Shown here one piece after another: positions 1-64,000 of a stretch of 64,000 nt of DNA. The stretch is from IMG/VR virus record IMGVR_UViG_3300045988_183115. The stretch is one strand, 5' to 3'. The DNA comes from a virus. How positions within the stretch are numbered: the stretch's first letter is position 1; the number at the start of each line of letters is the position of its first letter. Both the position numbers and the translations under genes were made by a program. Under the pieces are notes generated by a model, which did no database searches, was not told the DNA's origin, and saw only the letters and a program-made list of their open reading frames with translations.

Positions 1-246
1 TTTGAAGTGGGTGAAGGAGACCATATTCATTGTTTTGTGTCAGCCCCACCCAAGCTGTCTGTCACAGATATTGTAAAATATTTAAAGGGAATCAGTGGCA
101 GGAAACTATTTGAAAAGTTCCCGGAAATCAGACAGAAATTATGGAAAGATCAGCTTTGGAATCATTCCTACTATGTGGGAACCATAGGTTCTGTGTCCGA
201 AGAGAACATACGGCGTTATATTGAACATCAGAGTAAATCTCATTAA
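1..246 (+). CDS. tnpA: IS200/IS605 family Y1 (HuH) transposase TnpA, C-terminal part; N-terminus lies upstream of the window
   Basis: Frame runs in from the window edge. FEVGEGDHIHCFVSAPPKLSVTDIVKYLKGISGRKLFEKFPEIRQKLWKDQLWNHSYYVGTIGSVSEENIRRYIEHQ matches the conserved C-terminal half of IS200 TnpA, including the HxH motif region. Confidence 0.85.
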   Translation, partial: FEVGEGDHIHCFVSAPPKLSVTDIVKYLKGISGRKLFEKFPEIRQKLWKDQLWNHSYYVGTIGSVSEENIRRYIEHQSKSH

Positions 247-259
247 GGAGGAAAAGAAC

Positions 260-1516
260 ATGCTGCTGTCACATAAGACAGATATTCAACTGAATACAAC
301 AGAGTCTAATATCGTAGGCCATATGTGCTATGCGGCATCTAAACTCTGGAACGTGTGCAACTATGAACGCCGTAATTTCAAGGAGCTTGGAATGGTCCAT
401 TACCCTGACTGGTATGATCAGAAAGCACGGTTAAAAGGAAATATGTGGTTCAAATCCCTGCCCTCGCAGACGGCGCAGGAAGTGTGCAAGCTGGTGGATA
501 AATCATGGAAGTCATTTTACGCACTGATAAAAAGTAAAGGCATCCAGAATCCAAAACCGCCAAGATTTAAACAAAGCGGTATGACAATTACCTATATGCA
601 GAATGCAATTGTACATGTACCTGGAAGCAAAAGGGTACGATTATCACTTTCGAAGCAGCTAAAGGAGTATCTGAAGCATACATATGACATCTGTGACAAC
701 TATCTGTATCTGGAAAATAAGATTTTCCAGAACACGGATGTCATCAAACAGATTAAGATATATCCACCGGATCAGAAAAATGTGTGTCAGGTTATCGTGA
801 TTTATGACGTAAAAGATGTGGAAAAAATGCAGGATAACGGACACTATTTATCGATTGATCTGGGTCTCCACAATCTGATGACCTGTTATGATTCTGTGGG
901 TACAAGTTTTATCCTTGGAAGAAAATATCTGGAAATCTCCCAGAAATATGATAAAGAAATCGCAAGACTTGGGCACCAATGGAACAGCTGTCAGTCAGCA
1001 GGAGGGATTAAGTATCCGAAGCCATCCAAACATATGCTTAAGGTATATAAGAAAAAGCGAAACTGTATTCACGACTATCTTCATAAAGTGACCAGAGCAG
1101 TAGTGAATTATTGTAAAGCAAATGATATCCACACGGTTATTATTGGTGATATCACAAATATTCGAAAGAATAAGAATCTGGGAAAAGTGACAAATCAAAA
1201 ACTTCATGGACTGCCTTATGCAAAAATATATGGAATGCTGGAGTATAAACTTGCAATGCATGGAATTACACTTGCGAAACAGACAGAAGAATATTCAAGC
1301 CAGTGTTCCCCACATGCACAACAAGTAACAAAAGAATATGCAAAGAAATGTAACAGAACGAACAGGGGATTGTATAAGGACAAGTTGTCAGTATATAATG
1401 CGGATGCAGTAGGGGCATATAACATTATGAAAAAATATTTTGCCAGATGCGGCAAAGAAAAAAAGATATCCGTTACCGGATTATCTTCTCCCCTGATCAT
1501 AAAAGTAGCTGTGTAA
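260..1516 (+). CDS. tnpB: TnpB (OrfB) RuvC-like RNA-guided endonuclease of IS200/IS605
   Basis: ATG at 260 follows AAGGAGG. RuvC-I is SIDLGLHNL, then a zinc-finger Cys cluster, then RuvC-III NADAVGAYNI. Length and layout are typical of TnpB. The ORF track starts earlier at 221. Confidence 0.85.
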   Translation: MLLSHKTDIQLNTTESNIVGHMCYAASKLWNVCNYERRNFKELGMVHYPDWYDQKARLKGNMWFKSLPSQTAQEVCKLVDKSWKSFYALIKSKGIQNPKPPRFKQSGMTITYMQNAIVHVPGSKRVRLSLSKQLKEYLKHTYDICDNYLYLENKIFQNTDVIKQIKIYPPDQKNVCQVIVIYDVKDVEKMQDNGHYLSIDLGLHNLMTCYDSVGTSFILGRKYLEISQKYDKEIARLGHQWNSCQSAGGIKYPKPSKHMLKVYKKKRNCIHDYLHKVTRAVVNYCKANDIHTVIIGDITNIRKNKNLGKVTNQKLHGLPYAKIYGMLEYKLAMHGITLAKQTEEYSSQCSPHAQQVTKEYAKKCNRTNRGLYKDKLSVYNADAVGAYNIMKKYFARCGKEKKISVTGLSSPLIIKVAV

Positions 1517-1622
1517 CCCCAAAAAGGTAGCAGTAAAGGTGTCATGGACGCACCCAGAATCTGTATGGCGAAGCCATATATATCTGATGCTCGGTAATTC
1601 AATTACCGATGTAGTTCACATG
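1400..1622 (+). ncRNA. putative TnpB-associated right-end RNA (omega/reRNA) overlapping tnpB 3' end and the IS right end
   Basis: By established TnpB biology the guide RNA scaffold derives from the tnpB 3' end plus RE. This stretch is GC-rich and contains the hairpin. Not verified structurally. Confidence 0.3.
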
Positions 1623-1692
1623 TTTTGTGTAATAAAAACTTCAATATTATTTTAGAAAGGAAGTTGCTAATATAGCAACAAGGTAGTAATTT

Positions 1693-2409
1693 ATGAACAA
1701 TAAAAATAACCCAATTAATTCATATAATATGTTGAGTAAACTGCCGGATATCAGACCAGTTCATTCTCTTATTATTATTTTTAATCTTGCACTTATTATA
1801 GGTGGACTTGTTTGCGAAATTATTTTTTACGGAACAGAAAATTTTGCAGGTGTAATTGCCAGCGGAATAATTGCGGGTTCAAATTTATTATGTTTTTTGA
1901 TTCTTAAAAATGTTATTAATTGGTACCCTCAGGCTAGATTTGAAATATATAATGAATATATTGATTTTAGCTATTTTGTGCCCGGAATTGACAAAATGAC
2001 AGATTATAAAGTTGAACAGATTGACCATATTAAAGAAACATTTGATGGTTTAATAGTAACAGGTATTATAAAACATAAACCTGCAGCAAAACTTAATTAT
2101 GGAGTACTTGATAAATATAAATTTCATATTGCAAATAAGGAATTAAAAAAGAAAATATTATCAGAAATGCAGGAATTCAAAAAAAGGCAATATATTAATG
2201 AGCTAAATAATTGTTTAGCTGATAAGCCAAAAGAAAAAAATAATGATTCAAATAATATAGATATAGTTACTGAATCTACTGAAATGCCTGATTTAGAACA
2301 AAATATAAAAATGGTTAAAGACGAAATGGCAAAAAAACTAAACGATTCTGATAGGATGGATATTACAATTGATAAACCAAATATAAAAGTAACAACTTCA
2401 ACAAAATAA
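1693..2409 (+). CDS. hypothetical membrane protein (2 TM helices, charged C-terminal half)
   Basis: 238-aa ORF with hydrophobic N-terminal segments. No recognizable domain. Confidence 0.55.
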   Translation: MNNKNNPINSYNMLSKLPDIRPVHSLIIIFNLALIIGGLVCEIIFYGTENFAGVIASGIIAGSNLLCFLILKNVINWYPQARFEIYNEYIDFSYFVPGIDKMTDYKVEQIDHIKETFDGLIVTGIIKHKPAAKLNYGVLDKYKFHIANKELKKKILSEMQEFKKRQYINELNNCLADKPKEKNNDSNNIDIVTESTEMPDLEQNIKMVKDEMAKKLNDSDRMDITIDKPNIKVTTSTK

Positions 2410-2427
2410 TAATTATTGCAATTAAAT

Positions 2428-2468
2428 AAGAAAATTCCATTCGACAATAGTCGATTGTGAGTAATTTA
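2428..2468 (+). repeat. degenerate partial copy of the 56-nt hairpin element family
   Basis: AAGAAAATTCCATTCGACAATAGTCGATTGTGAGTAATTTAG matches the core of the elements at 16129, 29060, 31135, 38435, 47556 and 49198. It lacks the 5' TATCGAAGAAT and 3' GTTCAT ends. Confidence 0.6.
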
Positions 2469-2476
2469 GATAGAAA

Positions 2477-2518
2477 AAGACTTAGTATGTATATAATATA
2501 TATCATACTAAGTCTTTT
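2477..2518. terminator. bidirectional rho-independent terminator between convergent genes
   Basis: Perfect inverted repeat AAGACTTAGTATG...CATACTAAGTCTT flanked by A/T runs on both strands. Confidence 0.7.
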
Positions 2519-2521
2519 TAT

Positions 2522-2920
2522 TTATTTATAAATTTTATTCCATTCTGAATTTTTACAGATTAAATCTATGTCATCATCAGACATATTCAACAACATTTTT
2601 ATTTCTTTTTTACCGTTTTCCGTAAAACACATAGCAGCTAAATATTGATCAAAAGACATCCATAATTTATGTTTCTTTAGTTTAGAAATAATAAATAATT
2701 TTGCATATAATTTATCCTTAATATTATTAGGCATTATATTAACAAATACATTGTTTTTTATTGCTAAATCGGTCATTACATTTATATTAACCACATCATT
2801 ATGAATATCTTTCCAATTAAAATGATTTTTTATATATTTAATAGACTCATTCTTTCCAACAAAAAACATTTTTTCGTTTCCAAATTCAATTGAAAAAATA
2901 TTAAGTTTGTTCATATTCAT
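2522..2920 (-). CDS. hypothetical protein (only convincing minus-strand gene in the window)
   Basis: 132-aa ORF with AAGGAGAG RBS on the minus strand upstream of its ATG (2921..2945). Convergent with 1693..2409. Confidence 0.6.
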   Translation of the reverse strand: MNMNKLNIFSIEFGNEKMFFVGKNESIKYIKNHFNWKDIHNDVVNINVMTDLAIKNNVFVNIMPNNIKDKLYAKLFIISKLKKHKLWMSFDQYLAAMCFTENGKKEIKMLLNMSDDDIDLICKNSEWNKIYK

Positions 2921-2996
2921 TTTACTCTCCTTAATTTTACAATATTTAATAATATACTATATATAAAATGAATTTACAAATTTATATCCAATTTTA

Positions 2997-3014
2997 TTTT
3001 TCTGACATATATAT
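2997..3014 (+). promoter_or_regulatory. conserved promoter-like motif, CTGACAT variant
   Basis: TTTTTCTGACATATATAT lies 45 nt upstream of the ATG at 3047. Confidence 0.45.
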
Positions 3015-3046
3015 TACATCAATTAATTAAAGGAGGCGTATTCAAA

Positions 3047-3247
3047 ATGATAGAACATATTGTTTTTAATGTGCAGGCAAATAAAACTTTATCTGATACT
3101 AATGAATCATTCTATGGATGCTGGACAAAAGGGCATACATATGAATGTATAGCATTTGGCGATTTCGTATCAGTAAGAAATGATTCTGGGATGTATACAC
3201 AATTTACAAAAGAAGCTTTCGAAAAATTTAAAGATAAAATTGCGTAA
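3047..3247 (+). CDS. hypothetical small protein
   Basis: 66-aa ORF with AAAGGAGG RBS. Confidence 0.55.
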   Translation: MIEHIVFNVQANKTLSDTNESFYGCWTKGHTYECIAFGDFVSVRNDSGMYTQFTKEAFEKFKDKIA

Positions 3248-3263
3248 TATATAAGGAGGATTT

Positions 3264-4550
3264 ATGAAACAGGCAGATATAAATACAATACCAAATCATG
3301 AATATTTGGAACTTAATTATGTTGCAGAAACAGCTACAGGTAAAGGTAATAATCAACAGATTATTATGCAGGTTAATGCCAATAATAAGAATGTTTTTGA
3401 TGTTACTGAAGGTAGAATTGGAATCAGGATAGGAAGGAACAGGCCAAGGACATATTCACTTCCTATGACTAATTGGGATTCTTTTTATTTGTCTAAGGTA
3501 AATAGAGGTTGGTTGCTTACAAAGACTCAAAAAATGGAGAAAAAAAAGATTACAAAAAAAGGTTTAAGTTTTAATGGCGGTACATATGCACAGACTGGAA
3601 TTTTCTCTGTTGATTCTATTATAACAAAACTGCTTTCATACGCTAATAAGGTTATTTCAGATAATTATTCAACTTCAGTTGAAGATATTTCAGATGAGAT
3701 GCTTGAATATGGTAATTCGATTTTGACTGAATTAGCTAAGAACCATGATTCTATGTCAATTGCAGAGTTTAATAATAAATTAAAAGTATTATATGCTGCA
3801 ATTCCTAGAAGAATGGATAATTTATCTAAACATTTGGCTAAAAGAAAGATTGAATTTGTTGATATCATTGACAAAGAGCAGGAACTGTTTGATATTGTGT
3901 ATTCTCAGGTAAGATCTAATAGTAATTTAGCTAAATATAACACTATGCCAACAGTTCTTCAGGCCTATGGACTTGAATGGAGACCTGTATCTGACGAAGA
4001 AGAGACTAAAATCAAGAAGCTTATGGGAGAAAATGCAAAGCAATATAAAAATGCTTGGAGAATCATTAATAAAAAGACCGAAAAGGCTTTCAATGAATAT
4101 TGTGCTAAAGAAAATTTAAGTGATGAAAATAATGGAATATCTCATTTATTTCATGGTTCAAGATCAGAAAACTTCTGGTCCATTATAACTAATGGTTTAA
4201 CAATAAATCCAGTTGGAGTTGTAACTAATGGAAAGATGTTTGGATTAGGTACATATTTTGCTAATAAGGCAAAAAAATCGATGGGATATACTTCAAGCTC
4301 CGGTTCTTATTGGACTCATGGTAGTGAAGCAATTGGATATTTAGGCATTTTCAAAGTGGCTACTGGTAAAACATATGATGTAACATCTGCTGAAAGTGAT
4401 TTAACTTATAATGTTTTACAACAGAGATGTCCTGGCGCTCATTGTACTTTTGCTCATGCAGGCCATAGTTTATGTAATGATGAAATTATTGTATATCAGG
4501 ATCAGCAAAGTACTATAGAATATTTTGTTGAATTTACAGCAGCTCAGTAA
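3264..4550 (+). CDS. PARP-like ADP-ribosyltransferase (WGR-like N-terminal domain + helical region + PARP catalytic domain)
   Basis: C-terminal half carries the PARP H-Y-E signature in the canonical order: HGSRSENFWSIITNGL, then GLGTYFANKAKKS, then EIIVYQ. N-terminus has a WGR-like segment (TEGRIGIRIGRN). RBS is AAGGAGGA. Confidence 0.7.
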   Translation: MKQADINTIPNHEYLELNYVAETATGKGNNQQIIMQVNANNKNVFDVTEGRIGIRIGRNRPRTYSLPMTNWDSFYLSKVNRGWLLTKTQKMEKKKITKKGLSFNGGTYAQTGIFSVDSIITKLLSYANKVISDNYSTSVEDISDEMLEYGNSILTELAKNHDSMSIAEFNNKLKVLYAAIPRRMDNLSKHLAKRKIEFVDIIDKEQELFDIVYSQVRSNSNLAKYNTMPTVLQAYGLEWRPVSDEEETKIKKLMGENAKQYKNAWRIINKKTEKAFNEYCAKENLSDENNGISHLFHGSRSENFWSIITNGLTINPVGVVTNGKMFGLGTYFANKAKKSMGYTSSSGSYWTHGSEAIGYLGIFKVATGKTYDVTSAESDLTYNVLQQRCPGAHCTFAHAGHSLCNDEIIVYQDQQSTIEYFVEFTAAQ

Positions 4551-4562
4551 GGAGGAAATTTT

Positions 4563-4706
4563 ATGAAAAAGAAAAATATATATGAATTAAAACGAGCAGG
4601 TATATGCTGCGAAGAAGAAATGAAAAAAGTATATAGATTTTCTCCATTGCCTCCTGAGGCAATCACTTTTATAAATAATTTACATCAGAAAAAAATTAAT
4701 AAATAA
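4563..4706 (+). CDS. hypothetical small protein (47 aa)
   Basis: ATG follows AAGGAGGAAATTTT. Short, so low confidence. Confidence 0.35.
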   Translation: MKKKNIYELKRAGICCEEEMKKVYRFSPLPPEAITFINNLHQKKINK

Positions 4707-4871
4707 TGATTGTGTAAAGCGTAGAATTAATTATTCTACGCTTTATTTATTTTAATTCTGTCATATTATTATTAGCTAAAAATAAAGGAGCTAATTATAT
4801 TTTTTATAAAAAGGGTTCAGCGGTAACGGTAAGCATGATCTTACTTAGTCACGTTGAACTCTTTTTTTAAT

Positions 4872-4889
4872 ATTATCTGTCATATATAT
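4872..4889 (+). promoter_or_regulatory. conserved promoter-like motif
   Basis: TTATCTGTCATATATAT lies ~42 nt upstream of the ATG at 4925. Confidence 0.55.
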
Positions 4890-4924
4890 ATTAATATAAC
4901 TTTTTTTGACTATAAGGAGGACCT

Positions 4925-6139
4925 ATGGATAGAGAACAAGAAAGATTAAATACATCACTTTTATGTGGTTGGTCAGTAATAACAATAACACTATTAGGCA
5001 TTTATTTTGGTGAAATGTTAAAACATGCTATATCACCACCATATTTTGCAATATTTGCTATATTAATTAGTATCCCGAATTTAACAGGGTGGTTGGTTTT
5101 TATTTATAATAAAAACTGGCTATTTTTAAAATATTTTGTAACATTCTCGTTTTTAATAATGTATACATTTACCTTATTTACAGGAAATACTGTTTTATGT
5201 TTTACTTATATATTCCCAATTATCCTGCTTTTAATTTTATATTATGATCCAACTTTAATTATAGTAACCGGGTTATTTTCGACAGTGTTGAATATTACAG
5301 CAATATTTATTAAGACATATAATAAAATTGATAAATCAGGTGGCAAAGACATGGAGATTCAACTTGCAATAATTATTTTATGCTTTGCAGCAGCATATAT
5401 TGTTTCAAAGTTTTATAAAAGAAATACAGACCTAAATTTGCAAAATACACAAACAATAATAAATCAAATAGAACAAATTAATAAAATGTCTCTCCAAACA
5501 GTTACAACTATAGCAAATATTATCGATGCCAGAGATAATTACACCAAAGGCCATTCAACCAGAGTAGCAGATTATACAGCCTTATTAGCATATAAATTAG
5601 GAATGAATAAAAATGAGATTGAAGATATTCATTCAATAGCACTATTGCATGATATAGGAAAACTAGGAATTCCGGATAGCATATTAAACAAACCAGGAAA
5701 ATTAACAAATGAAGAGTACCAAGTAATGAAGAACCACACAGTAATAGGCGGAAATATCTTAAAAGATATGTCAATGCTTAAGGACATTGATTTAGGAGCA
5801 AAATATCATCATGAAAGATATGACGGAAAAGGATACCCAGATGGCTTAAAGGGAGAACAAATACCTTATATTGCAAGAATTATTTCTGTAGCAGATGCCT
5901 TTGACGCAATGACAAGTGACAGAGTATATAGGAAACATTTAGATTCAATAATTGTAGTTAATGAGCTTGAAAAGGGTAAAGGTACTCAATTTGATCCTGT
6001 AATTGCAGATGCTATGTTAAGTTTAATTAAATCTGAAAAAATTAAAATGAATTATAATGCTTTACTTGAAGAAATAGATTTAGCAGAAAATTTAAACGAA
6101 TTGTATCCAGAGAAAGAATTTTATGATGCAACAGAGTAA
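4925..6139 (+). CDS. membrane-anchored HD-GYP domain phosphodiesterase (cyclic-di-GMP / cyclic dinucleotide hydrolase family)
   Basis: About 5 N-terminal TM helices. HD domain motifs are KGHSTRVADYT and IALLHDIGKLGIP. The HHERYDGKGYPDGL stretch is the HD-GYP signature. Confidence 0.85.
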   Translation: MDREQERLNTSLLCGWSVITITLLGIYFGEMLKHAISPPYFAIFAILISIPNLTGWLVFIYNKNWLFLKYFVTFSFLIMYTFTLFTGNTVLCFTYIFPIILLLILYYDPTLIIVTGLFSTVLNITAIFIKTYNKIDKSGGKDMEIQLAIIILCFAAAYIVSKFYKRNTDLNLQNTQTIINQIEQINKMSLQTVTTIANIIDARDNYTKGHSTRVADYTALLAYKLGMNKNEIEDIHSIALLHDIGKLGIPDSILNKPGKLTNEEYQVMKNHTVIGGNILKDMSMLKDIDLGAKYHHERYDGKGYPDGLKGEQIPYIARIISVADAFDAMTSDRVYRKHLDSIIVVNELEKGKGTQFDPVIADAMLSLIKSEKIKMNYNALLEEIDLAENLNELYPEKEFYDATE

Positions 6140-6279
6140 TGTTAGATTTAATAAAAAAAATGATAATAACTTTGTAAAATGCTCATATATTAGAAACAAA
6201 AAGATGCAATATGGCAGAAAGGAGAATTGCTTCTTCCCTTATCTGAAGATAAGGGATTCAGTGATTAATAAATATTATT

Positions 6280-7413
6280 ATGAAAACAATAGAAAAAATT
6301 AAAATACAAGATAATACAATAGAGCATACAGAAAAACAAACCAGTTTATACGCATATTTGTATAATAAATTTCAAAATAAAATAATGGCTATTAACCTTC
6401 TTATAATAATCACAATATTTGTTTTTGAATTATTATTTATACCAATACATATAATAATAGAAAAACAAACAATAAATATATTATCTTATATTATATTGAA
6501 TGTATTTACACCTACTACATCTAATTTAATAATATGGTTTACCGGTAGACAAATCATAAGAAAATATCAAGATAATATTATACCAGAAATATATGAAGCC
6601 ATGCCTTTGTATATTTTAACTTTAATTATAGTGGTTTCAATTATCATTCATTATAATTATCCGGTATTATATACATTAATAGCCTGCCCAATTTTTATGT
6701 GTATTGTATATGGTAGTAACAAGGTTAATTGGCAATTATTTTTGATAAGTCAATTTGAAATTATTACAATTTCATTATCATCAATCTCTGAATTAAATAA
6801 GTTACCATCAAATTATTTAATATATATGTTTTTATCATGTATCATAACAATATTTGCATATATTTATTCGAGACTTGTTATTAAATATGAGAAAGAAAAA
6901 GAACTTAAACTGGTTTTATCTGAAAATAGAAATGCGCAATTATTAAAAGAAATTTCACAAGATGGATTAACTCGATTAGATAATTATAGGTCTCTTTTTA
7001 ATACAACAAAGAAATGGATATCATATAAGAAAAAACTTTATTTTTGTATAATAGATATAGATGATTTTAAATCAGTTAACGATACATATGGACATGAATT
7101 TGGAAATACTGTTTTAATTAATTTAGCTAAGGAACTTCAAAATATTAACCAATCAAATATTTTTGTCGCCAGATATGGAGGTGAAGAATTCGGAATATTA
7201 TTTGCAGATTATGAATATACTGAGGCGTATAATATAATTAACGATATCAGAATTAAATTCAACAATATTAAATATGAGAATATTCCGCAGCAATTTACTT
7301 TCTCTGGAGGAATAACAGAATATAAAAAAAATAATACCGTTCATGATTTATTTGATGCAGCAGATAAAAATTTATATAAAGCTAAAAGAACAGGCAAAAA
7401 TAAAATTATGTAA
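6280..7413 (+). CDS. membrane-anchored GGDEF-domain diguanylate cyclase
   Basis: About 6 N-terminal TM helices. GGDEF domain is DIDDFKSVNDTYGHEFGN followed by the active-site RYGGEEFGILF (GGEEF). No promoter motif of its own, so probably co-transcribed with the HD-GYP gene. Confidence 0.85.
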   Translation: MKTIEKIKIQDNTIEHTEKQTSLYAYLYNKFQNKIMAINLLIIITIFVFELLFIPIHIIIEKQTINILSYIILNVFTPTTSNLIIWFTGRQIIRKYQDNIIPEIYEAMPLYILTLIIVVSIIIHYNYPVLYTLIACPIFMCIVYGSNKVNWQLFLISQFEIITISLSSISELNKLPSNYLIYMFLSCIITIFAYIYSRLVIKYEKEKELKLVLSENRNAQLLKEISQDGLTRLDNYRSLFNTTKKWISYKKKLYFCIIDIDDFKSVNDTYGHEFGNTVLINLAKELQNINQSNIFVARYGGEEFGILFADYEYTEAYNIINDIRIKFNNIKYENIPQQFTFSGGITEYKKNNTVHDLFDAADKNLYKAKRTGKNKIM

Positions 7414-7426
7414 AAATTTGCAGTCA

Positions 7427-7444
7427 AAAATCTGTCATATAATA
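7427..7444 (+). promoter_or_regulatory. conserved promoter-like motif with no ORF downstream
   Basis: AAATCTGTCATATAAT. The next 200 nt contain no credible ORF and end in a terminator hairpin. Confidence 0.45.
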
Positions 7445-7645
7445 ATTAAATCAATATTGTATTATAATTTACAATGTGATAAAATATTGTCGGTATATAT
7501 TAGGCATACATATATGCCTCCTCAAAGACTAGCACTTTTGTTAAAGCCGGTAATTTTGTTGTAAAAATACACTTTAATAGAATTTTACAATTCTACTAGC
7601 AACTTTGATTAAAGCTCTCACCTTAATGGTGGGAGCTTTTTGTTA
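7445..7645 (+). ncRNA. candidate small non-coding RNA (promoter-to-terminator unit without ORF)
   Basis: Bounded by the motif at 7432 and the terminator at 7617..7645. Contains the perfect palindrome GGCATACATATATGCC (7504..7519). No tRNA-like features. Confidence 0.3.
7617..7645 (+). terminator. rho-independent terminator
   Basis: GCTCTCACCTTAATGGTGGGAGC followed by TTTTTG. Confidence 0.55.
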
Positions 7646-7662
7646 TTCTCTGTCATATTTAT
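7645..7662 (+). promoter_or_regulatory. conserved promoter-like motif
   Basis: TTCTCTGTCATATTTAT lies ~36 nt upstream of the ATG at 7692. Confidence 0.55.
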
Positions 7663-7691
7663 TGTGTAAATAAATATAAAGGAGAAAAATT

Positions 7692-10025
7692 ATGAGTTCT
7701 AAAAAACAACCACTTTATAATGATGATAAAAATATTCCACTAAAAAAACAGAAAAATCATCTTTTAACCATATTTAAAATTTTTATATTGATTATTATGA
7801 TAGTCATATTATTATCTTTAATATCATTATCAGTATTTTATATTAAATTTTACAGTAAATTCAAATTGGCACAGGAAAATGCATATGAGTCATTACAAAA
7901 TATGAACCAAAATGAATTTAATAAAGAACTGAATACATATTTTTATTATGATGATGGCACATTAATGGCAGCTAATATTAACGGCTCTTATGAATATGTT
8001 AATATCAGCGATGTCAGTGATTATATAATACAAGGATATATTGCTGTGGAAGATAAGAATTTCTATATTCATAAAGGTATTGATGCTAAAGCATTGTTAC
8101 GAGCTTCTTTGGCTTATATAAAGAATAAAGGGAAAATAACTCAGGGCGGCAGTACAATCACACAACAAGTTGTAAAAAATATTGTTATAAAAAATTCAGA
8201 CAAAACAATAGATAGAAAACTTACTGAAATGATAGCATCACTTGAAATGGAAAAGTCATATTCTAAAGAACAAATACTTGAAATGTATTTAAACTCTAAT
8301 TTCTACGGCAGCAATTGTTACGGAATTCAGGCAGCTTGTAAATATTATTTTGGATGTGATGCATCTGATGTAACAATATCTCAGGCCGCAATGTTAATAG
8401 GTATTTCAAATGCCCCTACAAAATATAATCCTGAAACAAATTATGAATTAGCAATATGTAAAAGAAATCAAGTCCTTAATACAATGTATAATCAGAAAAT
8501 AATTACAGAAAAACAATACAATGAAGCATTAGAAGATCCTCTTGATTTAATTTTATATAAAGAAACATCTGATTTACCAACATCTTATGAATTTTCATAT
8601 ACACTTAAATGTTCTATTGAATATCTTATGGAAATAAATGGATTTAATTTTAAATACCTTTTTGATTCTTCAGAAGATGAGCAAGATTATATTAATCAAT
8701 ATAATAAAATATACTCTAAGTACAAAGAAGAAATATTAACTGGAGGATACAGGATATATACTTCAATAGATAAAGATAAGCAGCTTGAGCTATTACAAAT
8801 TTCAAAAAATGTTTTATCACAATATGATAACAGCTTATCCGAGGATGGGCGGCATCTTCTTCAAACATCATCCATGTGTATTGATAATGAAACTGGATAT
8901 GTTAGAGCAATTATAGGTGGACAAGAAGATAATGAATATATAAATAGAGCATATCAATCTCCTAGACAACCAGGCTCTTCCATTAAACCAATATTAGATT
9001 ATGCTCCGGCTTTTGATATTTTAGACTATCATCCATCATCTATGATTTTGGATTCTCCACTTGAGGGTAAATATCAGCCTAAAAATCATGATGGATATTA
9101 CAGAGGCAATATTTCAGTAAGAACAGCTTTATTACAATCAGTCAATACAACGGCTGTTAAAACATTAATGAATGTTGGAATAAATAATTGTTTAGAGTAT
9201 TTAAATAAAATGCACTTTTATAATATTTCATATGAAGATAATAATAATGCTGCAATTGCCATAGGTGGTTTTACAAATGGTGTAACAGTAGAAAACATGA
9301 CTAAAGCATACAATGCATTAGCTAATAATGGTAAATACAATAATAATACATGCATCAAACATATGTTGCGTCAAAATGAAGAAATATATCAAAATAAAGA
9401 AGATATTCAAGTATATAAAAAAGGCACCGCTTATATGATGACAGATTGTTTAATTTCAAATTTTACAGAAGGATACGTCAAAAATTATCAAATAGATAAT
9501 CAGATTTGTGCAGGAAAAACTGGAACAACGAATGATAACAAGGACTCTTGGCTATGTGCATATACACCATATTACACAACATGTATATGGACCGGATATG
9601 ATATTCCTAAAAATTTTGATAATGGTTCAGCAATATGTGGAGAAATATGGAAGCAGTTTAATGAATATTTGCACCAGAATTTAGATAATAAGGAATTTGA
9701 GAAACCTGAAACTATTTATGAGCATTATATTGACTGGGAAGGGAAAAAATGTAATTATAATTCTGGTAAAAAAGATTTTTTTCAAATCGATTTTCCTAAT
9801 TATGAAAAGGCCAGTTTTTGTTACAAAAAAGCATATGATGCTTTAAAAGAAGCTGAGAATACTAATATTTCAGATTATAAAACTGCTAATACTGTTATAA
9901 AAAGTCTTGATGATGTTATTATCGATAAGAACGCATTAACTGATCAACAAGAAATTGATGCTATAAATAAATACTGGGATGAAATATATAATAATATTTT
10001 AATAAAAAGACAACAGTTTGGATAA
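7692..10025 (+). CDS. bifunctional class A penicillin-binding protein (GT51 transglycosylase + transpeptidase) with N-terminal TM anchor
   Basis: GT51 motifs are [20 protein letters not shown] and [10 protein letters not shown]. Transpeptidase motifs are SSIK (SxxK), SVN (SxN) and KTGTT (KTG). Confidence 0.85.
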
Positions 10026-10043
10026 ATCTTTAACATATACTGT

Positions 10044-10061
10044 TTTTTCTGTCATATATTT
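10044..10061 (+). promoter_or_regulatory. conserved promoter-like motif
   Basis: TTTTTTCTGTCATATATT lies ~56 nt upstream of the ATG at 10111. Confidence 0.55.
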
Positions 10062-10110
10062 TTTATCAATAAATTTAATGGAGAATAACTCCAAGAAGGG
10101 AGTCTTATAT

Positions 10111-10398
10111 ATGAGACATTTTAAGAAGGCAAAAGAAGAATTAATTCCTTATATTAACAAAATTCTTGAAAAAAAGAATATTGATTATTTCTATAGAGAT
10201 AACGAAATAATTGTAGATTTATCCGGGAATCAGTTTCATAAGATTGTTACACGAGCTAAGTGCGAAATGCTTAATGAAAAGGATGGGTTGGATAACAGAC
10301 ATACATATTATGTATCCAAAGCAGAAAATATTGCCCGCTTAATGAGCGACAATCCGGAATATGAATTCTTTATAGAATATCCATATAATCCAGATTAA
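10111..10398 (+). CDS. hypothetical protein
   Basis: ATG preceded by AAGAAGGGAG. The ORF track's longer 10018 start lacks an RBS and overlaps the promoter motif. Confidence 0.55.
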   Translation: MRHFKKAKEELIPYINKILEKKNIDYFYRDNEIIVDLSGNQFHKIVTRAKCEMLNEKDGLDNRHTYYVSKAENIARLMSDNPEYEFFIEYPYNPD

Positions 10399-10506
10399 AT
10401 AATTTTGAAAATTAGAACTATTTGTTTAGCTACCTTAAAATGTCTTTATAGACTTTTTAGGGTAGCTTTTTTTGTTCGCACATTGCGAAGAAAGGAACGC
10501 TGCACT

Positions 10507-11154
10507 ATGGCAGAATTAAATGAAATTATGTCAGACAAAAAGGCTGGCACATATAAAAAGGATTTTTTTAATGTAGCATCATATATCGAAAAATTTTATG
10601 ATGCAGAAGAATATCTTTTCAATTTCGAAGCTAATGATTTGGTTGAAACCAGATCAGGAGCAAATGATTATGTTGAGGAACATACTCCTCATGTGCTACA
10701 ACATATAGCTCCAGAAATTTCATGGGCTATAAATAAAATTTCTGAAGCTACAAAAGAAAAGAAAGGAATTAAAGGCGCTAAGAATGGTACCTTCCATCCT
10801 ACATGGTTTGATTCATTAGAAAGTGCATCTGAAGCATTAGAGAGAGTTTTAATTGCTTCAAATAATACCTCTATTATTTCTAAAATTCAGAACTGGTGTG
10901 AGGATAGAGATATTTATTACAACGACAGAAGACATAATCGTTTAGTTATAGATATAGTATCTAATACGGTTATAGGAAAAGGAATTGTAAAAGGTACAAA
11001 TTATGATATTCCTTTTGACTGTCATGGACTTCATATTGTTTTAGAATATACAATTTCTAAAAAAGATGGAGAATTTGCAGTCTATGATATGTATCCATAT
11101 TTCACAGAAGAGGATTGGAGCATAATTAAAAAAGCTAAAAATAAAAAATCTTAA
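10507..11154 (+). CDS. hypothetical protein
   Basis: ATG at 10507 (MAELNEIM) preceded by AAAGGAAC. Upstream extension to 10405 is unlikely. Confidence 0.5.
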   Translation: MAELNEIMSDKKAGTYKKDFFNVASYIEKFYDAEEYLFNFEANDLVETRSGANDYVEEHTPHVLQHIAPEISWAINKISEATKEKKGIKGAKNGTFHPTWFDSLESASEALERVLIASNNTSIISKIQNWCEDRDIYYNDRRHNRLVIDIVSNTVIGKGIVKGTNYDIPFDCHGLHIVLEYTISKKDGEFAVYDMYPYFTEEDWSIIKKAKNKKS

Positions 11155-11156
11155 GC

Positions 11157-11188
11157 AAAAACAGTCATCATTTGATGGCTGTTTTTTA
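11157..11188 (+). terminator. rho-independent terminator
   Basis: AACAGTCATCATTTGATGGCTGTTTTTTAT. Confidence 0.55.
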
Positions 11189-11210
11189 TATTGTTTTTCA
11201 AAAAATATTT

Positions 11211-11228
11211 TTTAACTGTCATATATTT
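11211..11228 (+). promoter_or_regulatory. conserved promoter-like motif
   Basis: TTTAACTGTCATATATTT lies ~46 nt upstream of 11268. Confidence 0.55.
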
Positions 11229-11267
11229 ATTAATTAAGATTTTAATTTAAGGAGTTAAATAGATATT

Positions 11268-11882
11268 ATGTTTATTAATGTACCATGTATTGAAAATACC
11301 AAAAAAGAAAATGGACTGTATTCATATGAATTAAAATTCCCAGATATCATACAAGAAAACAAAAAGCATATAATACAAAATTCAAGACTTTCTGAAAATA
11401 ACAAAATTGATTTAAGTGGAACACTTGCATATAACAATAATTATTATAATTTATTTTCAGATAAAAACAGATTATTCGTTTTTAATTTTCAATCAAGTGA
11501 TTTTTATATTATTGATCAGGAAGAAAGTTATTATGAACGAAAAAAATATTTCTATAGAACAATTAGAGATGGAGAAAATGTCTATTCATTATATGAATCA
11601 AAATTATTTAATAAAAATCTTATGTGTATTAAAAAAAATAATAAAATTATTGTTGTTGTATTACAGTCAATTAATCATGAAACAAAAATATACAATAAAT
11701 TCTTTTGCTTAGAAAAGAATAAAAGAAATATATCTTATAATTGCAAAATTAATAACGATGAAAATAATTTTATTATTTATGCGCTAATCACAATAGGACA
11801 CTATGATTGCGTAAAATATTCTAGTAAATTCATAGAATTACAAGACACAAGTAAATGGATAGAATGGTTTTCTAAACACTAA
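11268..11882 (+). CDS. hypothetical protein
   Basis: 204-aa ORF with AAGGAG RBS. The overlapping ORF 11416..11712 in another frame is judged spurious. Confidence 0.55.
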   Translation: MFINVPCIENTKKENGLYSYELKFPDIIQENKKHIIQNSRLSENNKIDLSGTLAYNNNYYNLFSDKNRLFVFNFQSSDFYIIDQEESYYERKKYFYRTIRDGENVYSLYESKLFNKNLMCIKKNNKIIVVVLQSINHETKIYNKFFCLEKNKRNISYNCKINNDENNFIIYALITIGHYDCVKYSSKFIELQDTSKWIEWFSKH

Positions 11883-11948
11883 TTTAAACAATCACAGCAT
11901 TTAAGATTTTAATTTAAGAAACAGTATCATATTTTTTATCTTATTTTA

Positions 11949-11966
11949 TATTTCTGTCATTCAATA
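11949..11966 (+). promoter_or_regulatory. conserved promoter-like motif
   Basis: ATATTTCTGTCATTCAAT lies ~38 nt upstream of 11998. Confidence 0.5.
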
Positions 11967-11997
11967 TATATGATAACAAAGCCAAAGGAGAAAAATT

Positions 11998-12213
11998 ATG
12001 AAGAAGAGATATCAAAAAATGATAGGTGACAGAAAAATATTAATGCCAATTACAGATGCACAACAATTAATGGTAATAGCAGATGATTTTTGTGTATTAA
12101 ATGATAACAGAACTCAGGATTCTATTATTAATATTATTTGCGGAAGCAAAACATATAATGATGGATTGAGAAAAGTAATCGATATTATTGATGCAACTGT
12201 ATTGGCATCTTAA
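11998..12213 (+). CDS. hypothetical protein
   Basis: 71-aa ORF with AAAGGAGA RBS. First gene of a 4-gene unit without internal promoter motifs. Confidence 0.5.
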   Translation: MKKRYQKMIGDRKILMPITDAQQLMVIADDFCVLNDNRTQDSIINIICGSKTYNDGLRKVIDIIDATVLAS

Positions 12214-12225
12214 GGAGGTAATTTT

Positions 12226-12738
12226 ATGTATAAATATTATGCTTTAAAAGATACGATAGAGGAAATCCCGGATTCAATTGAGCCAATAGCTTTTCAAAAT
12301 TTTAATGAAGCTAAAGATATCATTATAAAGAAGCATGAATCTGAAAAGTCAGAAAGAATAACTGCATTTGGATTTTTATTATCCAAAACTATTATTTCTA
12401 AGGCTGATTTAGAAAAGTATAACTGGTATGATGCAGGTATAGTAGACCGTCATACATGTGTATCAGAGCTTCCAAGTATAATACAAGAAGCTTTAAGAAG
12501 AGAAATAAATCAATTTTATAAAAACTCTGATAGCAATTATAGTATGAATCGTGAGAATTTTCTGAGTTTTTACGGAAGTTTTAAACTTGAAGATTTACAT
12601 AGAATGATGCCAAGAATTGCTAATAAATATAATTTGATTTCCGATAAGGACAAATCACCAATAGAAAAATTATTTGATGATAATATAAGAATTGAAAATA
12701 TTGAACATACAATTACTTCTTCGAATTCATCAATTTAA
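12226..12738 (+). CDS. hypothetical protein
   Basis: 170-aa ORF with AAGGAGG RBS. Confidence 0.55.
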   Translation: MYKYYALKDTIEEIPDSIEPIAFQNFNEAKDIIIKKHESEKSERITAFGFLLSKTIISKADLEKYNWYDAGIVDRHTCVSELPSIIQEALRREINQFYKNSDSNYSMNRENFLSFYGSFKLEDLHRMMPRIANKYNLISDKDKSPIEKLFDDNIRIENIEHTITSSNSSI

Positions 12739-12768
12739 AAAACAACTAGAAAAAAGGAGAATACAATA

Positions 12769-13128
12769 ATGGTAACAACAGCAACAGTGTCAACAAATGC
12801 AATAAATAAAACAAATAAGGTAGGACTCAAAAGATGTCCATTTTGTAGAAAGTGGGACTCAATGAGTATTATCCCTATTAAAACTAATGGCTTTAAGATT
12901 ACTTGCGATTACGCAAAAGGAGGCTGTGGAGCCAGCGGTGGAATGGGTAAGACTAAAGATGAAGCAATAAAAATGTGGAATCTAAGAGTGCCTATTGATC
13001 ATTTACGTCATGATGTTTCTGAAAAATCATATCATAATAGTTTAATGAATTGTGAAGTAATTCCTTCTACGGAAATATATGATGCATTAAATGATGAACA
13101 AGAAAAATATTTAGAAATAAATATTTAG
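12769..13128 (+). CDS. Lar-family-like restriction alleviation protein (zinc-ribbon)
   Basis: RCPFCRKW...CDYAKGGCGASGG...KDEAIKMWNLR follows the Lar-family pattern C-P-F-C-G ... C-G-A ... E-A-I-x-x-W-N-x-R. Assignment is by motif only. Confidence 0.45.
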   Translation: MVTTATVSTNAINKTNKVGLKRCPFCRKWDSMSIIPIKTNGFKITCDYAKGGCGASGGMGKTKDEAIKMWNLRVPIDHLRHDVSEKSYHNSLMNCEVIPSTEIYDALNDEQEKYLEINI

Positions 13129-13149
13129 GATGCAAATTAATGATTTAAA

Positions 13150-13177
13150 ACAGGGTATATATTGCCCTGTTTTTTAT
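13150..13177 (+). terminator. rho-independent terminator
   Basis: AACAGGGTATATATTGCCCTGTTTTTTA. Confidence 0.7.
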
Positions 13178-13178
13178 T

Positions 13179-13196
13179 TTGTTCTGTCATATATAT
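13179..13196 (+). promoter_or_regulatory. conserved promoter-like motif
   Basis: TTTGTTCTGTCATATATATT lies ~65 nt upstream of 13255. Confidence 0.55.
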
Positions 13197-13254
13197 TATA
13201 TAGAATTAATTTTCTATCAAACAATATAAGATTAATATATTTTGGAGGATTTAT

Positions 13255-14574
13255 ATGATAACAAAAGTTGAATTTAAGGAAAATAGTAATAAAAACAATA
13301 ATGTAAAAAAAAGAGCAAATAGGAAATATCCTAAAGAAATTTTAAAAGCATTTAAATATGATTATAACAAATGTGATATTTTTTATAAAACAATGTATGG
13401 ATATATGTGCGGCAGGCATATATTAGATTTATCACCATTACATATTTATAATTTACAAAATGGATATAATGCAAAAAAGAATGCCCTCATTAATTTATTT
13501 AAATATGATGATGTTGTTAAATTAAATATTGAAAATTTACCTACACGCTCTATTATCGAATTAGCCGATTTAGCTTATGGAATGATTTATAAGGGTTTGG
13601 TATTTAAATTAAAAGGATTAGATTTAAATTATTTTATGACTCCTGACAAAATTATTAATGCCGGTAATGTCATAAAAAATCATAACGGCACTGAAATTTA
13701 TGGAGGAAATACAATAAGAGATTTCTTAGCTCATTATAGTGTTAATGAAAAAAAATCAAATCTTACAGAAGATGAATTAAATAATATAACAAATTTTTTA
13801 AATGAAAGAATAAATATATATAAAAATTACGGTTCAATAAAAAGTATCCCTTTTTCTGTGTTCAGATATTCTTTATATATAAAGACTGATGAAAACAAAA
13901 CCATTATTGTCCCTGATATAGAAGCAAAACATAATTTACAAAAAATATTAGGTGTGGAATTATATGAAAAATATCATATTAAGGAACTTAGTATGATAAA
14001 AGCGACATATTTTGAGGCAAAAATTATTAAACAGATAAAAAAAACATTAACAAAAGAAATGAATTCTGTAGCAAATAATCTTTTGATTGATATTCCAGAG
14101 GGAAAATTAAAGGAACACGCTATTTTAGCATCGTCTATTGATAATGTAACAGCAATAACTGGTAGTGGAATTATTTGTAATATTCTTGAATTTATGTCAA
14201 ATAATATTATAAATATTAAAAAATTGTATGCTGAGCCTGAAAGATTATTTACCGCTGAAGAACAGAAGTCATTATTCCAAATTGAATATACAGCTTTGCG
14301 TATGAATCAATTTGAAGCAGGACATAATGTTTTATGGATTAATGATATTTCAAAGGCTATTAAAGGTAAATATGCAAATTTAAAGTCATTGCAATTATGC
14401 ATAGAATATAATTTTGCCCCTGTTATTAATGATAAGTCAATTTTAGATTACAAAATCAGTTATGATGTACTTTATAATTTTTATGTTCAGTATATAATTG
14501 GTTTTGATAAAAACCAAATAATAGAAAATAATGAAGAAATTATGACTGCATTATCTAATATTATTACTCATTAA
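13255..14574 (+). CDS. hypothetical protein (439 aa)
   Basis: Long ORF with GGAGGA RBS. No recognizable motif. Confidence 0.6.
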   Translation: MITKVEFKENSNKNNNVKKRANRKYPKEILKAFKYDYNKCDIFYKTMYGYMCGRHILDLSPLHIYNLQNGYNAKKNALINLFKYDDVVKLNIENLPTRSIIELADLAYGMIYKGLVFKLKGLDLNYFMTPDKIINAGNVIKNHNGTEIYGGNTIRDFLAHYSVNEKKSNLTEDELNNITNFLNERINIYKNYGSIKSIPFSVFRYSLYIKTDENKTIIVPDIEAKHNLQKILGVELYEKYHIKELSMIKATYFEAKIIKQIKKTLTKEMNSVANNLLIDIPEGKLKEHAILASSIDNVTAITGSGIICNILEFMSNNIINIKKLYAEPERLFTAEEQKSLFQIEYTALRMNQFEAGHNVLWINDISKAIKGKYANLKSLQLCIEYNFAPVINDKSILDYKISYDVLYNFYVQYIIGFDKNQIIENNEEIMTALSNIITH

Positions 14575-14596
14575 AACCAATTTTTTAGGAGGCCGT

Positions 14597-15217
14597 ATGA
14601 AAATAAAATGTTATGCTAATAACTATATGAATATTCCTGAATATATGGAAATAAAACTTAAAAATAATCAATCTGTTTTAATAAATATTAGTGATTCTGA
14701 AACTCAAGATGAAGAATACTTTGAATGTTCAGAAGCTGAAATTTTAGGAGATGCAGCAGATGAATATGATAGCGACACAAGATTTTTAGATGAAGAACTG
14801 AATATTATAGTAAATGATTTTGATTGTGGATTATTTTGGGAAAAAGTAATATTTGAAGATAATGAAGGTACTGTGATCTATACAATTAATGATGATGAAA
14901 TCAATATAAGTTCACAATGGAATAATAAAATTGATTCTGAAGCTGTTAATAAAGATGATAATTTAAATAATAATAAATCTGAAATAAAACAAAATATAAA
15001 CAGTAATGTATTCGATTTATTAAAAGAGGATGAAGGATATATTGAAAAAGGAGATATTATGATAATTAACGGTCAGGAGTATTGTTCTTTTAAAAAGCTT
15101 GCTGAATTGTCACAAAGCTTGTCCCCAGATGATAGAATTAAAATTATTAAATCTATTCAAAAGACACAAAATAAACAATTAAATATAAAAAATATGGAAG
15201 AAGATATATCCAGATAA
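14597..15217 (+). CDS. hypothetical highly acidic protein
   Basis: 206-aa ORF with AGGAGG RBS. D/E-rich in its N-terminal half. Confidence 0.55.
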   Translation: MKIKCYANNYMNIPEYMEIKLKNNQSVLINISDSETQDEEYFECSEAEILGDAADEYDSDTRFLDEELNIIVNDFDCGLFWEKVIFEDNEGTVIYTINDDEINISSQWNNKIDSEAVNKDDNLNNNKSEIKQNINSNVFDLLKEDEGYIEKGDIMIINGQEYCSFKKLAELSQSLSPDDRIKIIKSIQKTQNKQLNIKNMEEDISR

Positions 15218-15242
15218 TACTTTACTTTATCAAACTATTGTA

Positions 15243-15279
15243 AAAGTCTTTATGTTTAATCGCATAAAGACTTTTTTTC
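15243..15279 (+). terminator. rho-independent terminator
   Basis: AAAGTCTTTATGTTTAATCGCATAAAGACTTTTTTT. Confidence 0.7.
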
Positions 15280-15293
15280 TCTGTCATATATAT
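15276..15293 (+). promoter_or_regulatory. conserved promoter-like motif
   Basis: TTTTCTCTGTCATATATAT lies ~36 nt upstream of 15323. Confidence 0.55.
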
Positions 15294-15322
15294 AATGAAC
15301 AATATATTAATGGAGAAACATT

Positions 15323-16066
15323 ATGAAAAAATTTTTAAAACAATTCAATGTTAATTTAAGTTTATTTTTATTTTCACTGTGTATTTGCTTATGTAATTTT
15401 AAGCCATATGTGTATGCGGCTGAAAACAAAAAATGTTCTAATTTTACAAACCATACAATAAAGCCTAATCAATCAGCTTTTTTTACAACAATTCAAAAGA
15501 AAATATCAGACAATTCATTAGATGATGATGTTAATTGTCAAACAATTGAAGAAGTTGAAGTTAATGAAGATAATTCAGATTTAGAATCCGATTCGGATAA
15601 AAACGATATTCCTAATATTTATTTATCTGAATATGAATTATATGATACTCCTGATAATTGCCATTTCAAATCCTTTATGGATTATAGAACAATTACAGAT
15701 AAAACATCTAAGCAATTTGATATGCAGAATAATGAAGCTTATACAGATGTTAATACTGGTCTTAGAATGGTAAATGATAGATATTGTATAGCAGTAGGTT
15801 CATTTTATACAAAGACTATAGGTAAAAAAATTGATGTGGTTTTAGAAAACGGAACTATTATCCCCTGTATTTTTGCTGAAGCTAAATCTGATGAACATAC
15901 AGATAAACTAACGCATAGGCAGAATCCAAATGGATCTGTAATAGAATTTATTGTAGATACTCCATTATTGGATAATAAAGTAATACATTCAGGTAATATT
16001 GAATTTGTTAATGATTATTTCAAAGGTGAAATTGTTGAAATAAGAGTTGAAAAAGAGGAGCAATAA
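15323..16066 (+). CDS. hypothetical secreted protein (signal peptide; possible 3D/MltA-like C-terminal domain)
   Basis: N-terminal signal peptide is MKKFLKQF...YAAEN. The C-terminal IAVGSFY...IDVVLENG...AEAKSDEHTD stretch weakly resembles a 3D domain. Confidence 0.5.
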   Translation: MKKFLKQFNVNLSLFLFSLCICLCNFKPYVYAAENKKCSNFTNHTIKPNQSAFFTTIQKKISDNSLDDDVNCQTIEEVEVNEDNSDLESDSDKNDIPNIYLSEYELYDTPDNCHFKSFMDYRTITDKTSKQFDMQNNEAYTDVNTGLRMVNDRYCIAVGSFYTKTIGKKIDVVLENGTIIPCIFAEAKSDEHTDKLTHRQNPNGSVIEFIVDTPLLDNKVIHSGNIEFVNDYFKGEIVEIRVEKEEQ

Positions 16067-16098
16067 GCTTCTCTTTTTTATGTAAGAAAAATCCACTA

Positions 16099-16116
16099 TA
16101 AATCTGTCATATTTTA
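16099..16116 (+). promoter_or_regulatory. conserved promoter-like motif
   Basis: ATAAATCTGTCATATTTT. The 56-nt element and then the UvrD gene follow. Confidence 0.55.
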
Positions 16117-16128
16117 AATAAAAGATTT

Positions 16129-16184
16129 TATCGAAGAATAGCAAGAAAACTACATCCGACAATAGTCAGTTGCGAGTAGTTCAT
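16129..16184 (+). repeat. 56-nt hairpin element, copy A
   Basis: TATCGAAGAATAGCAAGAAAACTACATCCGACAATAGTCAGTTGCGAGTAGTTCAT sits in the 5' UTR of the 16217 gene. Confidence 0.7.
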
Positions 16185-16216
16185 AAATTTAATAATGGAA
16201 AGGATTGTAATAATTT

Positions 16217-18142
16217 ATGATTGATTATAAAGCTGTTTTAAATGAGCAGCAATATGAAGCTGCTACAACAATTGATGGGCCATTACTTATTATTGCAGGA
16301 GCAGGTACAGGTAAAACAGCAACATTAATACATAGAGTTGCATATATGATAGAAAATGGAATTCCACCTCAGAGTATTCTGCTTTTAACATTCACTAATA
16401 AGGCAGCTAATGAAATGAGTGAAAGAGCTGCACAAATATTAGATGAAAGATGCAATAAAATTACTGCATGTACATATCATTCTTTTTGTGCCAAAATGTT
16501 AAGGATATATGGGGTTTTAGTTGGTCTAAGAAAAAACTTTACTATACTTTCTGAGAGCGATGTTGTAAATACAATTAAACTTCTTATAGCTGAAAATCCA
16601 GAAAAATATAAAATAAAAAGCGGCTTCTCTGTATCTGAAATTGCCAAAATATTTAGCATGTCAATTAATCAAGATTTACCATTAGAAACAGTTATTGGGC
16701 TTAAAGATAGTAACTTGGCATTTTTATCATATATATATACGGAGCTGTTTGAAAAATACAAAAATTATAAAAAGGAAAATAATCTGGTAGATTATGATGA
16801 TTTGTTAATATACTTTAACGAATTATTAGATAATAAAGCTGTCAGAAATCAAATTTCAAGCAGTTATAAATATATTATGGTAGATGAGTATCAAGATACC
16901 AATAATCTGCAGGAAAGAATTATATTTAAAATGGCTCAGAAATATGAGAATCTAGCAGTTGTAGGAGATGATTATCAAAGCATCTATGCTTTCAGAGGAA
17001 GCAATGTGTCTAACTTTATTAATTTCCCTAAAAAGCATAAAAATTGCAAAGTAATAAAACTTGAAAAGAATTATCGTTCCACTACAGAAATACTTAATTT
17101 AGCAAATTCAGTTATGAACCGGTATGCTAATTTTGGATATCCTAAGAATATGATAAGTAATAATAAACAAGGAACTATGCCTGAAGTCATAAGCCTTCAA
17201 AATCAGGCAGAAGAGGCAACCTGCATTTTAAATAGAATAATTAAGCTGCATAATAAAAATGTCCCATATAAGGATATAGCAGTGCTAGAGAAGTATTCCA
17301 GAGATTCAGCTATATTGGAAACATTGTTAATGAATAATAATATTCCGTACAAAAAAGTTGGAGGACCTAAATTTTTTGAAAGAGAAGCTGTCCAGGATAT
17401 CTTAGCCTATTTAAGAGTTATTGCTAATCCAATTGACACATTAGCGTGGTTTAGAATATTACAATTAATATATGGAATTGGTGATACATATGCAAGAAAT
17501 ATTGTAGAACATGTAACAGAAAAAGATTTCTTGCTGCATGAATATCCAACAAAAAAATTTCATCAAGACATGGAAAAATTGCATAATACAATTTTGAATT
17601 TTAGAATCAAGTATTATAGGAACAAGTTAAGTATCCCTGATCTTGTGCTAAAAATAAATGAATATTATATTGAACAAAGAAAAGAATTATTGGAAAATGC
17701 TAAATTAAATGAAGAGCAAAAAATAAATGAACAGGATAAATTAGATGATGATAAAAATATTTTAAAACAGTTGTATGAATTATGTACAGTGTTTAATCAT
17801 CACAAATCTTTAAACGCTTTTCTTGATAATTTAACTTTAGGGATGGATAACAAAGATGAAGAAAAGGGCTTGGTTATTTCAACAGTACATTCAGCAAAAG
17901 GTTTGGAATGGGAATATGTATTTGTACTTGATTGTGTTACAGGAGTTTACCCAGGATTTAATGCTATGAGCATGGCTGAAGAAGAAAGACAGGAAAATCT
18001 AAGAGTATTCTATGTTGCTATTACAAGAGCAAAAAAACAAATGTACTTATGTGTCCCAGAAATATATCATGAACGTAAAGTATATCTTACTCCATATTTA
18101 AAACATTTGAACAATCATATGTCGTTTTCAAATAATCGCTGA
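16217..18142 (+). CDS. UvrD/PcrA/Rep-family SF1 DNA helicase
   Basis: Walker A is AGAGTGKTATL. Motif Ia is LLLTFTNKAANEM. Motif II is VDEYQDTN. Motif III is VGDDYQSIYAFRG. Motif IV is NYRS. Motif VI is VAITRAK. Confidence 0.9.
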   Translation: MIDYKAVLNEQQYEAATTIDGPLLIIAGAGTGKTATLIHRVAYMIENGIPPQSILLLTFTNKAANEMSERAAQILDERCNKITACTYHSFCAKMLRIYGVLVGLRKNFTILSESDVVNTIKLLIAENPEKYKIKSGFSVSEIAKIFSMSINQDLPLETVIGLKDSNLAFLSYIYTELFEKYKNYKKENNLVDYDDLLIYFNELLDNKAVRNQISSSYKYIMVDEYQDTNNLQERIIFKMAQKYENLAVVGDDYQSIYAFRGSNVSNFINFPKKHKNCKVIKLEKNYRSTTEILNLANSVMNRYANFGYPKNMISNNKQGTMPEVISLQNQAEEATCILNRIIKLHNKNVPYKDIAVLEKYSRDSAILETLLMNNNIPYKKVGGPKFFEREAVQDILAYLRVIANPIDTLAWFRILQLIYGIGDTYARNIVEHVTEKDFLLHEYPTKKFHQDMEKLHNTILNFRIKYYRNKLSIPDLVLKINEYYIEQRKELLENAKLNEEQKINEQDKLDDDKNILKQLYELCTVFNHHKSLNAFLDNLTLGMDNKDEEKGLVISTVHSAKGLEWEYVFVLDCVTGVYPGFNAMSMAEEERQENLRVFYVAITRAKKQMYLCVPEIYHERKVYLTPYLKHLNNHMSFSNNR

Positions 18143-18263
18143 TATATTTAAAACTTAATAGTACCAGAAATAGCACTATGAGAGGGAAGAAAAAAACAGA
18201 AATTTGTGTCGAACAATTCAGTGATGGCAATGATATTAATAAAATATTAATCAGGAGGAATAT

Positions 18264-19073
18264 ATGACAAAGAAACCACCAATAGGGATAATACCACGCT
18301 ATATATGGGAATTAAAAAGAATAAAGGAACTTAAATCGGCGATTAGACGATTTATTGCCGCTGGAAAAGAAATTCCGATTGAATGGATAAATGAGTATAA
18401 TGATTTCTGCAAAAGATATGAATGTGCTGATAATTCTTCAAGTTCAGAATTAGAGGAAGATACTCTTTCACTTGAAGAAAAGAGTTCAATATCTATGGAT
18501 TCTGTAGCTAAAGCCATAAATGATTCCTGTTATCTTAAGTATCTCAGTATGGATATATTTAATAATGCTATGTTAAAAAATAAACAAAAGAATGACATGA
18601 TTTTGAGAAATGTAATTTTAGACAGTGAAAATGCGGATAAAAATACATTAATGCTAAAAAATCTAGCGGGTATAGCGCATAATCATGGCATAGATGTGAT
18701 TGTGTTCTGTAACGCTGAGAGACATGATTCATGGAAAAGAGAAGAAACAAAAGAGATTGATGAGATAAAAGACTATGTTTTGGCTTTTGGAAATGCTGCT
18801 AATGAATCTAATCATATAATAAATACCATGTGTATAGTTGATTTTGGAAAAGGTTCTCTTTTGGACTACGATAAGCAGATAAAAGATAGTATTTATTCTC
18901 TAACGAAGACAAGCAGAATAAATAATAACTATAATTTCATCACATGTAATGAACTTATTACCAACTTTGATAAATTTAATTCAGAGTATTATCCTATTTG
19001 CAACATGTTTAATATATATCAGTCAAAAACAGAGGAAGATTGTTATGAGCTGATAGTTATGGGCGATAATTGA
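18264..19073 (+). CDS. hypothetical protein
   Basis: 269-aa ORF with AGGAGGAA RBS. Confidence 0.55.
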   Translation: MTKKPPIGIIPRYIWELKRIKELKSAIRRFIAAGKEIPIEWINEYNDFCKRYECADNSSSSELEEDTLSLEEKSSISMDSVAKAINDSCYLKYLSMDIFNNAMLKNKQKNDMILRNVILDSENADKNTLMLKNLAGIAHNHGIDVIVFCNAERHDSWKREETKEIDEIKDYVLAFGNAANESNHIINTMCIVDFGKGSLLDYDKQIKDSIYSLTKTSRINNNYNFITCNELITNFDKFNSEYYPICNMFNIYQSKTEEDCYELIVMGDN

Positions 19074-19150
19074 TAATGCGTTAATGATAAAAATAGGAAC
19101 AAATGAGAAAAATCTGAGGTTTTTGCCTCGGATTTTGTCTACAGTCTAAT

Positions 19151-19178
19151 AGTGCCAAAAATGGCACTATTTTTTTAT
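19151..19178 (+). terminator. rho-independent terminator
   Basis: AGTGCCAAAAATGGCACTATTTTTTT. Confidence 0.7.
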
Positions 19179-19195
19179 GCAAGAAAAAATTTTTT

Positions 19196-19213
19196 TTTGT
19201 CTGTCATAAATAT
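19196..19213 (+). promoter_or_regulatory. conserved promoter-like motif
   Basis: TTTTTGTCTGTCATAAATAT lies ~37 nt upstream of 19244. Confidence 0.55.
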
Positions 19214-19243
19214 AATATAAGAATTTTCACTACGAGGTATTTT

Positions 19244-21010
19244 ATGACAAAACAGAAATTTTTAAATTGTGCAGATAAAAATGAGAAGAGGGCTATTAAA
19301 TTTATAACAGAACAAGAAAATGAGCAGTATCAATGCCATTATCAATTTGTTGCATTAAATGTTAATGATTCATCTAAGACAGCAGTTTTTAGGTCTAATG
19401 CAAAAGATGTGCTTTCTAATCTCAATAAAGATTATTTAAACGAAGAATATAATAGATATATGTGCATTAACCCATTAAAGACATCTGTTGTTTCAGATAA
19501 AGAATTCTATGACAAAATTGAAATAGGTTTTTCTACTTCAGGGTATAGTACTGGTAAAACACCACATAGTAGAATACAAAAGCGAATGGCTAGGTGTGAA
19601 AAGAACATATTCTGTCTAAAAGCTATATGTGTAAGAATAATATGGCCAGAAGAAGATTATAAAAACAATATTCAATATTTCCTCAATAACTATGATTATA
19701 TTTTAGGAGATGCCCCAAAGCCTAATATTATTAACGCTATATATAATGAAGTTGAATTAATATATGGCATTGAAGAATTATCAAAGGATCTCTTGTGGAA
19801 ATATAATCTGGTAGGAAAGGTATTATTACAGGTTATAAATAAACAAATAGACATGAATGGAATTTCATTAGGTTTCCCTGAAGTAGACAAAGAGTCAGTA
19901 AAATGTGACTCTTTAATTCGTGTACCTGGAACTTATGATGCAATAAATTTTGAGACTCCAACATTATTATTTATTAATAAGAATAAAACAACTGTACATG
20001 ATTTATATAACACATTACACCCTTTATATTTTATAAAGAATAATGACAGATTGCATGATATTGTAAACTATGAAGATTCAGACAGCAAAAGCAGCAATAA
20101 ATTAAACCTTCCTTCATATTTACAGGATAATTTAATAAACAGAATAGAATTCCTTAATAATTTTGCTAAGGATGCTGTTCCTAAGTATGTTGATAAATTA
20201 GATTTTGCATATTACGCATACAATACTTTGAGAGCAGCATATGATGATGAAACTGCAAAAAAGGAAATGCTGAAGCTGACAAAGAAAACTTCAGAGCCAT
20301 TATCAATTGATGAATTAGAACTATTTACATTCAAAGATTTTAATAATGTTAATAATGTGAATTGGTGTAAATTTAAAACAACGACCTTCATAAAAGGGTT
20401 AGGGTTGGATCCACTTACAGCAAGAAGAGAATATGGTCTTAAAAATCTTGAAGGCTATAGAATGGAAGAAAAGTTAAAGAAAAAAGAACAGGTAGAAAGA
20501 AACAAAAAACGAAGAGAATTTAAATATAATAAAATTGTAGAATTATATGCAATGGGTAAAACATATAAGGAAATAATGAAAGAATTGCATGTATCTTCAA
20601 ATGTAATTTCACGAAAGCTTACTGAAGATGCTGACAGACTTGAACAGATAAAAAATAATATCAAAGAAATTAATAAAAGAAAAATTGTTGGCGCTACACG
20701 GAGGAATCCCATAATAGACAAACAAAAGCTTGTAAAAAAATATAAAGAAAAGTTAGATACAATAAAAAAACATACAAACAAATATAGAATACTTAGAAAG
20801 AAGATAAAGGAATTTATTTTAAATTCAAGCTTTTTTAATTCATTTGAAAAAATATATTATCAGGACAAAAAATGGGGATTATGGAAAGATGATGTTGACG
20901 ATATCATCTTTAAACTTGATGCCTGCGGATTTATGGATAAACATAGCTTAAGTCATAATGACGTAAGTATTGCTCTTAATCCAAATTACAGGCTAGTATT
21001 TGATTTATAA
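19244..21010 (+). CDS. hypothetical protein (588 aa) with C-terminal HTH-like segment
   Basis: Long ORF. YAMGKTYKEIMKELHVSSNVISRKL resembles a helix-turn-helix. Function unknown. Confidence 0.6.
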   Translation: MTKQKFLNCADKNEKRAIKFITEQENEQYQCHYQFVALNVNDSSKTAVFRSNAKDVLSNLNKDYLNEEYNRYMCINPLKTSVVSDKEFYDKIEIGFSTSGYSTGKTPHSRIQKRMARCEKNIFCLKAICVRIIWPEEDYKNNIQYFLNNYDYILGDAPKPNIINAIYNEVELIYGIEELSKDLLWKYNLVGKVLLQVINKQIDMNGISLGFPEVDKESVKCDSLIRVPGTYDAINFETPTLLFINKNKTTVHDLYNTLHPLYFIKNNDRLHDIVNYEDSDSKSSNKLNLPSYLQDNLINRIEFLNNFAKDAVPKYVDKLDFAYYAYNTLRAAYDDETAKKEMLKLTKKTSEPLSIDELELFTFKDFNNVNNVNWCKFKTTTFIKGLGLDPLTARREYGLKNLEGYRMEEKLKKKEQVERNKKRREFKYNKIVELYAMGKTYKEIMKELHVSSNVISRKLTEDADRLEQIKNNIKEINKRKIVGATRRNPIIDKQKLVKKYKEKLDTIKKHTNKYRILRKKIKEFILNSSFFNSFEKIYYQDKKWGLWKDDVDDIIFKLDACGFMDKHSLSHNDVSIALNPNYRLVFDL

Positions 21011-21366
21011 AAAAATAATATCAATATTTTAGAATTTGGAATGGCGTATACACGGTATTCTTATTAAAGTTACCCTAAAATCAAATGAATCATTTCATAT
21101 ATTATTTTTATAAATTTTAAAAATATCAACAGCACCCAGAATTATATTTTTGAATATTTTTGATATATAAATTAATCTATTAATAAGCTGATTTATATTT
21201 TAGTAATTATTTGTTTTCTAAAATGTAATTTTACAAAAATTATAGTAAAACTCCATACTCTATTATTAATAAATTTGATATTTTCATATTAATTAAATTA
21301 AGTCTAAAAATTACTTTATCATTTATTGTAATAAGGGAATAAAAATTATATACATACTCCTATTAA

Positions 21367-21384
21367 TTTTTCTGTCATATATCT
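21367..21384 (+). promoter_or_regulatory. conserved promoter-like motif
   Basis: TTTTTCTGTCATATATCT lies ~39 nt upstream of 21417. A ~350-bp AT-rich gene-free stretch lies upstream. Confidence 0.55.
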
Positions 21385-21416
21385 ATCAGAATATAATTAA
21401 TAAAGGAGAAGAAATA

Positions 21417-21803
21417 ATGAATAAAAATATATTAAATCATTTTTTCTTAAAGAAATATAACTCTGTTGCTGCAGGTTATACAACTTATTGGCGTGATATT
21501 GAAAAATATACAGCTATGCAGCAGACAAAGTTATGTGTAACTTTGTTAATTTCTATTTTTACAAATTTGAATTTATTAACTACAGGTTTAATACATATTA
21601 TATTAAGTATAATAAGTATTTTGTCTTATGTTATATTCTTTACTATTCTTATAGGATTTATAAATGATGTACATTATTTTAAATCTGATGTAAGAAGAGT
21701 AAAACAATATTCTTTCTTAGTGGATGAAAGAATTATTCAAATTTGTAAAGAGATAGATAAACTTCCTAAGTATTATTATTCAGGGTTGTTTTTCTATTTA
21801 TGA
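21417..21803 (+). CDS. hypothetical membrane protein
   Basis: 128-aa ORF with AAAGGAGAAG RBS and two hydrophobic helices. Confidence 0.55.
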   Translation: MNKNILNHFFLKKYNSVAAGYTTYWRDIEKYTAMQQTKLCVTLLISIFTNLNLLTTGLIHIILSIISILSYVIFFTILIGFINDVHYFKSDVRRVKQYSFLVDERIIQICKEIDKLPKYYYSGLFFYL

Positions 21804-21858
21804 TTCAGAAGCATACATTGTATTGCATAAAACAATATAATGTATGCTTTTTATTTTA

Positions 21859-21876
21859 TTTTTCTGTCATTAATTT
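21859..21876 (+). promoter_or_regulatory. conserved promoter-like motif
   Basis: TTTTTCTGTCATTAATTT. A terminator-like hairpin (21800..21855) lies just upstream. Confidence 0.55.
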
Positions 21877-21908
21877 GTTAAATAATATTGAAAAGGAGAA
21901 CAAATTAT

Positions 21909-23660
21909 ATGTGTATAACATGGAAGAAGAAAAATACTGATGAGGTAAATTTTATTGAAAAAGCAAATAAATATTTTGCTGATTTTAATAATGGTAGAGA
22001 AACATCTGAATATTACAAAATTTCCGATTTTGACAAGGCGTTTAATTTACTTAGTTTATTTAAATATAAGCCAGTTAGAATAATAGGAGATTATGATACC
22101 GATGGAATATGTTCAACATCTGAATTAAATCTTATGTTGTTAGACCTTAAATTCTCAGATGTAAAATGGTATATACCAGATAGAGAATTAGATGGATATG
22201 GAGCTTCTGCAAATATTGTAGAATATTTATGTAATGAAATATCAATTCATGGTTTACCAGTTATAAAAAATTATGATACAGGATTGTTAATAACTGTAGA
22301 TAATGGTATCGCAGCTCTTGACGCAATAACAAAGGCAAAAGAATTAGGTTGGAGTGTTCTTATTTTAGATCATCACCTTCCAGTTACTGACGAAACCAAT
22401 AAAAAAATATTGCCACCTGCAGATGTAATTATTGATCCTCATGCAGTTGATTGTGGTGCAAAATTCTCAGATTATTGTGGTGCAGGGCTTGTATATAAAT
22501 TTGCTCAGCATATTAAGCAATTAAATTTGCCAGAATGGTATATCAAAGATGAAACAATAGATAAGATAAATGGTCTTGCTGCTATCGCAACTGTTGGTGA
22601 TAGTGTTAATTTAATTGAAAATATTAATGGAGTATATGGATATGATAATTATTTAATACTCAAGAACGGGTTATTTACATTAACACAGAATTCTGGACGT
22701 ACAACCGGAATGTTCTGCTTACTTGTAGGCCTTAAACCTGATCTTGAAACTGTTGTAACAACTGATGATTTAGCTTATTTAATAAGTCCTACCATTAACG
22801 CTATTTCAAGACTGGAAACTTTTGGTTCTAATCAGGTAGTAGACCTTTTCCTTCAGAATGACAACGACTTTGTTACAGCAATTGCAAAAGCAAAGGTTCT
22901 AGTAGAAGCAAACGAAAGAAGAAAGGCATATACTAATGACCTTTTACCTGTTTTAAAACAGCGTATAGAGGAAGCTCATATGGAAAATGACTATCCTATT
23001 GTTATATGTGGTAAGGAAGGAGAAATACATCCGGGAGTTATTGGCTTAATTGCCGGTAAGTTACAGGAAGAATACAATACTTCTGTTATTGTATTTGCTC
23101 CAATAAATAATGGTACCGCCTATAAAGGTTCTGCAAGAGCACCAGAAATTGAAGGGGCAAATGTTAATATGAAGTTATTATTAGATCAGGTTAAGCAGTA
23201 TATGGGTAATTATGGAGGACATCCGTATGCAGCAGGTATTTCAGAAGTTAAAGCTGAAAATATGGATAAGTTTATTGAAGCTATACATGAAGCTGCAGGA
23301 GAAAAGCCAAAAGAGTTCAATTACAAGTATTATGATTACGATATTACAGTAGAGCAGGTAAAGGAAGAGCAGGAAGCCTTTCATAATTATATCTTTGGCA
23401 AAGGATTTGAAGAGCCAAGATATAAAATTTCTTATATGACAGAACTAAGAAAAGGTGTATATTATCAGCTTTTGGGTGCTGAAAAAAAGGTTTTAAAACT
23501 CTTTAATAATCAGGCTAACGCAATTAATTTTGGCGGGTTAGTTGAAAAATTTGAAAAGCTTGGAGAACCAACTGTTTTAACTTTATATGGAAGATTAAGT
23601 GAAAATACATGGAATGGCGTAACAACTCCACAGATTATTTTCGATGATATTGATTATTAA
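21909..23660 (+). CDS. RecJ-like DHH-family single-strand DNA exonuclease
   Basis: DHH motifs are DYDTDGICS, LILDHHLP and the DHHA1-type GGHPYAAG. ATG at 21909 follows AAAGGAGAA; the ORF track start at 21888 is too early. Confidence 0.8.
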   Translation: MCITWKKKNTDEVNFIEKANKYFADFNNGRETSEYYKISDFDKAFNLLSLFKYKPVRIIGDYDTDGICSTSELNLMLLDLKFSDVKWYIPDRELDGYGASANIVEYLCNEISIHGLPVIKNYDTGLLITVDNGIAALDAITKAKELGWSVLILDHHLPVTDETNKKILPPADVIIDPHAVDCGAKFSDYCGAGLVYKFAQHIKQLNLPEWYIKDETIDKINGLAAIATVGDSVNLIENINGVYGYDNYLILKNGLFTLTQNSGRTTGMFCLLVGLKPDLETVVTTDDLAYLISPTINAISRLETFGSNQVVDLFLQNDNDFVTAIAKAKVLVEANERRKAYTNDLLPVLKQRIEEAHMENDYPIVICGKEGEIHPGVIGLIAGKLQEEYNTSVIVFAPINNGTAYKGSARAPEIEGANVNMKLLLDQVKQYMGNYGGHPYAAGISEVKAENMDKFIEAIHEAAGEKPKEFNYKYYDYDITVEQVKEEQEAFHNYIFGKGFEEPRYKISYMTELRKGVYYQLLGAEKKVLKLFNNQANAINFGGLVEKFEKLGEPTVLTLYGRLSENTWNGVTTPQIIFDDIDY

Positions 23661-23741
23661 TATCTGAATACACAACACAACAACTAAATATTTTAATAAA
23701 TAAGGCAATTTCATTGATTTGAGATTGTCTTATTTTTCTTT

Positions 23742-23759
23742 TTAAGCTGTCATATTTTT
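23742..23759 (+). promoter_or_regulatory. conserved promoter-like motif
   Basis: TTAAGCTGTCATATTTTT lies ~38 nt upstream of 23791. Confidence 0.55.
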
Positions 23760-23790
23760 AATATAAAGTTTTATATATTGGAGGAAAAAT

Positions 23791-24282
23791 ATGGAAAATA
23801 ATAGACAGATTATATTAGCAATAGATCCAGGAGATGTTAAATCGGCTTATTCATTATTAGATAGTAATTATCATATATTGGACAAAGGATTATTAGATAA
23901 TAATGAATTATTAAAATTAATGAATAAAATTGATTTTGATATTTTAGCAATAGAAATGATAGCTTCATATGGTATGGCAGTAGGAAAAACTGTATTTGAT
24001 ACATGTGTATGGATTGGCAGATTCATTCAAGTAACTGAAAGCAGAAATATTAAATGGACGCAAATATACAGAATAGAAGAAAAACAATTTATTTGCCATG
24101 ATTCAAGAGCAAAGGATGCGAATATAAGGCAAGCATTAATAGATAGATTTGGAATTGTAGGAACTAAAAAGAATCCGGGATGGTTTTATGGCTTTAAAAA
24201 AGATATCTGGGCTTCATATGCTGTTGGTGTAGTCTATTTAGATAAAAAGAGAGAAGAGTTGCTTAAACAAAATGTCTCTTAA
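23791..24282 (+). CDS. RuvC-like Holliday junction resolvase
   Basis: N-terminal ILAIDPGDVKSAY (RuvC-I aspartate). Mid-protein acidic residue. C-terminal SRAKDANIRQALI...DIWASYAVG resembles RuvC C-terminal motifs. 163 aa. Confidence 0.6.
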   Translation: MENNRQIILAIDPGDVKSAYSLLDSNYHILDKGLLDNNELLKLMNKIDFDILAIEMIASYGMAVGKTVFDTCVWIGRFIQVTESRNIKWTQIYRIEEKQFICHDSRAKDANIRQALIDRFGIVGTKKNPGWFYGFKKDIWASYAVGVVYLDKKREELLKQNVS

Positions 24283-24320
24283 ATATAAATTAAATTAATT
24301 TATGTAAAAAATTGTTCAAC

Positions 24321-24338
24321 AAAAACTGTCATATATAT
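24321..24338 (+). promoter_or_regulatory. conserved promoter-like motif
   Basis: AAAAACTGTCATATATATC lies ~41 nt upstream of 24373. Confidence 0.55.
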
Positions 24339-24372
24339 CAATGTATAAATTATTTTTTAGGAGGAATTAAAT

Positions 24373-25467
24373 ATGGGAAGACCACCAAAGAATATTAATA
24401 CCGAAACACAGGGTAACGAATCAATTTCAAATGACAAATTAAAAGCACTTGATGCTGCAATGTTAGAAATTGAAAAGACCTATGGCAAAGGTTCTGTCTT
24501 TAAATTAGGTGATACAAAGAAATTAAATGTTGAAACATTTTCATCAGGTTCCTTAGCACTGGATCAGGCTTTAGGCGGAGGAATTCCAAAAGGAAGAATT
24601 ATAGAAGTATTTGGCCCGGAATCAAGTGGTAAAACAACTTTAACCTTGCATATGATTGCAGAAATACAAAAAAATGGTGGAATTGCCGGGTTTATTGATG
24701 CTGAACATGCATTAGACCCTGTTTATGCTTCTAATTTAGGTGTGGATATAAATAATTTATATATTTCACAGCCAGACAGCGGAGAACAGGCTTTAGAAAT
24801 AGCAGAAACAATGGTAAGATCCGGAGCTTTAGATTTGGTTGTAATAGATTCTGTAGCAGCTCTTGTACCTAAGGCAGAAATTGATGGAGAAATGGGGGAT
24901 TCACATGTTGGATTACAAGCAAGACTTATGTCGCAGGCTTTAAGGAAACTGACTCCCGTTGTAAGTAAAAGTAATTGTTCAGTTATTTTTATTAATCAGT
25001 TAAGAGAAAAGGTTGGAATTATGTTTGGCAACCCAGAAACAACAACTGGGGGACGAGCATTAAAGTTTTACTCTTCTGTAAGAATTGATGTACGAAGAAT
25101 TGAGTCAATTAAGGAAGGCGGAGCTATTGTTGCTAACAGAACAAAAGCAAAGGTAGTTAAAAATAAAATAGCTCCTCCATTTAAGGAGGCAACATTTGAA
25201 ATTTCATTTGGTAAAGGTATAGACAAGAATGGTGAAATAATTGATTTAGCTGTTGAACATGGATTTATCAATAAAACTGGAGCTTGGTTTACAGATGCAG
25301 AAGATTCTAGTTTAAGATGGCAGGGCAGAGCAAATGCTAAATTATATATAGAAGAGCACTCGGAATATAAAGATAAATTAGAAACTTTAATCAGAAAAAG
25401 ACTTAAGGGAGAAGACGACATTTCACCCTTTATTGAAAAAAATATAAAAAATGTAATTGATGAGTAA
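24373..25467 (+). CDS. recA: RecA recombinase
   Basis: Walker A is [18 protein letters not shown] is present. L1/L2 region [15 protein letters not shown]. Length 364 aa. Colinear with bacterial RecA. Confidence 0.95.
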
Positions 25468-25486
25468 AAATCATCATATTATTTTT

Positions 25487-25504
25487 TATTTCTGTCATAT
25501 TATA
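25487..25504 (+). promoter_or_regulatory. conserved promoter-like motif with no ORF downstream
   Basis: TTATTTCTGTCATATTAT. No ORF follows until 25953; a strong terminator lies at 25872. Confidence 0.5.
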
Positions 25505-25908
25505 TATGCTTTCAAATTAATGGAGTATTTTGAGTATTATTTACAACATCCTACTTTTTAAAATAAAAAACAATTTGGTTATTATATTTGTTGTAAGCTG
25601 ACTCAGATTTATATTTTAAGGCATAATATATATAGCATCCTACTTTTTAATACTCAAATAGTAAGTATGATTATATCAGGTTTTCTTTTGAGATATCCTG
25701 CGGGATTAAATAAAGAATAAACTTGTTATAATCATAAATCCTTTTGCTATATGCTGATGTATTAAAATATAAAAAAATATATAATAATATTTATGCTAAA
25801 CATCCTACTTTTATTCTAAATTATGAAAAATTATTTTTTTTGTTTAACGCTGATTATTATATTATTTGAGTCTTAATGTCATAGTAAATAAACTATGATA
25901 TTAAGACT
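25505..25908 (+). ncRNA. candidate non-coding transcript / iteron-bearing region between recA and the 844-aa gene
   Basis: Promoter-to-terminator unit without an ORF. Three direct copies of (A/G)CATCCTACTTTT(T)A at 25546, 25635 and 25799. Internal inverted repeat TATGATTATA/TATAATCATA. Confidence 0.35.
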
Positions 25909-25912
25909 TTTT
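25872..25912 (+). terminator. rho-independent terminator
   Basis: AGTCTTAATGTCATAGTAAATAAACTATGATATTAAGACTTTTTTTG. Confidence 0.7.
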
Positions 25913-25952
25913 TTGTAAGAACTATTGTGTTTATTTTTTTGGAGGTTATATT

Positions 25953-28487
25953 ATGAACAAATCTATTAATTCTATTTTATTTAACAATCTATCTAAGTTT
26001 TCAATCCCACAAAATCCCATTGATATTGAATATGAAAACATTAATATGGCTTTATCAGTCAATAGAAATTTGGAAAGTTATGGTTATACATTAAGCACGG
26101 ATGCTATATCTGCATTAGCTAAATTGCCTGCACAGGAAATATGTGAGGTATATAATGATTTGACAGATATTATTAAAGAATATAAAGGGATTGATGAATT
26201 TAATTCTGTTGAGTTATTCTATCCTAATTTCCCGGAAGAAGTCATGGATAAATCTGAGGAAGCATTATATATTAATTCGTTATTATATTATACATTTTCC
26301 CAGACAGATGATGAAAGATGTAAAACGATAGCACAAATGATAAGAGATTCTGTAACTGAGGAAAAAGTTGACAGGCTCCCATTATTGGAAAACTTCCCTG
26401 ACAAATTAAAGGTAATTAATAATACAAATATAAAAGAATTAGATGAATTAATGATAAACAGAATTCATGCGCCAAAAGGTATGAATGAAGAAAACTTGAA
26501 AGATGTTGAAACATATTTTCGTGAATATCCATTTAAAATTGACCAAATTGTTTCAACCGAGATACCTTATCAGAGTAAAGAAAATTTAGTTAAAACAGCT
26601 AGTCTATTATATAAACTGGGTGCAAGAAATTCAGCAGTTAATATGATAAAGGATTCTAAAGATGTATTAAGATTTGCAGCAGAACTTTCAAATCAGAATT
26701 TTGGAAACAAAGTTAATGATATATCATTAAATACTAAGAAAACAGTTTCAAATAAGAACGGCAAAGTTAAATATAAGTTAACCAATTCAGACAAAAGGTT
26801 AATAAAGGATATGTTAAATAACTGTCCAAATCTTTACTATGATATCTGGAAGGATGAAGGATTATATAAGAGATTAATGAATAGAATTGATTCACATACT
26901 GGTCCTGAAAGAGTAGTAAAGGCATTTGATAATCTTGCTAATAAAATAAAAAAGGATGAAAATGGTAAGGATATTATTCCAGTCCCAAGACAGTTTGAAA
27001 AAGCGATAGATAATCTTATTAAAGTTTCATCATTTGAAAATGTACAAAAATTTAATAAGCTTGCGGATAATTTCCCTGGGTATTTTGTTCAGCATTATAT
27101 TCAGTATGTTGATGAAGCAGCAAAAGAAGGCAATGGTTTAGCTTTAACTTCAATTGCAAACAAAATTATGTATTGTAATGTTCCTGTGCAGTCAATGCTT
27201 ACTATGTATAATTCGTTTGAATTAAGAAATAAAGAACATGAGAATAGAATTTATAAGAATAAAAATGGAAAATTATTAGTTTCAGACAATAAACCGTTAC
27301 ATCTTTCAGATGCTCAAATGAATAATATAAGAAATATTATTAGACAGACTATTGTTCATAACATTTCAGATACAAAACAGTTGGGTAAAGTATATATTGA
27401 CCCTAAATTAGAAGATATTAAAATTCCTTTAAGAGATATGAGAGATTGTTCTGCAGGTAATATTATTCCTCCATATAGTAGATTATCAGGTGATCAGAAT
27501 AAAAACTTATTAGCTTATGGAATATACTGGAAAAATTATAAGGATAATAATGGACATGAAGTAAGAGGGGACATTGATTTAAGTGTTAAGTTTTATAATG
27601 ATAAAAACATAACAGTTGATACCCTGTATTATTATAATTTAAAATCCGGAAAATTTGGTGTACATAGTGGCGATTACACAGATGCCCCAAATGGTGCTAC
27701 TGAAATGGTTTTATTAGATAAAAAAGCTATGAAAGATGCCGGTATTAAATATGCTGTTGTAGAAATTCATGGATTCTCAGTGCCATTTAATAAAGCTGAA
27801 GGACTTAAATTTATTGAAATGGAAAAAGAGGGTTCTTTAGGTGAGTATATGGATACAAGAAAAGCATGTCATAGGGATCATGATGCTGAATATGATGATT
27901 ATGATGAGGTTATTGATTTTACTAAAGATGAACGATCTGTTATTTTCCTTGGAAAACAGTTCGAAATATCACAGATTGAGCATCCAATTAAAATAAATGC
28001 AGCATCAACCATGGCAACTCCATGTGTTTATGATGTAGAAAACGATGCGACATATTGGATTGATCATGTAGGCAGTTTAAATTTAGGGCAGAATGTTGTT
28101 TCAAATGATTTAAATAAACAGACATCAGTTGAATTAGGATATATATTAAATAACGCTATTCCAGATATGAAACAATTATTTGATTTATATGCCGAAGGCT
28201 GCGGAGAGCTTACAACTGATATAAAAGAGGCTGATACAGTGTTCTCATTATATCCACTAGATGTTCAAAAAGAAGGTCTAAAAGAGAATGCAAAGGTAGT
28301 ATCATCGTATGACCTTGATTATATTTCTAATGAATTTTGCGGTAAATCTGAAAAATTAGATAATCCTGTTGCAAATAAGCAATTAGAAAAAGTAACAGTA
28401 AAGGCAGCAGATGAATTAGATTTAAAGAATTTATCTAAAGTAGAACATAAGGAAAATAGAATATTTGATGACGAATTAGAATTATAG
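25953..28487 (+). CDS. hypothetical large protein (844 aa); possible TerD-like segment
   Basis: Long ORF with GGAGG RBS. GDIDLSVKFYND...GVHSGDYTDAPNGATEMVLLD weakly resembles TerD-family motifs (GDIDL...HSGDN...GDDE). Confidence 0.6.
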   Translation: MNKSINSILFNNLSKFSIPQNPIDIEYENINMALSVNRNLESYGYTLSTDAISALAKLPAQEICEVYNDLTDIIKEYKGIDEFNSVELFYPNFPEEVMDKSEEALYINSLLYYTFSQTDDERCKTIAQMIRDSVTEEKVDRLPLLENFPDKLKVINNTNIKELDELMINRIHAPKGMNEENLKDVETYFREYPFKIDQIVSTEIPYQSKENLVKTASLLYKLGARNSAVNMIKDSKDVLRFAAELSNQNFGNKVNDISLNTKKTVSNKNGKVKYKLTNSDKRLIKDMLNNCPNLYYDIWKDEGLYKRLMNRIDSHTGPERVVKAFDNLANKIKKDENGKDIIPVPRQFEKAIDNLIKVSSFENVQKFNKLADNFPGYFVQHYIQYVDEAAKEGNGLALTSIANKIMYCNVPVQSMLTMYNSFELRNKEHENRIYKNKNGKLLVSDNKPLHLSDAQMNNIRNIIRQTIVHNISDTKQLGKVYIDPKLEDIKIPLRDMRDCSAGNIIPPYSRLSGDQNKNLLAYGIYWKNYKDNNGHEVRGDIDLSVKFYNDKNITVDTLYYYNLKSGKFGVHSGDYTDAPNGATEMVLLDKKAMKDAGIKYAVVEIHGFSVPFNKAEGLKFIEMEKEGSLGEYMDTRKACHRDHDAEYDDYDEVIDFTKDERSVIFLGKQFEISQIEHPIKINAASTMATPCVYDVENDATYWIDHVGSLNLGQNVVSNDLNKQTSVELGYILNNAIPDMKQLFDLYAEGCGELTTDIKEADTVFSLYPLDVQKEGLKENAKVVSSYDLDYISNEFCGKSEKLDNPVANKQLEKVTVKAADELDLKNLSKVEHKENRIFDDELEL

Positions 28488-28504
28488 TTTATTATTTTAT
28501 AATT

Positions 28505-28537
28505 AAACTGTCAGGACGATTCCTGACAGTTTTTTTA
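28505..28537 (+). terminator. rho-independent terminator
   Basis: AACTGTCAGGACGATTCCTGACAGTTTTTTT, perfect 9-bp stem. Confidence 0.8.
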
Positions 28538-28538
28538 T

Positions 28539-28556
28539 TTCCTCTGTCATATTAAA
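28539..28556 (+). promoter_or_regulatory. conserved promoter-like motif
   Basis: TTCCTCTGTCATATTAAA lies ~40 nt upstream of 28590. Confidence 0.55.
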
Positions 28557-28589
28557 AATATAATATATTTTTTAATTATGGAGGACTTT

Positions 28590-29012
28590 ATGTTTAAAAT
28601 TATGAGAAAAACAAAACAAAAACAAGTGTCAAGACAAAAAATTAGATATGAATTAAACCAGATAATCAATAATTTCATTTCAGAAATTAATTACGAATAT
28701 ATTTTTAGTTATAATTTTAATATATACAATGGAATTTCTGCATTTACAATTTCGGAAGACAGAATAAGATTTAATGCTAAAGATAAGAAGGTTCATATTA
28801 TTCAAAATGATCACAAAGATAAATTCATAATGAATTATGATAAGTTAAGAAATTTACTAATTAAATATTATGATCTGGATAAATCAGTATTAGAAAATCC
28901 AGTATTAACATATACATTCGTGGATAACAAAAGCAACATTATAAAAATAGTTTTAATAGAAAATTTTGTAGCAGATGCAGATTCTAATTTGATTAGAATT
29001 TTGATTAAATGA
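28590..29012 (+). CDS. hypothetical protein
   Basis: ATG at 28590 (MFKIMRK) follows GGAGGA. The ORF track start at 28578 overlaps the RBS. Confidence 0.55.
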   Translation: MFKIMRKTKQKQVSRQKIRYELNQIINNFISEINYEYIFSYNFNIYNGISAFTISEDRIRFNAKDKKVHIIQNDHKDKFIMNYDKLRNLLIKYYDLDKSVLENPVLTYTFVDNKSNIIKIVLIENFVADADSNLIRILIK

Positions 29013-29013
29013 T

Positions 29014-29031
29014 ATTTTATGTCATATATAA
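29014..29031 (+). promoter_or_regulatory. promoter-like motif, ATGTCAT variant
   Basis: TTTTATGTCATATATAAA precedes hairpin element copy B and a terminator. Confidence 0.35.
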
Positions 29032-29059
29032 AACATTCAATTAAAAAGGAAAAATCAAT

Positions 29060-29115
29060 TATCGAAGAATAGCAGGAAAACTCTATTCGACAATAGTCAA
29101 TTGTGAATAGTTCAT
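29060..29115 (+). repeat. 56-nt hairpin element, copy B
   Basis: TATCGAAGAATAGCAGGAAAACTCTATTCGACAATAGTCAATTGTGAATAGTTCAT. Here a terminator follows rather than a gene. Confidence 0.7.
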
Positions 29116-29140
29116 AAAATAATTTAGAAATTAATATTTT

Positions 29141-29172
29141 AGCAGGAGATAAGCAAGCATCTCCTGCTTTTG
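29141..29172 (+). terminator. rho-independent terminator
   Basis: AGCAGGAGATAAGCAAGCATCTCCTGCTTTTG. Confidence 0.75.
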
Positions 29173-29214
29173 TTATATCATCATGAATTTAGAATCTCCT
29201 TTCATTAATGATTT

Positions 29215-29232
29215 TTTTTCTGTCATATCCTT
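29215..29232 (+). promoter_or_regulatory. conserved promoter-like motif (extended subclass)
   Basis: TTTTTTCTGTCATATCCTTTATATCAAAAA shares the extended TCATATYYTTTATMTCAAA with the copies at 32983 and 36966. Confidence 0.55.
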
Positions 29233-29262
29233 TATATCAAAAATTTAAAGGAGGAATTTGTT

Positions 29263-29535
29263 ATGAATAAATTCGATTTTACGCCATGGAGAAAGGCTTT
29301 AGCAGTAGAAGTTAACAAAAATAAGGAGGATAATTATCCATATGTATGCAAAAATGTTTCTTCATCAGAAGGCATTGAATTAATAAACAGTGAAGAAAAT
29401 GTTTTTTATTTAGCTCCTGGAGATCATTTATATGCTACAAAGGATCTGGTTGTCGAATCCCTTAAAGCAATTGGCGGATATTGCAGCAATGCGCATATTG
29501 AAGGTAATGAAGTTGTTGTGGAGGCAGTTGCATGA
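29263..29535 (+). CDS. hypothetical protein
   Basis: 90-aa ORF with AAGGAGGAA RBS. Overlaps the next gene by 4 nt (ATGA). Confidence 0.55.
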   Translation: MNKFDFTPWRKALAVEVNKNKEDNYPYVCKNVSSSEGIELINSEENVFYLAPGDHLYATKDLVVESLKAIGGYCSNAHIEGNEVVVEAVA

Positions 29536-30470
29536 GATATGATAGACAAGCTATTGTAGATAGCATTAATATGCTAGATGTTATAAACAAGCTTAATATT
29601 AAAATTTCAAATGCTACTGCAGGAACGGATATAGTTACTGGGAATAAACGAGAAATTTTATGTCCGTTTCATAATGATAAACATTTTGGTTCAGCAAGTA
29701 TATATGTGGATTCAAAAAAGCATTTTAAGGGAATCCATTGCTTTGCTTGTGGAGAAAGTTGGAATGTAATTAAACTGGTCCAATTAAAAACAGGGCTAAA
29801 TTATGGACAGACATTAAATTGGCTTGCTGAGTTATGTCCTGGAGATAAGTCAAACTACGCATTAGAAGAAGCAGATAATAAATCATCTTGGGGTATTGTT
29901 TCTATAGATTCTTCAGGAAAGTTATCTGTTAAAAATAATAATTCTAATGAAGAAAAATCTAAAGCCATTGACAATCCTATCAAAAATATATTTACATCTG
30001 AAGACTTAAAATTAATAGGAATTCAGGATTATCCATTAAATATATTTGATAAAAATGGTTCTATAATAGATTGTTTGCAATATGAACCGTCTATAATTGA
30101 TATACCGGATAATTGTGTTGCAGAAAAGGATTATGTTTATAGTACAGATAAGAAAGCTTTAAATGTAAAATTTGATGAAACTCTTGAAGCCGTTTGGTTA
30201 ATTAAAAAAAATGGCATTAACTCAAGATTTACATTCAATGATTTGATTCAGGAAAATCCAGATTGTGCAGTAAATTTGGCTTGTACACGAATTGTTTATC
30301 TAATTAAAGATAAACAGGTTATCTTGAATAAATTAGCAGGTTCTTCAAATAAAATGTTAGTTAATGTTGTTCATTTAACGAAAAAAGAAATAAAGAGACT
30401 TAAAGAATTATATAACAAAATCATGAATGCATGGCTCAAAACTGAAGAATTAAAAATTGAATATATTTAA
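29532..30470 (+). CDS. primase-type CHC2 zinc-finger protein (DnaG zinc-binding-domain-like; no TOPRIM recognizable)
   Basis: ILCPFHNDKHFGSASIYVDSKKHFKGIHCFACGESWNVIKLV matches the CHC2 zinc finger of DnaG-type primases (CPFH...HCFGCG). Confidence 0.7.
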   Translation: MRYDRQAIVDSINMLDVINKLNIKISNATAGTDIVTGNKREILCPFHNDKHFGSASIYVDSKKHFKGIHCFACGESWNVIKLVQLKTGLNYGQTLNWLAELCPGDKSNYALEEADNKSSWGIVSIDSSGKLSVKNNNSNEEKSKAIDNPIKNIFTSEDLKLIGIQDYPLNIFDKNGSIIDCLQYEPSIIDIPDNCVAEKDYVYSTDKKALNVKFDETLEAVWLIKKNGINSRFTFNDLIQENPDCAVNLACTRIVYLIKDKQVILNKLAGSSNKMLVNVVHLTKKEIKRLKELYNKIMNAWLKTEELKIEYI

Positions 30471-30477
30471 TTGTGTT

Positions 30478-30518
30478 AAATGCATTTCTATATTAATAAA
30501 TAGAAATGCATTTTTTGT
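30478..30518 (+). terminator. rho-independent terminator
   Basis: AATGCATTTCTATATTAATAAATAGAAATGCATTTTTTG. Confidence 0.8.
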
Positions 30519-30531
30519 TTATCTTATTTTA

Positions 30532-30549
30532 TTTTTCAGTCATATATAA
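30532..30549 (+). promoter_or_regulatory. promoter-like motif, CAGTCAT variant
   Basis: TTTTTCAGTCATATATAAG lies ~38 nt upstream of 30581. Confidence 0.45.
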
Positions 30550-30580
30550 GATAAATCAATTTAAAAGGAGGACATACAGT

Positions 30581-31006
30581 ATGTTAGATTTATTTGATAT
30601 AAAAGAAGAAGACATTGATATATTTGAAAATAATATGTTTGATGAATCAATTGGAGAAACAGAGGTCTATATAGATGAAGATGAATCTTACATTTATATG
30701 GATAAAAAATTAGTGTTTGGTGAAGGTAAATATGTGCTTTTTATGGGTAGCGATTGCTATTATACAGATGACGGAATGCCTGAACCAGATTGCAATGTTG
30801 TTAGTATTTTTATTAATTCTGATAATATTGACATGAAAAATGACTGCGTATATTCAGAATTGCAGTCATCAATTGAAAGCTGTTTACATAATTTCCAGAA
30901 TATTGTTAAGTCTTACGAAAAAAGAATTAACAAAGAATTTATTCAAAGAGATATTGCGGCAGCAAAAAGTTTGACTCATAAGCATACGTTTGCACTGTAT
31001 GCTTGA
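30581..31006 (+). CDS. hypothetical acidic protein
   Basis: ATG at 30581 follows AAAAGGAGGA. D/E-rich. The ORF track start at 30506 is too early (it overlaps the promoter motif). Confidence 0.55.
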   Translation: MLDLFDIKEEDIDIFENNMFDESIGETEVYIDEDESYIYMDKKLVFGEGKYVLFMGSDCYYTDDGMPEPDCNVVSIFINSDNIDMKNDCVYSELQSSIESCLHNFQNIVKSYEKRINKEFIQRDIAAAKSLTHKHTFALYA

Positions 31007-31031
31007 CAATAAATTTTAAACCTCCCTCCTG

Positions 31032-31062
31032 AATGGCTATGTGAAAACATAGCCATTTTTTA
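31032..31062 (+). terminator. rho-independent terminator
   Basis: AATGGCTATGTGAAAACATAGCCATTTTTTAT. Confidence 0.8.
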
Positions 31063-31080
31063 TGTAAAAAAAATAAATTA

Positions 31081-31098
31081 AATATCTGTCATATTACT
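31081..31098 (+). promoter_or_regulatory. conserved promoter-like motif
   Basis: AATATCTGTCATATTACT is followed by hairpin element copy C and the flotillin gene. Confidence 0.55.
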
Positions 31099-31134
31099 AA
31101 TGACTGGCGTAAACAAAATAATTTAAAAGATGTT

Positions 31135-31190
31135 TATCGCAATCAAGCAAGAAAGCTCCATCCGACTAATGTCGTTTGTGAGTAGTTCAT
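31135..31190 (+). repeat. 56-nt hairpin element, copy C (diverged)
   Basis: TATCGCAATCAAGCAAGAAAGCTCCATCCGACTAATGTCGTTTGTGAGTAGTTCAT. The palindrome is changed to CGACTAATGTCG but still pairs. Confidence 0.65.
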
Positions 31191-31223
31191 GCTTATTTTT
31201 ACTAAAAGAAAGGAATAAAATTT

Positions 31224-32798
31224 ATGGGAATTGAAGTAACGATTGGAATTGTAGTAGCGGTGGTTGTAGTATTAATTGCATTATTATTTGCAAGTTATAT
31301 TAAGGCTCCGACAGACAAGGCACTTATTGTATCAGGACTTAGAAAGACACCTAAGTATGTTATCGGAAGGTCATCACTTAAGATACCATTTTTACAGAGA
31401 GTAGATAAGCTTGATTTAAAGATGATTTCTGTTGATGTAAAGACAAAGGAATCAGTACCAACAAATGAGTATATTAATGTTAATATTGATTCTGCTGTAA
31501 AGATTAAGATTGGTTCATCACCTGAAATGCTTGGAAAGGCTGCAAGTAACTTCCTTAATAAAAATTCAGATTATATCAGAGAATCAGTTGTAGATGTACT
31601 TGAAGGTAATGTCCGTGAAATTATAGGACAGATGAAGCTTGAGGATATTGTACAGGACAGAAAGTTATTTGCTGAAAAGGTACAGGAGAATGCTGCTCCT
31701 GATATGGAAAGAATGGGTCTTGAAATTGTAAGCTTTAATGTTCAGAATGTTACAGATGAAGGTAATGTTATTGAAAACCTTGGTATTGACAGGGTTGTAA
31801 GTATCAGTAAGTCAGCACAGATATCAAGAGCAGAATCAGAAAGAGATATTGCAGTTGCAAAGGCTAATGCTGAAAAGCAGGCTAATGATGCAAGAATTGA
31901 AGCTGAGACAGCTATTGCAGAAAGAAATAATGAACTTGAGATTAAGAAGCAGGAATTAAAGAGAGCAGCAGATGTTAAGAAGGCTGAAGCTGATGCGGCA
32001 TATGAAATCCAGCAGCAGGAACAGAGAAAGACAATTGAAATCACTACTGCCAATGCTAATATTGCAAAGCAGGAAAAGGAAATTGAATTAAGAGAAAAGG
32101 AAATCACTGTTAAGGAAAAAACACTTGATGCTGATATCCGTAAGCAGGCCGAAGCTGAAAAGTATGCAGCACAGCAAAAGGCAGATGCAGAACTTTATCA
32201 GAGACAGAAGGAAGCAGAAGCAAAGCAGTTTGAAATTCAGAAGCAGGCTGAAGCTAAGAAATCACAGGCAGAAGCAGACAGATTTGCTAAGGAACAGGAA
32301 GCTGAAGCAGTAAAGGCACAGGGCTTTGCAGAAGCAGAGAGTATTAAGGCAAAAGGTGTTGCTGATGCTGAAAGTATTAAGGCAAAAGGATTAGCTGAAG
32401 CTGAAGCTATGGAGAAGAAAGCAGATGCAATGGCTAAGTATGGTAAGGCTGCCATGACTGAAATGATTATCAAAGTACTTCCAGAGATGGCAGGAGCTAT
32501 TGCAAAGCCATTAGAAGCCATTGATAAGGTAACTATTATTGACAGTGGTAATGGTGAAACCGGAGTAGGTTCATTTAGCAGTAATGTACCATCAGTACTT
32601 GCAAAGACAATTGAATCTGTTAAGGAAACAACTGGTTTTGACCTTACAGAAGTAATGAAGGCTAATACATATGATGCCAAGACAACAAAGAATGTGAACT
32701 TTACAGGCATTCCAGAAGATGTTGACCCGGAGATTAAGGTAACTGTAAAGAATGTTCCTGAGAAAGTGTCTAAGTCAGAAAAGAATTCTACTAAGTAA
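31224..32798 (+). CDS. flotillin-like SPFH/band-7 protein with long EA-repeat coiled coil
   Basis: N-terminal TM segment. SPFH domain is YIKAPTDKALIVSGLRK...GLEIVSFNVQNV. A long AEAEA/KAKG repeat coiled coil follows, as in FloT/YuaG-type flotillins. Confidence 0.8.
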   Translation: MGIEVTIGIVVAVVVVLIALLFASYIKAPTDKALIVSGLRKTPKYVIGRSSLKIPFLQRVDKLDLKMISVDVKTKESVPTNEYINVNIDSAVKIKIGSSPEMLGKAASNFLNKNSDYIRESVVDVLEGNVREIIGQMKLEDIVQDRKLFAEKVQENAAPDMERMGLEIVSFNVQNVTDEGNVIENLGIDRVVSISKSAQISRAESERDIAVAKANAEKQANDARIEAETAIAERNNELEIKKQELKRAADVKKAEADAAYEIQQQEQRKTIEITTANANIAKQEKEIELREKEITVKEKTLDADIRKQAEAEKYAAQQKADAELYQRQKEAEAKQFEIQKQAEAKKSQAEADRFAKEQEAEAVKAQGFAEAESIKAKGVADAESIKAKGLAEAEAMEKKADAMAKYGKAAMTEMIIKVLPEMAGAIAKPLEAIDKVTIIDSGNGETGVGSFSSNVPSVLAKTIESVKETTGFDLTEVMKANTYDAKTTKNVNFTGIPEDVDPEIKVTVKNVPEKVSKSEKNSTK

Positions 32799-32812
32799 AA
32801 ATATATAATTTT

Positions 32813-32850
32813 AAGGACAGGTTGAAGTATAATCAGCCTGTCCTTTTTAT
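32813..32850 (+). terminator. rho-independent terminator
   Basis: AAGGACAGGTTGAAGTATAATCAGCCTGTCCTTTTTAT. Confidence 0.8.
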
Positions 32851-32977
32851 AATAAAGGCCTTGAAAATAAAGCAATATCGCATAAAGAAACTAATTTAAA
32901 GCTAAGTTAATTAAATAAGAAGCGCTGTGAATATTGATATTAAATTCCAAGATGGAATTATTGTTACTCTTGAATAT

Positions 32978-32995
32978 TTTTTCTGTCATATTTTC
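32978..32995 (+). promoter_or_regulatory. conserved promoter-like motif (extended subclass)
   Basis: TTTTTTCTGTCATATTTTCTTTATCAAAATAATAAAGGAG is near-identical over ~45 nt to the copy at 36962. Confidence 0.55.
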
Positions 32996-33023
32996 TTTAT
33001 CAAAATAATAAAGGAGATATTTT

Positions 33024-35945
33024 ATGAAAGTATTAAAATCAGAAGAGTTAAGAGGCAAATATCATTGTCGTCTTATGAAGAACTTAAAAAAGGAAATTGA
33101 AGTTACTACAAAGAAAAATGACAATTATGATAATGCTATTATTATTAAGCAGATTATTATGGGTTATTTAAAAGGTGAGTTTCAGATTAATGAATTTCAT
33201 GATTTAGTGTCTGAAGGTGTTGAAGAGAATAATTTACCTGCGGAAACTAATGAAGGAAGAATTAAGCGTCTTACAGAAATTCTTACAAGATATGCGTCTT
33301 GCGAAAAAAGAAAACTTGAAGTTGAAGTTGATGCTAAGGATATTCCTGTAAGTCAGGATTACGCAATTCATATTAGACCTGATGCTGTTTCTGTTAATAA
33401 AAATGAAATTGAAGCAATCAAGTTTTTTGCTTCAAAGCCCGTGGTAACTGTCTCAGGCAAGAAACAGGATTTATCTGTTTTAAAGTGTCCGGAAATATAT
33501 GCATTATATTTATATGCAAAATCATTACTTAAACCAGGTGAAAAAAAGATTATTAAAGGATCTTATTATTACTTAAGAAAAAGCACAGATACTTCTAAAA
33601 GTATGACTGATGCTGATTTCTTTTCAGGCTACGGCGGTAATGTTGTTTCATTTGAAAAAGAAGTTGAATGGGGTAAAGATAGTCTTTGTGGAGAAGAATT
33701 AGATTATATTAAGCAGATCAATTTATCTGAGCAGGGGCATATTCAGTGTACAGAAGATGATTGTAAAACATGTTCTTATAATATGCTTTGCCATTATACA
33801 AAAACTCCTGCACATTTCGAAAAGAAAACGCTTAAGAAGAGAGACAAAATTATTTTATCAGACGAACAGCAGCAGATAGTTGATTTTAGAAAAGGAATTG
33901 CAAGGGTAATTGCTACAGCCGGTGCAGGTAAAACAGAATGTGTTACTGAAAGAGGAGCACAAATGTTTGTTGAAGGTGTCAAGCCGGAAGAAATGTTATT
34001 TATAACATTTACAGACGCAGGTGCAGCAGAAATGAAAACAAGGATCGCAAGTAAGTGTTTAACTTATGGACTTTCTGTAAGTCCTGACGATATTCAGGCA
34101 ATGACTTTTAATAGTTTTGCTTATAATATTGTTAAATTTGAGTATAAGGAATTGGGATTTACAAATCCTCCTGTTGTAATTGATGATGTAAGAAATCGTA
34201 AGATTATTACTCAATTATTAACTGATAATCATATTAACGGAATCGATTACTTGAACTTTATGACAGATACACCGAACTTAAGAGGTGCATTAGCTTGTGC
34301 TGAAAAATGCTTTGAGTTGATTAAAACTGAACATGTTGATATTACACTTCCAGATGCAAATAATCAGCTTACAGAACTTTTAAGAGATAAAGGTTATTCA
34401 AGATTTATGGGCACTGGTATTGCTGTTACACAGTTAATAGATTTATATTCTGAATACCAGAAACAGCTACTTGAAGATTCACTTATTACATTTGCTGATC
34501 AGGAACCAATGATGTTTAACATTATCAATGCGCATCCGGGTTATTTAGAAAGATTAGGTTTTAAGCATATTATAGTAGATGAGTTTCAGGATTCTAATGA
34601 TATTCAGATGGATACAATAAAGGAGCTATGTAATTGTAAATGTTTTGAGTCTTTAATGGTTGTAGGTGATGATTCTCAGAGTATTTATGGGTTCAGACAT
34701 ACATCTCCGGAAAACATGATTCATTTCTTCGATAAGTTAGGCATAAAAGGTATAGATATTAATTTATCAGTTAATAGAAGAAGTACTCCTGAAATACTTA
34801 AGGTTGCAACTGATATAGAAGCACTTAATAAGGAAAGACTTATTAAAGCTATGAATCCATGTAAGGATCATGGTGCACCTGTAACAGTAAAGGGCTTTTA
34901 TAGCAAAGATGAAGAAATTGAGTATATTGTAGATACAATTAAAGAGATGTTGGATTTAAACGAACATATTCCAGAAGACATTGCAGTGCTTACATATACA
35001 AAGGCTGAACTTGTTTCTATTGGGGCCGCATTATCAAAAGCAAATATTCCTTGGGTTATGATGAATCCAATGCCATTAGCTGAAAACGGAAAGGTTAAAG
35101 CTGCATTATCTTTAGCTGATGCATTTTATCAGCCTGAAGCAGATAAGCTTTATTTAGATTATCTGGCTGCGAAATATAATGGAGAAATATTAAATCTTTT
35201 ATCATTTAATGATATTAATGATGAAATCTCTAAACTAAAGCAGCAGTTTATGAATATGGATATGATAGCGATTCCGTCTCAGAGACAAATTTTCCATAAT
35301 ATGCTTGACGCACTTAAGGGAGATGAAGGAGATGAAATCTATGAATATTTCTTAGATTTGGTATATGCAAATGAGGATTTACAGTCTGAGTTAGAGTATA
35401 TTCAGGATTTTAAAGTATTTGGAACTAATTGCTGCAAGAAAATGGAACAGACTTACGAAGGTGTTGTACTTACAACAGCTCACTCATCAAAAGGACTTGA
35501 ATGGCCGGTTATATTTAACAGTGTTACAAAGTATGATAGCAAGCATTTGCATAGCATCCGTAATAAAGTTAATCATGAAAAAGAAATTGAGGAAATGAGA
35601 AGATTATTGTTTGTTTCTTTAACCAGAGCAAAGGATGAATTATTTATAACAGGTCAATATGTTTGTTATTCAGATAAGGAACATGGAGAAATATATAACA
35701 CATTCCTTAAGGAAGTATTTGATGTAACTAATACTAATTATGTTCCTATTGATCCAAACAAGGCATTAAAGGAAGCAGCTAAGTTAAGAGAACAGGATGC
35801 TAAGATTAAAAAGGTAAGAGCTAATTCTCATACATCTTCTCCTGCCAAAGCTAAGAAGAATTCATCAGCACTTGCAAAAATTGATACAAAAAAAATTGCT
35901 GCTGCATATAGTACTAAGCCTAAAAATAAGAAGTCAGTATCTTAA
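33024..35945 (+). CDS. fusion of Cas4/RecB-like PD-(D/E)xK nuclease (with 4-Cys cluster) and UvrD-family SF1 helicase
   Basis: N-terminal ~270 aa carry the nuclease motifs: the aspartate in IRPDAV and the E-x-K in EIEAIKF. The Cys pattern is C15 ... C-x5-C-x2-C-x5-C (QCTEDDCKTCSYNMLC), as in Cas4/AddB Fe-S nucleases. Helicase motifs follow: ATAGAGKTE, VDEFQDSN, VGDDSQSIYGFR, NRRS and VSLTRAK. Confidence 0.75.
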   Translation: MKVLKSEELRGKYHCRLMKNLKKEIEVTTKKNDNYDNAIIIKQIIMGYLKGEFQINEFHDLVSEGVEENNLPAETNEGRIKRLTEILTRYASCEKRKLEVEVDAKDIPVSQDYAIHIRPDAVSVNKNEIEAIKFFASKPVVTVSGKKQDLSVLKCPEIYALYLYAKSLLKPGEKKIIKGSYYYLRKSTDTSKSMTDADFFSGYGGNVVSFEKEVEWGKDSLCGEELDYIKQINLSEQGHIQCTEDDCKTCSYNMLCHYTKTPAHFEKKTLKKRDKIILSDEQQQIVDFRKGIARVIATAGAGKTECVTERGAQMFVEGVKPEEMLFITFTDAGAAEMKTRIASKCLTYGLSVSPDDIQAMTFNSFAYNIVKFEYKELGFTNPPVVIDDVRNRKIITQLLTDNHINGIDYLNFMTDTPNLRGALACAEKCFELIKTEHVDITLPDANNQLTELLRDKGYSRFMGTGIAVTQLIDLYSEYQKQLLEDSLITFADQEPMMFNIINAHPGYLERLGFKHIIVDEFQDSNDIQMDTIKELCNCKCFESLMVVGDDSQSIYGFRHTSPENMIHFFDKLGIKGIDINLSVNRRSTPEILKVATDIEALNKERLIKAMNPCKDHGAPVTVKGFYSKDEEIEYIVDTIKEMLDLNEHIPEDIAVLTYTKAELVSIGAALSKANIPWVMMNPMPLAENGKVKAALSLADAFYQPEADKLYLDYLAAKYNGEILNLLSFNDINDEISKLKQQFMNMDMIAIPSQRQIFHNMLDALKGDEGDEIYEYFLDLVYANEDLQSELEYIQDFKVFGTNCCKKMEQTYEGVVLTTAHSSKGLEWPVIFNSVTKYDSKHLHSIRNKVNHEKEIEEMRRLLFVSLTRAKDELFITGQYVCYSDKEHGEIYNTFLKEVFDVTNTNYVPIDPNKALKEAAKLREQDAKIKKVRANSHTSSPAKAKKNSSALAKIDTKKIAAAYSTKPKNKKSVS

Positions 35946-35980
35946 TCAATATTTAATACAATTGAATATAATAAAAAATA

Positions 35981-36007
35981 GCAGGTTAATTCCTGCTATT
36001 TTTTTTG
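35981..36007 (+). terminator. rho-independent terminator
   Basis: AGCAGGTTAATTCCTGCTATTTTTTTTG. Confidence 0.75.
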
Positions 36008-36009
36008 TT

Positions 36010-36027
36010 TCACTCTGTCATATTAAT
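36010..36027 (+). promoter_or_regulatory. conserved promoter-like motif
   Basis: TTCACTCTGTCATATTAAT. The CPBP gene lies ~108 nt downstream. Confidence 0.5.
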
Positions 36028-36128
36028 ACATATAAACTTTTTTAGGAAAGAATTATAATAATGGACTTAATAAAAATTAAAAAATCATATCAAAATAAAA
36101 ACAAAGCAATTTGGAGGTCAACAAAATA

Positions 36129-36995
36129 ATGATTAAACAAATTACAAAGATTATTGGAATAGTATTTGCCTTTCTTATTACTCAAATTGTATGTACATTG
36201 GGCGTATTTATTTTTAAATTGTTTTCTGATTCACAATGGTATGATAATTTATATGTATGTATAGAAACAGGTAATTTACTTTCATATAGTTATCTTAGTA
36301 TGCTCAGTGAATTAATTATGCCTGCATTATTTGTTTCCGATATTATAATACTTGGGTTTGTTATGCTTAAAGAATATAAAGTTAATAAATCAATCATATT
36401 TATTTCAAAATTATCATTAAAAGATGTCAAGACATTTATTTTAACAGGCATTATTATGAATTTTTTAGCTTCTGTGGTAATAGATTCCTTACCTAATAAT
36501 TTGGTTTCTAATTCATATAATTCTTTGATGAATGTTGCTGTAACCGGAAATTGGCTTCAAGTACTCTTAATAACAGGTGTTATTACGCCAGTTGTTGAAG
36601 AATTAATATTTAGATACGGTATTACAAAAATAATAAAGCAAAACAAATTCTTTAAGAAACCAGATGTAAGCTCAATTTATATATCAGCTTTCGTTTTTGG
36701 ATTAGTACATTTTAATATTATTCAAAGCACTTATGCATTTATTTTCGGTATTATATTAGCCTATGTATATATAAAAACAGATAATTTATTGTCCTCTATT
36801 TTAATTCATATTGGAGTTAATGCAAGTAGTGTATTGTACTCTTTTATGCCTGTTATGTTACAAAATATTTGTCTAATCGTAATGAGTATTATATTTTTCA
36901 TAATTGTTATCAGAAATATTTTAGTAATAAGAAATAACAGTTCACATTCTAATGTAAATAATTTTCTGTCATATCTTCTTTATCAAACAAAATAA
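36129..36995 (+). CDS. CPBP (CAAX protease / Abi) family intramembrane metalloprotease
   Basis: Multi-TM protein. The conserved motifs are EELIFRYGI (EExxxR) and FGLVHFN (HxxxN/H). ATG at 36129 follows GGAGG. Confidence 0.75.
   Translation: MIKQITKIIGIVFAFLITQIVCTLGVFIFKLFSDSQWYDNLYVCIETGNLLSYSYLSMLSELIMPALFVSDIIILGFVMLKEYKVNKSIIFISKLSLKDVKTFILTGIIMNFLASVVIDSLPNNLVSNSYNSLMNVAVTGNWLQVLLITGVITPVVEELIFRYGITKIIKQNKFFKKPDVSSIYISAFVFGLVHFNIIQSTYAFIFGIILAYVYIKTDNLLSSILIHIGVNASSVLYSFMPVMLQNICLIVMSIIFFIIVIRNILVIRNNSSHSNVNNFLSYLLYQTK
36961..36978 (+). promoter_or_regulatory. conserved promoter-like motif (extended subclass) overlapping the 3' end of the CPBP gene
   Basis: AATTTTCTGTCATATCTTCTTTATCAAACAAAATAAAGGAG; the motif lies inside the last codons of 36129..36995. 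Confidence 0.55.
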
Positions 36996-37008
36996 AGGAG
37001 AATATATT

Positions 37009-37905
37009 ATGAGTGTTTTATCAAATCTGTTAGCGGCTTTTAAACCAGGAAAGCAGTTTACACTAAAAGAAGCATATGCTGTTAATCCCTCATATCCAAA
37101 AGAGTCAGTCAGAGCAAGAATTTATGAAAATTTAGGTAAAGAATTTAAGAAACTATCAAAAGGACTATATGTAACAGATGATGTAGTTCTTATTGAAGGC
37201 GATGGAAGAGATTTATCTGTTTTTGAAAGTGAATCTATGGATTGCATAATTACTGATCATCCATGGGATGATAAGAAATCTAATAATGGTGGTACAAGAC
37301 ATTTAGCCCAGTATGATTGTTTTAAGTATACCTTATCAGATTTTATGGAAAAAGCTAGGGTATTAAAGGAAGGTAGTTTCTTAGTAGAAATTTTACCTGC
37401 AGAAAATGAAAATAATTTTGATTATTTGTATGAGATTAAGAAGATGGCAGAACAGGCAGGATTTAAGTATTATGCAAAAGTTGCATGGAAAAAAGGTACA
37501 TTTGTAAGTAATACAGGCAGAAAAGCTAAAAATACAGAAGACATAATGATTTTTAGTAAAGGTAAGCCAAGAGCATTAAGACCAGATAAGCAAAGAGGCG
37601 TTATAAATGGAGTACCTACCAGATTTATGAGTGGAGCTAATGGAATGCTGCCTACTGAATTTAATGTGCAGGCCATTCCTAATAAATTAAAGAATGTTCA
37701 GACAGAAAAACCAGTTGCTTTATTTGAACAGTTGTTAGAATATTTTACTTTACCTGGTGAATTAGTTTTAGATCAATTTGCGGGTAGTGGCGTTACAGGA
37801 GAAGCATGTCTTAATAAAAAAAGGAAATGTATTTTAATTGAAAAATGTAAGGAGCATGTAGTAAGTATAATAAACCGGTTAAATTTGCAATGTGCAGTAA
37901 TTTAG
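37009..37905 (+). CDS. beta-class N6-adenine/N4-cytosine DNA methyltransferase with atypical DHPW catalytic motif
   Basis: Motif IV-like ITDHPW precedes motif I FAGSGVTGEAC, which is the beta-class order. Size (298 aa) fits the PF01555-type methylases. H replaces the usual P at motif IV position 2. Confidence 0.6.
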   Translation: MSVLSNLLAAFKPGKQFTLKEAYAVNPSYPKESVRARIYENLGKEFKKLSKGLYVTDDVVLIEGDGRDLSVFESESMDCIITDHPWDDKKSNNGGTRHLAQYDCFKYTLSDFMEKARVLKEGSFLVEILPAENENNFDYLYEIKKMAEQAGFKYYAKVAWKKGTFVSNTGRKAKNTEDIMIFSKGKPRALRPDKQRGVINGVPTRFMSGANGMLPTEFNVQAIPNKLKNVQTEKPVALFEQLLEYFTLPGELVLDQFAGSGVTGEACLNKKRKCILIEKCKEHVVSIINRLNLQCAVI

Positions 37906-37931
37906 TATGGAAAGAAAAAAAGGAGAACATC

Positions 37932-38186
37932 ATGGATAAATATATAGTAGGCATAAGAAAAGGAATAGATAGTGTAATATTTTCTTGTATAATTGAAGCT
38001 TTTATGTTCATTCCTGATATTGCTTTTGATGTTATTAAGCACTTTGATAACATAATCCCAGGAGTTATTTTAATTGTAGTTAATGCTTTATTTATTGCAA
38101 AAATAATATCATCTTATATAATAATAGCTGATAAAAATGATGTCATTAATATTGATAATATTAATGAAAATATGGATGATAAATAG
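37932..38186 (+). CDS. hypothetical small membrane protein
   Basis: ATG at 37932 follows AAGGAGAA. Two hydrophobic helices. Confidence 0.5.
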   Translation: MDKYIVGIRKGIDSVIFSCIIEAFMFIPDIAFDVIKHFDNIIPGVILIVVNALFIAKIISSYIIIADKNDVINIDNINENMDDK

Positions 38187-38210
38187 CATTAATTCATAAA
38201 AATAATTTTT

Positions 38211-38240
38211 AGTCCCATTTAATTAAATGGGACTTTTTTT
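38211..38240 (+). terminator. rho-independent terminator
   Basis: AGTCCCATTTAATTAAATGGGACTTTTTTT, perfect 10-bp stem. Confidence 0.85.
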
Positions 38241-38253
38241 CTGTCATATATTT
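38236..38253 (+). promoter_or_regulatory. conserved promoter-like motif
   Basis: TTTTTCTGTCATATATTT lies ~36 nt upstream of 38284. Confidence 0.55.
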
Positions 38254-38283
38254 AATAAATTTTAAGATAAAAGGAGTTAATAT

Positions 38284-38433
38284 ATGAAAGAAAATGGTAA
38301 ATATACAAGAATAAAAAAAGAAATTCAAAATTGGGAAATTAAAAGGGACCAGTATTCGGAATCCGGTAATGAATTAGAAGCTGACAGATGCCAGAATCGC
38401 ATTGATGAATTATATAATTGCTTATGGCATTAG
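38284..38433 (+). CDS. hypothetical small protein (49 aa)
   Basis: ATG follows AAAGGAGTTAA. The ORF ends immediately before hairpin element copy D. Confidence 0.4.
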   Translation: MKENGKYTRIKKEIQNWEIKRDQYSESGNELEADRCQNRIDELYNCLWH

Positions 38434-38434
38434 T

Positions 38435-38490
38435 TATCGAAGAATTGTAAGAAAATTCCATCCGACAATAGTCGGTTGTGAGTAGTTCAT
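38435..38490 (+). repeat. 56-nt hairpin element, copy D (consensus-like)
   Basis: TATCGAAGAATTGTAAGAAAATTCCATCCGACAATAGTCGGTTGTGAGTAGTTCAT. The perfect palindrome CCGACAATAGTCGG lies at 38462..38475. The Gmk-like gene starts 16 nt downstream. Confidence 0.75.
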
Positions 38491-38505
38491 TAGGAGATTT
38501 TTAAT

Positions 38506-39069
38506 ATGGATAAAAAGACAATAATTGCAGTTATAGGAAAGACATCAAGTGGCAAAGATACAGTCGCAAAAGTATTAAATGAAAAATATGGAATTCCTTC
38601 AGTTGTTTCAATGACAACCAGACCAAAAAGAGAATATGAGACAAATGGTGTAGAACATATATTTATTTCAAAGGAAGAAATGAGCAATATTTTAAAAGAA
38701 AAAACAATCATTGCTTATACAAAAAATGATAAAACTGGAATAGAATATTGTGCTGCATTAGAAGCTTTGCCATCAAATACATGTGTATACATTATAAATC
38801 CAGATGGCGTTAAATGGTTAAAAGAGCATAATAAGCATAATTTGTTTAATTTAATTTGCGTATATGTTGATTTGGCTGAGGATAAAATAATTAAAAGAGG
38901 ACTTCTAAGAGGAGATAATCCTGATACTTTGCGAATACGCTTGGAGAGTGAAAGAGAGGAATTTGATGCATATAAAAATTCAAAGGAATATGATTTCTTA
39001 ATAACTAATGATAAGGATTTGCAATATTTGTATCATCAGGTTGATTTATTTTATTCGAAATATTTTTAA
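38506..39069 (+). CDS. guanylate kinase-like nucleoside monophosphate kinase
   Basis: P-loop is VIGKTSSGKDT. SMTTRPKREYETNGVEHIFISKEEM matches the guanylate kinase signature TTRPxRxxExxGxxYxFxSxEEF. Confidence 0.65.
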   Translation: MDKKTIIAVIGKTSSGKDTVAKVLNEKYGIPSVVSMTTRPKREYETNGVEHIFISKEEMSNILKEKTIIAYTKNDKTGIEYCAALEALPSNTCVYIINPDGVKWLKEHNKHNLFNLICVYVDLAEDKIIKRGLLRGDNPDTLRIRLESEREEFDAYKNSKEYDFLITNDKDLQYLYHQVDLFYSKYF

Positions 39070-39082
39070 ATTATTTTAAAAA

Positions 39083-39112
39083 AGAGGTGGCAAAAAACAC
39101 CTCTTTTTTTTA
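39083..39112 (+). terminator. rho-independent terminator
   Basis: AGAGGTGGCAAAAAACACCTCTTTTTTTT. Confidence 0.85.
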
Positions 39113-39130
39113 TGTAAAAAAATGAGTAAT

Positions 39131-39148
39131 TAAATCTGTCATATATTA
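39131..39148 (+). promoter_or_regulatory. conserved promoter-like motif
   Basis: TTAAATCTGTCATATATTA lies ~50 nt upstream of the small ORF at 39191. Confidence 0.5.
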
Positions 39149-39190
39149 AATGTCTTTAAAAAATATTTTAATTAAGAAAGGATTTAACAA

Positions 39191-39304
39191 ATGGGAATTA
39201 CAGCAAAGCCTTTTGGCAAGAAGAAATCAATTTTTGTAAAGATGGAGAATAGTCTTTTAAAGGAAAAGGAAGAAAACAAGAAGAAAAATAATAAGGCAGA
39301 ATAA
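39191..39304 (+). CDS. hypothetical small basic protein (37 aa)
   Basis: ATG follows AAGAAAGGA. Lys-rich. Short, so low confidence. Confidence 0.3.
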   Translation: MGITAKPFGKKKSIFVKMENSLLKEKEENKKKNNKAE

Positions 39305-39451
39305 TTTATTATTCAGCTTTAACATTTTCCTTTATTGTTTTTCAATAAAAGTAAATAGTGAAACTCAACCTAAGCATATTGCTTACCTGTAAAAGGCAGG
39401 ATTTTAATAATAAAGATTAGAGAAAAAGAAATAAAATAAGAGGGACAGTTT

Positions 39452-39619
39452 ATGTTAGATTTTTTGCATGATTATGGCATTTATATTGTTATTATAGCTG
39501 TTATTTGGATTAGTACAATAATGTTTGTGGTAGGCTATAGTGTTATAAATACAGCTAAGAATACGAATGTTGAAACACAGCAGACAGAAGTTGCAGTAGA
39601 GAACTATGCAAATGAATAA
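39452..39619 (+). CDS. hypothetical small membrane protein (55 aa)
   Basis: ATG follows AAGAGGGA. Single TM helix (IVIIAVIWISTIMFVVGYSVI). Confidence 0.35.
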   Translation: MLDFLHDYGIYIVIIAVIWISTIMFVVGYSVINTAKNTNVETQQTEVAVENYANE

Positions 39620-39879
39620 TAATTGATGTGTAATGTGTTTGGGATAGTGTTGATTGATAATAAAGGCATATTATAGCTGGTATTTTGAGTAATAAAATGA
39701 AGTAAATAAGACGCTCATCGATGGAATACATGCCGTTGCCAGTGAAATATCTGAAGATGGGATTTCAGTCGATATTTATTTGTATATGATGATATTGAAG
39801 TATTAAAAATGCTATTTTAAAACTCTAAGTTAATTTTTAAATTATAGTTTTAGAGTATATTTAAATGTAAGGAGTTTTT

Positions 39880-40497
39880 ATGTTAAATGTAATAAGCACA
39901 TGTTTAGGCTGCTTAGGGGTTATCATTGTTGCTACAGGTTTTTCTAATATACTTAAATCGGTTTTAAATGATGATGAGTCAGGAGTATCTAGTGGAGTTG
40001 GTAATTGTATAGTGGGGACAATCTTGATTTTTTCAAGATTTATATTTTCTATTTTAATTTCAATTTTAAGAACCGAATATAATACTTCACAAACAGATTC
40101 GGAAAGTACTACAGAAGCTACAGAAAATATTGGAAATAGCGTATCAGATGTTTTAACTAATATTCCGATTAAGGGTATATTAATTGGTTTAGGTATTTTT
40201 ATAGCTGTTGTTATTGCGATAATAGTTATTGGTAATATAATTCGTAAGAATAATGAAAAAAGAAAAACTGAAAAGGAAAAAATGGAGCATGTTCTTAAGA
40301 CATCACTATCAGATCTTGTAAATGAAGAATTAGAAAAAGCTGATTATGTTAATAATAATTCTCAGAATTTAAGAACTGATTTTGATGAATATGTAGATTC
40401 TTTGGCAAAAAAGTATGATACAGAAAAGCAAAAATCATATAAAATAAATGATAAAAGAAGTAAATATCAGCAATCAATTAATTTAAATAAATTTTAA
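39880..40497 (+). CDS. hypothetical membrane protein
   Basis: 205-aa ORF with AAGGAG RBS. Two hydrophobic segments, charged C-terminus. No promoter motif upstream; a 260-nt GC-richer non-coding stretch lies at 39620..39880. Confidence 0.55.
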   Translation: MLNVISTCLGCLGVIIVATGFSNILKSVLNDDESGVSSGVGNCIVGTILIFSRFIFSILISILRTEYNTSQTDSESTTEATENIGNSVSDVLTNIPIKGILIGLGIFIAVVIAIIVIGNIIRKNNEKRKTEKEKMEHVLKTSLSDLVNEELEKADYVNNNSQNLRTDFDEYVDSLAKKYDTEKQKSYKINDKRSKYQQSINLNKF

Positions 40498-40554
40498 TAA
40501 TTAATAAAAATAGGATTTACAAAAAAACAAGTCCTATATTTTTATTTGTTTTTA

Positions 40555-40572
40555 TTTTTCTGTCATATGTAA
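40555..40572 (+). promoter_or_regulatory. conserved promoter-like motif
   Basis: TTTTTCTGTCATATGTAAT lies ~43 nt upstream of 40609. Confidence 0.55.
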
Positions 40573-40608
40573 TTTGTATTAAATAAAAAATAAAAGGAGG
40601 ACTTAATC

Positions 40609-41658
40609 ATGAGAATAAACAAGATTAAGACTAATGTAACAGTATTAAACAAGGTAGACCGTAAGAATTACCAGGTAATTAATGTTGATGGTTCAGGTGA
40701 TTCCATTAAAGGAACAGCCAAGTTAATCAAGGAGGATGGTTCACTTGATGATTCGGTTACTGCAGTAATTACAGCTAATAATGCAATAGCTTACAAGCTG
40801 ATTGATGATCCTAATATTCCAGATGTTCCAACTGGATATACTGTAAAAAACGGAATTTTGCTTAAGAATGGAGTCCCTGCTACAGAACAGGGTTCACTTG
40901 TAATTAATAGTATTATTGCAGGTGTTGCAGGAAGACTTATTTTATCTGTCGAACCAAGAGAACCAAGAGAAGGTTATTTCGATATTATGTCATATACAGT
41001 TGAGTCAGATAAGTTTAATAAGCTTATCAGAAGATCTATTCCAGAAGTTACAATCATTGCTTCTTCTGAGAATAAGATGCAGTTATATATGACATATTCA
41101 AGAACTTATACTAAGGATAAGAAGCTTGAAGATGGAACTATTGAAACAGATAATATCTTTGATGCTGCAGCAATCATGTTATATGATGTAATGTCTGATG
41201 CAGTTGTTGATCATGTTTCTTTTGCGGAGCCAATTAAGGCTGTAGATTCTGTTAAGGCACCTAATGAAACAATTTTCGCAATTGAAGCAGATACAGTAGT
41301 CGATTCTGACGGAGTTATCAAGGAAGATGATTATATTACATTAAGATTTGTTGCTTCTGAAGGTCATTCATTAAGTCTTTATAAGACAACAGCAATTGAC
41401 AGTGTTCCAGAATCAATTTCAAAGGGATATAATGCAAGCCTGATTAAAGCTTCTTCAGGCAAGTGGTATATTAATGATATCACATATAAGATCCCAGATA
41501 AGATAGTTGCTGAGCTTGCAGGTTATAATGTAATTGTGGATATTACATCTAAGGATCATGTTACAAGAATTTCTCTTGCTAATACAAATACTATGGAGAT
41601 AAAGACTCTTGTTATTTCTGAAACAAGAGATAGAGGAGACATTATAACCATAGAGTAA
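40609..41658 (+). CDS. hypothetical protein, paralogue 1 of a tandem pair
   Basis: 349 aa. N-terminus (NVTVLNKVDRKNYQVINV...IPDVPTGYTVKNGILLKNGVPATEQGSLVINSI) and C-terminus (DHVTRISLANTNTMEIKTLVISETRDRGDIITIE) are clearly homologous to 41791..42942. Confidence 0.65.
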   Translation: MRINKIKTNVTVLNKVDRKNYQVINVDGSGDSIKGTAKLIKEDGSLDDSVTAVITANNAIAYKLIDDPNIPDVPTGYTVKNGILLKNGVPATEQGSLVINSIIAGVAGRLILSVEPREPREGYFDIMSYTVESDKFNKLIRRSIPEVTIIASSENKMQLYMTYSRTYTKDKKLEDGTIETDNIFDAAAIMLYDVMSDAVVDHVSFAEPIKAVDSVKAPNETIFAIEADTVVDSDGVIKEDDYITLRFVASEGHSLSLYKTTAIDSVPESISKGYNASLIKASSGKWYINDITYKIPDKIVAELAGYNVIVDITSKDHVTRISLANTNTMEIKTLVISETRDRGDIITIE

Positions 41659-41739
41659 TTGATATTAACGGAATTCTCTATAATTAATTTAAAAAGTAGG
41701 GTTAAGGCATGTATATGCTTTAATCCTATTTTGTTTTAA

Positions 41740-41757
41740 TTTTTCTGTCATATTTTA
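41740..41757 (+). promoter_or_regulatory. conserved promoter-like motif
   Basis: TTTTTCTGTCATATTTTAT lies ~40 nt upstream of 41791. Confidence 0.55.
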
Positions 41758-41790
41758 TTTGAATAAAATAAAAAAAGGAGATTTTTCATT

Positions 41791-42942
41791 ATGAGAGAAA
41801 ACAAAATTTTAGAAAATGTAACAGTATTAAACAAGGTTGACAACAGACAGTATTTAATTACATCTGTTACCGATGGCGTAGGAACGGCTTGTCTTTTAGA
41901 AAATGGTGAAGTAAACGAGGATATATCTGTTATGATATCATCATCTAACGCAATTGCTTTTAGACTTATCAGCAATCCTAATATTCCAGATATTCCAGAT
42001 GGATATTCAGTAGAAGACGGAATTTTACTTAAGGATGGTGTTGCTGCTACACAGCAGGGTTCACTGGTAATTAAGAGTATCGTTACATCTGTTCCAGGTA
42101 AGCTTTTATTATCTGTATTACCTAGAGAAAACACAACAGAACATGATGATTATATTGATTTATTTGCTTATAAGCCGGATGAGGATAAGTTTAAGAAACT
42201 TATTCCAGTTTCAATTCCAATGCCGGAAGTTATAGGTGTATGTGACAAATATGTGATACTAAAGACTTCCTATACACACTTTGAAACAAAGAAGGATTTT
42301 AATGGAAAAGATATTTTCGCTGAATATTTTGATAATGCTGAAATTATCGTTTATGATGGTGCAAAGAATTATATTTCAAGTTATTTAATGCTTGATGCAC
42401 CAATAAATAATGTCATTACTGTAAGAAATTCAATGAATGTACCTACATGGGTCATTGAATATACAGAGCAGGTATGTGATAATAATTATTATAATCCTGA
42501 TTGTGATTGTGGTTATGACTGCGAAAATGATTGTGGAGATTATGATGAATGCAATAATTGTGATTATCATTTAGATACAATTACTAATACTAAGGAATTA
42601 ATCGAAATGGATCATATTAAAGCAGAAATGATTGCTCTTAATGGTGGTACATTAATGAGGCTCAATAGTATTAATATCCCTTCACATATTAAATCTGTTT
42701 CAATTGGTTGGAATAGTGCTGATTTTATCAGACTTGAAGACAGAATTATGATTGGAGAGTATGTTGATAAAATCATTACTGATTCAAAGATAATGTCTGC
42801 AGTTGAAGGATATGATTGGATTGTCGATACAAGTAAGGAAGATAATGTAACAAGAATTGCTCTTGCAAACGACAATATGGAAATCAAGTATATTGTTATT
42901 ACTGAAACATCAGATAGAGGAGACGTTGTTAAGGTAGAATAA
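41791..42942 (+). CDS. hypothetical protein, paralogue 2 with Cys/Asp-rich insertion
   Basis: 383 aa, homologous to 40609..41658 at both ends. Contains the extra segment CDNNYYNPDCDCGYDCENDCGDYDECNNCDYHLD. Confidence 0.65.
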   Translation: MRENKILENVTVLNKVDNRQYLITSVTDGVGTACLLENGEVNEDISVMISSSNAIAFRLISNPNIPDIPDGYSVEDGILLKDGVAATQQGSLVIKSIVTSVPGKLLLSVLPRENTTEHDDYIDLFAYKPDEDKFKKLIPVSIPMPEVIGVCDKYVILKTSYTHFETKKDFNGKDIFAEYFDNAEIIVYDGAKNYISSYLMLDAPINNVITVRNSMNVPTWVIEYTEQVCDNNYYNPDCDCGYDCENDCGDYDECNNCDYHLDTITNTKELIEMDHIKAEMIALNGGTLMRLNSINIPSHIKSVSIGWNSADFIRLEDRIMIGEYVDKIITDSKIMSAVEGYDWIVDTSKEDNVTRIALANDNMEIKYIVITETSDRGDVVKVE

Positions 42943-42975
42943 TAAAATAATTAACAATTAAATAATGTGTATTTA

Positions 42976-43011
42976 TACACCAGTTGAGATTAGTCAACTG
43001 GTGTATTTTTT
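42976..43011 (+). terminator. rho-independent terminator
   Basis: TACACCAGTTGAGATTAGTCAACTGGTGTATTTTTTC. Confidence 0.85.
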
Positions 43012-43024
43012 CTGTCATGTATTA
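43007..43024 (+). promoter_or_regulatory. conserved promoter-like motif
   Basis: TTTTTTCTGTCATGTATT lies ~36 nt upstream of 43054. Confidence 0.55.
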
Positions 43025-43053
43025 ATTATAAAATTTATAAAGGAGGAAATTTA

Positions 43054-44847
43054 ATGTCAATGTTTGAACATGTAAAAATTGGAGAATTAACAAAAAAGGT
43101 TATTGAGTCAGGAGTTACAGTGTGTGAACATAACCATCCAGGAGGCTCTTTGTTTGATGCCGTAGATGAACCTAAAAGTTATTTAGATGCTGCATTTAAT
43201 GCAGGATATACTAAATTTGCTGTTACGGACCATGCATCATTTTCAGCAATGCAAACATGTATTGATTACGCTAAGAAAATAAGTACTGAGGAACATCCTT
43301 TTAATATCATTTATGGCGTAGAGGCTTATATTGAAGTGCCACCATTTAAGATAAATGAGCAGATTGGCCATATGATTATGTTAGCCACTTCAGAAAGAGG
43401 CAAACATATTATTGATAAGTTAAATTCTAAGGCTTCTGAAAAAAGAATGGGAAAGCCTGTTATTACAATATCAGATTTAAAGAAATATAACTTTAACGGT
43501 GATATAATAGCAACTTCTGCTTGCGTTTCGGGTGCACCAGCTCTGCAATTATTATCAGATGATGTTTTGGATAAAATGATTAACAGAGAAAGAAAAGCAC
43601 AGCAGCATACTACTGAAAAAGACGAGCTAGTTATACGTGATTGTATAAGTCCTGATGATAAAGAATATCTTTCAGCTAAAGATGAATTTGAAAGGGTATC
43701 GGCAGATTTAGATGAATTGATTAATATTCGTGATTCCAAGGAACTTAAATCAGAAAGAACACAGATTTCAAGAAAATTAAGAGATGCAAGAAAGTGTTTA
43801 AATGATGATGATCCAGAGCTTATTAAACTGATTAACGAATATGAGGAGATAAATAATAAAATTCTGGAAGCTAAAGATAAAATTCCTAATGTCAGAAAAT
43901 TAGTTAATGCTAAGAAAGCCGAGTTAAAGGATATAAGTCTTAAAGTAGAGGAATATATTAATCATGAAAATAAGATACAGCATTATGAATCATTAAAGAA
44001 AAGCCCAATAGAATTAATGTCTGAAGCAGAAAAGACAATGCTTTTTTATCAGGAAATTTTTGGAGCAGGTAATTATTACATTGAAGTTCAGAATCATGGG
44101 CTTGAAATGGAAAGCAGAACATATCCTGTGTTAGCTCAGTTAGCAAGGAAGCATAATATCCCATTAGTTGCTGCTAATGATGCACATATGGCAGATAATT
44201 CTGATAGAAGTATTGATATGCGTAATGTAGCTAAATTTTTAAGATTTATTAAGATAAGTGAGTCGGAATCAGATAAAGAGTTATATGTAAAAACACCTTA
44301 CGAACTTGCTCAGGCCTTATCAGCTATATTAACAGATGATCAGGTTGCAGAAGCACTCAATAACTTAAATGTAATTGGAAAAAGATGTGCTTATATTCCA
44401 GAAAAATCTAATCATTATCCAGTATTTGATAAGAACAAGGACTCAAACGAATTATTAAGATCTGAAGCAATTAAGGGAATTAATTGGAGATATCCTAACG
44501 GGAAAGGATGGGATGAAGAACATCAGAAACGAATGGAATACGAACTTAATATTATCATTCAGATGGGCTTTGCCGATTATCATTTAATTGTAAAGGACTT
44601 CCTGGAATATGGAAGAATTTGTGGATTAGTACCTATGGATAAACTATCAGAAGTACCTTTAACAATTGAAGGTGCAAAAGAGTATGTTAAGGCTCACAAT
44701 TATAATACCGGAATTGGAATAGGCATTGGAAGAGGTTCAGGTGCCGGTTCATTGGTTACATATTTACTTGGTATTACCGGAATTGATCCATTTAAGTATA
44801 ATCTGATTTTTGAACGATTCTTAAATCCAGAAAGAGTAAGTATGCCT
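43054..44847 (+). CDS. dnaE: DNA polymerase III alpha (DnaE-type), exon 1: PHP domain + coiled-coil insert + palm N-part, up to the SMP of the SMPDxDxD motif
   Basis: PHP-like N-terminus. [15 protein letters not shown] and [15 protein letters not shown] match Dna[41 protein letters not shown] matches the DnaE palm. The ORF reads through into the intron to 44895. Confidence 0.8.
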
Positions 44848-45787
44848 AAATATATTGGGCGTTCAGCGTGGACTCTAACTCAGAGGTGTGCTTAATATTT
44901 TATTATTAAGTGCTAACGGTAGAAGTTGAATAAGACTGCTATATAAAGTGTCACAACAGGATATATAGCTTAACCCATAGACGAAGCAGCTTCGTAAGAG
45001 AACCTACGGTCCTAATATTTTTATATAAAAGATATTGAAGGATAGCAGGCGATACCGTGCTAAGATTATAAATAATATTATATAAATAAGGAGGTGTATA
45101 TTTATGATAGATTATATCAATTTTACATCATTCCTTGAAAAAGGTGAAAAAATAGTAGAAATTAAAAATCACCACGAATATTACATAACTTCATATGGAA
45201 AGATTTTTAGTATAAAACAAGGGAAAATTCGACAACTTAAACCTTTTTTAGATAGTAAAAAGAATTACAGGATGATAAGATTAGATAATAAAAAATATTT
45301 ATTGCATCGATTAGTTGCGATGAATTTTATTCCTAATCCTTATAATCTACCAGAAGTTAATCATAAAGACAAAAATAAACAAAATTGTAAGGTGAATAAT
45401 TTAGAATGGTGTACTAGAAAAGACAATTTATATGATAGTTATAAAACTATGTCTCCTGTAAGAAATTATAAGTGTTGTAAATTATATAAAGGAGATATAT
45501 TAATTGATAGATTTGAAAGCATATTAGCAGCAGCTCGATATGCTAAAGAAAAATATAACGCAAGTTATTCCTCAATGCATAAATATTTAAAATGGAATGA
45601 CTTAAAAATTGTTCGTATATAATATTATTTATTTTAAAGTGTAACGACTATCCTTTTTAAGGAGTACAACTGAGAATGGTTACAGTTGGAAGTGCGTTGA
45701 AATATAATATTAACAATATTATATTGAGATATAGTCTAATCCCACTTATACAAGTGTTAAAGTACTACGAAAGTAGGGGTATATTTG
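44848..45787 (+). mobile_element. group I-like self-splicing intron interrupting dnaE, carrying an HNH homing endonuclease ORF
   Basis: Protein homology places the junction at SMP|DIDSD. The 5' exon ends in U (44847) and the intron ends in G (45787), as group I splicing requires. The flanks of the endonuclease ORF are GC-richer and look structured. Confidence 0.6.
45104..45622 (+). CDS. HNH homing endonuclease (intron-encoded)
   Basis: YRMIRLDNKKYLLHRLVAMNFIPNP...EVNHKDKNKQNCKVNNLEWCTRKDN is a classic HNH_3-type phage homing endonuclease signature. RBS is AAGGAGG. Confidence 0.8.
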   Translation: MIDYINFTSFLEKGEKIVEIKNHHEYYITSYGKIFSIKQGKIRQLKPFLDSKKNYRMIRLDNKKYLLHRLVAMNFIPNPYNLPEVNHKDKNKQNCKVNNLEWCTRKDNLYDSYKTMSPVRNYKCCKLYKGDILIDRFESILAAARYAKEKYNASYSSMHKYLKWNDLKIVRI

Positions 45788-46543
45788 GATATCGATAGTG
45801 ATCTTGCTCTTGGAGTAAGAGAAAAGACAATTGAGTATGTAAGAGCTAAATATGGTAGTGAAGCTGTTGTTGGAATTATTACAGAATCAAGACAGCAGGC
45901 TAAAGGTGCTATCAGAGATGCTGCAAGATATTATGGAAAGAAAGCTTATGATGATGAAAAGAAATTCTTATCTTTAGGAGATCAGATTCGTAAGAAAGTG
46001 CCTGCTAAAGCAACTAATTTTGAAGATATTGTTGGCATGAAAGATACTAATAAGGTTGATGAATTAGGCATTAATATTCAGGACAGCATTTCTTTGTTAG
46101 ATTTCTTAAAGGATGAATATAATAGTAATCCAGATGCTATTTCTATTCTTAATATTGCAGCTCATTGTGAAGGTATGCTTACGACATACGCACAACATGC
46201 CGCAGGTGTTATTATTTATGATAGTAATGATGTTACTGATTATATTCCTATTAGAGATGGAAAAAAGGGAATTAAAACTACAGAAATGGACATGATTCAG
46301 TGCGAAGCTAATGGATTATTAAAAATGGATTTTCTTGGATTAAAAACTCTTACAATTATTACTGACACACTCAGAATGATTCAGAGAGATACAGGAGAAG
46401 TAATTGATGTAATGAATATTCCATTAGAGGGTCCTAAAGCTGATAAGGTATACAAAGAAGTATATGCAAAAGGAAGAACTAAGAATGTTTTCCAGTTTGA
46501 GTCAGCCGGTATGAGAAATAACCTTAAGAAGTTATGCTCATAG
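45788..46543 (+). CDS. dnaE: DNA polymerase III alpha (DnaE-type), exon 2 (palm/thumb segment), ends with its own stop codon
   Basis: DIDSDLALGVREKTIEYVRAKYGSEAVVGIITESRQQAKGAIRDAARYYG and VFQFESAGMRNNLKKL are colinear with the E. coli DnaE region after SMPDFDVDF through GVFQLESRGM. Confidence 0.8.
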   Translation, partial: DIDSDLALGVREKTIEYVRAKYGSEAVVGIITESRQQAKGAIRDAARYYGKKAYDDEKKFLSLGDQIRKKVPAKATNFEDIVGMKDTNKVDELGINIQDSISLLDFLKDEYNSNPDAISILNIAAHCEGMLTTYAQHAAGVIIYDSNDVTDYIPIRDGKKGIKTTEMDMIQCEANGLLKMDFLGLKTLTIITDTLRMIQRDTGEVIDVMNIPLEGPKADKVYKEVYAKGRTKNVFQFESAGMRNNLKKLCS

Positions 46544-46570
46544 TGAATAGTTAATTGAATATTTTGTATT

Positions 46571-46601
46571 AAAACGCATGTCATTATGATGTGCGTTTTT
46601 T
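46571..46601 (+). terminator. rho-independent terminator after dnaE exon 2
   Basis: AACGCATGTCATTATGATGTGCGTTTTTT. Confidence 0.6.
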
Positions 46602-46614
46602 CTGTCATATTTCT
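46597..46614 (+). promoter_or_regulatory. conserved promoter-like motif
   Basis: TTTTTTCTGTCATATTTCT lies ~40 nt upstream of 46648. Confidence 0.55.
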
Positions 46615-46647
46615 TTTAAATTATAATAAATAAAGGAGAACAATATT

Positions 46648-46884
46648 ATGGAGAAAAATAATAAAACTCTTATGCAACGATTCATTGAGGTTGGATATTC
46701 TGAAAAAGATATGTTTCACCATGAATCAGATTTATATGTATTTGTCACACCAATTACTACTAGAGTTATTAATGAATGGTGTAAGGAAACAGGATTTAAT
46801 AAGGATTGGCATTGCCCTATATTCACAGATCAGATAACTGGGAAACAAATGTATGATTGTGCATTCCAATACTATACTGAATAA
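46648..46884 (+). CDS. hypothetical protein
   Basis: 78-aa ORF with AAAGGAGAA RBS. Confidence 0.5.
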   Translation: MEKNNKTLMQRFIEVGYSEKDMFHHESDLYVFVTPITTRVINEWCKETGFNKDWHCPIFTDQITGKQMYDCAFQYYTE

Positions 46885-46911
46885 AAATAAATAAAGTTTA
46901 AGGAGAAAAAT

Positions 46912-47544
46912 ATGGCAATATTTCATGAACATTTACAATACCATCCAGACACAGTAGAGAAACATAAAATTACAGATAAAGAAATCAAATTTTTGTCTGA
47001 TTTGCAGCATGAATTAAATACACAGGACCATGTAGGACAAGCTGATCCTCGATTTTGGGTTATTATGGGGAAAGAAAAGTGTATTGTTCCAGAAGGATAT
47101 GAAGACGGTGTAACATTAATAGATAATGAGGCAGTCGAAGAAGTTGCTGATAATATTGATGATGCAATTGTATTTTTTAATAAGGAATTTGAAGAAAACG
47201 GTGATTCTTGGGTTATTTCAAAAGAATATGATGGATATTATGTTACATCAAAAGAAGATAATGATTATGAGGAATGTTTAGCTGATCTTGATGATTTAAA
47301 GACTTGGTTGAATGAGCATAATTATGGCAGATATACTTTCACCTGTTATGCATATAGAGATAAAATTTATGAAAACACAATGTTTTTAACAGAAAAGGCA
47401 GCCGCTGAACATCTAAAGGCAAATCATTATCATTACGATGAGTACGCTCATACCTATGCTATGACTGCATGGAGAAGTCCTGAAGTAGAAGATATCATTA
47501 AGATTTTACAGTCAGTAGATTTTTCTGCTATTGTTAGAAAATAA
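46912..47544 (+). CDS. hypothetical protein
   Basis: 210-aa ORF with AAGGAGAAAAA RBS. Confidence 0.55.
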   Translation: MAIFHEHLQYHPDTVEKHKITDKEIKFLSDLQHELNTQDHVGQADPRFWVIMGKEKCIVPEGYEDGVTLIDNEAVEEVADNIDDAIVFFNKEFEENGDSWVISKEYDGYYVTSKEDNDYEECLADLDDLKTWLNEHNYGRYTFTCYAYRDKIYENTMFLTEKAAAEHLKANHYHYDEYAHTYAMTAWRSPEVEDIIKILQSVDFSAIVRK

Positions 47545-47555
47545 AAGAATGATAT

Positions 47556-47611
47556 TATCGCAATTAAGCAAAAAACCCCAACCGACAATAGCCGGTTGTG
47601 GGTAGTTTAAT
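47556..47611 (+). repeat. 56-nt hairpin element, copy E (diverged)
   Basis: TATCGCAATTAAGCAAAAAACCCCAACCGACAATAGCCGGTTGTGGGTAGTTTAAT. The palindrome is CCGGCTATTGTCGG-type with compensatory changes. Confidence 0.65.
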
Positions 47612-47632
47612 TACAAGGATAGGGAAGAGAAT

Positions 47633-48622
47633 ATGATAAATAAAAATATATTAAATATGCCTGAGTATTCATTTTTAAAGGAAAATCAAAATTTAGATAA
47701 GAATATTTGTATACTTGGATTAGGTGGTAGCAGAGCATATGGGACAAATCTTCCAGAAAGCGATATTGATATAAGAGGAGTTGCTGTTAGAAGAAAAGAA
47801 GATATCTTGTTAGGTAATGATTTTGAAAATTTTGTAGATGTTAATACAGATACAACTATTTATAGTTTTGACAAAATTATTGATTTATTAGCTAAATGCA
47901 ATCCAAACACTATTGAACTTTTAGGATTAGATACAGATGATTATATTTATAAAAATGAATTTGGGGAGCTTTTATTAAAAAATAAAGATATTTTTTTATC
48001 GAATAGATGTATTAATACATTTAGTGAATATGCATTACAACAGTTATACCGTATGCAGCAGAAGACCAACGCTGCTTTAACGGAAGAAGAATTAAATAGA
48101 CACATTTCTGGAGTGCTTAATAATATGTCCAAGAAAATGAACGATAAGTACAATTTAGATGAAAATAATGTGTCTTTTTATTTGGTTGACGGCAAAATCA
48201 AATGCAATATTATTGCAACACAGTGTTCAATGGAAGATTTGTCAGGAATGCTTTCAGAATTTAATAACACTTTAAGAGATTACCGGAAAACAAGTAAAAG
48301 GAATGAACATGCATTAAATCATGGTAAAATAGCAAAACATAGTATGCATTTACTTAGATTGTATATGATGGGAATTGATTTAGTTTCTGAAGGGAAAATT
48401 CAAACGAAAAGAATTAAAGAACATGATTTGTTGATGGATATTAGAAATGGTGTATATCTTGATGAAAATGGAATCCCTAATAAACATTTCTTTGAAATAG
48501 TAGATGAATACAAGAATAAGTTTGAAAATGCATGTAAAAACTCTGTATTGCCAGATGAGCCGGATATAGACAAAATCAATACATTTAGAATGGAAGTTAA
48601 TGAGAAAATTGTAAAGTTATAA
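47633..48622 (+). CDS. Pol-beta-superfamily nucleotidyltransferase (minimal NTase fold + C-terminal helical domain)
   Basis: ILGLGGSRAYGTNLPESDIDIRGVAV matches the G[SG]-x9-13-DhD nucleotidyltransferase motif, with a further acidic residue downstream. Length 329 aa. Confidence 0.55.
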   Translation: MINKNILNMPEYSFLKENQNLDKNICILGLGGSRAYGTNLPESDIDIRGVAVRRKEDILLGNDFENFVDVNTDTTIYSFDKIIDLLAKCNPNTIELLGLDTDDYIYKNEFGELLLKNKDIFLSNRCINTFSEYALQQLYRMQQKTNAALTEEELNRHISGVLNNMSKKMNDKYNLDENNVSFYLVDGKIKCNIIATQCSMEDLSGMLSEFNNTLRDYRKTSKRNEHALNHGKIAKHSMHLLRLYMMGIDLVSEGKIQTKRIKEHDLLMDIRNGVYLDENGIPNKHFFEIVDEYKNKFENACKNSVLPDEPDIDKINTFRMEVNEKIVKL

Positions 48623-48627
48623 AATTA

Positions 48628-48660
48628 AACTGGTTACTATTAGTAGCCAGTTTTTTTATT
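48628..48660 (+). terminator. rho-independent terminator
   Basis: AACTGGTTACTATTAGTAGCCAGTTTTTTTAT. Confidence 0.75.
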
Positions 48661-48676
48661 TTTCTGTCATTGTATT
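48659..48676 (+). promoter_or_regulatory. conserved promoter-like motif
   Basis: TTTTTCTGTCATTGTATT lies ~37 nt upstream of 48707. Confidence 0.55.
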
Positions 48677-48706
48677 ATTATAAAATTTAAAAAGGAGAAT
48701 AAAATT

Positions 48707-49165
48707 ATGAAAACTAATGCATTTGAAATTAAGGAAAATAACTTAGAAACAGTAAATGATATGATAGGAGCATTATTGGAAGTGCCTAAGAATTATTTAC
48801 TGCATCCATTAGGACAGAAATGCGCAATTGCAGTTGATAATTACCATAAATGTGTATATTTAGACGATCCTAATATGATGAGCGAGTTTAAATATGAATT
48901 AGAAGAAGATATAAAAGAAAATGATGATTGGAACGGAGCAATCCCTGACGACAGTGATAACCTTGAAAGATTTTCATTTTATTATGTTTGGATAGGATAT
49001 GAGTCAGATTGCGGAGACAATTCAGGAGAATATTCATATTTTTCAAATGAGGATATGGCAAATGATTTCTTTGAATCTTCTAAAAATACTGATAAAACAT
49101 TAGGAACTGCTTCATTTATAAACGGCAGATTAGAACCTGTTAAGGTTATAAAAAGTACATTGTAA
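48707..49165 (+). CDS. hypothetical acidic protein
   Basis: 152-aa ORF with AAAGGAGAATAA RBS. Confidence 0.55.
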   Translation: MKTNAFEIKENNLETVNDMIGALLEVPKNYLLHPLGQKCAIAVDNYHKCVYLDDPNMMSEFKYELEEDIKENDDWNGAIPDDSDNLERFSFYYVWIGYESDCGDNSGEYSYFSNEDMANDFFESSKNTDKTLGTASFINGRLEPVKVIKSTL

Positions 49166-49197
49166 AAAGAAAGGAATTTTATGAAAACTTTAAATAT

Positions 49198-49253
49198 TAT
49201 CGAAGAATTGTAAGAAAACTCCATCCGACAATAGTCGGTTGTGAGTAGTTCAT
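49198..49253 (+). repeat. 56-nt hairpin element, copy F (consensus-like)
   Basis: TATCGAAGAATTGTAAGAAAACTCCATCCGACAATAGTCGGTTGTGAGTAGTTCAT is near-identical to copy D. Confidence 0.75.
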
Positions 49254-49276
49254 GCAAATACAGCAATTAATATAAT

Positions 49277-49294
49277 TGAAAGTGTCATATATGA
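49277..49294 (+). promoter_or_regulatory. promoter-like motif, GTGTCAT variant
   Basis: GAAAGTGTCATATATGAT lies ~48 nt upstream of 49336. Confidence 0.35.
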
Positions 49295-49335
49295 TAATTC
49301 TGATGAAAATAATAACAACTAAAGGAGAATAAGAC

Positions 49336-49593
49336 ATGACAATAATAAGAAATGGTAAGGAAATAAAATTAACATATGACGAAATTTATGCTGCTCATAA
49401 GGAATTTGTTTCAACATGGATGATTAATACAGCTAAAGAGATTATTCAGTCTCAATATCATTCTGATATTACTGAGAATGATTATATTGATATTGGTGAA
49501 GCAGCTTATGATACTTACGCAGAAGGTAACGGTCTTACTGAATATGAAGCTGTTGAAGATGCTGTGGAAAAATTCTTAAGTGAAAGAAATTGA
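49336..49593 (+). CDS. hypothetical protein
   Basis: 85-aa ORF with AAAGGAGAATAA RBS. Confidence 0.5.
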   Translation: MTIIRNGKEIKLTYDEIYAAHKEFVSTWMINTAKEIIQSQYHSDITENDYIDIGEAAYDTYAEGNGLTEYEAVEDAVEKFLSERN

Positions 49594-49630
49594 ATATTTT
49601 GATTTTTCATAACTAAATAAGATTTTTTGA

Positions 49631-49660
49631 AAGCGGGAGACTTATGTTTCCTGCTTTTTT
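49631..49660 (+). terminator. rho-independent terminator
   Basis: AAGCGGGAGACTTATGTTTCCTGCTTTTTTT. Confidence 0.6.
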
Positions 49661-49674
49661 TCTGTCATAAATAT
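49657..49674 (+). promoter_or_regulatory. conserved promoter-like motif
   Basis: TTTTTTCTGTCATAAATAT lies ~34 nt upstream of 49702. Confidence 0.55.
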
Positions 49675-49701
49675 ATTAAAAATTATAAAGGAGAAAAATT
49701 A

Positions 49702-50583
49702 ATGAAAAATATTATGATTTTTGATGGGAATTACATTCTCAGAAGATCTTTTTATGGTGTTCCAGAATTAAAAACCTCAAAGGGATTTCCGACTAATGCA
49801 ATTAAAGGAGCTTTAAATACAATTCTATATATGAAAGAAAAGTATAGTCCTGATGAATTAATTGTTGCGTTTGATACTGCAAAGCCAACTTTCAGGCATT
49901 TAATGTATAACGGGTATAAGGCAACTAGAGATCCTGCACCGGAAGAATTTAAGATTCAGAGACAGGCTATTGTTCCTATTCTTAAAACAATGAATATATG
50001 TGTTATTGAAAAAGAAGGATATGAAGCAGATGATATTATAGGAACAATTTCAACTATTGAAAGTAAAGCCGGAAATAAGGTTAATATTATATCTGCAGAT
50101 CATGATTTGTTACAATTATGTAATGATTTAGTATCATTAGTTGTTCCAAACAACCCGGAAGATATTTGGACTCCGGTAGAAATTATGAATGAGTATTTCG
50201 TTACTCCTAAACAGTTTATTGATGTAAAAACATTAATGGGAGATAAATCGGATAATATTCCTGGAGCTGCAGGTATTGGTCCTAAAACTGCAAGTAAACT
50301 AATACATAAGTATGGAAATTTGTTTAACATATATATGAATATTTCAGATATTGAATCTAATATGTCTAAAGGAAAAAGTATTTCAACTTGTTTAATAAAT
50401 AGTGAAGATAATATTTTGTTGTCAAAAATTTTAGCAACAATAAAAACAGATGTAGAACTTGATGCTTATAACGCTAATGTATCAGATAATATGTTAAATG
50501 AAATTAGTGAGCAGATATTAGGTTTGTATGAACTTAACAGTATTATAAGTATACTTAAAAATGGCAACATTGTTTGCTTATAA
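49702..50583 (+). CDS. 5'-3' exonuclease / flap endonuclease (Pol I 5'-nuclease-like)
   Basis: IFDGNYILRRSFY, YKATRDPAPEEF, EADDIIGTI and the H3TH segment LMGDKSDNIPGAAGIGPKTASKLI are all conserved 53EXO/FEN motifs. ATG at 49702 follows AAAGGAGAAAAA. Confidence 0.85.
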   Translation: MKNIMIFDGNYILRRSFYGVPELKTSKGFPTNAIKGALNTILYMKEKYSPDELIVAFDTAKPTFRHLMYNGYKATRDPAPEEFKIQRQAIVPILKTMNICVIEKEGYEADDIIGTISTIESKAGNKVNIISADHDLLQLCNDLVSLVVPNNPEDIWTPVEIMNEYFVTPKQFIDVKTLMGDKSDNIPGAAGIGPKTASKLIHKYGNLFNIYMNISDIESNMSKGKSISTCLINSEDNILLSKILATIKTDVELDAYNANVSDNMLNEISEQILGLYELNSIISILKNGNIVCL

Positions 50584-50603
50584 TTATATTTAAGGAGAAA
50601 ATC

Positions 50604-51020
50604 ATGATAATTGAAATTTTAACAAATGGTTGGTGTAATATTAAATTCGAAAAGACAAATTGTAGAGTGAACGCTTCATATTTAACTGATGTCCCAAATG
50701 ACTTATTAGATATGTGCATTAATTATTATAACAATAATACGGCATCCTGTTATTTTGATTCTGAAGGCTCTACAGCAACGCTAGTTTTGACACCAGATAC
50801 AGCTTTCATAATTCATGAAGGGGAGCATTTAGGCCTAATTAAACTATTGGAATCACCAAAGGAAATCATTGATTGTATAGTAAAGGAAATTGTAAAACAG
50901 ATTGATTCTGCTGCAAGTTTTTTATCATGTGAATGTAATGATTTATTTCAGTATGAAAAAAGAAAATCTGAATTAATACAAAAATTATATTTTGTACATG
51001 ATAAGAGTGATTCAAATTAA
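50604..51020 (+). CDS. hypothetical protein
   Basis: ATG at 50604 follows TAAGGAGAAAA; the ORF track start at 50574 overlaps the upstream stop. Confidence 0.5.
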   Translation: MIIEILTNGWCNIKFEKTNCRVNASYLTDVPNDLLDMCINYYNNNTASCYFDSEGSTATLVLTPDTAFIIHEGEHLGLIKLLESPKEIIDCIVKEIVKQIDSAASFLSCECNDLFQYEKRKSELIQKLYFVHDKSDSN

Positions 51021-51032
51021 AACAAATGCTTA

Positions 51033-51070
51033 ATAACAAGTACCTATTAATGGGTACTTGTTATTTTATT
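51033..51070 (+). terminator. rho-independent terminator
   Basis: AACAAGTACCTATTAATGGGTACTTGTTATTTTATTTTT. Confidence 0.8.
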
Positions 51071-51086
51071 TTTCTGTCATTTATTT
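51069..51086 (+). promoter_or_regulatory. conserved promoter-like motif
   Basis: TTTTTCTGTCATTTATTT lies ~40 nt upstream of 51120. Confidence 0.55.
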
Positions 51087-51119
51087 ATTATAACAATAAA
51101 TGGAAGGAGAGTAAAAAAT

Positions 51120-51701
51120 ATGATTAAAGAATTTAAGGAATTAGTAAATGCAATAAATTCGCCAGATAATGAATATAGAGAGAATGATTTAGATATGTTA
51201 AATTACAATATGGCCGCATTTGGAGAATATGTACAGATTGTTTATCATCAAAACTATTCAACTCCAATTAAATATGCTACACTTGAGGGAGAAGAATTAC
51301 GAGAAGCTATTCAGTCTATGGATAAAAATCGGAGAATTAAACATGAAGCTGCAATAGCTGCGTGTTCCCAAATCAATAGAGATTGTGAATATTATAATGT
51401 TCCTAAGTTTTGCCCTGAAACAACTGATAGACATATAATCGCAGATTTTTGCGCCCAGATAACGGCTGCTTTTTATCTTGACGGAATCGGTAGAGATGCT
51501 AAAACTATAGATGATGTTATAAAGGCAATGACTCAAAATTGTAAAAGTGTTAATATTAGTAATATAACAAACAATATTGACACAAATGAACTATCAGATA
51601 TTGATTTAGATTTAGGCGGAGAAGATGATGAAGATAAAATTATGCCAGATGTAATTCATACTGAAATTAATAAAGATAACAGAGAGGAAGAAGTAAGATA
51701 A
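51120..51701 (+). CDS. hypothetical protein
   Basis: 193-aa ORF with GGAAGGAGAG RBS. Confidence 0.55.
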   Translation: MIKEFKELVNAINSPDNEYRENDLDMLNYNMAAFGEYVQIVYHQNYSTPIKYATLEGEELREAIQSMDKNRRIKHEAAIAACSQINRDCEYYNVPKFCPETTDRHIIADFCAQITAAFYLDGIGRDAKTIDDVIKAMTQNCKSVNISNITNNIDTNELSDIDLDLGGEDDEDKIMPDVIHTEINKDNREEEVR

Positions 51702-52006
51702 TGGTAACTTTTATTAGAACATATGAATCCGGTCCATGGATAATAGATGAATACGATAATAAAACATATAAAATTCTATTAAGAAGAGATTCAAGAACAG
51801 GTAAAGTCATAAGATTCTTTTTTACTCCAAAGATTCCATATTATGATATTGAAATTAAAACCATAAAAGATGATTTTTATATTAGTATTACTGGTAATGT
51901 TTCATATGATATCAATGATATCGATAAATTAAAAGACAGAATAGATTATGCTAAAAATTTGATCACTTATATAAAAGAAAATATATGTAACAAGTATTCT
52001 TTTTAA
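51701..52006 (+). CDS. hypothetical protein
   Basis: 101-aa ORF. ATGG overlaps the upstream stop (translational coupling). Confidence 0.5.
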   Translation: MVTFIRTYESGPWIIDEYDNKTYKILLRRDSRTGKVIRFFFTPKIPYYDIEIKTIKDDFYISITGNVSYDINDIDKLKDRIDYAKNLITYIKENICNKYSF

Positions 52007-52013
52007 TATTCAT

Positions 52014-52043
52014 GCAAGCGTCCAAAATTGGACGCTTTTTTTA
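52014..52043 (+). terminator. rho-independent terminator
   Basis: AAGCGTCCAAAATTGGACGCTTTTTTTAA, perfect 7-bp stem. Confidence 0.8.
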
Positions 52044-52061
52044 ATTTTCTGTCATAAATTA
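52044..52061 (+). promoter_or_regulatory. conserved promoter-like motif
   Basis: TTTTCTGTCATAAATTAT lies ~38 nt upstream of 52093. Confidence 0.55.
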
Positions 52062-52092
52062 TATAGTTATGAATTGAAAGGAGAAATTTAAA

Positions 52093-53778
52093 ATGAATAA
52101 AACAGGTATTGAAGATTTAATAGCAATGAATGCTTTATATCGTCCTGGCCCTGAAAAGTTTATACCTGATTTCATAGAAGGTAAAAAGGATGCATCTAAG
52201 ATTAAATATTTATGTCCTCAATTAGAGCCAATTCTGTCAACTACTTATGGACAGATAGTTTATCAGGAACAGGTAATGCAGATTGTTCGTGATTTAGCAG
52301 GATATACATGGGGGCGTTCTGATTTAGTCCGTAGAGCTATGTCAAAAAAACATCAGGATGAAATTGATGCTGAAAGACACACTTTTGTATATGGTAATGC
52401 TGATACTAAAAAAGAAAATGAAGCATTAGTACCAGGATGTATTGCAAATGGAATACCAGAAGAAATTGCTCATAAAATCTGGGATGCGATGGTTGACTTT
52501 GCTAAGTATGCGTTTAATAAGTCACATGCCACTGCTTATGCTGTTACATCATATTGGACAGCTTTTCTTAAGTATTATTATCCGGCTTATTATCTTACAA
52601 ATGTAATAAATCATACTGATAAGATTGATGAAGTCGCTGATGATATTAGTGATGCCCTTGATTTTGGAGTAAAGGTATTGCCTCCGGACATTAATGCTTC
52701 AAATTTACATTGTGATGTTGTAGATGGGAACATTTTGTATGGTCTGAGTAATATTAAGAATGTTGGATCAGAAGCAGCTAAAATTATTGAAGATAGAAAT
52801 GTTAATGGAGAATATTCTGATATTAAGGATTTTATCAAACGAACAAATATTAATGCAGAAGCATTAAGTTCCTTAATTAAAGCAGGTGCTTTCGATTGCC
52901 TTGGTTATACAAGAACAATGATATCATTAGATATGATTTGTATGAAAGAAATTCAGGATACAATTAAGAAAATCAGAGAGAAGAGTAAGTTTATTGAAAA
53001 CGCAAGTAAAGTTATTGAATTTGTGGAAGATTATATTGATCTTGATGAGTTTAAGGAAAGAATTTCAGAAGAAAATATTTCCTTTCAAGTTACTTCAAAA
53101 AAGATGCCAACTAAGGATTCCATAATTAAACGTATCAATTCAGCTAAGACAGTTATAGAAAGCTTAGAAGATGATCTTGAAAATATAGATATTGATTATG
53201 TAGAAGATGATTTAGGTCAGATTCTAAATGATGAAAAAGAAGTGTTAGGTGTTTATATTACAGGGCATCCAATTGATGAGTATAATATTTATACAGATCC
53301 CATTTCTGATATTTCAACAGAAGTTAACGATGTATCTGGTATAATTAAAAATCTTGTTGTAAGAAAGGATAGAAATGGATACGAATGGGTAACTTTTGAG
53401 GTAGAAGATAAAACAGGTTCTATTAATGGTGTATGTTTTTCTAAAGATTATGCAAATATTAGAGACTTACTTGTTAATGATGCTAAATTATGTTTATCAG
53501 GAAAAATTCAAGTAGATGATTTTAGATCTTCAGATGACGAAACTGTATATCAGATTATTGTTAAGTCTGTTAAACCTTTAAAGAAAAATAAGTCTTCATA
53601 CAGATTTATATGTACTGTTTCCGAAGTAAACGATGTTCTTGATTCTATTAATGAATATCTGGTAGATAATGACGGGGATTATTTATATTGGCTTGATTCA
53701 ACAACCGGAATTGAACATTTATGCAAGAAATTCATTAACCCTGATATGTCAGCACCTTCAATAGTACGCAAATGCTAA
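52093..53778 (+). CDS. dnaE: DNA polymerase III alpha (DnaE-type), C-terminal piece (fingers, beta-clamp-binding, OB-fold region), separately expressed
   Basis: EDLIAMNALYRPGPEKFIPDFIEGKKD continues E. coli DnaE (FEDMIALVALFRPGPLQ) directly after the end of exon 2. Further matches include YQEQVMQIVRDLAGYTWGRSDLVRRAMSKK. The C-terminal OB-like part includes VVRKDRNGYEWVTFEVED. Confidence 0.8.
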   Translation: MNKTGIEDLIAMNALYRPGPEKFIPDFIEGKKDASKIKYLCPQLEPILSTTYGQIVYQEQVMQIVRDLAGYTWGRSDLVRRAMSKKHQDEIDAERHTFVYGNADTKKENEALVPGCIANGIPEEIAHKIWDAMVDFAKYAFNKSHATAYAVTSYWTAFLKYYYPAYYLTNVINHTDKIDEVADDISDALDFGVKVLPPDINASNLHCDVVDGNILYGLSNIKNVGSEAAKIIEDRNVNGEYSDIKDFIKRTNINAEALSSLIKAGAFDCLGYTRTMISLDMICMKEIQDTIKKIREKSKFIENASKVIEFVEDYIDLDEFKERISEENISFQVTSKKMPTKDSIIKRINSAKTVIESLEDDLENIDIDYVEDDLGQILNDEKEVLGVYITGHPIDEYNIYTDPISDISTEVNDVSGIIKNLVVRKDRNGYEWVTFEVEDKTGSINGVCFSKDYANIRDLLVNDAKLCLSGKIQVDDFRSSDDETVYQIIVKSVKPLKKNKSSYRFICTVSEVNDVLDSINEYLVDNDGDYLYWLDSTTGIEHLCKKFINPDMSAPSIVRKC

Positions 53779-53800
53779 TTTAATATTTATTTTATGTTTT

Positions 53801-53829
53801 ACCGCTGTTTATTGCAGCGGTATTTTTTT
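53801..53829 (+). terminator. rho-independent terminator
   Basis: ACCGCTGTTTATTGCAGCGGTATTTTTTT. Confidence 0.85.
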
Positions 53830-53848
53830 ATGTAAAGATTTTTAAAAT

Positions 53849-53866
53849 TGTATCTGTCATATATAT
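53849..53866 (+). promoter_or_regulatory. conserved promoter-like motif heading the CPBP-unknown-sigma operon
   Basis: ATTGTATCTGTCATATATAT lies ~30 nt upstream of 53891. Confidence 0.55.
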
Positions 53867-53890
53867 ATTAGAAAGGTTGGAGGAAAATAT

Positions 53891-54802
53891 ATGATACTTA
53901 GTAACAATAACAGTAATATTAAGGAATTAAGAAATAAAAAAAATAAGCATGATTTAAATTCTTATATGGATTTTATGGTGAAAAACAAAATGAAAAGTAA
54001 TTCTTTCTTTTCAAAATCAAAACAGTATATAAAGATTTTTATTCCATTTATTATTTCTGTTTTTATAATTTTATTTTCAATGTTTATTGCAACATTTATA
54101 GACAGTCTATTAAATATGTATATGAATGATGCAGGAGGAATTTCAACTAAAATAGATTATGAAGGATTTCGATTAATTTACACAATATCAACATATACAT
54201 TAATGTTTGTTATGTGCCTTATTTGTATAAAAAGCTCATTTTACAATTATAAAAAAGATTTGTTTATGAAAAATAAATTAGTAGTAAATTGGAATTTTGC
54301 ATTTTGTTTCATATTAATTTCTGTAATATTGCAGCTTATTTCAGGAATTCAAATGCATTTTGTAAATGTATCAGATATTGATTATGGAAGTTTAGGAATA
54401 AAAACAATTATATCTACAATAATAGCAACTTTTGTGGCACCTATTATTGAGGAATTGACTTTTAGATATATAATTTATGGCTATGCATATAAAGCAAGCA
54501 ACAATAAATTATGTGCAAATATAATCCAAGCAGTTTTATTTGGAATAATTCATTTTAATTTTATTTTATTCCCTATATATGCTTTTGGCGGATATTTGTT
54601 AGGTGCTGTAAGAGATAAATATGGTATTAAACTTAGCAGCTTATATCATATTCTAATAAACTGTGTGGCATTAATACCATTTACGTTTTTTATAACAAAT
54701 ATATATTTACAGGTATGCATTTTAATAGTCTGCATAATGAGTTTAATTTATTTTGTAATTAAGTGTTTTGAAAATATCAATATAGAAATTAAGGAGCAAT
54801 AA
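53891..54802 (+). CDS. CPBP (CAAX protease / Abi) family intramembrane metalloprotease, second copy
   Basis: Multi-TM protein with IIEELTFRYIIYG (EExxxR) and FGIIHFN (HxxxN). Paralogous to 36129..36995. Confidence 0.75.
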   Translation: MILSNNNSNIKELRNKKNKHDLNSYMDFMVKNKMKSNSFFSKSKQYIKIFIPFIISVFIILFSMFIATFIDSLLNMYMNDAGGISTKIDYEGFRLIYTISTYTLMFVMCLICIKSSFYNYKKDLFMKNKLVVNWNFAFCFILISVILQLISGIQMHFVNVSDIDYGSLGIKTIISTIIATFVAPIIEELTFRYIIYGYAYKASNNKLCANIIQAVLFGIIHFNFILFPIYAFGGYLLGAVRDKYGIKLSSLYHILINCVALIPFTFFITNIYLQVCILIVCIMSLIYFVIKCFENINIEIKEQ

Positions 54803-54805
54803 TTT

Positions 54806-55201
54806 ATGGAAACAAATATGAATAATGAATTAAAAAATAAGTCTATAAGTGATATCCTTGAAGCTTCTTCAACGGATTTATATGAATGGTATTTAATTAA
54901 TTTTAAGAAAGAAATTCCTAGATCAGATGAAATAGATTTATTGGAAATAGGAAATTTATTGAGTGAAGTAGGAAATTATTTTACCTATTTTTCCTCAATG
55001 CATTCTATTTTAGATTCAATGGTAAAAGAAATGAAATTACACAAAGAGTCTTCAGATAAATGTAAAGAGCTTATGATTAAACGAGATATATTAGGAACCT
55101 TTGAAGAGCAATCTAAATTTACATATAATGCAATTAGTAGAATATGTACAATGAAAATAGAAGCAAATAATGAATTAAAAATGCTAGGACATCAATGTTA
55201 A
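54806..55201 (+). CDS. hypothetical protein between CPBP protease and sigma factor
   Basis: 131-aa ORF starting 4 nt after the upstream stop. No recognizable motif. Confidence 0.55.
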   Translation: METNMNNELKNKSISDILEASSTDLYEWYLINFKKEIPRSDEIDLLEIGNLLSEVGNYFTYFSSMHSILDSMVKEMKLHKESSDKCKELMIKRDILGTFEEQSKFTYNAISRICTMKIEANNELKMLGHQC

Positions 55202-55213
55202 GAGGAGATTTTT

Positions 55214-56242
55214 ATGGCAGATAAGAATTTATTATTAAATAAAAAAAACAATAAAGATGAATATATTGATGAATTATTTGATACAAATAAACCAATAGAA
55301 AACATAAATATTTTATCAGAGGATAATTATACCGATATTTTAAATGATAAAGAGATTTTAAATGAAAAAGAGAAACTATTATTAGAAAATAATATAACTT
55401 ATTATATTAAATCATTCGCTGATTATCCGGTTTTATCCAAAGATGAAACTCTTAAATTATTTGAAGAGATAAAAAAACATCCTAAAAAGAAAAAAGAAAT
55501 AACCGAAAAATTGATTTTATCTAATATGCGTTTAGTCATCAGTATTGCTAAAGCTGTTACAGCTAAAACGCAAAGTTTTGAAATGGATGATTTATGTCAG
55601 GCCGGTATTTTCGGGTTATACAGAGCTATACAAATGTTTGATTATAAATTAGGATATGCATTTTCAACTTATGCAACTCATTGGATTAGACAGAGTATAT
55701 ATAGAGAATTAGCCAATTATGATTTATTAGTTAGATTCCCTGTACATGTAAGAGAACAGGATTCTTTTGTTAAGACTACATTTGTGGATTTAACTAATAA
55801 ACTTCAAAGAAAACCTACAATTGATGAATTATATGATGTAGTAAAACAAAGATATCCTCTTTTAACTAAAGAAATGCTTGTGCATATTCAGAGTTTTAAT
55901 GAATTGGTTTCATTAGATGCACCTATTCAAAGTGATGAAGGCCATGACGATTCATGTTTGGCTGATTATATAGAAGCTCCTGAACCTAAAGTTGAAGATA
56001 CGATTATTCAAAAAGAAATGAAAGAACTGCTTTGGAAAGAAGTTGAAGATTGTCTCACTCCTAGAGAATTATATGTAATTAAGGGTAGAATGGGATATGG
56101 CTCAAAAGTTAAAACTTTACAAGATATAGGTACTGAATGGAATGTATCCAGAGAACGAATCAGACAGATTGAATCAAAAGCAATAAAAAAGATTAGAGTT
56201 CGTTTCAGACGGAAAGGATATAGTATACAATCTTTTATGTAA
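55214..56242 (+). CDS. sigma-70 family RNA polymerase sigma factor
   Basis: Region 2 is NMRLVISIAKAV...DLCQAGIFGLYRAIQMFDYKLGYAFSTYATHWIRQSIYREL. Region 4 HTH is LQDIGTEWNVSRERIRQIESKAIKKIR. Confidence 0.85.
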   Translation: MADKNLLLNKKNNKDEYIDELFDTNKPIENINILSEDNYTDILNDKEILNEKEKLLLENNITYYIKSFADYPVLSKDETLKLFEEIKKHPKKKKEITEKLILSNMRLVISIAKAVTAKTQSFEMDDLCQAGIFGLYRAIQMFDYKLGYAFSTYATHWIRQSIYRELANYDLLVRFPVHVREQDSFVKTTFVDLTNKLQRKPTIDELYDVVKQRYPLLTKEMLVHIQSFNELVSLDAPIQSDEGHDDSCLADYIEAPEPKVEDTIIQKEMKELLWKEVEDCLTPRELYVIKGRMGYGSKVKTLQDIGTEWNVSRERIRQIESKAIKKIRVRFRRKGYSIQSFM

Positions 56243-57071
56243 TATATAAATAAAATGCAGTTATCAATAGGTAGCTGTATTTTTTTTATGATTACACTTC
56301 CTTTAAGTGTAATATGTCATACACCTTTTTTAGAACCTTTTTATTATTTTCTTTTCCATTGATACGCTTTTTATTATTAAAATATAAAAATTAGAGCCTT
56401 ATATAATACATTTGATTATTCCTTAATAGCGTTTTAAGACTTAATATAATAACCGCCAGAATATTATTAAGGATTAAAAGCGTATAACTATTATTGTCAT
56501 ATCCTTATACAATATCATTTATCAGCTTAATACATTTTGTGTTTATTTCCCTGGTAATTCCTTACCTGTCTCTAGCAAGCACTTCATTTATCCCAATTAA
56601 TGCCTTTAATACACTAATAAATAATATAATTCCCTCATATATAATATATGATAATTACAAAAATTATGATTACTAGATTCCTGTAAATCTATTCTTCGCC
56701 CTGCAAATGCCTTAGTAAGCCCAATAATCCCATTTCTATCTCCAATAGCTGCATTCTTATACACTAATTCTTTCTTATTTGCTCTTAGATCTATTTCCTT
56801 TACTCTATCATTCCTATATATGTTTCCAGTAATTCCATTAATTAACTTTAGTAAATAATAATTATATCCCATTAATCAGTTATATTTATTTTTCTCACTG
56901 ATCATACAGTCTATTGTACCCAATTAATCCATATATAATTGCTAATATTACCAATTATATGTTATCAAATTAACATTTTTTATCTCTTAAATCAGCATAT
57001 GATAACTACATCATGGTATTATTCTGACACATATAAGGCATTTTATTGGCTATGCAACGGATAATACATTA

Positions 57072-57328
57072 CTATATATTGTTATCATTATTACATTTAT
57101 GTATCAAATATTTAGCTATATATTGTTAATTTTATTACACAAATTTTTCTATTCTATAACATAATGTTGTTATTTTTAATGTATATTAAATCATATTTTA
57201 TATCTATATATTGTTATTATTTTTGTATCTTAGCTATATTTTAATAAATCTTAAATAACTATATATTGTTAATAAAGTTAACATATTAAACTAATATATA
57301 ACAATAAACGTACAATATATTGTTATTA
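57072..57328 (+). repeat. iteron-like direct repeats (5 copies of CTATATATTGTTAWT) within a 1.3-kb gene-free AT-rich region
   Basis: Copies at 57072, 57116, 57204, 57259 and 57316, plus a partial inverted copy near 57291. Spacing 44-88 bp. No ORF with an RBS in 56243..57523. Confidence 0.6.
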
Positions 57329-57474
57329 TTTTTTACAAGTGAAGGCATAGTATACCCAATAAAGTGCTTAGAAAAACACAAAAACGGGATATTTTAATAA
57401 ATAAAAGGCATTTACATTTAGTTGCTGTCTTATTTTAACACACATCAATTATTTTATGTAAAATAATAATTCAT

Positions 57475-57492
57475 TTTTTCTGTCATATTAAA
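57475..57492 (+). promoter_or_regulatory. conserved promoter-like motif
   Basis: TTTTTTCTGTCATATTAAA lies ~38 nt upstream of 57524. Confidence 0.55.
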
Positions 57493-57523
57493 AATATAAC
57501 TAAATAAAAGGAGAATTAATTAT

Positions 57524-58465
57524 ATGCAAAAAATGAATTACGAAAATTTTCTTAAACATCTTAAATTCGAATTACTTCAAAATATTGAAGATATTACACC
57601 AACAGATATAGTTTGCACATCAGATAAGCTTATTTTTCATTCTAAAAATCAGTTTATGTGTCCCTTAGAATTTAAATTAAATCAATTATATAAACAATAT
57701 TTAAATAATTCGTCAATAGAAGAAATTGCATTGTCAATATCTGAAGCATTTTATAGAAACAAAAATTCTAATGGTAGTGAATATAAACTTAATAATTTAG
57801 CTCCAGAAATTAATTTAAATGATATAAAACACTATATTATACCTCAATTAATACAAAAGCCGGACAATATGGAAGATTTAAGCGGTATTCCTCATAGGCC
57901 ATTTTATGAGTTCGAAATAATTTATAATGTGATCATACCTAAAGAAAATTCAGAAGGTACAATGTTTGTAATTGATAATAACTATATGAGAGACATACTG
58001 AAAATTGATGAAAACGAATTGTACAATCTTGCAATTCATTCAATATATTCCAACAAATATTTTATCAGTGTATTAGGTGATTATTTTTTGACGCAACTGG
58101 CAGATGATGATAATTATGAAAAAACAAAGAAAGAATTATTTTCTCTAAGTAATTCTGATGGGTTTGAGAGCAAATGTATTAAAGGAATATATGCAATTCA
58201 AAATATAATTGACTTTTATAACACAAGTGCAATTCTGAATAATAATTTGCTTAAGAATATTTCAGAGAAACTGAAAACAAATTTATACATTGTTCCTGTT
58301 ACAGCACATATTCTGTTGATATGTAAATACAATGAATTTACTCCTGAAGAAATTCAAATGGCATTAAAGATATTTGGTATTCAGGAAGAAGAAGATTATC
58401 TGAGTTCAGATATATTTATATTTAACAAAGAATCAGGTGAATTAAGTGAACTACCCACCACCTAA
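57524..58465 (+). CDS. hypothetical protein; stop codon overlaps the left-end hairpin of the IscB element
   Basis: 313-aa ORF with AAAGGAGAATTAA RBS. C-terminal codons ...ELPTT-stop lie within CCCACCACCTAAAGGTAGTGGG. Confidence 0.6.
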   Translation: MQKMNYENFLKHLKFELLQNIEDITPTDIVCTSDKLIFHSKNQFMCPLEFKLNQLYKQYLNNSSIEEIALSISEAFYRNKNSNGSEYKLNNLAPEINLNDIKHYIIPQLIQKPDNMEDLSGIPHRPFYEFEIIYNVIIPKENSEGTMFVIDNNYMRDILKIDENELYNLAIHSIYSNKYFISVLGDYFLTQLADDDNYEKTKKELFSLSNSDGFESKCIKGIYAIQNIIDFYNTSAILNNNLLKNISEKLKTNLYIVPVTAHILLICKYNEFTPEEIQMALKIFGIQEEEDYLSSDIFIFNKESGELSELPTT

Positions 58466-58737
58466 AGGTAGTGGGCTTCTGTTAAATGGTTCACCAGACT
58501 AAGTATTCAGAAATGGATACTACGATATTTAGGTTATGATACCTTCGGTTGACGCAACAGACCGTTGCTCTATCGTACATATTTAAGTTAGGTCAGAGTA
58601 AGAACAGCCTTGTGATATGTACATAAAAGCCTTTATATCATTGTCGAGTTGAAGTCGGAACAATCGTATGGTAAACAGTACGACAAAGTACGCATCACCT
58701 ACTATTAAGTAGAGTATTTATAAGGAGGAACTTATTT
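58466..58737 (+). ncRNA. putative IscB omega RNA scaffold (IS left-end region upstream of iscB)
   Basis: A 270-nt GC-enriched, ORF-free stretch lies immediately 5' of iscB and begins with an imperfect hairpin. This is the position where IscB omega RNAs are known to be encoded. No tRNA features. Confidence 0.5.
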
Positions 58738-59997
58738 ATGGTTTATGTGATTTCACAAGATGGTAAACCACTAATGCCCTGTAGTAACTCTATAGCAAGA
58801 TTGTTACTTAAACAAAGCAAAGCAAAAGTTAAGAAACGTGAGCCATTTACAATTAAATTGACTTATGAAACAACAAATTACACTCAAGACTTAACTCTTG
58901 GTGTAGATACCGGAAGCGGAACTATTGGCACTTCTGTAAGCAAAGACAATGGAGATATTATCTATATGTCGGAAGTTGTTATAAGAAACGACATTACCGG
59001 CAAAATGACACAAAGAGCAAAGTATCGTAGAAACAGACGAAATCGTAAAGCTCGTTATAGAAAAGCAAGATGGTTAAATCGTGCTAATTCTATTAAGAAT
59101 GATAGATTTAGCCCTACGATGCAGAGTAAGCTTCATAGTCATGTTAAAGAGATAAAATATATTAAATTTATTCTTCCGATTACAGAAATGGTATTTGAGA
59201 CAGGTCAGTTTGATACTCACCTTATGAAAAATCCAAATCTTGCTAATCCTAAAATTAAACATTGGGGTTATCAGAAAGGTATTAATTATGGGTTTGAGAA
59301 TACCAAAGCGATGGTTCTTAATCGAGATAATTATACTTGTCAATATTGTAAAGGCAAACATAAGGATAGTAAGTTAGAAGTTCATCATATTTTATTTCGT
59401 AGTCAGGGGGGTTCTGATGAAGAAAGTAATCTAATTACTCTGTGTCATACCTGTCATAAAGATTTACATAGTGGAAAAATTAACCCCAAATTGAGTGGTA
59501 AAGTTAAAGGTAATCTTAAATATGCCACACAGATGAACTCTATTCGTAAACAGCTTTTTAAATTATATCCAGATGCAGTTGAGACCTTCGGATATGTGAC
59601 AAAAGCTAACCGTTTGCTTCTTGGCATTGACAAAGAACATTATTATGATGCCTGTACGATTGCAACACAAGGCAATATATTTACTGTAAAATCCAACCTT
59701 TACAAAAAGAAATGCATTTCAGATGGTGATTTTCAAAAAACAAAAGGGATTCGTTCAGAACAGCCTATTATCACTGATAAGATTTGTGGCTTTAGAAAAT
59801 TTGACAAAGTTCGATACTTTGGAAACAAATATTTTATCAAGGGTAGAATGTCCACTGGATATGCAGTTCTCATGGATATAGATGGTAACAAGGTTGATTT
59901 TTCGGCAATGCCAAAAGGATACAAGACACCTAAATTGAGTAATTGTAAACGCATAATGGCAAGGTCAACTGAAATGATACAGACCTTGGTAATTTAA
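58738..59997 (+). CDS. iscB: IscB RNA-guided endonuclease (PLMP domain, split RuvC with inserted HNH)
   Basis: PLMP motif is QDGKPLMPC. RuvC-I is LTLGVDTGSGTIGTSV. Arg-rich bridge helix is RAKYRRNRRNRKARYRKARW. RuvC-II glutamate is in ITEMVFETGQFD. HNH is CQYCKGK...HHILFRSQGG...NLITLCHTCH. RuvC-III is EHYYDACTIA. Length 419 aa. Confidence 0.8.
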   Translation: MVYVISQDGKPLMPCSNSIARLLLKQSKAKVKKREPFTIKLTYETTNYTQDLTLGVDTGSGTIGTSVSKDNGDIIYMSEVVIRNDITGKMTQRAKYRRNRRNRKARYRKARWLNRANSIKNDRFSPTMQSKLHSHVKEIKYIKFILPITEMVFETGQFDTHLMKNPNLANPKIKHWGYQKGINYGFENTKAMVLNRDNYTCQYCKGKHKDSKLEVHHILFRSQGGSDEESNLITLCHTCHKDLHSGKINPKLSGKVKGNLKYATQMNSIRKQLFKLYPDAVETFGYVTKANRLLLGIDKEHYYDACTIATQGNIFTVKSNLYKKKCISDGDFQKTKGIRSEQPIITDKICGFRKFDKVRYFGNKYFIKGRMSTGYAVLMDIDGNKVDFSAMPKGYKTPKLSNCKRIMARSTEMIQTLVI

Positions 59998-60100
59998 CGC
60001 CATTCATTCCACGGTCTAAAGACCATGGGTTTTCTGGCTAAAACATTATAAAATAGAATAAACAATACAATATATATTAAAACAGAAAGGAAAGAGAAAG

Positions 60101-60622
60101 ATGATTATAACTATATTAGTAAATGTAGTCTTTGTTGTTTCATTGATTATGCTTAGTTTTTATTTTGTGACTGCAAACATATACGATATGACTCTTATAG
60201 ATAAGGCATTTATGTCTTTACTTATGGGAGCATTGCCAGCGCTTGTTAATATAAGCTTTAAAAATTTTATAGCTATTGTGATAGCCTTATTAATCAGTGT
60301 AATGGCTCTTGTATGGATAGCTTTTACAAAATTTTTTGAAAAAGAACATGAAAAAGAACTTCTTTATGATTGTTTGCTTGATGATATATCACAGGATGAT
60401 TTAAAGAAATTCAGACATATGAGCCGTAATGAACAGATTGCTTTTCTAAAGGCTGTTATTACAACTGTAGAATCAACGGAAAAGGAAGAGTCCACTGATG
60501 GGAACGGTAATAAGGTTATTACAACCAAGACAGTAATACAGCGAATACCTTTAATTGAGAATGATGAAGAATTAGCAGAGTATGAACCAATCCTTAGAAA
60601 GGAGAGAAATAATGACATTTAA
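60101..60622 (+). CDS. hypothetical membrane protein
   Basis: 173-aa ORF with GGAAAGAGAAAG RBS. Three N-terminal TM helices. Confidence 0.55.
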   Translation: MIITILVNVVFVVSLIMLSFYFVTANIYDMTLIDKAFMSLLMGALPALVNISFKNFIAIVIALLISVMALVWIAFTKFFEKEHEKELLYDCLLDDISQDDLKKFRHMSRNEQIAFLKAVITTVESTEKEESTDGNGNKVITTKTVIQRIPLIENDEELAEYEPILRKERNNDI

Positions 60623-60887
60623 AGAAGCAAGGAAAGAGGCAAGAGAAATAGCACAGCGAACCGGATATTGGGGATATATTTTTAAAGATAAATCCGGGGA
60701 ATGGTTTACATCAGACTGTAATAATTTTACTTCTGATAATTCATTCTATGTAAATAAGGCCGGTAAGATCCTTAACATGCAAAAATATGAGAAGATAAAA
60801 AAGAAGTTTGATAAGCAGGGGATAAGAGGACTGTGTTTATTTTCGCCCGAATTAATGAAATATATTGAACAGCATGGCGGTTATTAA
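60612..60887 (+). CDS. hypothetical protein
   Basis: ATG at 60612 follows AAGGAGAGAAA and overlaps the upstream gene end. Confidence 0.5.
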   Translation: MTFKEARKEAREIAQRTGYWGYIFKDKSGEWFTSDCNNFTSDNSFYVNKAGKILNMQKYEKIKKKFDKQGIRGLCLFSPELMKYIEQHGGY

Positions 60888-61017
60888 AAATATGATAAAA
60901 AAATTATAATATATAATGATTTTTCTTTAATTTAAGTTAATACATTTACACTACTTAAATATAAAATAGTGTGGATTTTACACTATTTAGATAGAAGATA
61001 ATAAATGGGGGCTATTT

Positions 61018-61308
61018 ATGAAGATTATTATACTTTCGTTTATTGTAACTTTTATGGTAATAATGCTATTTAAATCAACTATTGATTTAATTGACAGAGT
61101 AAAAGAGAAGTCATTTCTATATAGTCTTATTGAGCAATGCACTGATTGCAGCCATGATGAGATTATTACCTTTAAGAAGCAGTTATCAAGGGAAGAACAG
61201 ATAACATTTTTAAAGTCACTTAAGTATAAGAAATCTTATAAGGATGGATTTCTTATTACAGAAGAGACAGATTTTAAGGTATATAAACCAATACTAAAAA
61301 GGAGATAA
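61018..61308 (+). CDS. hypothetical membrane-anchored protein
   Basis: 96-aa ORF with GGGGG RBS and an N-terminal TM helix. Shares the theme ...HMSRNEQIAFLKAV / ...QLSREEQITFLKSL with the C-terminus of 60101..60622. Confidence 0.5.
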   Translation: MKIIILSFIVTFMVIMLFKSTIDLIDRVKEKSFLYSLIEQCTDCSHDEIITFKKQLSREEQITFLKSLKYKKSYKDGFLITEETDFKVYKPILKRR

Positions 61309-61311
61309 ATT

Positions 61312-61986
61312 ATGAAATTTGAGAAAAAGAAATCATTTTGGAAAGTTTTTTTAGATGAGTGTGCAGGAGTAATATTAGCTGGGGCAATTATGATATACAT
61401 TGCCTTATCTGCCATTATAGGAAATTTGATATTGCCATACATAAATAATGGGAAAGAAATAAATCCGTATATAGAAGATGTAAGCAGTAAGTTTACAATA
61501 TTTTTGATAAAAACAGCCATAGGTGCTATATGGCTATTTGGCGTAATTTTCATGCTGTTAATTGCTTTTGCTATTATAAGCTTAATTGTAATAGCAATAA
61601 TAACCGGAATAACACATATAATAGCCGTAAAACGATACACATATTTACCTCTTACAGCAGATGAAGTAAGAGAAGCTATAAATGCAGGATTATTTAAAGA
61701 TACTCCTGAAAGCTATATAGATTATCTTACAAAACAGATGAAGTATTTTGATGGCAGTATAACCTTTTCAATAAATGATATGAAAATGATAATAAAAACA
61801 GTAAAGGAAATATGGGATAAGCCATTTAAGCTTAATAAAGATTATCTTATCAGGAATGAAATAGAAAGTTATGATTATTTCCCATTTAGATTTAGGGATG
61901 ACAGAGATGATTTATTTCAGTTAAAGAAAGGCAAAACAGTAACTTTTGATATGGATGAAGGTTCTTTGATTCAGGATATCAAATAA
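61312..61986 (+). CDS. hypothetical membrane protein
   Basis: 224-aa ORF with AAAGGAGATAAATT RBS and three TM helices. Its 3' end is duplicated as a fragment at 62425..62524. Confidence 0.55.
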   Translation: MKFEKKKSFWKVFLDECAGVILAGAIMIYIALSAIIGNLILPYINNGKEINPYIEDVSSKFTIFLIKTAIGAIWLFGVIFMLLIAFAIISLIVIAIITGITHIIAVKRYTYLPLTADEVREAINAGLFKDTPESYIDYLTKQMKYFDGSITFSINDMKMIIKTVKEIWDKPFKLNKDYLIRNEIESYDYFPFRFRDDRDDLFQLKKGKTVTFDMDEGSLIQDIK

Positions 61987-62001
61987 AAAGGAGCATATAA
62001 G

Positions 62002-62415
62002 ATGAATAGAGATAAAATTTTTAATTTAGTTATATGTTTAACATTTAGTATTACACTTATTTTGATTATAACAGCATTGCAGCTTGGACTTAGATATGAA
62101 ATTAAGGAGTTTTCAAAAGAAACCACAGAAGAAGCCCAGCTTTACAGTATCAGTACAGATAAGGAATATGAAGGCTCATTTGTATTAGGTTCAGGAAGTA
62201 TTGGTTCACAAGAATATATAACTGCTTACCAGATTACAGAAGACGGTGGTAAGAAGTATTTCAAGATGAACAGAGATAAAGTAACAATCTATGATACATT
62301 AAACAATGATGAACAGGCTTATGCAGAGATAAAGAAGACTTCATTAGGAATTAAAGAAATTAAGCTGTACGTTCCTAAAAATACAATAGAAAAGGAAATT
62401 AATCTTAATTTATAG
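62002..62415 (+). CDS. hypothetical membrane-anchored protein
   Basis: 137-aa ORF with AAAGGAGCAT RBS and an N-terminal TM helix. Confidence 0.55.
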   Translation: MNRDKIFNLVICLTFSITLILIITALQLGLRYEIKEFSKETTEEAQLYSISTDKEYEGSFVLGSGSIGSQEYITAYQITEDGGKKYFKMNRDKVTIYDTLNNDEQAYAEIKKTSLGIKEIKLYVPKNTIEKEINLNL

Positions 62416-62424
62416 TAGGGATAA

Positions 62425-62524
62425 ATTTGGGATTGACAGATATGATTTATTTTGCCAGTTAGAGAGAAACAAAACAGTTGCTTTTGATATTGATGGTTGT
62501 TCTTTAATTCAAAATGTCAAATAA
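62425..62524 (+). pseudogene. truncated duplicate of the 3' end of gene 61312..61986
   Basis: About 100 nt align with 61883..61984 at ~80% identity. The final 16 codons (TVAFDIDGCSLIQNVK-stop) are preserved against TVTFDMDEGSLIQDIK-stop. No start codon or upstream ORF. Confidence 0.6.
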
Positions 62525-62620
62525 AGAAAAAGGAAAAATTTTGATACATTTGATGATACTGATATAAAAAATCAAAAAGACAAAATTAATAAAGAATCAT
62601 TAATAGTAGGAGAATAAGGT

Positions 62621-63142
62621 ATGAATTTAAAATTAAAAACACATAACGAATATTTGAATATTAATTTTGATAATGCGACTGATGAAAATATCAATAAATC
62701 TTTATTAAAAAAACGAATAACTAAAATTGTTTTAGCAGGTATTCTTATATGTTTTATTTTAAGTATTATAAGTTTGATTATAAAACTTACATTTATTTCA
62801 ATAATTACATTAATAGGTTTTAGTGTTTTTATATATTTAAGCTTATTTATATTTATCAGTAAAGACATTGATTCTACAGTTATAGGTATTAAAAATTCAG
62901 AATATTGGGATAAAATAATAGCTTTTAAAAAGGTTATTCAAGAAATAGACATGAATAAAGAAGTATATTTTCAAACAGATTTTACAGAACTTGTTTATTT
63001 TAAAAAAAATAGCAGCATATGTTCTGAATATAAGTTACCTTTAAGTGAAATAAAATATTCTGAATCAGATAACTTTGATTTAACTTATGACAAAAATACA
63101 TTAAATATAATTTTGTATGTTCCTATAAAATACATGTATTGA
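62621..63142 (+). CDS. hypothetical membrane protein
   Basis: 173-aa ORF with GGAGAATAAGGT RBS and two TM helices. Confidence 0.55.
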   Translation: MNLKLKTHNEYLNINFDNATDENINKSLLKKRITKIVLAGILICFILSIISLIIKLTFISIITLIGFSVFIYLSLFIFISKDIDSTVIGIKNSEYWDKIIAFKKVIQEIDMNKEVYFQTDFTELVYFKKNSSICSEYKLPLSEIKYSESDNFDLTYDKNTLNIILYVPIKYMY

Positions 63143-63192
63143 AAAAGCAACAAATGATTTTATTCTTAATTCTAAAAGAAAGGATGATAGTT

Positions 63193-63483
63193 ATGACAGA
63201 TAAAGAATTTCATGATTTGAATATTTATAAAAAAGAAATAGAAAAAATGAGTGTTGAAATGGCAAATGCAAAATTTCATAAAGGATATTCTGATGATTCT
63301 GATGGATATAGCTTTGAAGATTCAATAGCTGATTTAGAATTTAAGCGAGATATATTAAGAGGAGTTGATCCTATTGACGCATTATGTGACCTACAAGAGA
63401 AAACGCTTATATATCAATTATTAAATCCTAATTCAAATATTTATGAGCAGGAAGAAATTTTTGATTACAATGAGGATTATTAA
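63193..63483 (+). CDS. hypothetical acidic protein
   Basis: ATG at 63193 follows AAAGGATGA. The ORF track start at 63139 is less likely. Confidence 0.5.
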   Translation: MTDKEFHDLNIYKKEIEKMSVEMANAKFHKGYSDDSDGYSFEDSIADLEFKRDILRGVDPIDALCDLQEKTLIYQLLNPNSNIYEQEEIFDYNEDY

Positions 63484-64000
63484 TTATAGTAAAATAAAAT
63501 CTACAATAGGAGCAAGAACGAATTTCTTCTCAAAGAAAGCAAGAAAAGAACAATCGAAAATATTGAAACTAATGGCTTTGAAGAATATGACATTGAAACT
63601 GAAGAAGAATGGGAAGTTATTAAAAATGAAATTTTAGATATTTATATTGAATGTATTAAGAAGCTAAACCTTTGGAGATCCACTTATACCTTGTACTTAG
63701 CATAATTTTATCAGCTATCCAATATAGTATTAAATTTGCACTTTAGAATTTATATACTGACATACCACATTAAAACTAAATACAATCTGATTCTTGTATA
63801 GAAGATGACGGAATCCATACCCTGTTACATTAAACTGCTAAACACATGTATAGCTCTTAATGTTAACAGGGTATTTTATGTTTTTCTCTGACATTCAGAT
63901 ACTTCTGTTTGGATATCAGATCATATGCTTATTTTTTTACATATGGATTTCCCATCAAACCATAGATTAGTAACTTAAAGCTTCGGCAAGATTACTGATA

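Follow-up and report, generated by a model that had tools for sequence, protein, structure and literature searches.

A 56-nucleotide, one-hairpin repeat on a gut mobile replicon: most likely a gene-less relative of IS200/IS605 elements rather than a gene-control signal

Does the 56-nt hairpin element at 38435–38490 (+ strand) control the genes beside it, or is it a very small piece of mobile DNA? The element lies in a 64-kb stretch of DNA (28.5% G+C; hereafter, the window) in which the ORFs are almost all on the + strand. An initial annotation, made from the letters of this DNA, described a family of such elements with an end architecture like that of an IS605 right end. Two readings were offered: (a) a PATE- or MITE-like derivative of an IS200/IS605 element; (b) a cis-regulatory RNA hairpin or a target of RNA-guided TnpB/IscB-derived regulators. 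We conclude that the 56-mer is most likely a gene-less relative of the IS200/IS605 elements rather than a gene-control signal.

The family itself is real: repeat finding and an nhmmer profile delineate seven full-length copies in the window, all on the + strand and with sharp ends, where approximately zero would be expected by chance. A relaxed pattern, TATCG-N22/23-CGAC-N4-GNCNNTTGNGNNTAGTT, matches at 16129, 29060, 31135, 38435, 47556 and 49198, again always on the + strand and with 0 matches expected from shuffles; these are the six full copies listed in the initial annotation. The hairpin core is matched 8 times in the window, versus 0.03 expected. The seventh copy, which had been listed as a degenerate one at 2428, is in fact a full-length 56-nt element at 2414–2469 (+ strand) that belongs to a second subfamily (B) and, albeit decayed (TATTGCAATTAAAT...GAGTAATTTAG), ends in TTTAG; the profile and repeat finding yielded no further copies in the window. 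Minus-strand nhmmer matches correspond only to the palindromic core of the same + strand copies.

The consensus of the 56-mer, TATCGAAGAATAGCAAGAAAACTCCATCCGACAATAGTCGGTTGTGAGTAGTTCAT, comprises a 15-nt leader, one long imperfect hairpin (positions 17–54, with the core CCGAC-N4-GTCGG), and a terminal TAGTTCAT. The exact 56-mer occurs at 38435 and, with Y resolved to C, also at 49198. Twenty columns of the alignment are invariant, unpaired ones included. Two subfamilies, A and B, are distinguished by approximately five linked differences within the first 15 nt. Identical 56-mers occupy unrelated sites in two related loci (L001 and L014), and the window copies 38435 and 49198 are just 1 nt apart, closer to each other than either is to its orthologues in other strains.

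When folded as single-stranded DNA, the 56-mer adopts as its stable structure the long imperfect hairpin at positions 17–54 (−9 kcal/mol; z = −4), with the first 16 nt unpaired. The hairpin had been described as perfect; this holds for 38435 and 49198, in which the CCGAC/GTCGG core is intact, and fails for the other five of the seven copies, four of which have a mismatch in the core while 2414 has a compensated T-A pair. Across a set of 29 distinct sequences, drawn from related contigs as well as the window, pairing is kept in 94% of the stem cells. Changes on both sides, which the initial annotation had invoked as compensatory changes that keep the stem, affect 2 of the 14 stem pairs, a slight effect; single changes comprise 18 G.T and 15 C.A cells, a nearly even division, and so give no preference as to which strand is functional. 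The earlier assertion of selection on the hairpin is thus weakly supported at most, given so few double-change pairs and so even a split.

How are the copies disposed relative to genes? The replicon has a promoter-like motif, a T-run followed by CTGTCATAT, with 36 copies on the + strand, 22 of them 41–49 nt before an ORF start. Two 56-mers lie in 5' UTRs shortly 3' of this motif: copy 16129–16184 (+; subfamily A), 26 nt past a CTGTCATAT and 32 nt before the ATG (16217) of a UvrD-like helicase gene, and copy 31135–31190 (+; subfamily B), 33 nt before the ATG (31224) of a flotillin/SPFH gene. Two others lie between cistrons. The copy at 38435 begins 1 nt past the stop of a small ORF, and 15 nt separate its end from the start codon (ATG) of a guanylate-kinase-like (Gmk-like) gene; that at 47556–47611 (+; subfamily B, decayed, ending in GTAGTTTAAT) lies 21 nt 5' of the ATG of an RlaP-type nucleotidyltransferase gene. 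Hence four copies, at 15–33 nt, are found close to a start codon, rather than the five at 15–40 nt that had been claimed: the fifth, 49198–49253 (+; a perfect hairpin with one mismatch to 38435), is 82 nt from ORF 49336 and within the wreck of a small ORF whose ATG is at 49181. Copy 29060–29115 (+; subfamily A) is 3' of ORF 28578–29012 and is followed, as previously described, by an intrinsic terminator (29141–29168). It had been considered the only copy of that kind, but copy 2414, between convergent genes, also has a terminator-like structure on its 3' side: a long AT-rich hairpin that is seen in the sequence and is absent from the terminator-scan calls.

Together with the relatives described below, 17 distinct sites are known, at each of which the 56-mer is a singleton and is co-oriented with the local genes. 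Four of them (29060, 2414, L014 and L016) place the 56-mer between a gene and its terminator; in L013 it is within an ORF, and at L035:198 it has a terminator on one side and a promoter on the other, so that it lies upstream of the promoter. All of the window copies fall inside predicted transcription units, and, with every copy in a sense transcript, a UTR gains a stable hairpin wherever the 56-mer is present. We found no convincing sigma-70-type hexamers inside the 56-mer; the promoter-like CTGTCATAT is separate, either upstream or downstream. The GC skew is positive throughout the window and the local genes are co-directional, and for these reasons the strand bias of the family is inseparable from gene orientation: constraints from replication and from transcription are not separated here.

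Such placement raises the possibility that the 56-mer is a functional cis-acting RNA (or DNA), for example a hairpin for mRNA stabilisation or processing, a translational operator to which an encoded protein binds, or an antitermination site, in which case its sense orientation would be selected. The uniform co-orientation (17/17 sites) and the confinement of window copies to transcription units are in keeping with this idea, as is the positioning of four window copies and several others, which end 15–35 nt before a start codon, just 5' of the ribosome-binding site. The low z-score of the hairpin, the invariant columns that are unpaired, and the occupancy of most sites across close relatives can be added to these points. 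On the other hand, the placement is inconsistent: 5' UTRs, 3' UTRs before terminators, a position 5' of a promoter (L035), and ORF-disrupting positions (L013 and the window). Moreover, the downstream genes share no function, covariation in the stem is marginal, and, in the stem, disruptive changes (C.A) are as frequent as wobble ones. An Rfam search of the whole window at gathering thresholds, and of the locus even at E < 10, returned HEARO elsewhere and two noise matches only, and so no match to the 56-mer. Two further considerations, namely the distribution of the family and the rate at which its copies change, also bear upon this reading.

The window encodes UvrD, RecJ, RecA, helicases, a three-piece DnaE, a 5'-3' exonuclease and a sigma-70-like factor, in addition to a class A PBP, GGDEF, HD and PARP proteins, a DNA methylase, and an HNH homing endonuclease; it also carries an IS605 (tnpA-tnpB) and an IscB gene with HEARO RNA. 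Many assemblies from the human gut contain near-identical DNA, as do 'viral' contigs of IMG/VR; metagenomes with the replicon include ERZ28664398, ERZ27244884 and ERZ28661053. Assembly gave, on two independent occasions, lengths of 103,490 and 103,496 bp (the ~103.49-kb records are IMGVR_UViG_3300045988_182851 and ERZ27244884:k141_210439), other contigs reach 200–812 kb, and the neighbouring DNA encodes a Mob_Pre relaxase and tyrosine recombinases. Our working view of this DNA is that of a mobile, AT-rich replicon of ~100 kb, phage- or plasmid-like in kind. A strict 56-mer pattern has one true match among 185,579 species-representative genomes, in a 29-kb contig that was binned into a Clostridia MAG; a second match (L002, Acidobacteriota) was discarded as a chance occurrence in GC-rich DNA. 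The same pattern gave five matches on two contigs in IMG/VR, and 30 loci in metagenomes, from the human gut every time; the 56-mer has no match in INPHARED or PLSDB.

Most of these loci are 96–99%-identical orthologues of the window sites, and about ten further sites elsewhere in the same or closely related replicons bring the total to the 17 distinct ones. Homologues of the Gmk-like and flotillin genes at 44–74% identity do not have a 56-mer upstream; it is likewise missing at a flotillin homologue of 98% identity whose upstream region is different. This distribution, together with the 56-mer-free orthologues, indicates that the family is young and belongs to one ~96–99%-identical lineage, and that the genes in question do not carry it as a conserved feature. 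The initial annotation had suggested that copy number, orientation and flanking target sequence be compared between genomes: the ends are fixed and the gene co-orientation is maintained throughout, and the 5' flank is invariant only in the T at −1. That T is present in all 18 flank sequences (from the 17 sites), and an A is found at −2 in 11 of the 18. No flank (target) duplication was seen at the 56-mer sites.

Instructive variation was found at site 49198, which is polymorphic: three alleles occur among relatives in which the flanks are 96–100% identical. In the empty allele (L015 and L035; ~99% identical flanks) the small acidic ORF is intact (MKTLNIINDFIKTSES...NNNN, then stop). In the filled allele of L013, the 56-mer follows codon 6 of this ORF, and 10–15 nt are replaced. 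In the window, and also in L021 and L058, the 56-mer is joined directly to ...GCAAATACAG, with a 169-nt deletion, the far end of which is the native ...TTATTCAT/ (...GTTATTCAT/; here and below, a slash denotes a boundary), where the TTCAT is like the 56-mer's own end. Because the filled allele is also without 10–15 nt of the empty allele, the insertion cannot be called clean. Each of the remaining six window sites holds the 56-mer in every relative sampled; at one of these, 29060, there are 13 extra nt (TATATTTCTATAT) in L022, L042 and L043, exactly at the 5' junction. Thus, the three junction rearrangements at these two sites each have an end point exactly at the 56-mer boundary. No tandem or circle-junction form of the 56-mer was found in the assembled IMG/VR contigs.

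A further observation is that the 56-mer differs by ~5% between haplotypes versus ~1% for the 250-nt flanks, approximately a fivefold excess after outliers were removed by hand; with all haplotype comparisons pooled the values are 6.7% and 3.0%, respectively (Fisher p ~1e-6, for haplotypes that are not independent). The subfamilies, the identical copies and this hypervariability are features of a selfish repeat that is copying, converting or decaying, and not of sequence-specific purifying selection. In that the copies outpace their flanks, and the same genes at 44–74% identity do without them, we regard a cis-acting RNA (or DNA) function as distinctly unlikely.

Hypervariability also invites an explanation in which no transposase takes part: the 56-mer could be a dispersed repeat that is spread by gene conversion, template switching, or illegitimate recombination at AT-rich microhomologies (TAT..., TTCAT). 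The differences relative to the flanks include changes both toward and away from the family consensus, as for inter-copy conversion. The 13- and 15-nt junction differences can be written as TAT/TAT deletions, and the 169-nt deletion as a TTCAT/TTCAT one; the replicon encodes RecA, RecJ, UvrD and a 5'-3' exonuclease, and the 56-mer has a single hairpin and is without a target motif. However, recombination alone leaves unexplained the sharp and identical ends at 17 unrelated sites and their single orientation. Small conserved intergenic cassettes shuffle genes in T4-type phages, and it is these that the recombination explanation resembles; the promoter-plus-stem-loop cassettes (PeSL) of T4-type phages carry a promoter beside the stem-loop and flank variable ORFs. 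In contrast, the 56-mer has no promoter-like motif of its own, the local CTGTCATAT being separate, and gene indels between relatives are not bounded by it. As to whether the 56-mer might be an integron attC-like site or some other cassette boundary, the gene-cassette indels at 18180–19146 and 45090–45603, and one of 1365 nt at 37996/7, are not 56-mer-bounded, and we rejected that candidate. A further objection to recombination comes from the resident IS elements.

The window starts within an IS605-type element (1–1619, + strand), which is cut by the window start and retains the C-terminal part of tnpA (Y1 transposase; 1–246, with HUH and Tyr motifs) and tnpB (260–1516). A full 138-aa Y1_Tnp gene is present in L050–L057, at 3571–3987 in the case of L050. 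The right-end hairpin (1591–1609, + strand) is followed by the right end ...TGTAGTTCAC/ at 1619 (...TCGGTAATTCAATTACCGA TG TAGTTCAC/). An empty site in L011, ...TATTTTTAG/ATGTTTTG, and the full copies in L050–L057 define the ends of the element as TTTAG/GATAAAAAGCGGGAATCC-TCGGTAATTCAATTGCCG ... GATGC-TCGGTAATTCAATTACCGA-TGTAGTTCAC/. GenBank MT835844.1 has an insertion of independent origin with identical junctions, and both insertions follow TTTAG. This presence/absence polymorphism suggests recent activity of the IS605.

The second resident is an IscB element (58446–60037, − strand), with a HEARO/omega RNA at 58446–58659 and iscB at 58738–59997; its transposon top strand is the minus strand, according to the orientation rule of Meers et al. 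(bioRxiv 10.1101/2023.03.14.532601). Its right end, CCCACTACCTTTAGGTGGTGGG TAGTTCAC/, terminates at 58446 on the minus strand. The left end is probably at 60037, adjoining a TTTAG (60038–60042, reverse complement); a search for an empty site among relatives recovered the same site every time. The two resident elements thus have in common, at their junctions, a TTTAG target and a TTCAC terminus, as expected if one TnpA moves both.

The likeness of the 56-mer to the IS605 right end turned out to be stronger than first described, since the IS605 ends exactly at 1619 and the terminal motif is common to both. The 3' end of the 56-mer is ...GTCGG TTGTGAG TAGTTCAT/, as compared with ...ACCGA TG TAGTTCAC/ for the IS605 and ...GGTGGG TAGTTCAC/ for the IscB element, so that the comparison with both sets of ends gives a boundary-exact shared motif: the heptamer TAGTTCA is exactly at the 3' boundary of all three. 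A string that includes this end, GTAGTTCA, occurs six times in the window, of which four are in 56-mers, one is the IS605 right end, and one (in reverse complement) forms the first bases of the HEARO/IscB RNA. This common terminal 7–8-mer was noticed after the fact.

For GTAGTTCA, ~2 occurrences in the window are expected by chance, yet both of those outside the family fall exactly on IS ends. If recombination were the sole agent, the presence of TAGTTCA at the ends of the 56-mer and of two different resident IS200/IS605 elements would have to be a coincidence, or else the legacy of an old capture of an IS end. We consider this combination, recombination together with a fortuitous or captured terminus, to be rather unlikely.

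Might the 56-mer instead work with the resident RNA-guided nucleases, either as a target of TnpB/IscB guides or as a minimal right-end scaffold from which extra guide RNAs are made? Its terminal motif is common with the guide-abutting part of the omega RNAs, and all copies are transcribed in the sense direction. Nevertheless, the guides of the resident TnpB and IscB share no more than 6 nt with the 56-mer, TTTAG is absent from the flanks of the would-be targets, and 56 nt is far below the ~210-nt HEARO scaffold, to which there is no other similarity. We view such a role as highly improbable. Thus neither limb of reading (b) fared well, what with the Rfam result, the varied placement and the 56-mer-free orthologues on the one side, and guides that do not match on the other.

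We come to the explanation that we prefer and to which we assign about an even chance: the 56-mer is a one-hairpin, REP/PATE-like miniature that derives from, or mimics, the right end of the resident IS200/IS605 elements, and is probably handled on single-stranded DNA by a Y1 enzyme. In our proposed mechanism, a Y1 (HUH) transposase would excise and paste the 56-mer, or would have done so until recently, in the form of single-stranded DNA of the top strand; we saw one candidate enzyme only, the TnpA of the resident IS605. TnpA would recognise the hairpin together with a short 'guide' in the DNA 5' of the hairpin foot, and would cut after the terminal motif, which is TTCAC in both resident IS elements and TTCAT in the 56-mer; AGAAA, just 5' of the stem, could be the matching guide. 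Such a process would account for the sharp ends, the lack of target duplication, the subfamilies, the identical copies, the polymorphic site and the boundary-exact rearrangements. The single orientation would arise in that the top strand is the lagging-strand template and, at the same time, the sense strand of the co-directional genes. An effect of the 56-mer on mRNA stability or translation, if any, would then be a by-product, and its presence in UTRs would reflect where insertions are tolerated.

With respect to the putative guides, AGAAA (positions 16–20) may serve TTCAT in the 56-mer, just as GAAG may serve TCAC in the IscB element and GATG may serve TCAC in the IS605; the last guide/motif position would then co-vary, A with T and G with C. 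The register of these guides follows the IS608 rule. This assignment is weakened by the DNA fold, in which GAA (17–19) and TTC (52–54) can pair, and so may simply be the foot of the hairpin. A bolder version of the mechanism, which we entertain tentatively and judge possible though on balance doubtful, is that the 56-mer is a complete one-hairpin transposon in which a single hairpin, with its guide, would lead a Y1 TnpA to both boundaries. The 5' cut, T/TATCG, would be 15 nt upstream of the guide, a geometry like that of a left end, and the 3' cut, TTCAT/, would be like that of a right end, as though left and right ends had collapsed onto one structure.

The preferred reading can be set against known systems. 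PATEs (palindrome-associated transposable elements), for example those akin to ISGst1 and ISGst5 in Geobacillus stearothermophilus (Meers et al., bioRxiv 10.1101/2023.03.14.532601), are like the 56-mer in being gene-less, with sharp ends and no target duplication seen; in both cases a right-end-type terminus (a hairpin, a short spacer, and a terminal TTCAY) is common with autonomous elements, and a Y1 TnpA is encoded in the same genome. Indeed, TTCAC and TTCAT are the terminal and adjacent motifs (TEM/TAM) of the Geobacillus ISGst elements, for which guide-motif covariation, flexible spacing, and the use by TnpA of alternative TEM-like boundaries have been described (Meers et al., bioRxiv 10.1101/2023.03.14.532601). 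There are also differences: IS200/IS605 elements and PATEs have a hairpin at each end, two being bound by the TnpA dimer, whereas the 56-mer has one (17–54); the resident IS elements target TTTAG, whereas the 56-mer has no conserved adjacent motif beyond the T; and, unlike PATEs, the 56-mer is only 56 nt long and its mobilisation is putative. With a single hairpin and no conserved target motif, it is an unusual PATE/REP-like variant and not a textbook PATE. Of the two initial readings, (a), an IS200/IS605 PATE/MITE derivative, agrees best with the evidence: the terminal motif, the site polymorphism, the single lineage, the subfamilies and the hypervariability speak for it, and the lone hairpin and missing target motif speak against it.

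REP/REPIN sequences offer a second parallel: like the 56-mer, they are short, single, imperfect palindromes that are dispersed, extragenic and often transcribed. Copies of REP are occasionally found inside genes (Di Nocera et al. 2013), and the enzyme presumed to process REP is of the Y1/HUH type, able to cleave to the left or to the right of a single hairpin (Ton-Hoang et al. 2012). The same article reviews, in relation to IS200/IS605, the specificity for the top strand, the guide located 5' of the hairpin foot, and the preference for the lagging strand. Here too there are distinctions. In REP, GTAG is 5' of the foot of a 20–40-nt imperfect palindrome (Di Nocera 2013, Ton-Hoang 2012), whereas the GTAG of the 56-mer (48–51) is 3' of the stem. 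REPs mostly form inverted pairs (BIME/REPIN), in contrast to the singletons in one orientation at our 17 sites. Furthermore, REP/REPIN reside in chromosomes and the 56-mer in a ~100-kb phage- or plasmid-like replicon, and we saw no single-copy, repeat-flanked RAYT (TnpA_REP): the sole Y1 gene is in an ordinary IS605, beside tnpB. A third comparison is with the free-standing IS605 stem-loops of Borrelia plasmids (Delihas 2009, PMC2775950), which are likewise transposase-less, dispersed, gene-adjacent and extrachromosomal hairpins of IS605-end type. Here, by contrast, the hairpins of the 56-mer and of the resident IS are of different sequence and agree in layout and in the terminal heptamer alone; the 56-mer also has a fixed 15-nt leader and fixed ends.

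We also sought a longer parent IS with the CCGAC hairpin. None was found: IMG/VR scans with the 5' half and with the 3' half of the 56-mer gave full-length copies plus chance-like matches. The latter include L061, between genes for a family-A DNA polymerase and a glycosyltransferase, and L063–L065, in contigs of 41–43% GC. The hairpin plus TAGTTCAT at L034:6065, inside coding sequence, is likewise a chance match. As precise removal of the 56 nt in L013 would keep the small ORF in frame, we considered a tiny intron or a translational bypass, and ruled these out: the remaining copies do not lie in coding sequence, nothing is common to the flanks, and in the window allele the ORF has decayed after the insertion.

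If the link to TnpA holds, the minimal substrate of a Y1 transposase would comprise one hairpin, one guide and two cut sites within 56 nt, which would bear on the spread of REP-like single hairpins, on the co-existence of TnpB/IscB elements and gene-less relatives on mobile replicons, and on the design of very small mobilisable DNA tags. Were the 56-mer in fact a complete one-hairpin transposon, it would rank with the smallest mobile DNAs so far described, and its activity would be in a phage- or plasmid-like replicon. If the TnpA link fails, the 56-mer is an ordinary lineage-specific dispersed repeat. For annotation, the family is a warning that conserved hairpins 5' of phage or plasmid genes may be selfish insertions, not regulatory signals.

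A final observation concerns the decayed copy at 2414: L026 and L050 hold more consensus-like versions of the 56-mer at this site, in 120-nt flanks that are 97.5–100% identical.

The presence of IS605, the tnpA-tnpB element at window 1-1619, is polymorphic: it is missing from the related locus L011, whose empty site reads ...TTTAG joined directly to ATGTTTTG, full copies are present in L050-L057, and a copy that is 98% identical and has an internal deletion follows another TTTAG in the 'Bacteriophage sp.' record MT835844.1, which is unrelated and GC-richer. IS605 thus appears to have been active recently and to be shared between replicons. The IscB/HEARO element (the iscB gene plus HEARO RNA; window 58446-60042 with its flanking target motif) has the minus strand as its transposon top strand and is oriented oppositely to IS605, with which it appears to share both its target motif (TTTAG) and its terminal motif (TTCAC). 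We could only infer the left boundary of the IscB/HEARO element (60037/60038), because no empty site for it was found. On the reverse strand of L016, about 68 nt downstream of its copy of the dispersed 56-nt hairpin element, part of a HEARO 5' end survives (GTGAAATACCCACCACCTAAA, versus GTGAACTACCCACCACCTAAAGG in the window); no IscB gene follows this remnant, which looks like the decayed right end of an IscB element.

The gene for DnaE (DNA polymerase III alpha subunit) is divided into three ORFs (43054-44895, 45785-46543 and 52093-53778), across which the Pfam domain coverage is consecutive. Inside the first gap is an HNH/NUMOD4 homing-endonuclease ORF (45104-45622) that relative L021 does not have. 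The second gap, 5.5 kb long, holds unrelated genes (among them an RlaP nucleotidyltransferase and a 5'-3' exonuclease) and two copies of the 56-nt element. Near-identical relatives also differ by cassette-type indels at two places: L021 carries 1365 nt extra at 37996/37997, and a 967-nt segment (18180-19146), with an overlap of ~24 nt at its junction, is missing from L009, L024, L025 and L032. The ORF carried by this segment (18264-19073, 269 aa) had no Pfam match; nor did two tandem paralogous genes of ~350-380 aa (40609-41658 and 41791-42942), stretches of which are 77-80% identical. Diverged direct repeats form a second pair, located at ORF ends (61918-61987 and 62456-62525).

Two independent assemblies with window proteins, of 103,490 and 103,496 bp, suggest a replicon of ~103.5 kb. 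Other contigs bearing identical genes span 200-812 kb, and in one of 322 kb (OCHC01000010.1) every pattern match falls inside the initial ~81 kb; in some samples, the region with the elements may have been joined to larger DNA, either by integration or by scaffolding.

The window has 36 + strand copies of a promoter-like motif (for example at 7650, 15281, 16104, 29220, 32983, 36966, 43012 and 52049), in which a run of T precedes CTGTCATAT(A/T); it is unlike the TTGACA/TATAAT consensus. An ORF starts 41-49 nt downstream in 22 of the 36, a spacing that implies a short 5' UTR of fixed size. In a subset, TTTTTATGTAAAAA starts ~30 nt upstream of the motif (at 16074, 19171, 31056 and 39106). A candidate reader is the sigma-70-like ORF at 55214-56242.

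Follow-up and report, generated by a model that had tools for sequence, protein, structure and literature searches.

Split polymerase genes and the layout of the locus

In cyanobacteria (Ssp, Npu) DnaE is encoded by two genes; the break falls at the FNKSH motif and the halves, which carry intein fragments, are ligated into one chain. In T4-like Aeromonas phages both gene 43 (as 43A/43B) and nrdA are split. The two parts of gene 43 are separated by a short untranslated intercistronic sequence in phage 44RR and by an endonuclease gene in phage 25, and the split enzymes of these phages have been shown to co-purify and to be active (Edgell et al. 2010, PMC2988022). Group 2.2 jumbo phages encode a 'minimal' catalytic module of Pol III alpha as two stand-alone proteins from distant genes, which are predicted to reconstitute the enzyme (Iyer et al. 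2021, PMC7824862). This module is reduced and palm-only, is split between its NTP-binding and Mg/DNA-binding subdomains, and is found in phages that also possess a family B polymerase. The family B polymerase of Pfu can remain active as two chains when an engineered split is placed near the fingers (PMC3061061), although that split is artificial and concerns another family and another site than the one described here. The PeSLs of T4-like phages are small composites of a stem-loop and a promoter that are repeated at the boundaries of gene units in hyperplastic regions, and they are proposed to mediate the gain and loss of such units (PMC2839356, PMC4122927).

The dnaE gene considered here lies in a stretch of 64,000 nucleotides of viral DNA (the window; IMG/VR record IMGVR_UViG_3300045988_183115). 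The best explanation is a phage or prophage of ~95-103 kb whose replicative C-family polymerase gene is interrupted in two unrelated ways. One source assigns a 99% identical protein to a MAG of Lachnospira pectinoschiza; contigs carrying the element are up to 777 kb long, and a prophage life is possible. The gene is encoded in three pieces:

43054..44847, + strand: dnaE exon 1; PHP and first part of the palm, last residues …ERVSMP
45788..46543, + strand: dnaE exon 2; remaining palm (DIDSD…, KMDFLGL) and first ~60 residues of the fingers, ending …LKKLCS-TAG
52093..53778, + strand: dnaE C-chain gene, 561 aa; remaining fingers (NALYRPGP, RRAMSKK, FNKSH), HhH and OB

Over these pieces the DnaE domains PHP, palm (DxD and third Asp), fingers, HhH and OB follow in canonical order, and the Pfam profile coordinates carry on without interruption from one piece to the next (palm 102|103, finger 59|63). 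The mechanically called ORF 43054..44895, which reads past exon 1 into the intron, matches PHP and positions 55-102 of the palm profile; the ORF at 45785/45788..46543 matches palm positions 103-260 and finger positions 1-59, and the ORF at 52093..53778 matches finger positions 63-162, HHH_6 and OB. At break 1 the last base of exon 1 is T44847 (…AGT ATG CCT, encoding SMP) and the last base of the intervening sequence is G45787, followed by GAT ATC GAT (DID). An earlier sequence-only reading, in which piece 1 ends at SMP and piece 2 resumes with DIDSD, is exact in all its coordinates. Exon 2 lacks an RBS, an ATG and a cassette, ends with the stop codon TAG at 46541..46543 and gives, joined to exon 1, an N-chain of 849 aa. 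The DnaE junction region aligns with 2HPI, 5LEW and 2HNH (E 1e-45 to 1e-52).

As with 43A/43B, an essential replication enzyme appears, judging from its sequence, to be made as two separately translated polypeptides that need reassembly. The enzyme here is a C-family Pol III alpha, whereas in the Aeromonas phages a polymerase of family B and a ribonucleotide reductase are split; moreover, the split lies inside the fingers, runs through a deep clade (to about 45% identity) and comes with a gap that has expanded to 2-18 kb. The differing spacer contents of phages 44RR and 25 are paralleled by those of a relative, L137, and the window. Unlike the group 2.2 module, this DnaE is full-length (PHP, palm, thumb, fingers, HhH, OB) and split in the fingers. 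We give a probability of roughly 80% to the joint explanation that break 1 is an intron, that break 2 is a true gene split yielding a two-chain DnaE, and that a spacer opened the gap before genes filled it.

A group I intron in the palm

The sequence that interrupts the palm shows the following features:

44848..45787, + strand: group I intron, IA-like with P7.1/P7.2; 940 nt, exactly absent in genome L002
44843..44861, + strand: P1 helix; 44843..44849 (5' exon UGCCU plus intron AA) pairs with the guide 44855..44861
45068..45632, + strand: peripheral helix looping out the endonuclease ORF; arms 45068..45084 and 45616..45632, 17 nt, 100% complementary
45104..45622, + strand: intron-encoded HNH homing endonuclease, 172 aa; HNH_3 and NUMOD4, phrog_59, own RBS
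45634..45740, + strand: 3' domain of the catalytic core; J6/7, P7 5' strand (GACUAU), P7.1, P7.2, P3' strand, P8, P7 3' strand (AUAGUC)

The evidence supports reading the element as a group I intron that encodes an HNH homing endonuclease and would splice itself. Genome L002 (~98% identical) lacks exactly these 940 nt (…ATGCCT|GATATC…), and its intron-less allele, …AGTATGCCT|GATATCGAT…, restores a continuous conserved frame. The N-chain is a single 849-aa ORF in many assemblies, and a 613-aa exon-1 ORF occurs on 188 contigs. The splice-site wobble in P1 is U44847·G44857. RNAalifold analysis of five same-site introns finds this U·G retained in all five, a compensatory G-C to A-U change in the neighbouring pair, and compensatory changes in 17 of the 50 predicted pairs. 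The intron ends with G45787 as omega-G, and G is likewise the last base in the same-site introns L003, L005 and L015. The junction bases named in the sequence-only reading hold up, as does its HNH ORF with GC-richer flanks (GC ~0.25 over the ORF vs 0.31-0.36).

The class assignment draws on a covariance model, R1, for which the window was left out and only other members of the family were used, including some that Rfam classes as group I. It finds a single match in the window, at 45634..45740, with 72.5 bits, E 1.1e-12 and every pair standard. At P7.1/P7.2, 96.9% of cells pair vs at most 48% in slid controls, with double changes in 155 cells vs ~40 in shuffles. Family members with the same core pattern are recognised as Rfam Intron_gpI at 60-82 bits (cut-off 50), and in the Rfam alignment of one of them, L076, the same core elements fall on the R and S regions. 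As regards the P3-P7 pseudoknot and the P4-P6 domain, the 5' domain has a long-range helix that covaries (ACGGUA/UACCGU, replaced by ACAGUA/UACUGU in two sequences) and also nested helices; P3 is ambiguous by eye. Rfam RF00028 has no match in 44600..46000, either at the gathering threshold or at E<=10, nor any at E<=0.1 in the ORF-less same-site relative L003. The RF00028 model is probably broken by the 565-nt loop that contains the ORF and by the divergence of the P2-P6 region. Since RF00028 is silent, the group I assignment rests on family transitivity, R1 and covariation.

The silence of RF00028, together with the fact that free-standing HNH genes are common in phages, is what could be cited for an element that is never spliced, a free-standing HNH insertion leaving either a three-polypeptide polymerase or a dead gene. 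This is distinctly unlikely. Piece 2 has neither start signals for translation (ATG, RBS) nor a cassette, the boundaries fall exactly at the P1 U·G and the terminal G, and removal of the element restores frame and catalytic motif exactly as in the natural intron-less allele; in addition, the RNA flanks are conserved, covary and match a model derived from group I introns. Over the cluster members that public assemblies list, the intron-bearing allele also outnumbers the intron-less one, which makes a lethal disruption between catalytic residues unlikely.

The intron, as the preferred reading has it, resembles the subgroup IA introns that, with HNH or other homing endonucleases, lie in DNA-metabolism genes of phages (Staphylococcus Kayvirus/Twort-like phages, Bacillus SPO1/SPbeta, the lysin introns of S. 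thermophilus phages). It shares with them the core AACGACUAU, P7.1, P7.2 and GAUAUAGUC, the ORF in a peripheral loop, insertion at a replication enzyme's catalytic motif, and presence/absence polymorphism. Its 3' core, the P7-P9 region, is 84-86% identical to Staphylococcus Kayvirus/Silviavirus phage sequence beside genes annotated as intron-encoded endonucleases. It differs in its host gene, a C-family (DnaE) polymerase, and in belonging to a gut Lachnospiraceae-associated phage. KT429160, phage G, phi127 and L015, among them a Staphylococcus SPbeta-like phage and Bacillus phage G, have this dnaE site occupied too. In the GenBank records of KT429160, phage G and phi127 the ORFs flanking the intron are annotated as plain separate genes, and none of the papers in the literature collection searched describes an intron in a phage dnaE.

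The endonuclease matches HNH_3 (E 5.9e-9), NUMOD4 (E 4.6e-4, 20.8 bits, slightly below Pfam's 23.4-bit cut-off) and phrog_59 (E 2.6e-34). For the arms of the peripheral helix, L015 has an equivalent 17-nt pair of different sequence. One and the same site is occupied in L001 and empty in L002, and both intact 172-aa and broken 116/48-aa HNH alleles are in circulation. These are marks of a mobile group I intron, whose endonuclease is predicted to cut intron-less alleles.

A conserved split in the fingers

The locus carries cassettes in which a hairpin, a T-run, TTCTGTCATAT and an RBS follow one another, and a terminator after the C-chain gene:

42975..43018, + strand: cassette ahead of dnaE exon 1, the first of the locus; terminator hairpin 42975..43006, TTCTGTCAT 43010..43018
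46571..46608, + strand: cassette after the N-chain stop codon; terminator hairpin 46571..46599, TTCTGTCAT 46600..46608
52016..52092, + strand: cassette ahead of the C-chain gene; terminator 52016..52037, TTCTGTCAT 52047..52055, AAGGAG as RBS, then ATG
53800..53822, + strand: terminator 3' of the dnaE C-chain gene

The window holds 20 exact copies of TTCTGTCAT on the + strand and one on the - strand, and 85 matches with one mismatch vs 28.5 +/- 5 in shuffles. An RBS and start codon lie 40-51 nt downstream of 16 copies, many copies are preceded by hairpins, and the motif is present in relatives too; we regard it as a putative promoter. The cassettes share with PeSLs their layout at unit boundaries, strand bias and fixed spacing to the start codon, but differ in sequence and in phage group, and their promoter is a candidate one. 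The stop codon and terminator that had been proposed for piece 2 are both present, the latter as a 13-bp hairpin (-13.9 kcal/mol) followed by a T-run, and piece 3 does continue DnaE behind a motif of its own.

A cassette precedes piece 3, while none precedes piece 2. The N-chains are 808-893 aa long, and across at least 18 protein clusters (47-99% identity) their ends lie no more than one residue from a shared column; C-chains of about 540-660 aa, with their own terminator, motif, RBS and ATG, stand alone in about 36 protein clusters. The split corresponds to ~L682/K683 of Thermus aquaticus Pol III alpha. In a neighbour-joining tree (without bootstrap) the split forms make up one clade with a single fused protein, P0127, nested inside; fused DnaE relatives exist. 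Two ORFs with separate translation starts cover one polymerase, an arrangement kept in relatives. The reading of piece 3 as a separately translated gene is supported, and a polymerase assembled from two chains, as proposed earlier, is the most likely outcome. The N-chain holds the catalytic aspartates and the C-chain conserved finger motifs, so the chains would have to associate non-covalently to form one active site.

That the halves are instead rejoined after expression into one polypeptide, by a split intein or RNA trans-splicing, has textbook precedent in split dnaE genes with split inteins (cited in PMC3919608) and in genes fractured in such a way that endonuclease genes lie between the two halves of a split intein (PMC2677866), yet it is scarcely credible here. 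Beyond homologous sequence the N-chain has two and the C-chain five residues, and these seven leave no room for intein halves. Pfam gives no match to Hint or intein domains, and break 2 shows no terminal HN or nucleophile signature, in line with the lack of an intein reported from the sequence before. The break also lies about 150 residues upstream of FNKSH, where the cyanobacterial gene is divided; the intein site itself is FAEY|CFNKS. The window contains no second match to R1 and no other Rfam intron, and terminator, motif and RBS explain the flanks of the break in full.

Nor is the two-chain polymerase readily seen as a decaying, non-functional remnant in a phage that uses the host replisome. 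Two interruptions in one gene and a possible prophage life, on contigs as long as 777 kb, would fit such decay; however, both chains are full-length with intact catalytic and finger motifs over 45-99% identity and hundreds of contigs, and N- and C-chains are similarly diverged within genomes (68% and 65% in the relative L007, 55% and 53% in a 110-kb contig), so that decay is very improbable.

The island and the history of the gap

Between the two chains the window carries an island of gene units, each bounded by cassettes:

46648..52006, + strand: inter-chain island; nine intact ORFs in four motif-bearing units
46648..46884, + strand: ORF, 78 aa, no Pfam match
46912..47544, + strand: ORF, 210 aa, no Pfam match; phrog_3205, a PHROG of unknown function
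47633..48622, + strand: RlaP-type nucleotidyltransferase
48707..49165, + strand: ORF, 152 aa, no Pfam match
49181..49213, + strand: truncated small ORF, beyond the nine intact ones
49336..49593, + strand: ORF, 85 aa, no Pfam match
about 49699..50583, + strand: 5'-3' exonuclease/FEN
about 50574..51020, + strand: ORF, 138-148 aa, no Pfam match
51120..51701, + strand: DUF3232 protein
51701..52006, + strand: ORF, 101 aa, no Pfam match

The motifs are at 46600, 48662, 49660 and 51072. The four units with a nucleotidyltransferase, a flap endonuclease and seven other proteins had been recognised correctly; the seven comprise the DUF3232 protein and the six of the nine ORFs that have no Pfam match.

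The sequence-only reading had further suggested that the island is a mobile cassette which landed in an intact dnaE and so made the split. Such an origin would suit an island made of separate units that bring their own terminators and motifs, island content that differs even between 98-99% identical genomes, and the existence of relatives with a fused DnaE, but it is unlikely and largely refuted by the identical split point across gap sizes. The 5.5 kb of the window are replaced by 93 nt in L137, by three genes in 2 kb in L007 and by about 18 kb, opposite-strand genes included, in the 110-kb contig, and the comparison of dnaE organisation among relatives, with one split point in at least 18 clusters and differing contexts, goes against a mobile insertion. 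Pfam and PHROG profiles find no recombinase, integrase, transposase or homing endonuclease among the island ORFs, and just three of the nine are matched in the gap of L007, namely FEN, DUF3232 and a small ORF. The same split point with such widely differing contents implies that the split came first; the island would not be its cause and would have grown within an older gap.

In the proposed scheme, transcription would start from the cassette at 43010, and self-splicing of the intron, which separates Pro from the first catalytic Asp in the palm motif SMP|DxD, would fuse exon 1 (43054..44847) with exon 2 (45788..46543) to give the 849-aa N-chain (PHP, palm, thumb and first ~60 fingers residues). 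The HNH/NUMOD4 endonuclease, looped out by the 17-bp peripheral helix, would cut intron-less alleles and lead to homing. The 561-aa C-chain (the rest of the fingers with RRAMxKK and FNKSH, HhH and OB) would be made from its own gene and associate non-covalently with the N-chain into an active polymerase. The split would have arisen once, in the ancestor of the phage clade, most likely when a short spacer made up of terminator, promoter and RBS was gained, a condition that L137 shows. From then on the gap would have been a hyperplastic region that gains and loses gene units bounded by cassettes, with FEN, DUF3232 and the small ORF arriving first (the L007 state) and six more units later in the lineage of the window; this order, with the spacer ahead of the genes, is argued by parsimony from some six sampled contexts. 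The split is conserved across the whole phage clade, and the third piece of DnaE would be a separate protein chain.

The dnaE locus and its cassettes

An ORF check of the window confirmed the positions that the sequence-only reading had given for three DnaE-like ORFs, an HNH ORF and a 5.5 kb island, and according to Pfam the three pieces sum to one canonical Pol III alpha.

Features of the dnaE locus and its surroundings
40609..41658, ORF of 349 aa
41791..42942, ORF of 383 aa
43054..44847, + strand, piece 1 (exon 1): PHP and palm-profile positions up to 102 of 260 (Pfam)
44848..45787, break 1: intervening element of 940 nt with the HNH ORF
45788..46543, + strand, piece 2 (exon 2): palm 103-260 and finger 1-59 of 166 (Pfam)
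52093..53778, + strand, piece 3: finger 63-162, HHH_6 and OB fold (Pfam)
55214..56242, sigma-70-type factor
58738..59997, IscB-like ORF of 419 aa: RRXRR and HNH

Exons 1 and 2 correspond to an N-chain of 849 aa that carries the DxD aspartates and KMDFLGL, and piece 3 encodes a C-chain of 561 aa with NALYRPGP, RRAMSKK, FNKSH, HhH and OB. The expected masses are ~97 kDa for the N-chain and ~64 kDa for the C-chain. The last base of exon 1 is T44847 (…ATG CCT) and the last intervening base is G45787, followed by GAT ATC GAT. Piece 2 is closed by TAG with a 13-bp hairpin and T-run directly 3', and piece 3 is preceded in order by a terminator, the motif TTCTGTCAT, AAGGAG and ATG. At 1410 aa the two chains together are well above the matched solved Pol III alpha chains of 1160 aa and 1220 aa, partly because of a Lys/Glu-rich insertion of roughly 150 aa in the N-chain (residues about 175-330, after the part matched by Pfam PHP).

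With the exceptions of exon 2 and the HNH ORF, each unit of the locus begins with a composite intergenic cassette in the order hairpin, T-run, TTCTGTCATAT, about 25 nt, AAGGAG and ATG. The cassette motif occurs in 20 copies on the + strand of the window (among them 4756, 13182, 38239, 41743, 43010, 46600, 48662, 49660, 51072, 52047 and 57478) and once on the - strand; in 16 copies a start codon with an RBS lies 40-51 nt downstream, and the motif is also found ahead of the C-chain gene in the relatives' contigs L007 and L138. TTCTGTCATAT may be an extended -10-type promoter for recognition by the sigma factor that the phage encodes at 55214..56242. A similar arrangement is known from the PeSL terminator/promoter cassettes of T4-like phages, for which a role in modular shuffling has been proposed (PMC4122927).

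Directly upstream of dnaE lie the paralogous 349-aa and 383-aa ORFs, which are alike at both N and C ends and have no match in Pfam; a close relative, L001, has ~1.67 kb of additional DNA at window position ~40500. At 58446..59997 a HEARO/omega RNA (Rfam RF02033, 109.8 bits) is directly followed by the RRXRR and HNH ORF, which together look like an OMEGA/IscB element within the phage genome.

The intervening element at break 1

The IMG/VR contigs L001 and L002 are 98-99% identical to the window, of which L001 has the 940-nt element and L002 is without exactly 44848..45787, so that this comparison both fixes the boundaries of the element and shows a presence/absence polymorphism. The junction in L002 reads …AGAGTAAGTATGCCT|GATATCGATAGC…, the intron-less dnaE site around break 1 is …GTAAGTATGCCTGATATCGATAG…, and splicing would be expected from the exon ends to yield …AGUAUGCCU|GAUAUCGAU…. 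An intact N-chain of 849 aa and the 613-aa exon-1 ORF fall into one 90% cluster, and by cluster look-up the exact exon-1 ORF is present on 188 contigs, with 1-22 contigs for each of the 849-aa variants listed. The HNH ORF in turn circulates as intact alleles of 172 aa and as broken ones of 116 aa + 48 aa. The homing cycle predicts three states, namely invasion, decay and loss, and the intron and HNH alleles match them. Piece 2 has neither RBS, ATG nor cassette of its own, and we infer from the sequences that the element splices.

Rfam failed to recognise a group I intron in the element at the gathering threshold and even at E<=10, for which reason it was tested comparatively, by a pattern search, by Rfam on ORF-less members of the family and by a covariance model of our own; four annotated relatives likewise gave no group I match in Rfam at E<=0.1. 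Three deposited phages and a metagenomic relative have sequence that matches the non-coding ends of the element, in each case at the identical position between two dnaE codons (xxP|D[IV]D).

Introns at the same dnaE site as break 1
Staphylococcus phage SPbeta-like (L003, KT429160): ORF-less, about 480 nt, flanked by the ORFs annotated dnaE_2 and dnaE_1
Mammaliicoccus phage phi127 (L004)
Bacillus phage G (L005): gp329, the homing endonuclease gp330, then the next exon (gp331)
L015: metagenomic relative with an N-chain 65% identical to that of the window

In the record regions that were examined, the ORFs on either side are annotated simply as genes of their own (dnaE_2/dnaE_1 and gp329/gp331). 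The 3' core alone shares 84-86% identity with Staphylococcus Kayvirus/Silviavirus sequence whose neighbouring genes carry the annotation of intron-encoded endonucleases, and it has matches in S. thermophilus phages too; the core pattern (ACGACTAT…AGTAC…GGAAGT) was found in >120 viral contigs. Precisely at this core, ORF-less members are matched by Rfam Intron_gpI above its cut-off of 50 bits (L076 with 82 bits, L020 with 80.8 and L018 with 59.8-69.6), and in the alignments the R/P7 element is represented by ACGACUA and the S/P7' element by GAUAUAGUC. Two hairpins between R/P7 and S/P7' appear as an insertion in these alignments, at the place of P7.1/P7.2 in subgroup IA. In a MAFFT alignment blind to structure, made from 52 non-redundant members and with the window and its near-identical relatives left out, P7.1 and P7.2 pair in 96.9% of cells as opposed to <=48% in slid controls, with 155 double-sided changes against about 40 in shuffles; P7 itself is uninformative since it was set by the search pattern. 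The covariance model built from this alignment, with P8 left out of the seed structure because MAFFT had placed it out of register, has a single match in the 64-kb window at 45634..45740 (72.5 bits, E about 1e-12), where every pair is standard. For the five same-site introns RNAalifold predicts a P1 with U·G at the splice site in all five, and of its 50 predicted pairs 17 show compensatory changes. The endonuclease ORF is looped out by a 17-nt helix, 45068..45084 with 45616..45632, that is 100% complementary, and L015 has an equivalent helix of different sequence. By eye, a P10-like pairing is possible between an AUAUU loop just 5' of the guide sequence and GAUAU at the start of exon 2.

On this comparative evidence break 1 is a mobile group I intron, and the group I intron proposed from the sequence alone is thus upheld by the L002 allele, the P1 U·G, the covariation of the core and the covariance-model match. 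Related cores occur in other settings as well: the viral contig L018 holds three Rfam-scored group I introns in 1.2 kb (1169..2321, - strand), and Enterocloster phage CB457P1 (L006), a ~97-kb Lachnospiraceae phage, has an intron-like core with a large P8 insertion at about 2460..2860, between two hypothetical ORFs.

The gap between the two chains

The closest homologues of piece 3, roughly 36 in number and 99% down to about 43% identical to it, are without exception stand-alone and comprise no more than the partial finger, HhH and OB domains; their lengths mostly lie around 540-660 aa, and the few shorter ones are probably truncated gene calls. Homologues of the spliced N-half include stand-alone proteins of 808-893 aa (99% to about 47% identity) whose ends (…LKKLFA*, …LKQLLN*) lie within one residue of one alignment column. 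Most C-chains start 2-10 residues ahead of IED…NALYRPGP, and fused homologues of 1300-1460 aa run uninterrupted through the break as …LKKLQP-TS-IEDIVAMNALYRPGP. Comparison of homologues thus places break 2 as a conserved gene split rather than an insertion event in this genome. The two separately translated chains of the sequence-only reading agree with stand-alone N- and C-chain homologues that share the split point. Its denial of an intein holds as well: only 2+5 extra residues are present at the break and Pfam finds no Hint domain, which excludes a split intein. A giant cis-intron or ribosomal bypass across the island is ruled out by terminators in the gap, by opposite-strand genes in the intervening stretch of one relative, and by spacers that hold stops and do not conserve the frame. 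One subgroup of C-chains (P0013, P0016-P0018, P0021, P0022, P0025 and P0029) has an N-terminal extension of 45-75 aa before IE(L/D)IIAMNALYRPGP that bears no intein signature and could be an added docking element.

Contents of the gap between the N-chain and C-chain genes
L137 (C-chain 46% to piece 3): 93 nt; terminator hairpin, T-run, ATGTCATA motif, RBS, ATG
L007/L008 (C-chain 65%): about 2 kb; FEN, DUF3232, 107-aa ORF
Window: 5.5 kb; nine ORFs
L001/L002 (98-99% DNA identity): as window, with one more intact small ORF
One 110-kb contig (C-chain 53%): about 18.4 kb; opposite-strand genes, ParA and Rep3 included

The N-chain of L007/L008 is a single 893-aa ORF. A search of the 10 kb preceding the C-chain gene showed no N-chain in either L009 or L011; that of L009 lies 18 kb from its C-chain on the same contig. 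The suggestion that insertion of the island had split dnaE is contradicted by this comparison, in which the island is indeed variable and the same split point is shared by gaps from 93 nt to 18 kb. The island is still changing, as a small ORF of ~88 aa in L001/L002 (L001 13414..13591) is cut to 10 codons in the window (49181..49249) by a 177-to-49-nt replacement among genomes that are 98-99% identical.

Another lineage (L138 7314..11611; P0032-P0035, P0141 and P0143) is split about 35 residues further downstream, after …RPGP..IPEYIEG…, with a spacer of ~89 nt made up of terminator, motif and RBS. This is a second, independent split, so that this part of the fingers has been broken on at least two occasions. 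The forms split at the first site make one clade in an NJ tree (unbootstrapped), within which the fused P0127 nests; its linker of 7 residues fits split tail plus head (2+5) and not the ancestral 4, which suggests a secondary re-fusion. The split would have begun as one terminator/motif cassette, or an equivalent short spacer, inside the gene, and cassette-bounded gene units would have been gained and lost in the gap later. This order of events is the least secure step, with a probability of about 0.5.

A probable two-chain polymerase and its significance

In Thermus aquaticus Pol III alpha the position of break 2 is about L682/K683. The pieces of the window, put end to end, are three residues longer than the solved chain at this point, and the spot appears to fit, as expected, a loop that tolerates indels. 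Because the DxD is on the N-chain and the finger motifs are on the C-chain, we infer that the active polymerase is a non-covalent complex of both, for which the split 43A/43B and NrdA proteins of T4-like phages, which co-purify and are active (PMC2988022), serve as precedent. It is a rather unlikely extension of this that C-family replicases can be obligate heterodimers with a two-chain active site and that the clade keeps the break for a reason. If true, the catalytic N-chain and the C-chain (fingers, HhH, OB), each behind a cassette of its own, could be made or dosed independently, and the gap would be a protected landing pad that puts replication accessories such as FEN under common regulation with the polymerase. 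Insertion of promoter-terminator cassettes would then be a general phage route to splitting essential genes, which would explain both the independent split ~35 residues downstream and the one apparent re-fusion.

Megablast with the whole locus found no match among GenBank phages, and in deposited phages the closest DnaE C-regions reach only 38-40% identity, so the clade is known only from metagenomes. By cluster look-up exact C-chain variants are present on up to 74 contigs each and contigs bearing these exact proteins reach 300-777 kb; a gut phage/prophage clade with a two-chain dnaE is apparently common. A 99% identical C-chain is labelled by one source as from a Lachnospira pectinoschiza MAG, and in this species a prophage or episome form of the phage element is likely as well.

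Literature searches, in which subscription journals were thinly covered, gave no account of an intein-less split phage dnaE or of a phage dnaE intron. The intron is of a well known kind, and deposited genomes already have introns at its dnaE site, with the pieces annotated as separate genes; annotation pipelines overlook dnaE introns, for example in Bacillus phage G and the Staphylococcus SPbeta-like phage, and name the pieces 'DNA polymerase III alpha', given as separate or partial genes, or 'OB-fold protein'. A full-length C-family polymerase that is split in the fingers throughout a clade and has no intein is a further form of the split-polymerase arrangements already known, which include T4-like gp43, intein-repaired cyanobacterial DnaE and the jumbo-phage minimal Pol III alpha (PMC7824862).

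The series of relatives, in which the gap measures 93 nt, 2 kb, 5.5 kb or 18 kb, together with one likely re-fusion, points to stepwise development of a gene break into a hyperplastic region. Break 2 is also a possible permissive site for engineering split DnaE enzymes. To our knowledge, the only well-known natural split of Pol III alpha is repaired by an intein. In textbooks the bacterial replicase Pol III alpha is a single chain; contrary to this, the clade keeps it as two chains without inteins, and with catalytic aspartates and finger motifs on different polypeptides it offers a natural system for the folding and assembly of C-family fingers.

Follow-up and report, generated by a model that had tools for sequence, protein, structure and literature searches.

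The locus examined here raises the question of which factor reads a short motif, CTGTCAT, recurring upstream of genes in a large gut element, and whether this factor is the sigma-70 family protein whose own gene lies behind one copy of the motif. The source is a phage-like element of ~327 kb from the human gut, uncultured and low in GC, with ribosome-binding sites of the Firmicute type; the window, i.e. the whole 64-kb stretch of DNA that was read, is a part of its genome. A nucleotide search of the operon region against deposited phages gave no match, protein searches against them returned distant RpoD-like genes only, and among 50,697 deposited phage records there was no close relative of the sigma protein (best ~40% identity). 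A cultured relative was also sought for the DnaE piece encoded just upstream, and none was found. The features of the sigma unit are as follows.

53800-53829 (hairpin 53800-53822), plus strand: intrinsic-terminator-like hairpin and T tract closing the upstream DnaE-C gene; 9-pair stem with 5 G-C pairs, then TTTTTTT
53828-53836, plus strand: class I upstream element TTATGTAAA, its ATG exactly 24 nt 5' of the C in CTGTCAT (~-42 to -34)
53853-53870, plus strand: putative promoter of the unit, T CTGTCATAT ATATAT T A (matrix from 34 window and 97 family promoters)
53891-54802, plus strand: CPBP/Rce1-like protease gene, 303 aa (PF02517)
54806-55201, plus strand: small-protein gene, 131 aa, no family
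55214-56242, plus strand: sigma-70 family gene, 342 aa (Sigma70_r2, Sigma70_r4)
56252-56291 (hairpin 56252-56283), plus strand: intrinsic-terminator-like hairpin and T tract at the end of the unit; 14-pair stem, then a T run

The three ORFs called in the first-pass annotation, the sigma gene among them, were all recovered at these coordinates with their Pfam domains. The terminator-bracketed unit spans 53854-56283; the gaps within it are 3 and 12 nt with a Shine-Dalgarno sequence at each, and no terminator-like hairpin was detected between the three genes. As the gaps are short and the terminators lie only outside, co-transcription of the CPBP, small-protein and sigma genes is the natural reading. 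The placement of the sigma gene as the last of its unit holds for this element and fails for two related clades, where a gene of 324/335 aa follows directly; no homology was found between this extra gene in locus L001 and the DUF5688 gene that lies further downstream in the window. In the unit promoter CTGTCAT begins at 53854, 37 nt ahead of the CPBP start codon, and can be read as T-17 C-16 T-15 G-14 T-13 C-12 A-11 T-10 A-9 T-8, which would place the transcription start at A 53870. The three clades keep the gene order and an identical motif with sigmas that are 45-51% identical and, in the two other clades, CPBP orthologues of 42-45% identity; in 3/3 clades the promoter of the sigma operon also carries the class I element, with the variants TTGTGCTGA in L001 and TTATGTGAA in L137.

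The first-pass annotation spoke of some 37 near-identical promoters. CTGTCAT occurs 43 times in the window (36 copies on the plus and 7 on the minus strand), against 6.8 +/- 2.5 expected on both strands, a roughly 6-fold enrichment that none of 100 shuffles reached; 34 copies are intergenic, and four further promoter-like copies differ from the motif by one base. The start codon lies 40-46 nt past the motif C in most promoters, and a terminator hairpin with a T tract is found just 5' of 21 of the 34 copies, compared with 4.4% of random control positions. Enrichment, strand bias, start-codon distance and position after terminators together suggest that the motif behaves as a promoter.

The consensus of 97 family promoters reads T-17 C-16 T-15 G-14 T-13 / C-12 A-11 T-10 A-9 T-8 W-7 / N5 / T-1 R+1, and the motif-bearing promoter sequence is TCTGTCATAT. 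Its geometry is that of an extended -10 promoter, with TG at -15/-14 and an invariant A at -11. We infer the start sites from a T at -1 (73/97 promoters) and a purine at +1 (90/97), seven bases past the hexamer. There is no -35 element, as no position from -45 to -25 carries information in the 97 promoters. The C at -12 is invariant, while position -7 is A, T or C in 45, 39 and 11 of the 97, so that T is missing there in ~60%. Sporulation sigmas, whose -10 consensus is CATAnnnTA or CATAcanT, were considered as a source of the CATA and rejected, since the bases after CATA misfit the SigK and SigE consensus.

In eight window promoters the class I element TTATGTAAA stands at a fixed distance from the motif. 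This compound pattern is specific to the family in IMG/VR, and in gut metagenomes it marks at least 100 loci, on contigs of up to 458 kb. A scan of IMG/VR with the 14-mer TTTTTCTGTCATAT gave chance single matches among the matches listed, and the literature on the motif string gave only unrelated ones among the matches listed.

It might be argued that CTGTCATAT is bound by another factor of the element (a polymerase subunit that escaped recognition, or an activator), the real -10 being a weaker TwTwwT at +10 to +15, or that the motif has its effect in the RNA. There is indeed a weak T-w-T-w-w-T at +10 to +15, with T at +15 in 73 of the 97 promoters; several large ORFs of the window have no family, and our reading covers a minor part of the ~327-kb genome. 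However, in such a hexamer just 46% of the promoters would have A at -11, while the invariant A suits the -11 of the extended -10 alignment. The intergenic gaps of 85-130 nt already hold a terminator and thus leave no space for a further promoter upstream. We also found no polymerase-like protein in the 64-kb window: an ORF of 844 aa was examined as a YonO-like polymerase and rejected, because it has neither the DxDGD motif nor a PDB relative and matches only a PHROG of unknown function. We therefore regard this explanation as highly improbable and treat CTGTCAT as the probable core of an extended -10 promoter.

The clear regions 2 and 4 claimed for the sigma were both matched by Pfam domains (PF04542, E=1.8e-14, residues 100-167, with FSTYAT-x-WIRQ present; PF04545, E=8.7e-11, residues 279-328, with SRERIRQIESKAIKK conserved). 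The Pfam region 3 model gave no match in the protein. Alignment to solved SigA chains extends over residues 42-334 and 93-330, region 3 included and with no large gaps over residues 93-330, and region 1.2 (YYIKSFADYPVLS) aligns with DPVRMYLKEIG. Of the NCBIfam models, the superfamily model TIGR02937 was passed (97 bits vs a cut-off of 42.9), and the sigma fell below every RpoD equivalog cut-off (172-180 bits for the best models vs 354-572); the SigBFG model failed for it (98 bits vs 234), as did the SigK model for its relative P0003 (91 bits vs 252). The best non-self matches are RpoD proteins of Clostridia with ~37% identity. By these alignments the sigma is complete and RpoD-like, with regions 1.2 to 4.2 kept, and we presume that it recruits the host core polymerase. 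The N-terminal tail is acidic and differs from clade to clade, and it contains no hydrophobic pro-sequence. Searching more widely, we gained a single distant locus from a profile-based search of IMG/VR, the query peptides being of low complexity, and two unrelated RpoD genes from a scan of a genome collection; there was no second sigma gene in ~670 kb of sampled family DNA.

The residues of this sigma that would face the promoter fall into two groups. H455 and E458, which read the TG, are conserved (E. coli numbering is used throughout for promoter-facing residues), as are those reading the A-11 region, Q437, and the -35 readers R584/E585/R588/Q589. Three others have changed: the window sigma carries K426A, W433H and T440Y (its H156-W157 and Y163), and across the three clades W433 is replaced by H or N, T440 by Y, I or L, and K426 by A, with N433 and I440 in P0003 and N433 and L440 in L137. 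Among the best 120 homologues, W433 is found in 116, T440 in 108 and K426 in 114, and H/N433 and A426 occur solely in the clade of the element, together with Y or I440. A C at -12 is disfavoured by ordinary primary sigmas. The only known suppressors of a T-to-C change at -12 are T440I and Q437H (PMC2613000), and the W433/W434 dyad, termed invariant in structural work, acts on the -12 base pair (PMC10979975).

The sigma thus appears altered at the residues that face -12, which is where the promoters deviate from ordinary ones, and for this reason it is likely the reader of the CTGTCAT promoters. Overall, the best explanation is that an RpoD-derived sigma of the element directs host core polymerase to the element's own promoters, to which we give a probability of about one half. 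Most likely, the 342-aa protein would bind the host core RNA polymerase, and the holoenzyme would go to -35-independent extended -10 promoters of the type T-rich / TCTGT / CATATW / N5 / T-A(+1). H455 and E458 would read the TG at -15/-14, the conserved residues of region 2.3 would capture the invariant A-11, and the hydrophobic residue at the T440 position together with the broken W-dyad (W433 to H or N) would accept the invariant C-12. A further point in favour of the link comes from the sigma of another element, at locus L336, which has W433H but keeps T440 and lies amid DNA without the motif; in the 11.9 kb of that locus several upstream regions appeared TATAAT-like by eye, unscored.

The link between sigma and motif, which the first-pass annotation had proposed, is therefore supported in part by the changed residues facing -12, the kept TG readers and the conservation in three clades, and is weakened by other observations. 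The sigma operon itself stands behind the motif, the -35 readers of region 4.2 are perfectly conserved although the promoters have no -35 element, the base at -7 varies (A/T/C) where group 1 sigmas capture a T, and another motif class exists. Residues 433 and 440 vary among clades while the motif stays identical, so there is no true covariation.

These observations could also mean that host SigA reads the CTGTCATAT sites, in front of replication and recombination genes, and that the element sigma serves a later or different class, e.g. structural genes or sites of the type ACACTA...TATAAA. Classical phage cascades place a sigma gene in the class that precedes its targets, and in SPO1 the early genes encode the middle sigma; the sigma operon, carrying the motif, would then be a member of the class read by SigA, which fits this logic. 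TGn with A-11/T-10/A-9 amounts to a TG-extended TATAAT matched at 3-4 of 6 positions, and the canonical -35 readers of the sigma would go unused at the motif promoters. The second motif, ACACTAYTTA...TATAAA, occurs in the window and dominates a related contig of 244 kb. The 100 loci sampled via class I promoters yielded no structural genes, and a late module may therefore have other promoters. A downstream walk for such genes, to ~92 kb in window-equivalent coordinates, met small ORFs only; its last query resembles a nucleotidyltransferase, recognised solely by an FQTFHKGH-type motif, and is common to many unrelated phages, so that its 80 loci lie mostly outside the family. On the other hand, a group 1 sigma would be poorly served both by an invariant C-12 and by a T-7 missing in most promoters, a motif that varies so little is typical of a dedicated factor, and it is precisely at the residues facing -12 that the sigma has changed. 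Moreover, no second abundant conserved motif was detected in 273 motif-less upstream regions (~670 kb), where fragments of a repeated leader hairpin and single-base variants of CTGTCAT were all that emerged. Recognition by SigA is thus possible, but in our view unlikely, and we retain the element sigma as the preferred reader.

If the element sigma reads the motif, some other holoenzyme must fire first, because its operon stands behind the motif in all three clades. As this operon has both a motif promoter and an A/T-rich upstream element, the host holoenzyme would probably start it at a low level and the new sigma would then reinforce it, which makes positive feedback of the sigma on its own operon probable.

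The remaining two genes of the unit had been taken to suggest post-translational control of the sigma, in the manner of an anti-sigma factor. The protease matches PF02517 (Rce1-like/CPBP) with E=1.5e-15, contains several hydrophobic segments as expected of a multi-pass protein, and has all three catalytic motifs intact (EELTFR at 187, FGIIH at 217, HILIN at 253); it is thus predicted to be catalytically intact. The small protein of 131 aa has no match in Pfam or NCBIfam and matches in PHROG solely a family of unknown function. Its AlphaFold2 model (pLDDT 87) consists of two long helices without a match to PDB folds below E=0.4, the best being an unrelated helical protein at E=0.46. No transmembrane segment was predicted (maximal 19-residue hydropathy 0.55), and reading of the sequence revealed no HxxxCxxC zinc-binding anti-sigma motif. 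The model suggests a soluble helical hairpin and a candidate partner of the sigma.

Conservation points in the same direction. All 13 homologues of the small protein belong to this clade and are 60-70% identical, i.e. it is more conserved than the sigma and the most conserved of the three proteins. Its gene lies always directly upstream of that for the sigma, and it is this pairing that is conserved. We consider it probable that the small protein is a functional partner of the sigma.

A stronger proposal would be a proteolytic or anti-sigma switch, in which the small protein is an anti-sigma factor or the sigma is a pro-sigma cleaved by the protease. Control of sigma factors by membrane proteases has precedents in the spoIIGA-sigE operon and in PrsW/RsiW, and SpoIVFB/pro-sigma K is a further case (PMC9042235). 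The tight packing of the three genes between two terminators, their order in three clades, the intact protease and the constant place of the well-conserved small protein beside the sigma would agree with such a switch. However, the small protein offers neither a membrane segment nor a zinc-binding motif, family or fold match, and the acidic, clade-variable N-terminus of the sigma does not resemble a hydrophobic pro-sequence. A second CPBP paralogue elsewhere in the window adjoins a DNA methylase gene, indicating that CPBP genes here are not tied to the sigma, and in L138 four ORFs stand between the CPBP gene and the small-protein/sigma pair; the linkage of CPBP and sigma therefore appears loose. 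Literature on CPBP and anti-sigma factors gave nothing relevant among the matches listed. Control through the protease was thus not upheld and seems improbable to us, though the small protein could conceivably be a novel soluble anti-sigma factor; we favour its role as a partner of the sigma.

The unit is followed by the longest non-coding stretch of the window (by a crude gene call), and the gene-free region of about 1.3 kb described earlier was confirmed as 1,281 nt (56243-57523) with no conserved ORF, tRNA or Rfam family. It and the promoter beyond it comprise the following.

56293-56324, plus strand: conserved 5' block, a palindrome TACACTT-N5-AAGTGTA abutting ATATGTCATACAC, a variant of the promoter motif with A at -16 and C at -8
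56325-57069, no strand: AT-rich spacer with C > G on the plus strand and no conserved coding potential; holds an 88-aa minus-strand ORF
57070-57335, no strand: array of 5-7 palindromic iterons, core TATATTGTTA, full form ATAAC-N7-GTTAT, several 44 nt apart
57454-57496, plus strand: next putative class I promoter (TTATGTAAA, 17 nt, CTGTCATAT at 57480), driving the DUF5688 gene at 57524-58465

Stop-codon recoding was rejected as a cause of the missing genes: all three stop codons are frequent in every frame, and recoding one of them would open no ORF. The only ORF of at least 60 aa found by the gene caller (88 aa, 56606-56872, minus strand) has no family match and is not conserved in the relatives, searches at permissive thresholds gave no tRNA or Rfam RNA family in the region, and a hidden conserved gene was rejected after a six-frame comparison of the clades, which showed no similarity beyond the 5' DNA block. 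This block is invariant in 3/3 clades, while the flanking proteins are only ~45-65% identical. The region may be transcribed from ATGTCATAC. The spacer has a GC skew of -0.19, the reverse of the remaining window, and the whole region contains 104 G vs 185 C, a bias shared by L001 and L137. For the iterons, as a candidate origin or partition site, there is no assigned initiator or ParB-type protein, and the cumulative GC skew makes no lasting turn there. Five of the seven exact iteron copies of the 64-kb window fall within 250 nt, and five exact and two near copies within ~270 nt. Arrays of equivalent type are present in L001 and L137, with the palindromic core conserved in three clades. In sum, the region is non-coding, conserved DNA that harbours a palindrome, a variant of the motif and palindromic iterons.

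Should the link between sigma and motif hold, the element would provide a natural sigma/promoter pair with a specificity change traceable to single residues, a natural counterpart of the T440I suppressor together with a naturally broken W-dyad, and the reading of -12 by region 2.4 and the W-dyad would become directly testable. Low-GC gut Firmicutes would gain an orthogonal promoter system from it, and it would explain how a very large, widespread gut element keeps its genes apart from host transcription; with at least 100 family loci in gut metagenomes, the finding bears on many uncultured genomes. Tentatively, and with more doubt than belief, we suggest that a family of ~300-kb gut elements has an orthogonal, self-contained transcription system with a sigma rebuilt at the surface that reads -12, an obligatory small helical partner, positive autoregulation, well over 100 nearly uniform -35-less promoters each with a terminator, and a non-coding centre of control or replication.

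Among known systems, the motif promoters resemble extended -10 (TGn) promoters and the Firmicute -16 region (TRTG) in that the TG stands one base 5' of the hexamer, a T lies two bases further 5' and no -35 element is needed; promoters of the -35-less extended -10 type are also used, by analogy, by the Thermus phage P23-45. They differ in that the hexamer is CATATW, not TATAAT, and that C-16 and T-13 are invariant too, so that nine consecutive positions are nearly fixed; host promoters have far fewer fixed positions. As in the E. coli sigma-70 mutants T440I and Q437H (Siegele 1989; Waldburger 1990; reviewed in PMC2613000), a change at the position of T440 is paired with C-12, and P0003 has exactly I at 440. 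In contrast to those laboratory mutants, the sigmas of the element are natural proteins in which Q437 is intact and the first W of the dyad and K426 are also lost. Other RpoD-like proteins have no such changes at K426, W433 and T440.

The protease gene invites comparison with spoIIGA-sigE, SpoIVFB/pro-sigma K and PrsW/RsiW, where a polytopic membrane-protease gene likewise lies in the transcription unit of a sigma gene. Here, however, the protease belongs to the CPBP glutamic family, the element has neither a membrane-anchored anti-sigma nor a pro-sequence, and the linkage is not strict. T4 late promoters consist of a -10-type element only. Like SPO1 gp28 and gp33/34 and T4 gp55, the element sigma would redirect host polymerase to a uniform, distinctive promoter class, but it has stayed close to RpoD, whereas those phage sigmas are truncated or have diverged strongly. 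Moreover, unlike in those cascades (the one of SPO1 is summarized in PMC13401047), a promoter of this very class stands before the sigma gene, which would point to autoregulation and not to a simple cascade. With other large mobile elements that bear a sigma, the present one shares a full-length sigma-70 with regions 2-4 and the lack of a recognisable polymerase of its own; it stands apart from the known sigma-bearing element in that the sequence directly reveals its candidate promoters.

The first-pass annotation had described a three-ORF unit that ends in a sigma-70 gene and is followed by a gene-free stretch, and our ORF, domain, hairpin and stop-codon checks confirmed this layout, with intergenic gaps of 3 and 12 nt inside the unit.

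Features of the sigma operon
53800-53822, terminator-like hairpin, 5ʹ of the operon
53854, CTGTCAT copy, 5ʹ of the operon
53891-54802, CPBP/Rce1-like protease gene
54806-55201, gene for a 131-aa small protein of no family
55214-56242, sigma-70 gene with regions 2 and 4
56252-56283, terminator-like hairpin, 3ʹ of the operon

The CTGTCAT motif was found 43 times in the window, where 6.8 copies are expected, and 36 of the 43 are on the + strand; 34 copies are intergenic and four further ones differ by one base. At most promoters the C of the motif lies 40-46 nt before the start codon, and a hairpin with a T tract is located no more than 75 nt upstream of 21 of the 34 copies, as compared to 4.4% of random positions; thus the usual order is terminator, motif, short leader, ribosome-binding site and gene. 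We built a promoter matrix from 97 non-redundant family promoters, in which no position between -45 and -25 was informative.

Composition of the 97 family promoters
-24 to -18: T-rich
-17: T (92/97)
-16 to -10: C T G T C A T (invariance imposed by the construction of the search)
-9: A (91/97)
-8: T (89/97)
-7: A/T/C (45/39/11)
-1: T (73/97)
+1: purine (90/97)

When the invariant A is set at -11, TG falls at -15/-14 and T/purine at -1/+1, as expected for sigma-70-type extended -10 promoters; judged by this sequence pattern, the motif is a probable promoter of that geometry with a predicted start site. In eight window promoters (class I), including that of the sigma operon, TTATGTAAA lies exactly 24 nt upstream of the motif. 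This compound pattern is specific, as 10 of the 12 IMG/VR stretches that carry it are on the element's own contigs. In gut metagenomes it marks at least 100 loci, on contigs of up to 458 kb, and the loci among the matches listed are mostly low-GC with several motif copies each. We also noticed that 200-460 nt lacking any ORF of at least 90 aa can separate a motif promoter from the next gene (7432-7650, 25492-25952 and 39136-39450); such stretches may represent long leaders or small non-coding RNAs.

The closest non-self relatives of the sigma protein are Clostridia RpoD proteins (~37% identity), and it aligns with solved SigA structures across regions 2, 3 and 4, with region 1.2 recognisable. 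Its top scores were on RpoD models, all of them below cut-off, and only the sigma-70 superfamily model passed, which indicates a protein that is RpoD-like in build and no primary sigma equivalog. The first 60 residues are acidic (15 D/E versus 8 K/R) and differ between clades. The sigma retains H455 and E458, which read the TG, as well as R584, E585, R588 and Q589, which read the -35 element (E. coli numbering); three other positions depart from nearly all of the 120 best homologues.

Altered sigma residues
426: K in 114/120 homologues; A in the window sigma; A in the other two clades
433: W in 116/120 homologues; H in the window sigma; N in the other two clades
440: T in 108/120 homologues; Y in the window sigma; I and L in the other two clades

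The W433/W434 dyad, which has been called invariant, acts on the -12 base pair (PMC10979975), and T440I and Q437H are the only substitutions known to suppress a T-to-C change at -12 (PMC2613000). All family promoters have C at the inferred -12, an invariance set by the motif search. The match between this C and the altered residues 433 and 440 is the main new argument that the sigma reads the motif. The sigmas of two further clades are 51% and 45% identical to the window sigma; both clades keep the gene order DnaE-C, CPBP, small protein, sigma, and their motif is identical, which speaks for conservation and not for covariation. As an outside data point, a 290,311-nt IMG/VR contig of a different large element (L336; 25% GC) encodes a 488-aa RpoD-like sigma with W433H and T440 retained; CTGTCAT is absent from the 11.9-kb neighbourhood of this gene, where several upstream regions have TATAAT-like sequences, as judged by eye. 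It thus offers a useful natural contrast to the window sigma.

Several observations weaken the link. The sigma operon itself is behind the motif, so a different holoenzyme must fire it first; we speculate that host SigA could weakly recognise this promoter, aided by the A/T-rich upstream element, and that the sigma would then reinforce its own operon by positive feedback. The promoters lack a -35 element, yet the sigma residues that would read one are intact; -7 is other than T in ~60% of promoters, and the directly examined share of the element genome is ~1/5. The proposal of the first-pass annotation that the sigma reads the motif has gained residue-level and comparative support, short of a demonstration, and among the available explanations we prefer the sigma-promoter link on sequence grounds.

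The same annotation had also suggested protease-dependent, anti-sigma-like control, for which we obtained no specific support: the small protein has no membrane segment, and the CPBP gene is separable, with four small ORFs parting it from the small-protein/sigma pair in the related locus L138. The CPBP protein contains the full set of three catalytic motifs along with several membrane segments, and a paralogue at 36111-36995 is 36% identical over the catalytic part. The gene immediately downstream of this paralogue encodes an N6/N4 DNA methylase. Just 13 homologues of the small protein were found, every one within this clade, and across the three clades its identity is 62-64%, versus 45-51% for the sigma and 42-45% for CPBP. 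Thus, given also the broken CPBP linkage in L138, the conserved unit is the small protein and the sigma. The small protein is predicted to form a long helical hairpin (pLDDT 87), for which no significant fold match was found, and it is a plausible candidate sigma partner, either a cofactor or a soluble anti-sigma.

The gene-free stretch after the sigma gene is 1,281 nt long, with all three stop types in every frame; it holds no credible gene (its single minus-strand ORF, of 88 aa, matches no family and shows no conservation) and gave no tRNA or Rfam matches. A non-coding stretch of 1.2-1.4 kb is found at the equivalent place in three clades, preceded in relatives by one extra gene. Its 5ʹ block is invariant in the three clades and consists of a TACACTT-N5-AAGTGTA palindrome abutted by ATATGTCATACAC, a variant of the promoter motif. 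In all three, C exceeds G on the + strand, the opposite of coding regions, and they share a palindromic iteron array (ATAAC-N7-GTTAT, core TATATTGTTA); five of the seven exact window copies are packed into 250 nt, a short way ahead of the next class I promoter. By these sequence features the region looks like a protein-bound control region, a replication origin or a partition site.

A ~55-nt repeat, TTATCGAAGAATWGYAAGAAAAYTCCATCCGACAATAGTCGGTTGTGAGTAGTTCA, is found in leaders and intergenic regions, several copies being just past class I promoters. It has no Rfam match; RNAalifold predicted a hairpin with compensatory changes in 2 of 11 pairs, and the repeat may be a new cis-regulatory RNA.

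Copies of the TTATCGAAGAATWGYAAGAAAAYTCCATCCGACAATAGTCGGTTGTGAGTAGTTCA repeat
Window: 16126-16190, 29057-29121, 38432-38496, 47552-47616, 49195-49259
Locus L133: 17028-17092

A 244-kb IMG/VR contig has some genes near-identical to those of the element and one + strand motif copy in 40 kb; TAGTAATT..ACACTATTTAGATATAAAG is used there instead as upstream motif. This second class (loci L255 and L259) has the core ACACTAYTTA followed by a TATAAA-like sequence, is partly palindromic (CACTA...TAGTG), and has at least 12 copies in the 40 kb of the contig, where CTGTCATAT is nearly absent. Its core is rare in the window (two copies, 60949-60957 and 60981-60989), and the TACACTT palindrome at 56293 is similar to its half-site.

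GC content is ~28% across the window, and nearly all genes are on the + strand, each with a Shine-Dalgarno site.

Gene content of the window
Replication, recombination and nucleotide genes: DnaE in three pieces, RecA, RecJ, two UvrD-type helicases, primase-type zinc finger, 5ʹ-3ʹ exonuclease, DNA methylase, guanylate kinase
Accessory genes: PARP-like, HD-GYP, GGDEF, class A penicillin-binding protein, flotillin, two CPBP proteases
Others: TnpB; IscB with HEARO RNA

The pieces of DnaE (DNA polymerase III alpha subunit) are at 43054-44895, 45785-46543 and 52093-53778. Between the first two is a 172-aa ORF (45104-45622), whose counterpart in L001, of another clade, has an HNH_3 domain; the last two are ~5.5 kb apart with several promoter-bearing genes in between, and relatives have DnaE in two or three pieces. 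The accessory cluster at 3264-11154 encodes a PARP catalytic domain protein, HD-GYP and GGDEF proteins (cyclic-di-GMP turnover), a full class A penicillin-binding protein (transglycosylase and transpeptidase) and a protein with a weak CdiA-type RNase A domain.

A HEARO (omega) RNA at 58446-58659 (Rfam RF02033, 109.8 bits versus a gathering score of 83) is directly followed by a 419-aa IscB-type protein (58738-59997, RRXRR and HNH). In the IMG/VR copy L152 nothing aligns with the segment 58446-61012, in which this unit lies, suggesting that the unit is a mobile insertion. At the left end of the window lies TnpB (221-1516, OrfB_IS605 and Cas12f-like TNB domain); since relatives diverge upstream of ~1620 and L133 and L134 have additional TnpB/Y1 transposase copies downstream, IS200/IS605 elements appear to be active in the element.

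Identical copies of the region are on a 327,449-nt human-gut metagenomic scaffold as well as on IMG/VR contigs (95 and 103 kb). Neither the window nor the 100 family loci that we sampled yielded virion genes; the sampled loci carry Cas9, topoisomerase, a secretion-type ATPase, PcfJ, NAD-salvage enzymes, thymidine kinase, CCA-adding enzyme and a partition protein; on this gene set the element could be either a jumbo phage or a megaplasmid. In one gut-metagenome family locus (L156, 5715-9773, minus strand) a full-length Cas9 of 1,352 aa with REC, HNH, RuvC and PI domains is encoded near motif-type promoters.

RpoD-like sigmas in very large phages were already known (PMC7824862). The novelty here lies in a -12-reading surface that has been rebuilt in nature and is matched, in a large family of gut elements, by a -35-less promoter class with a uniform C-12.
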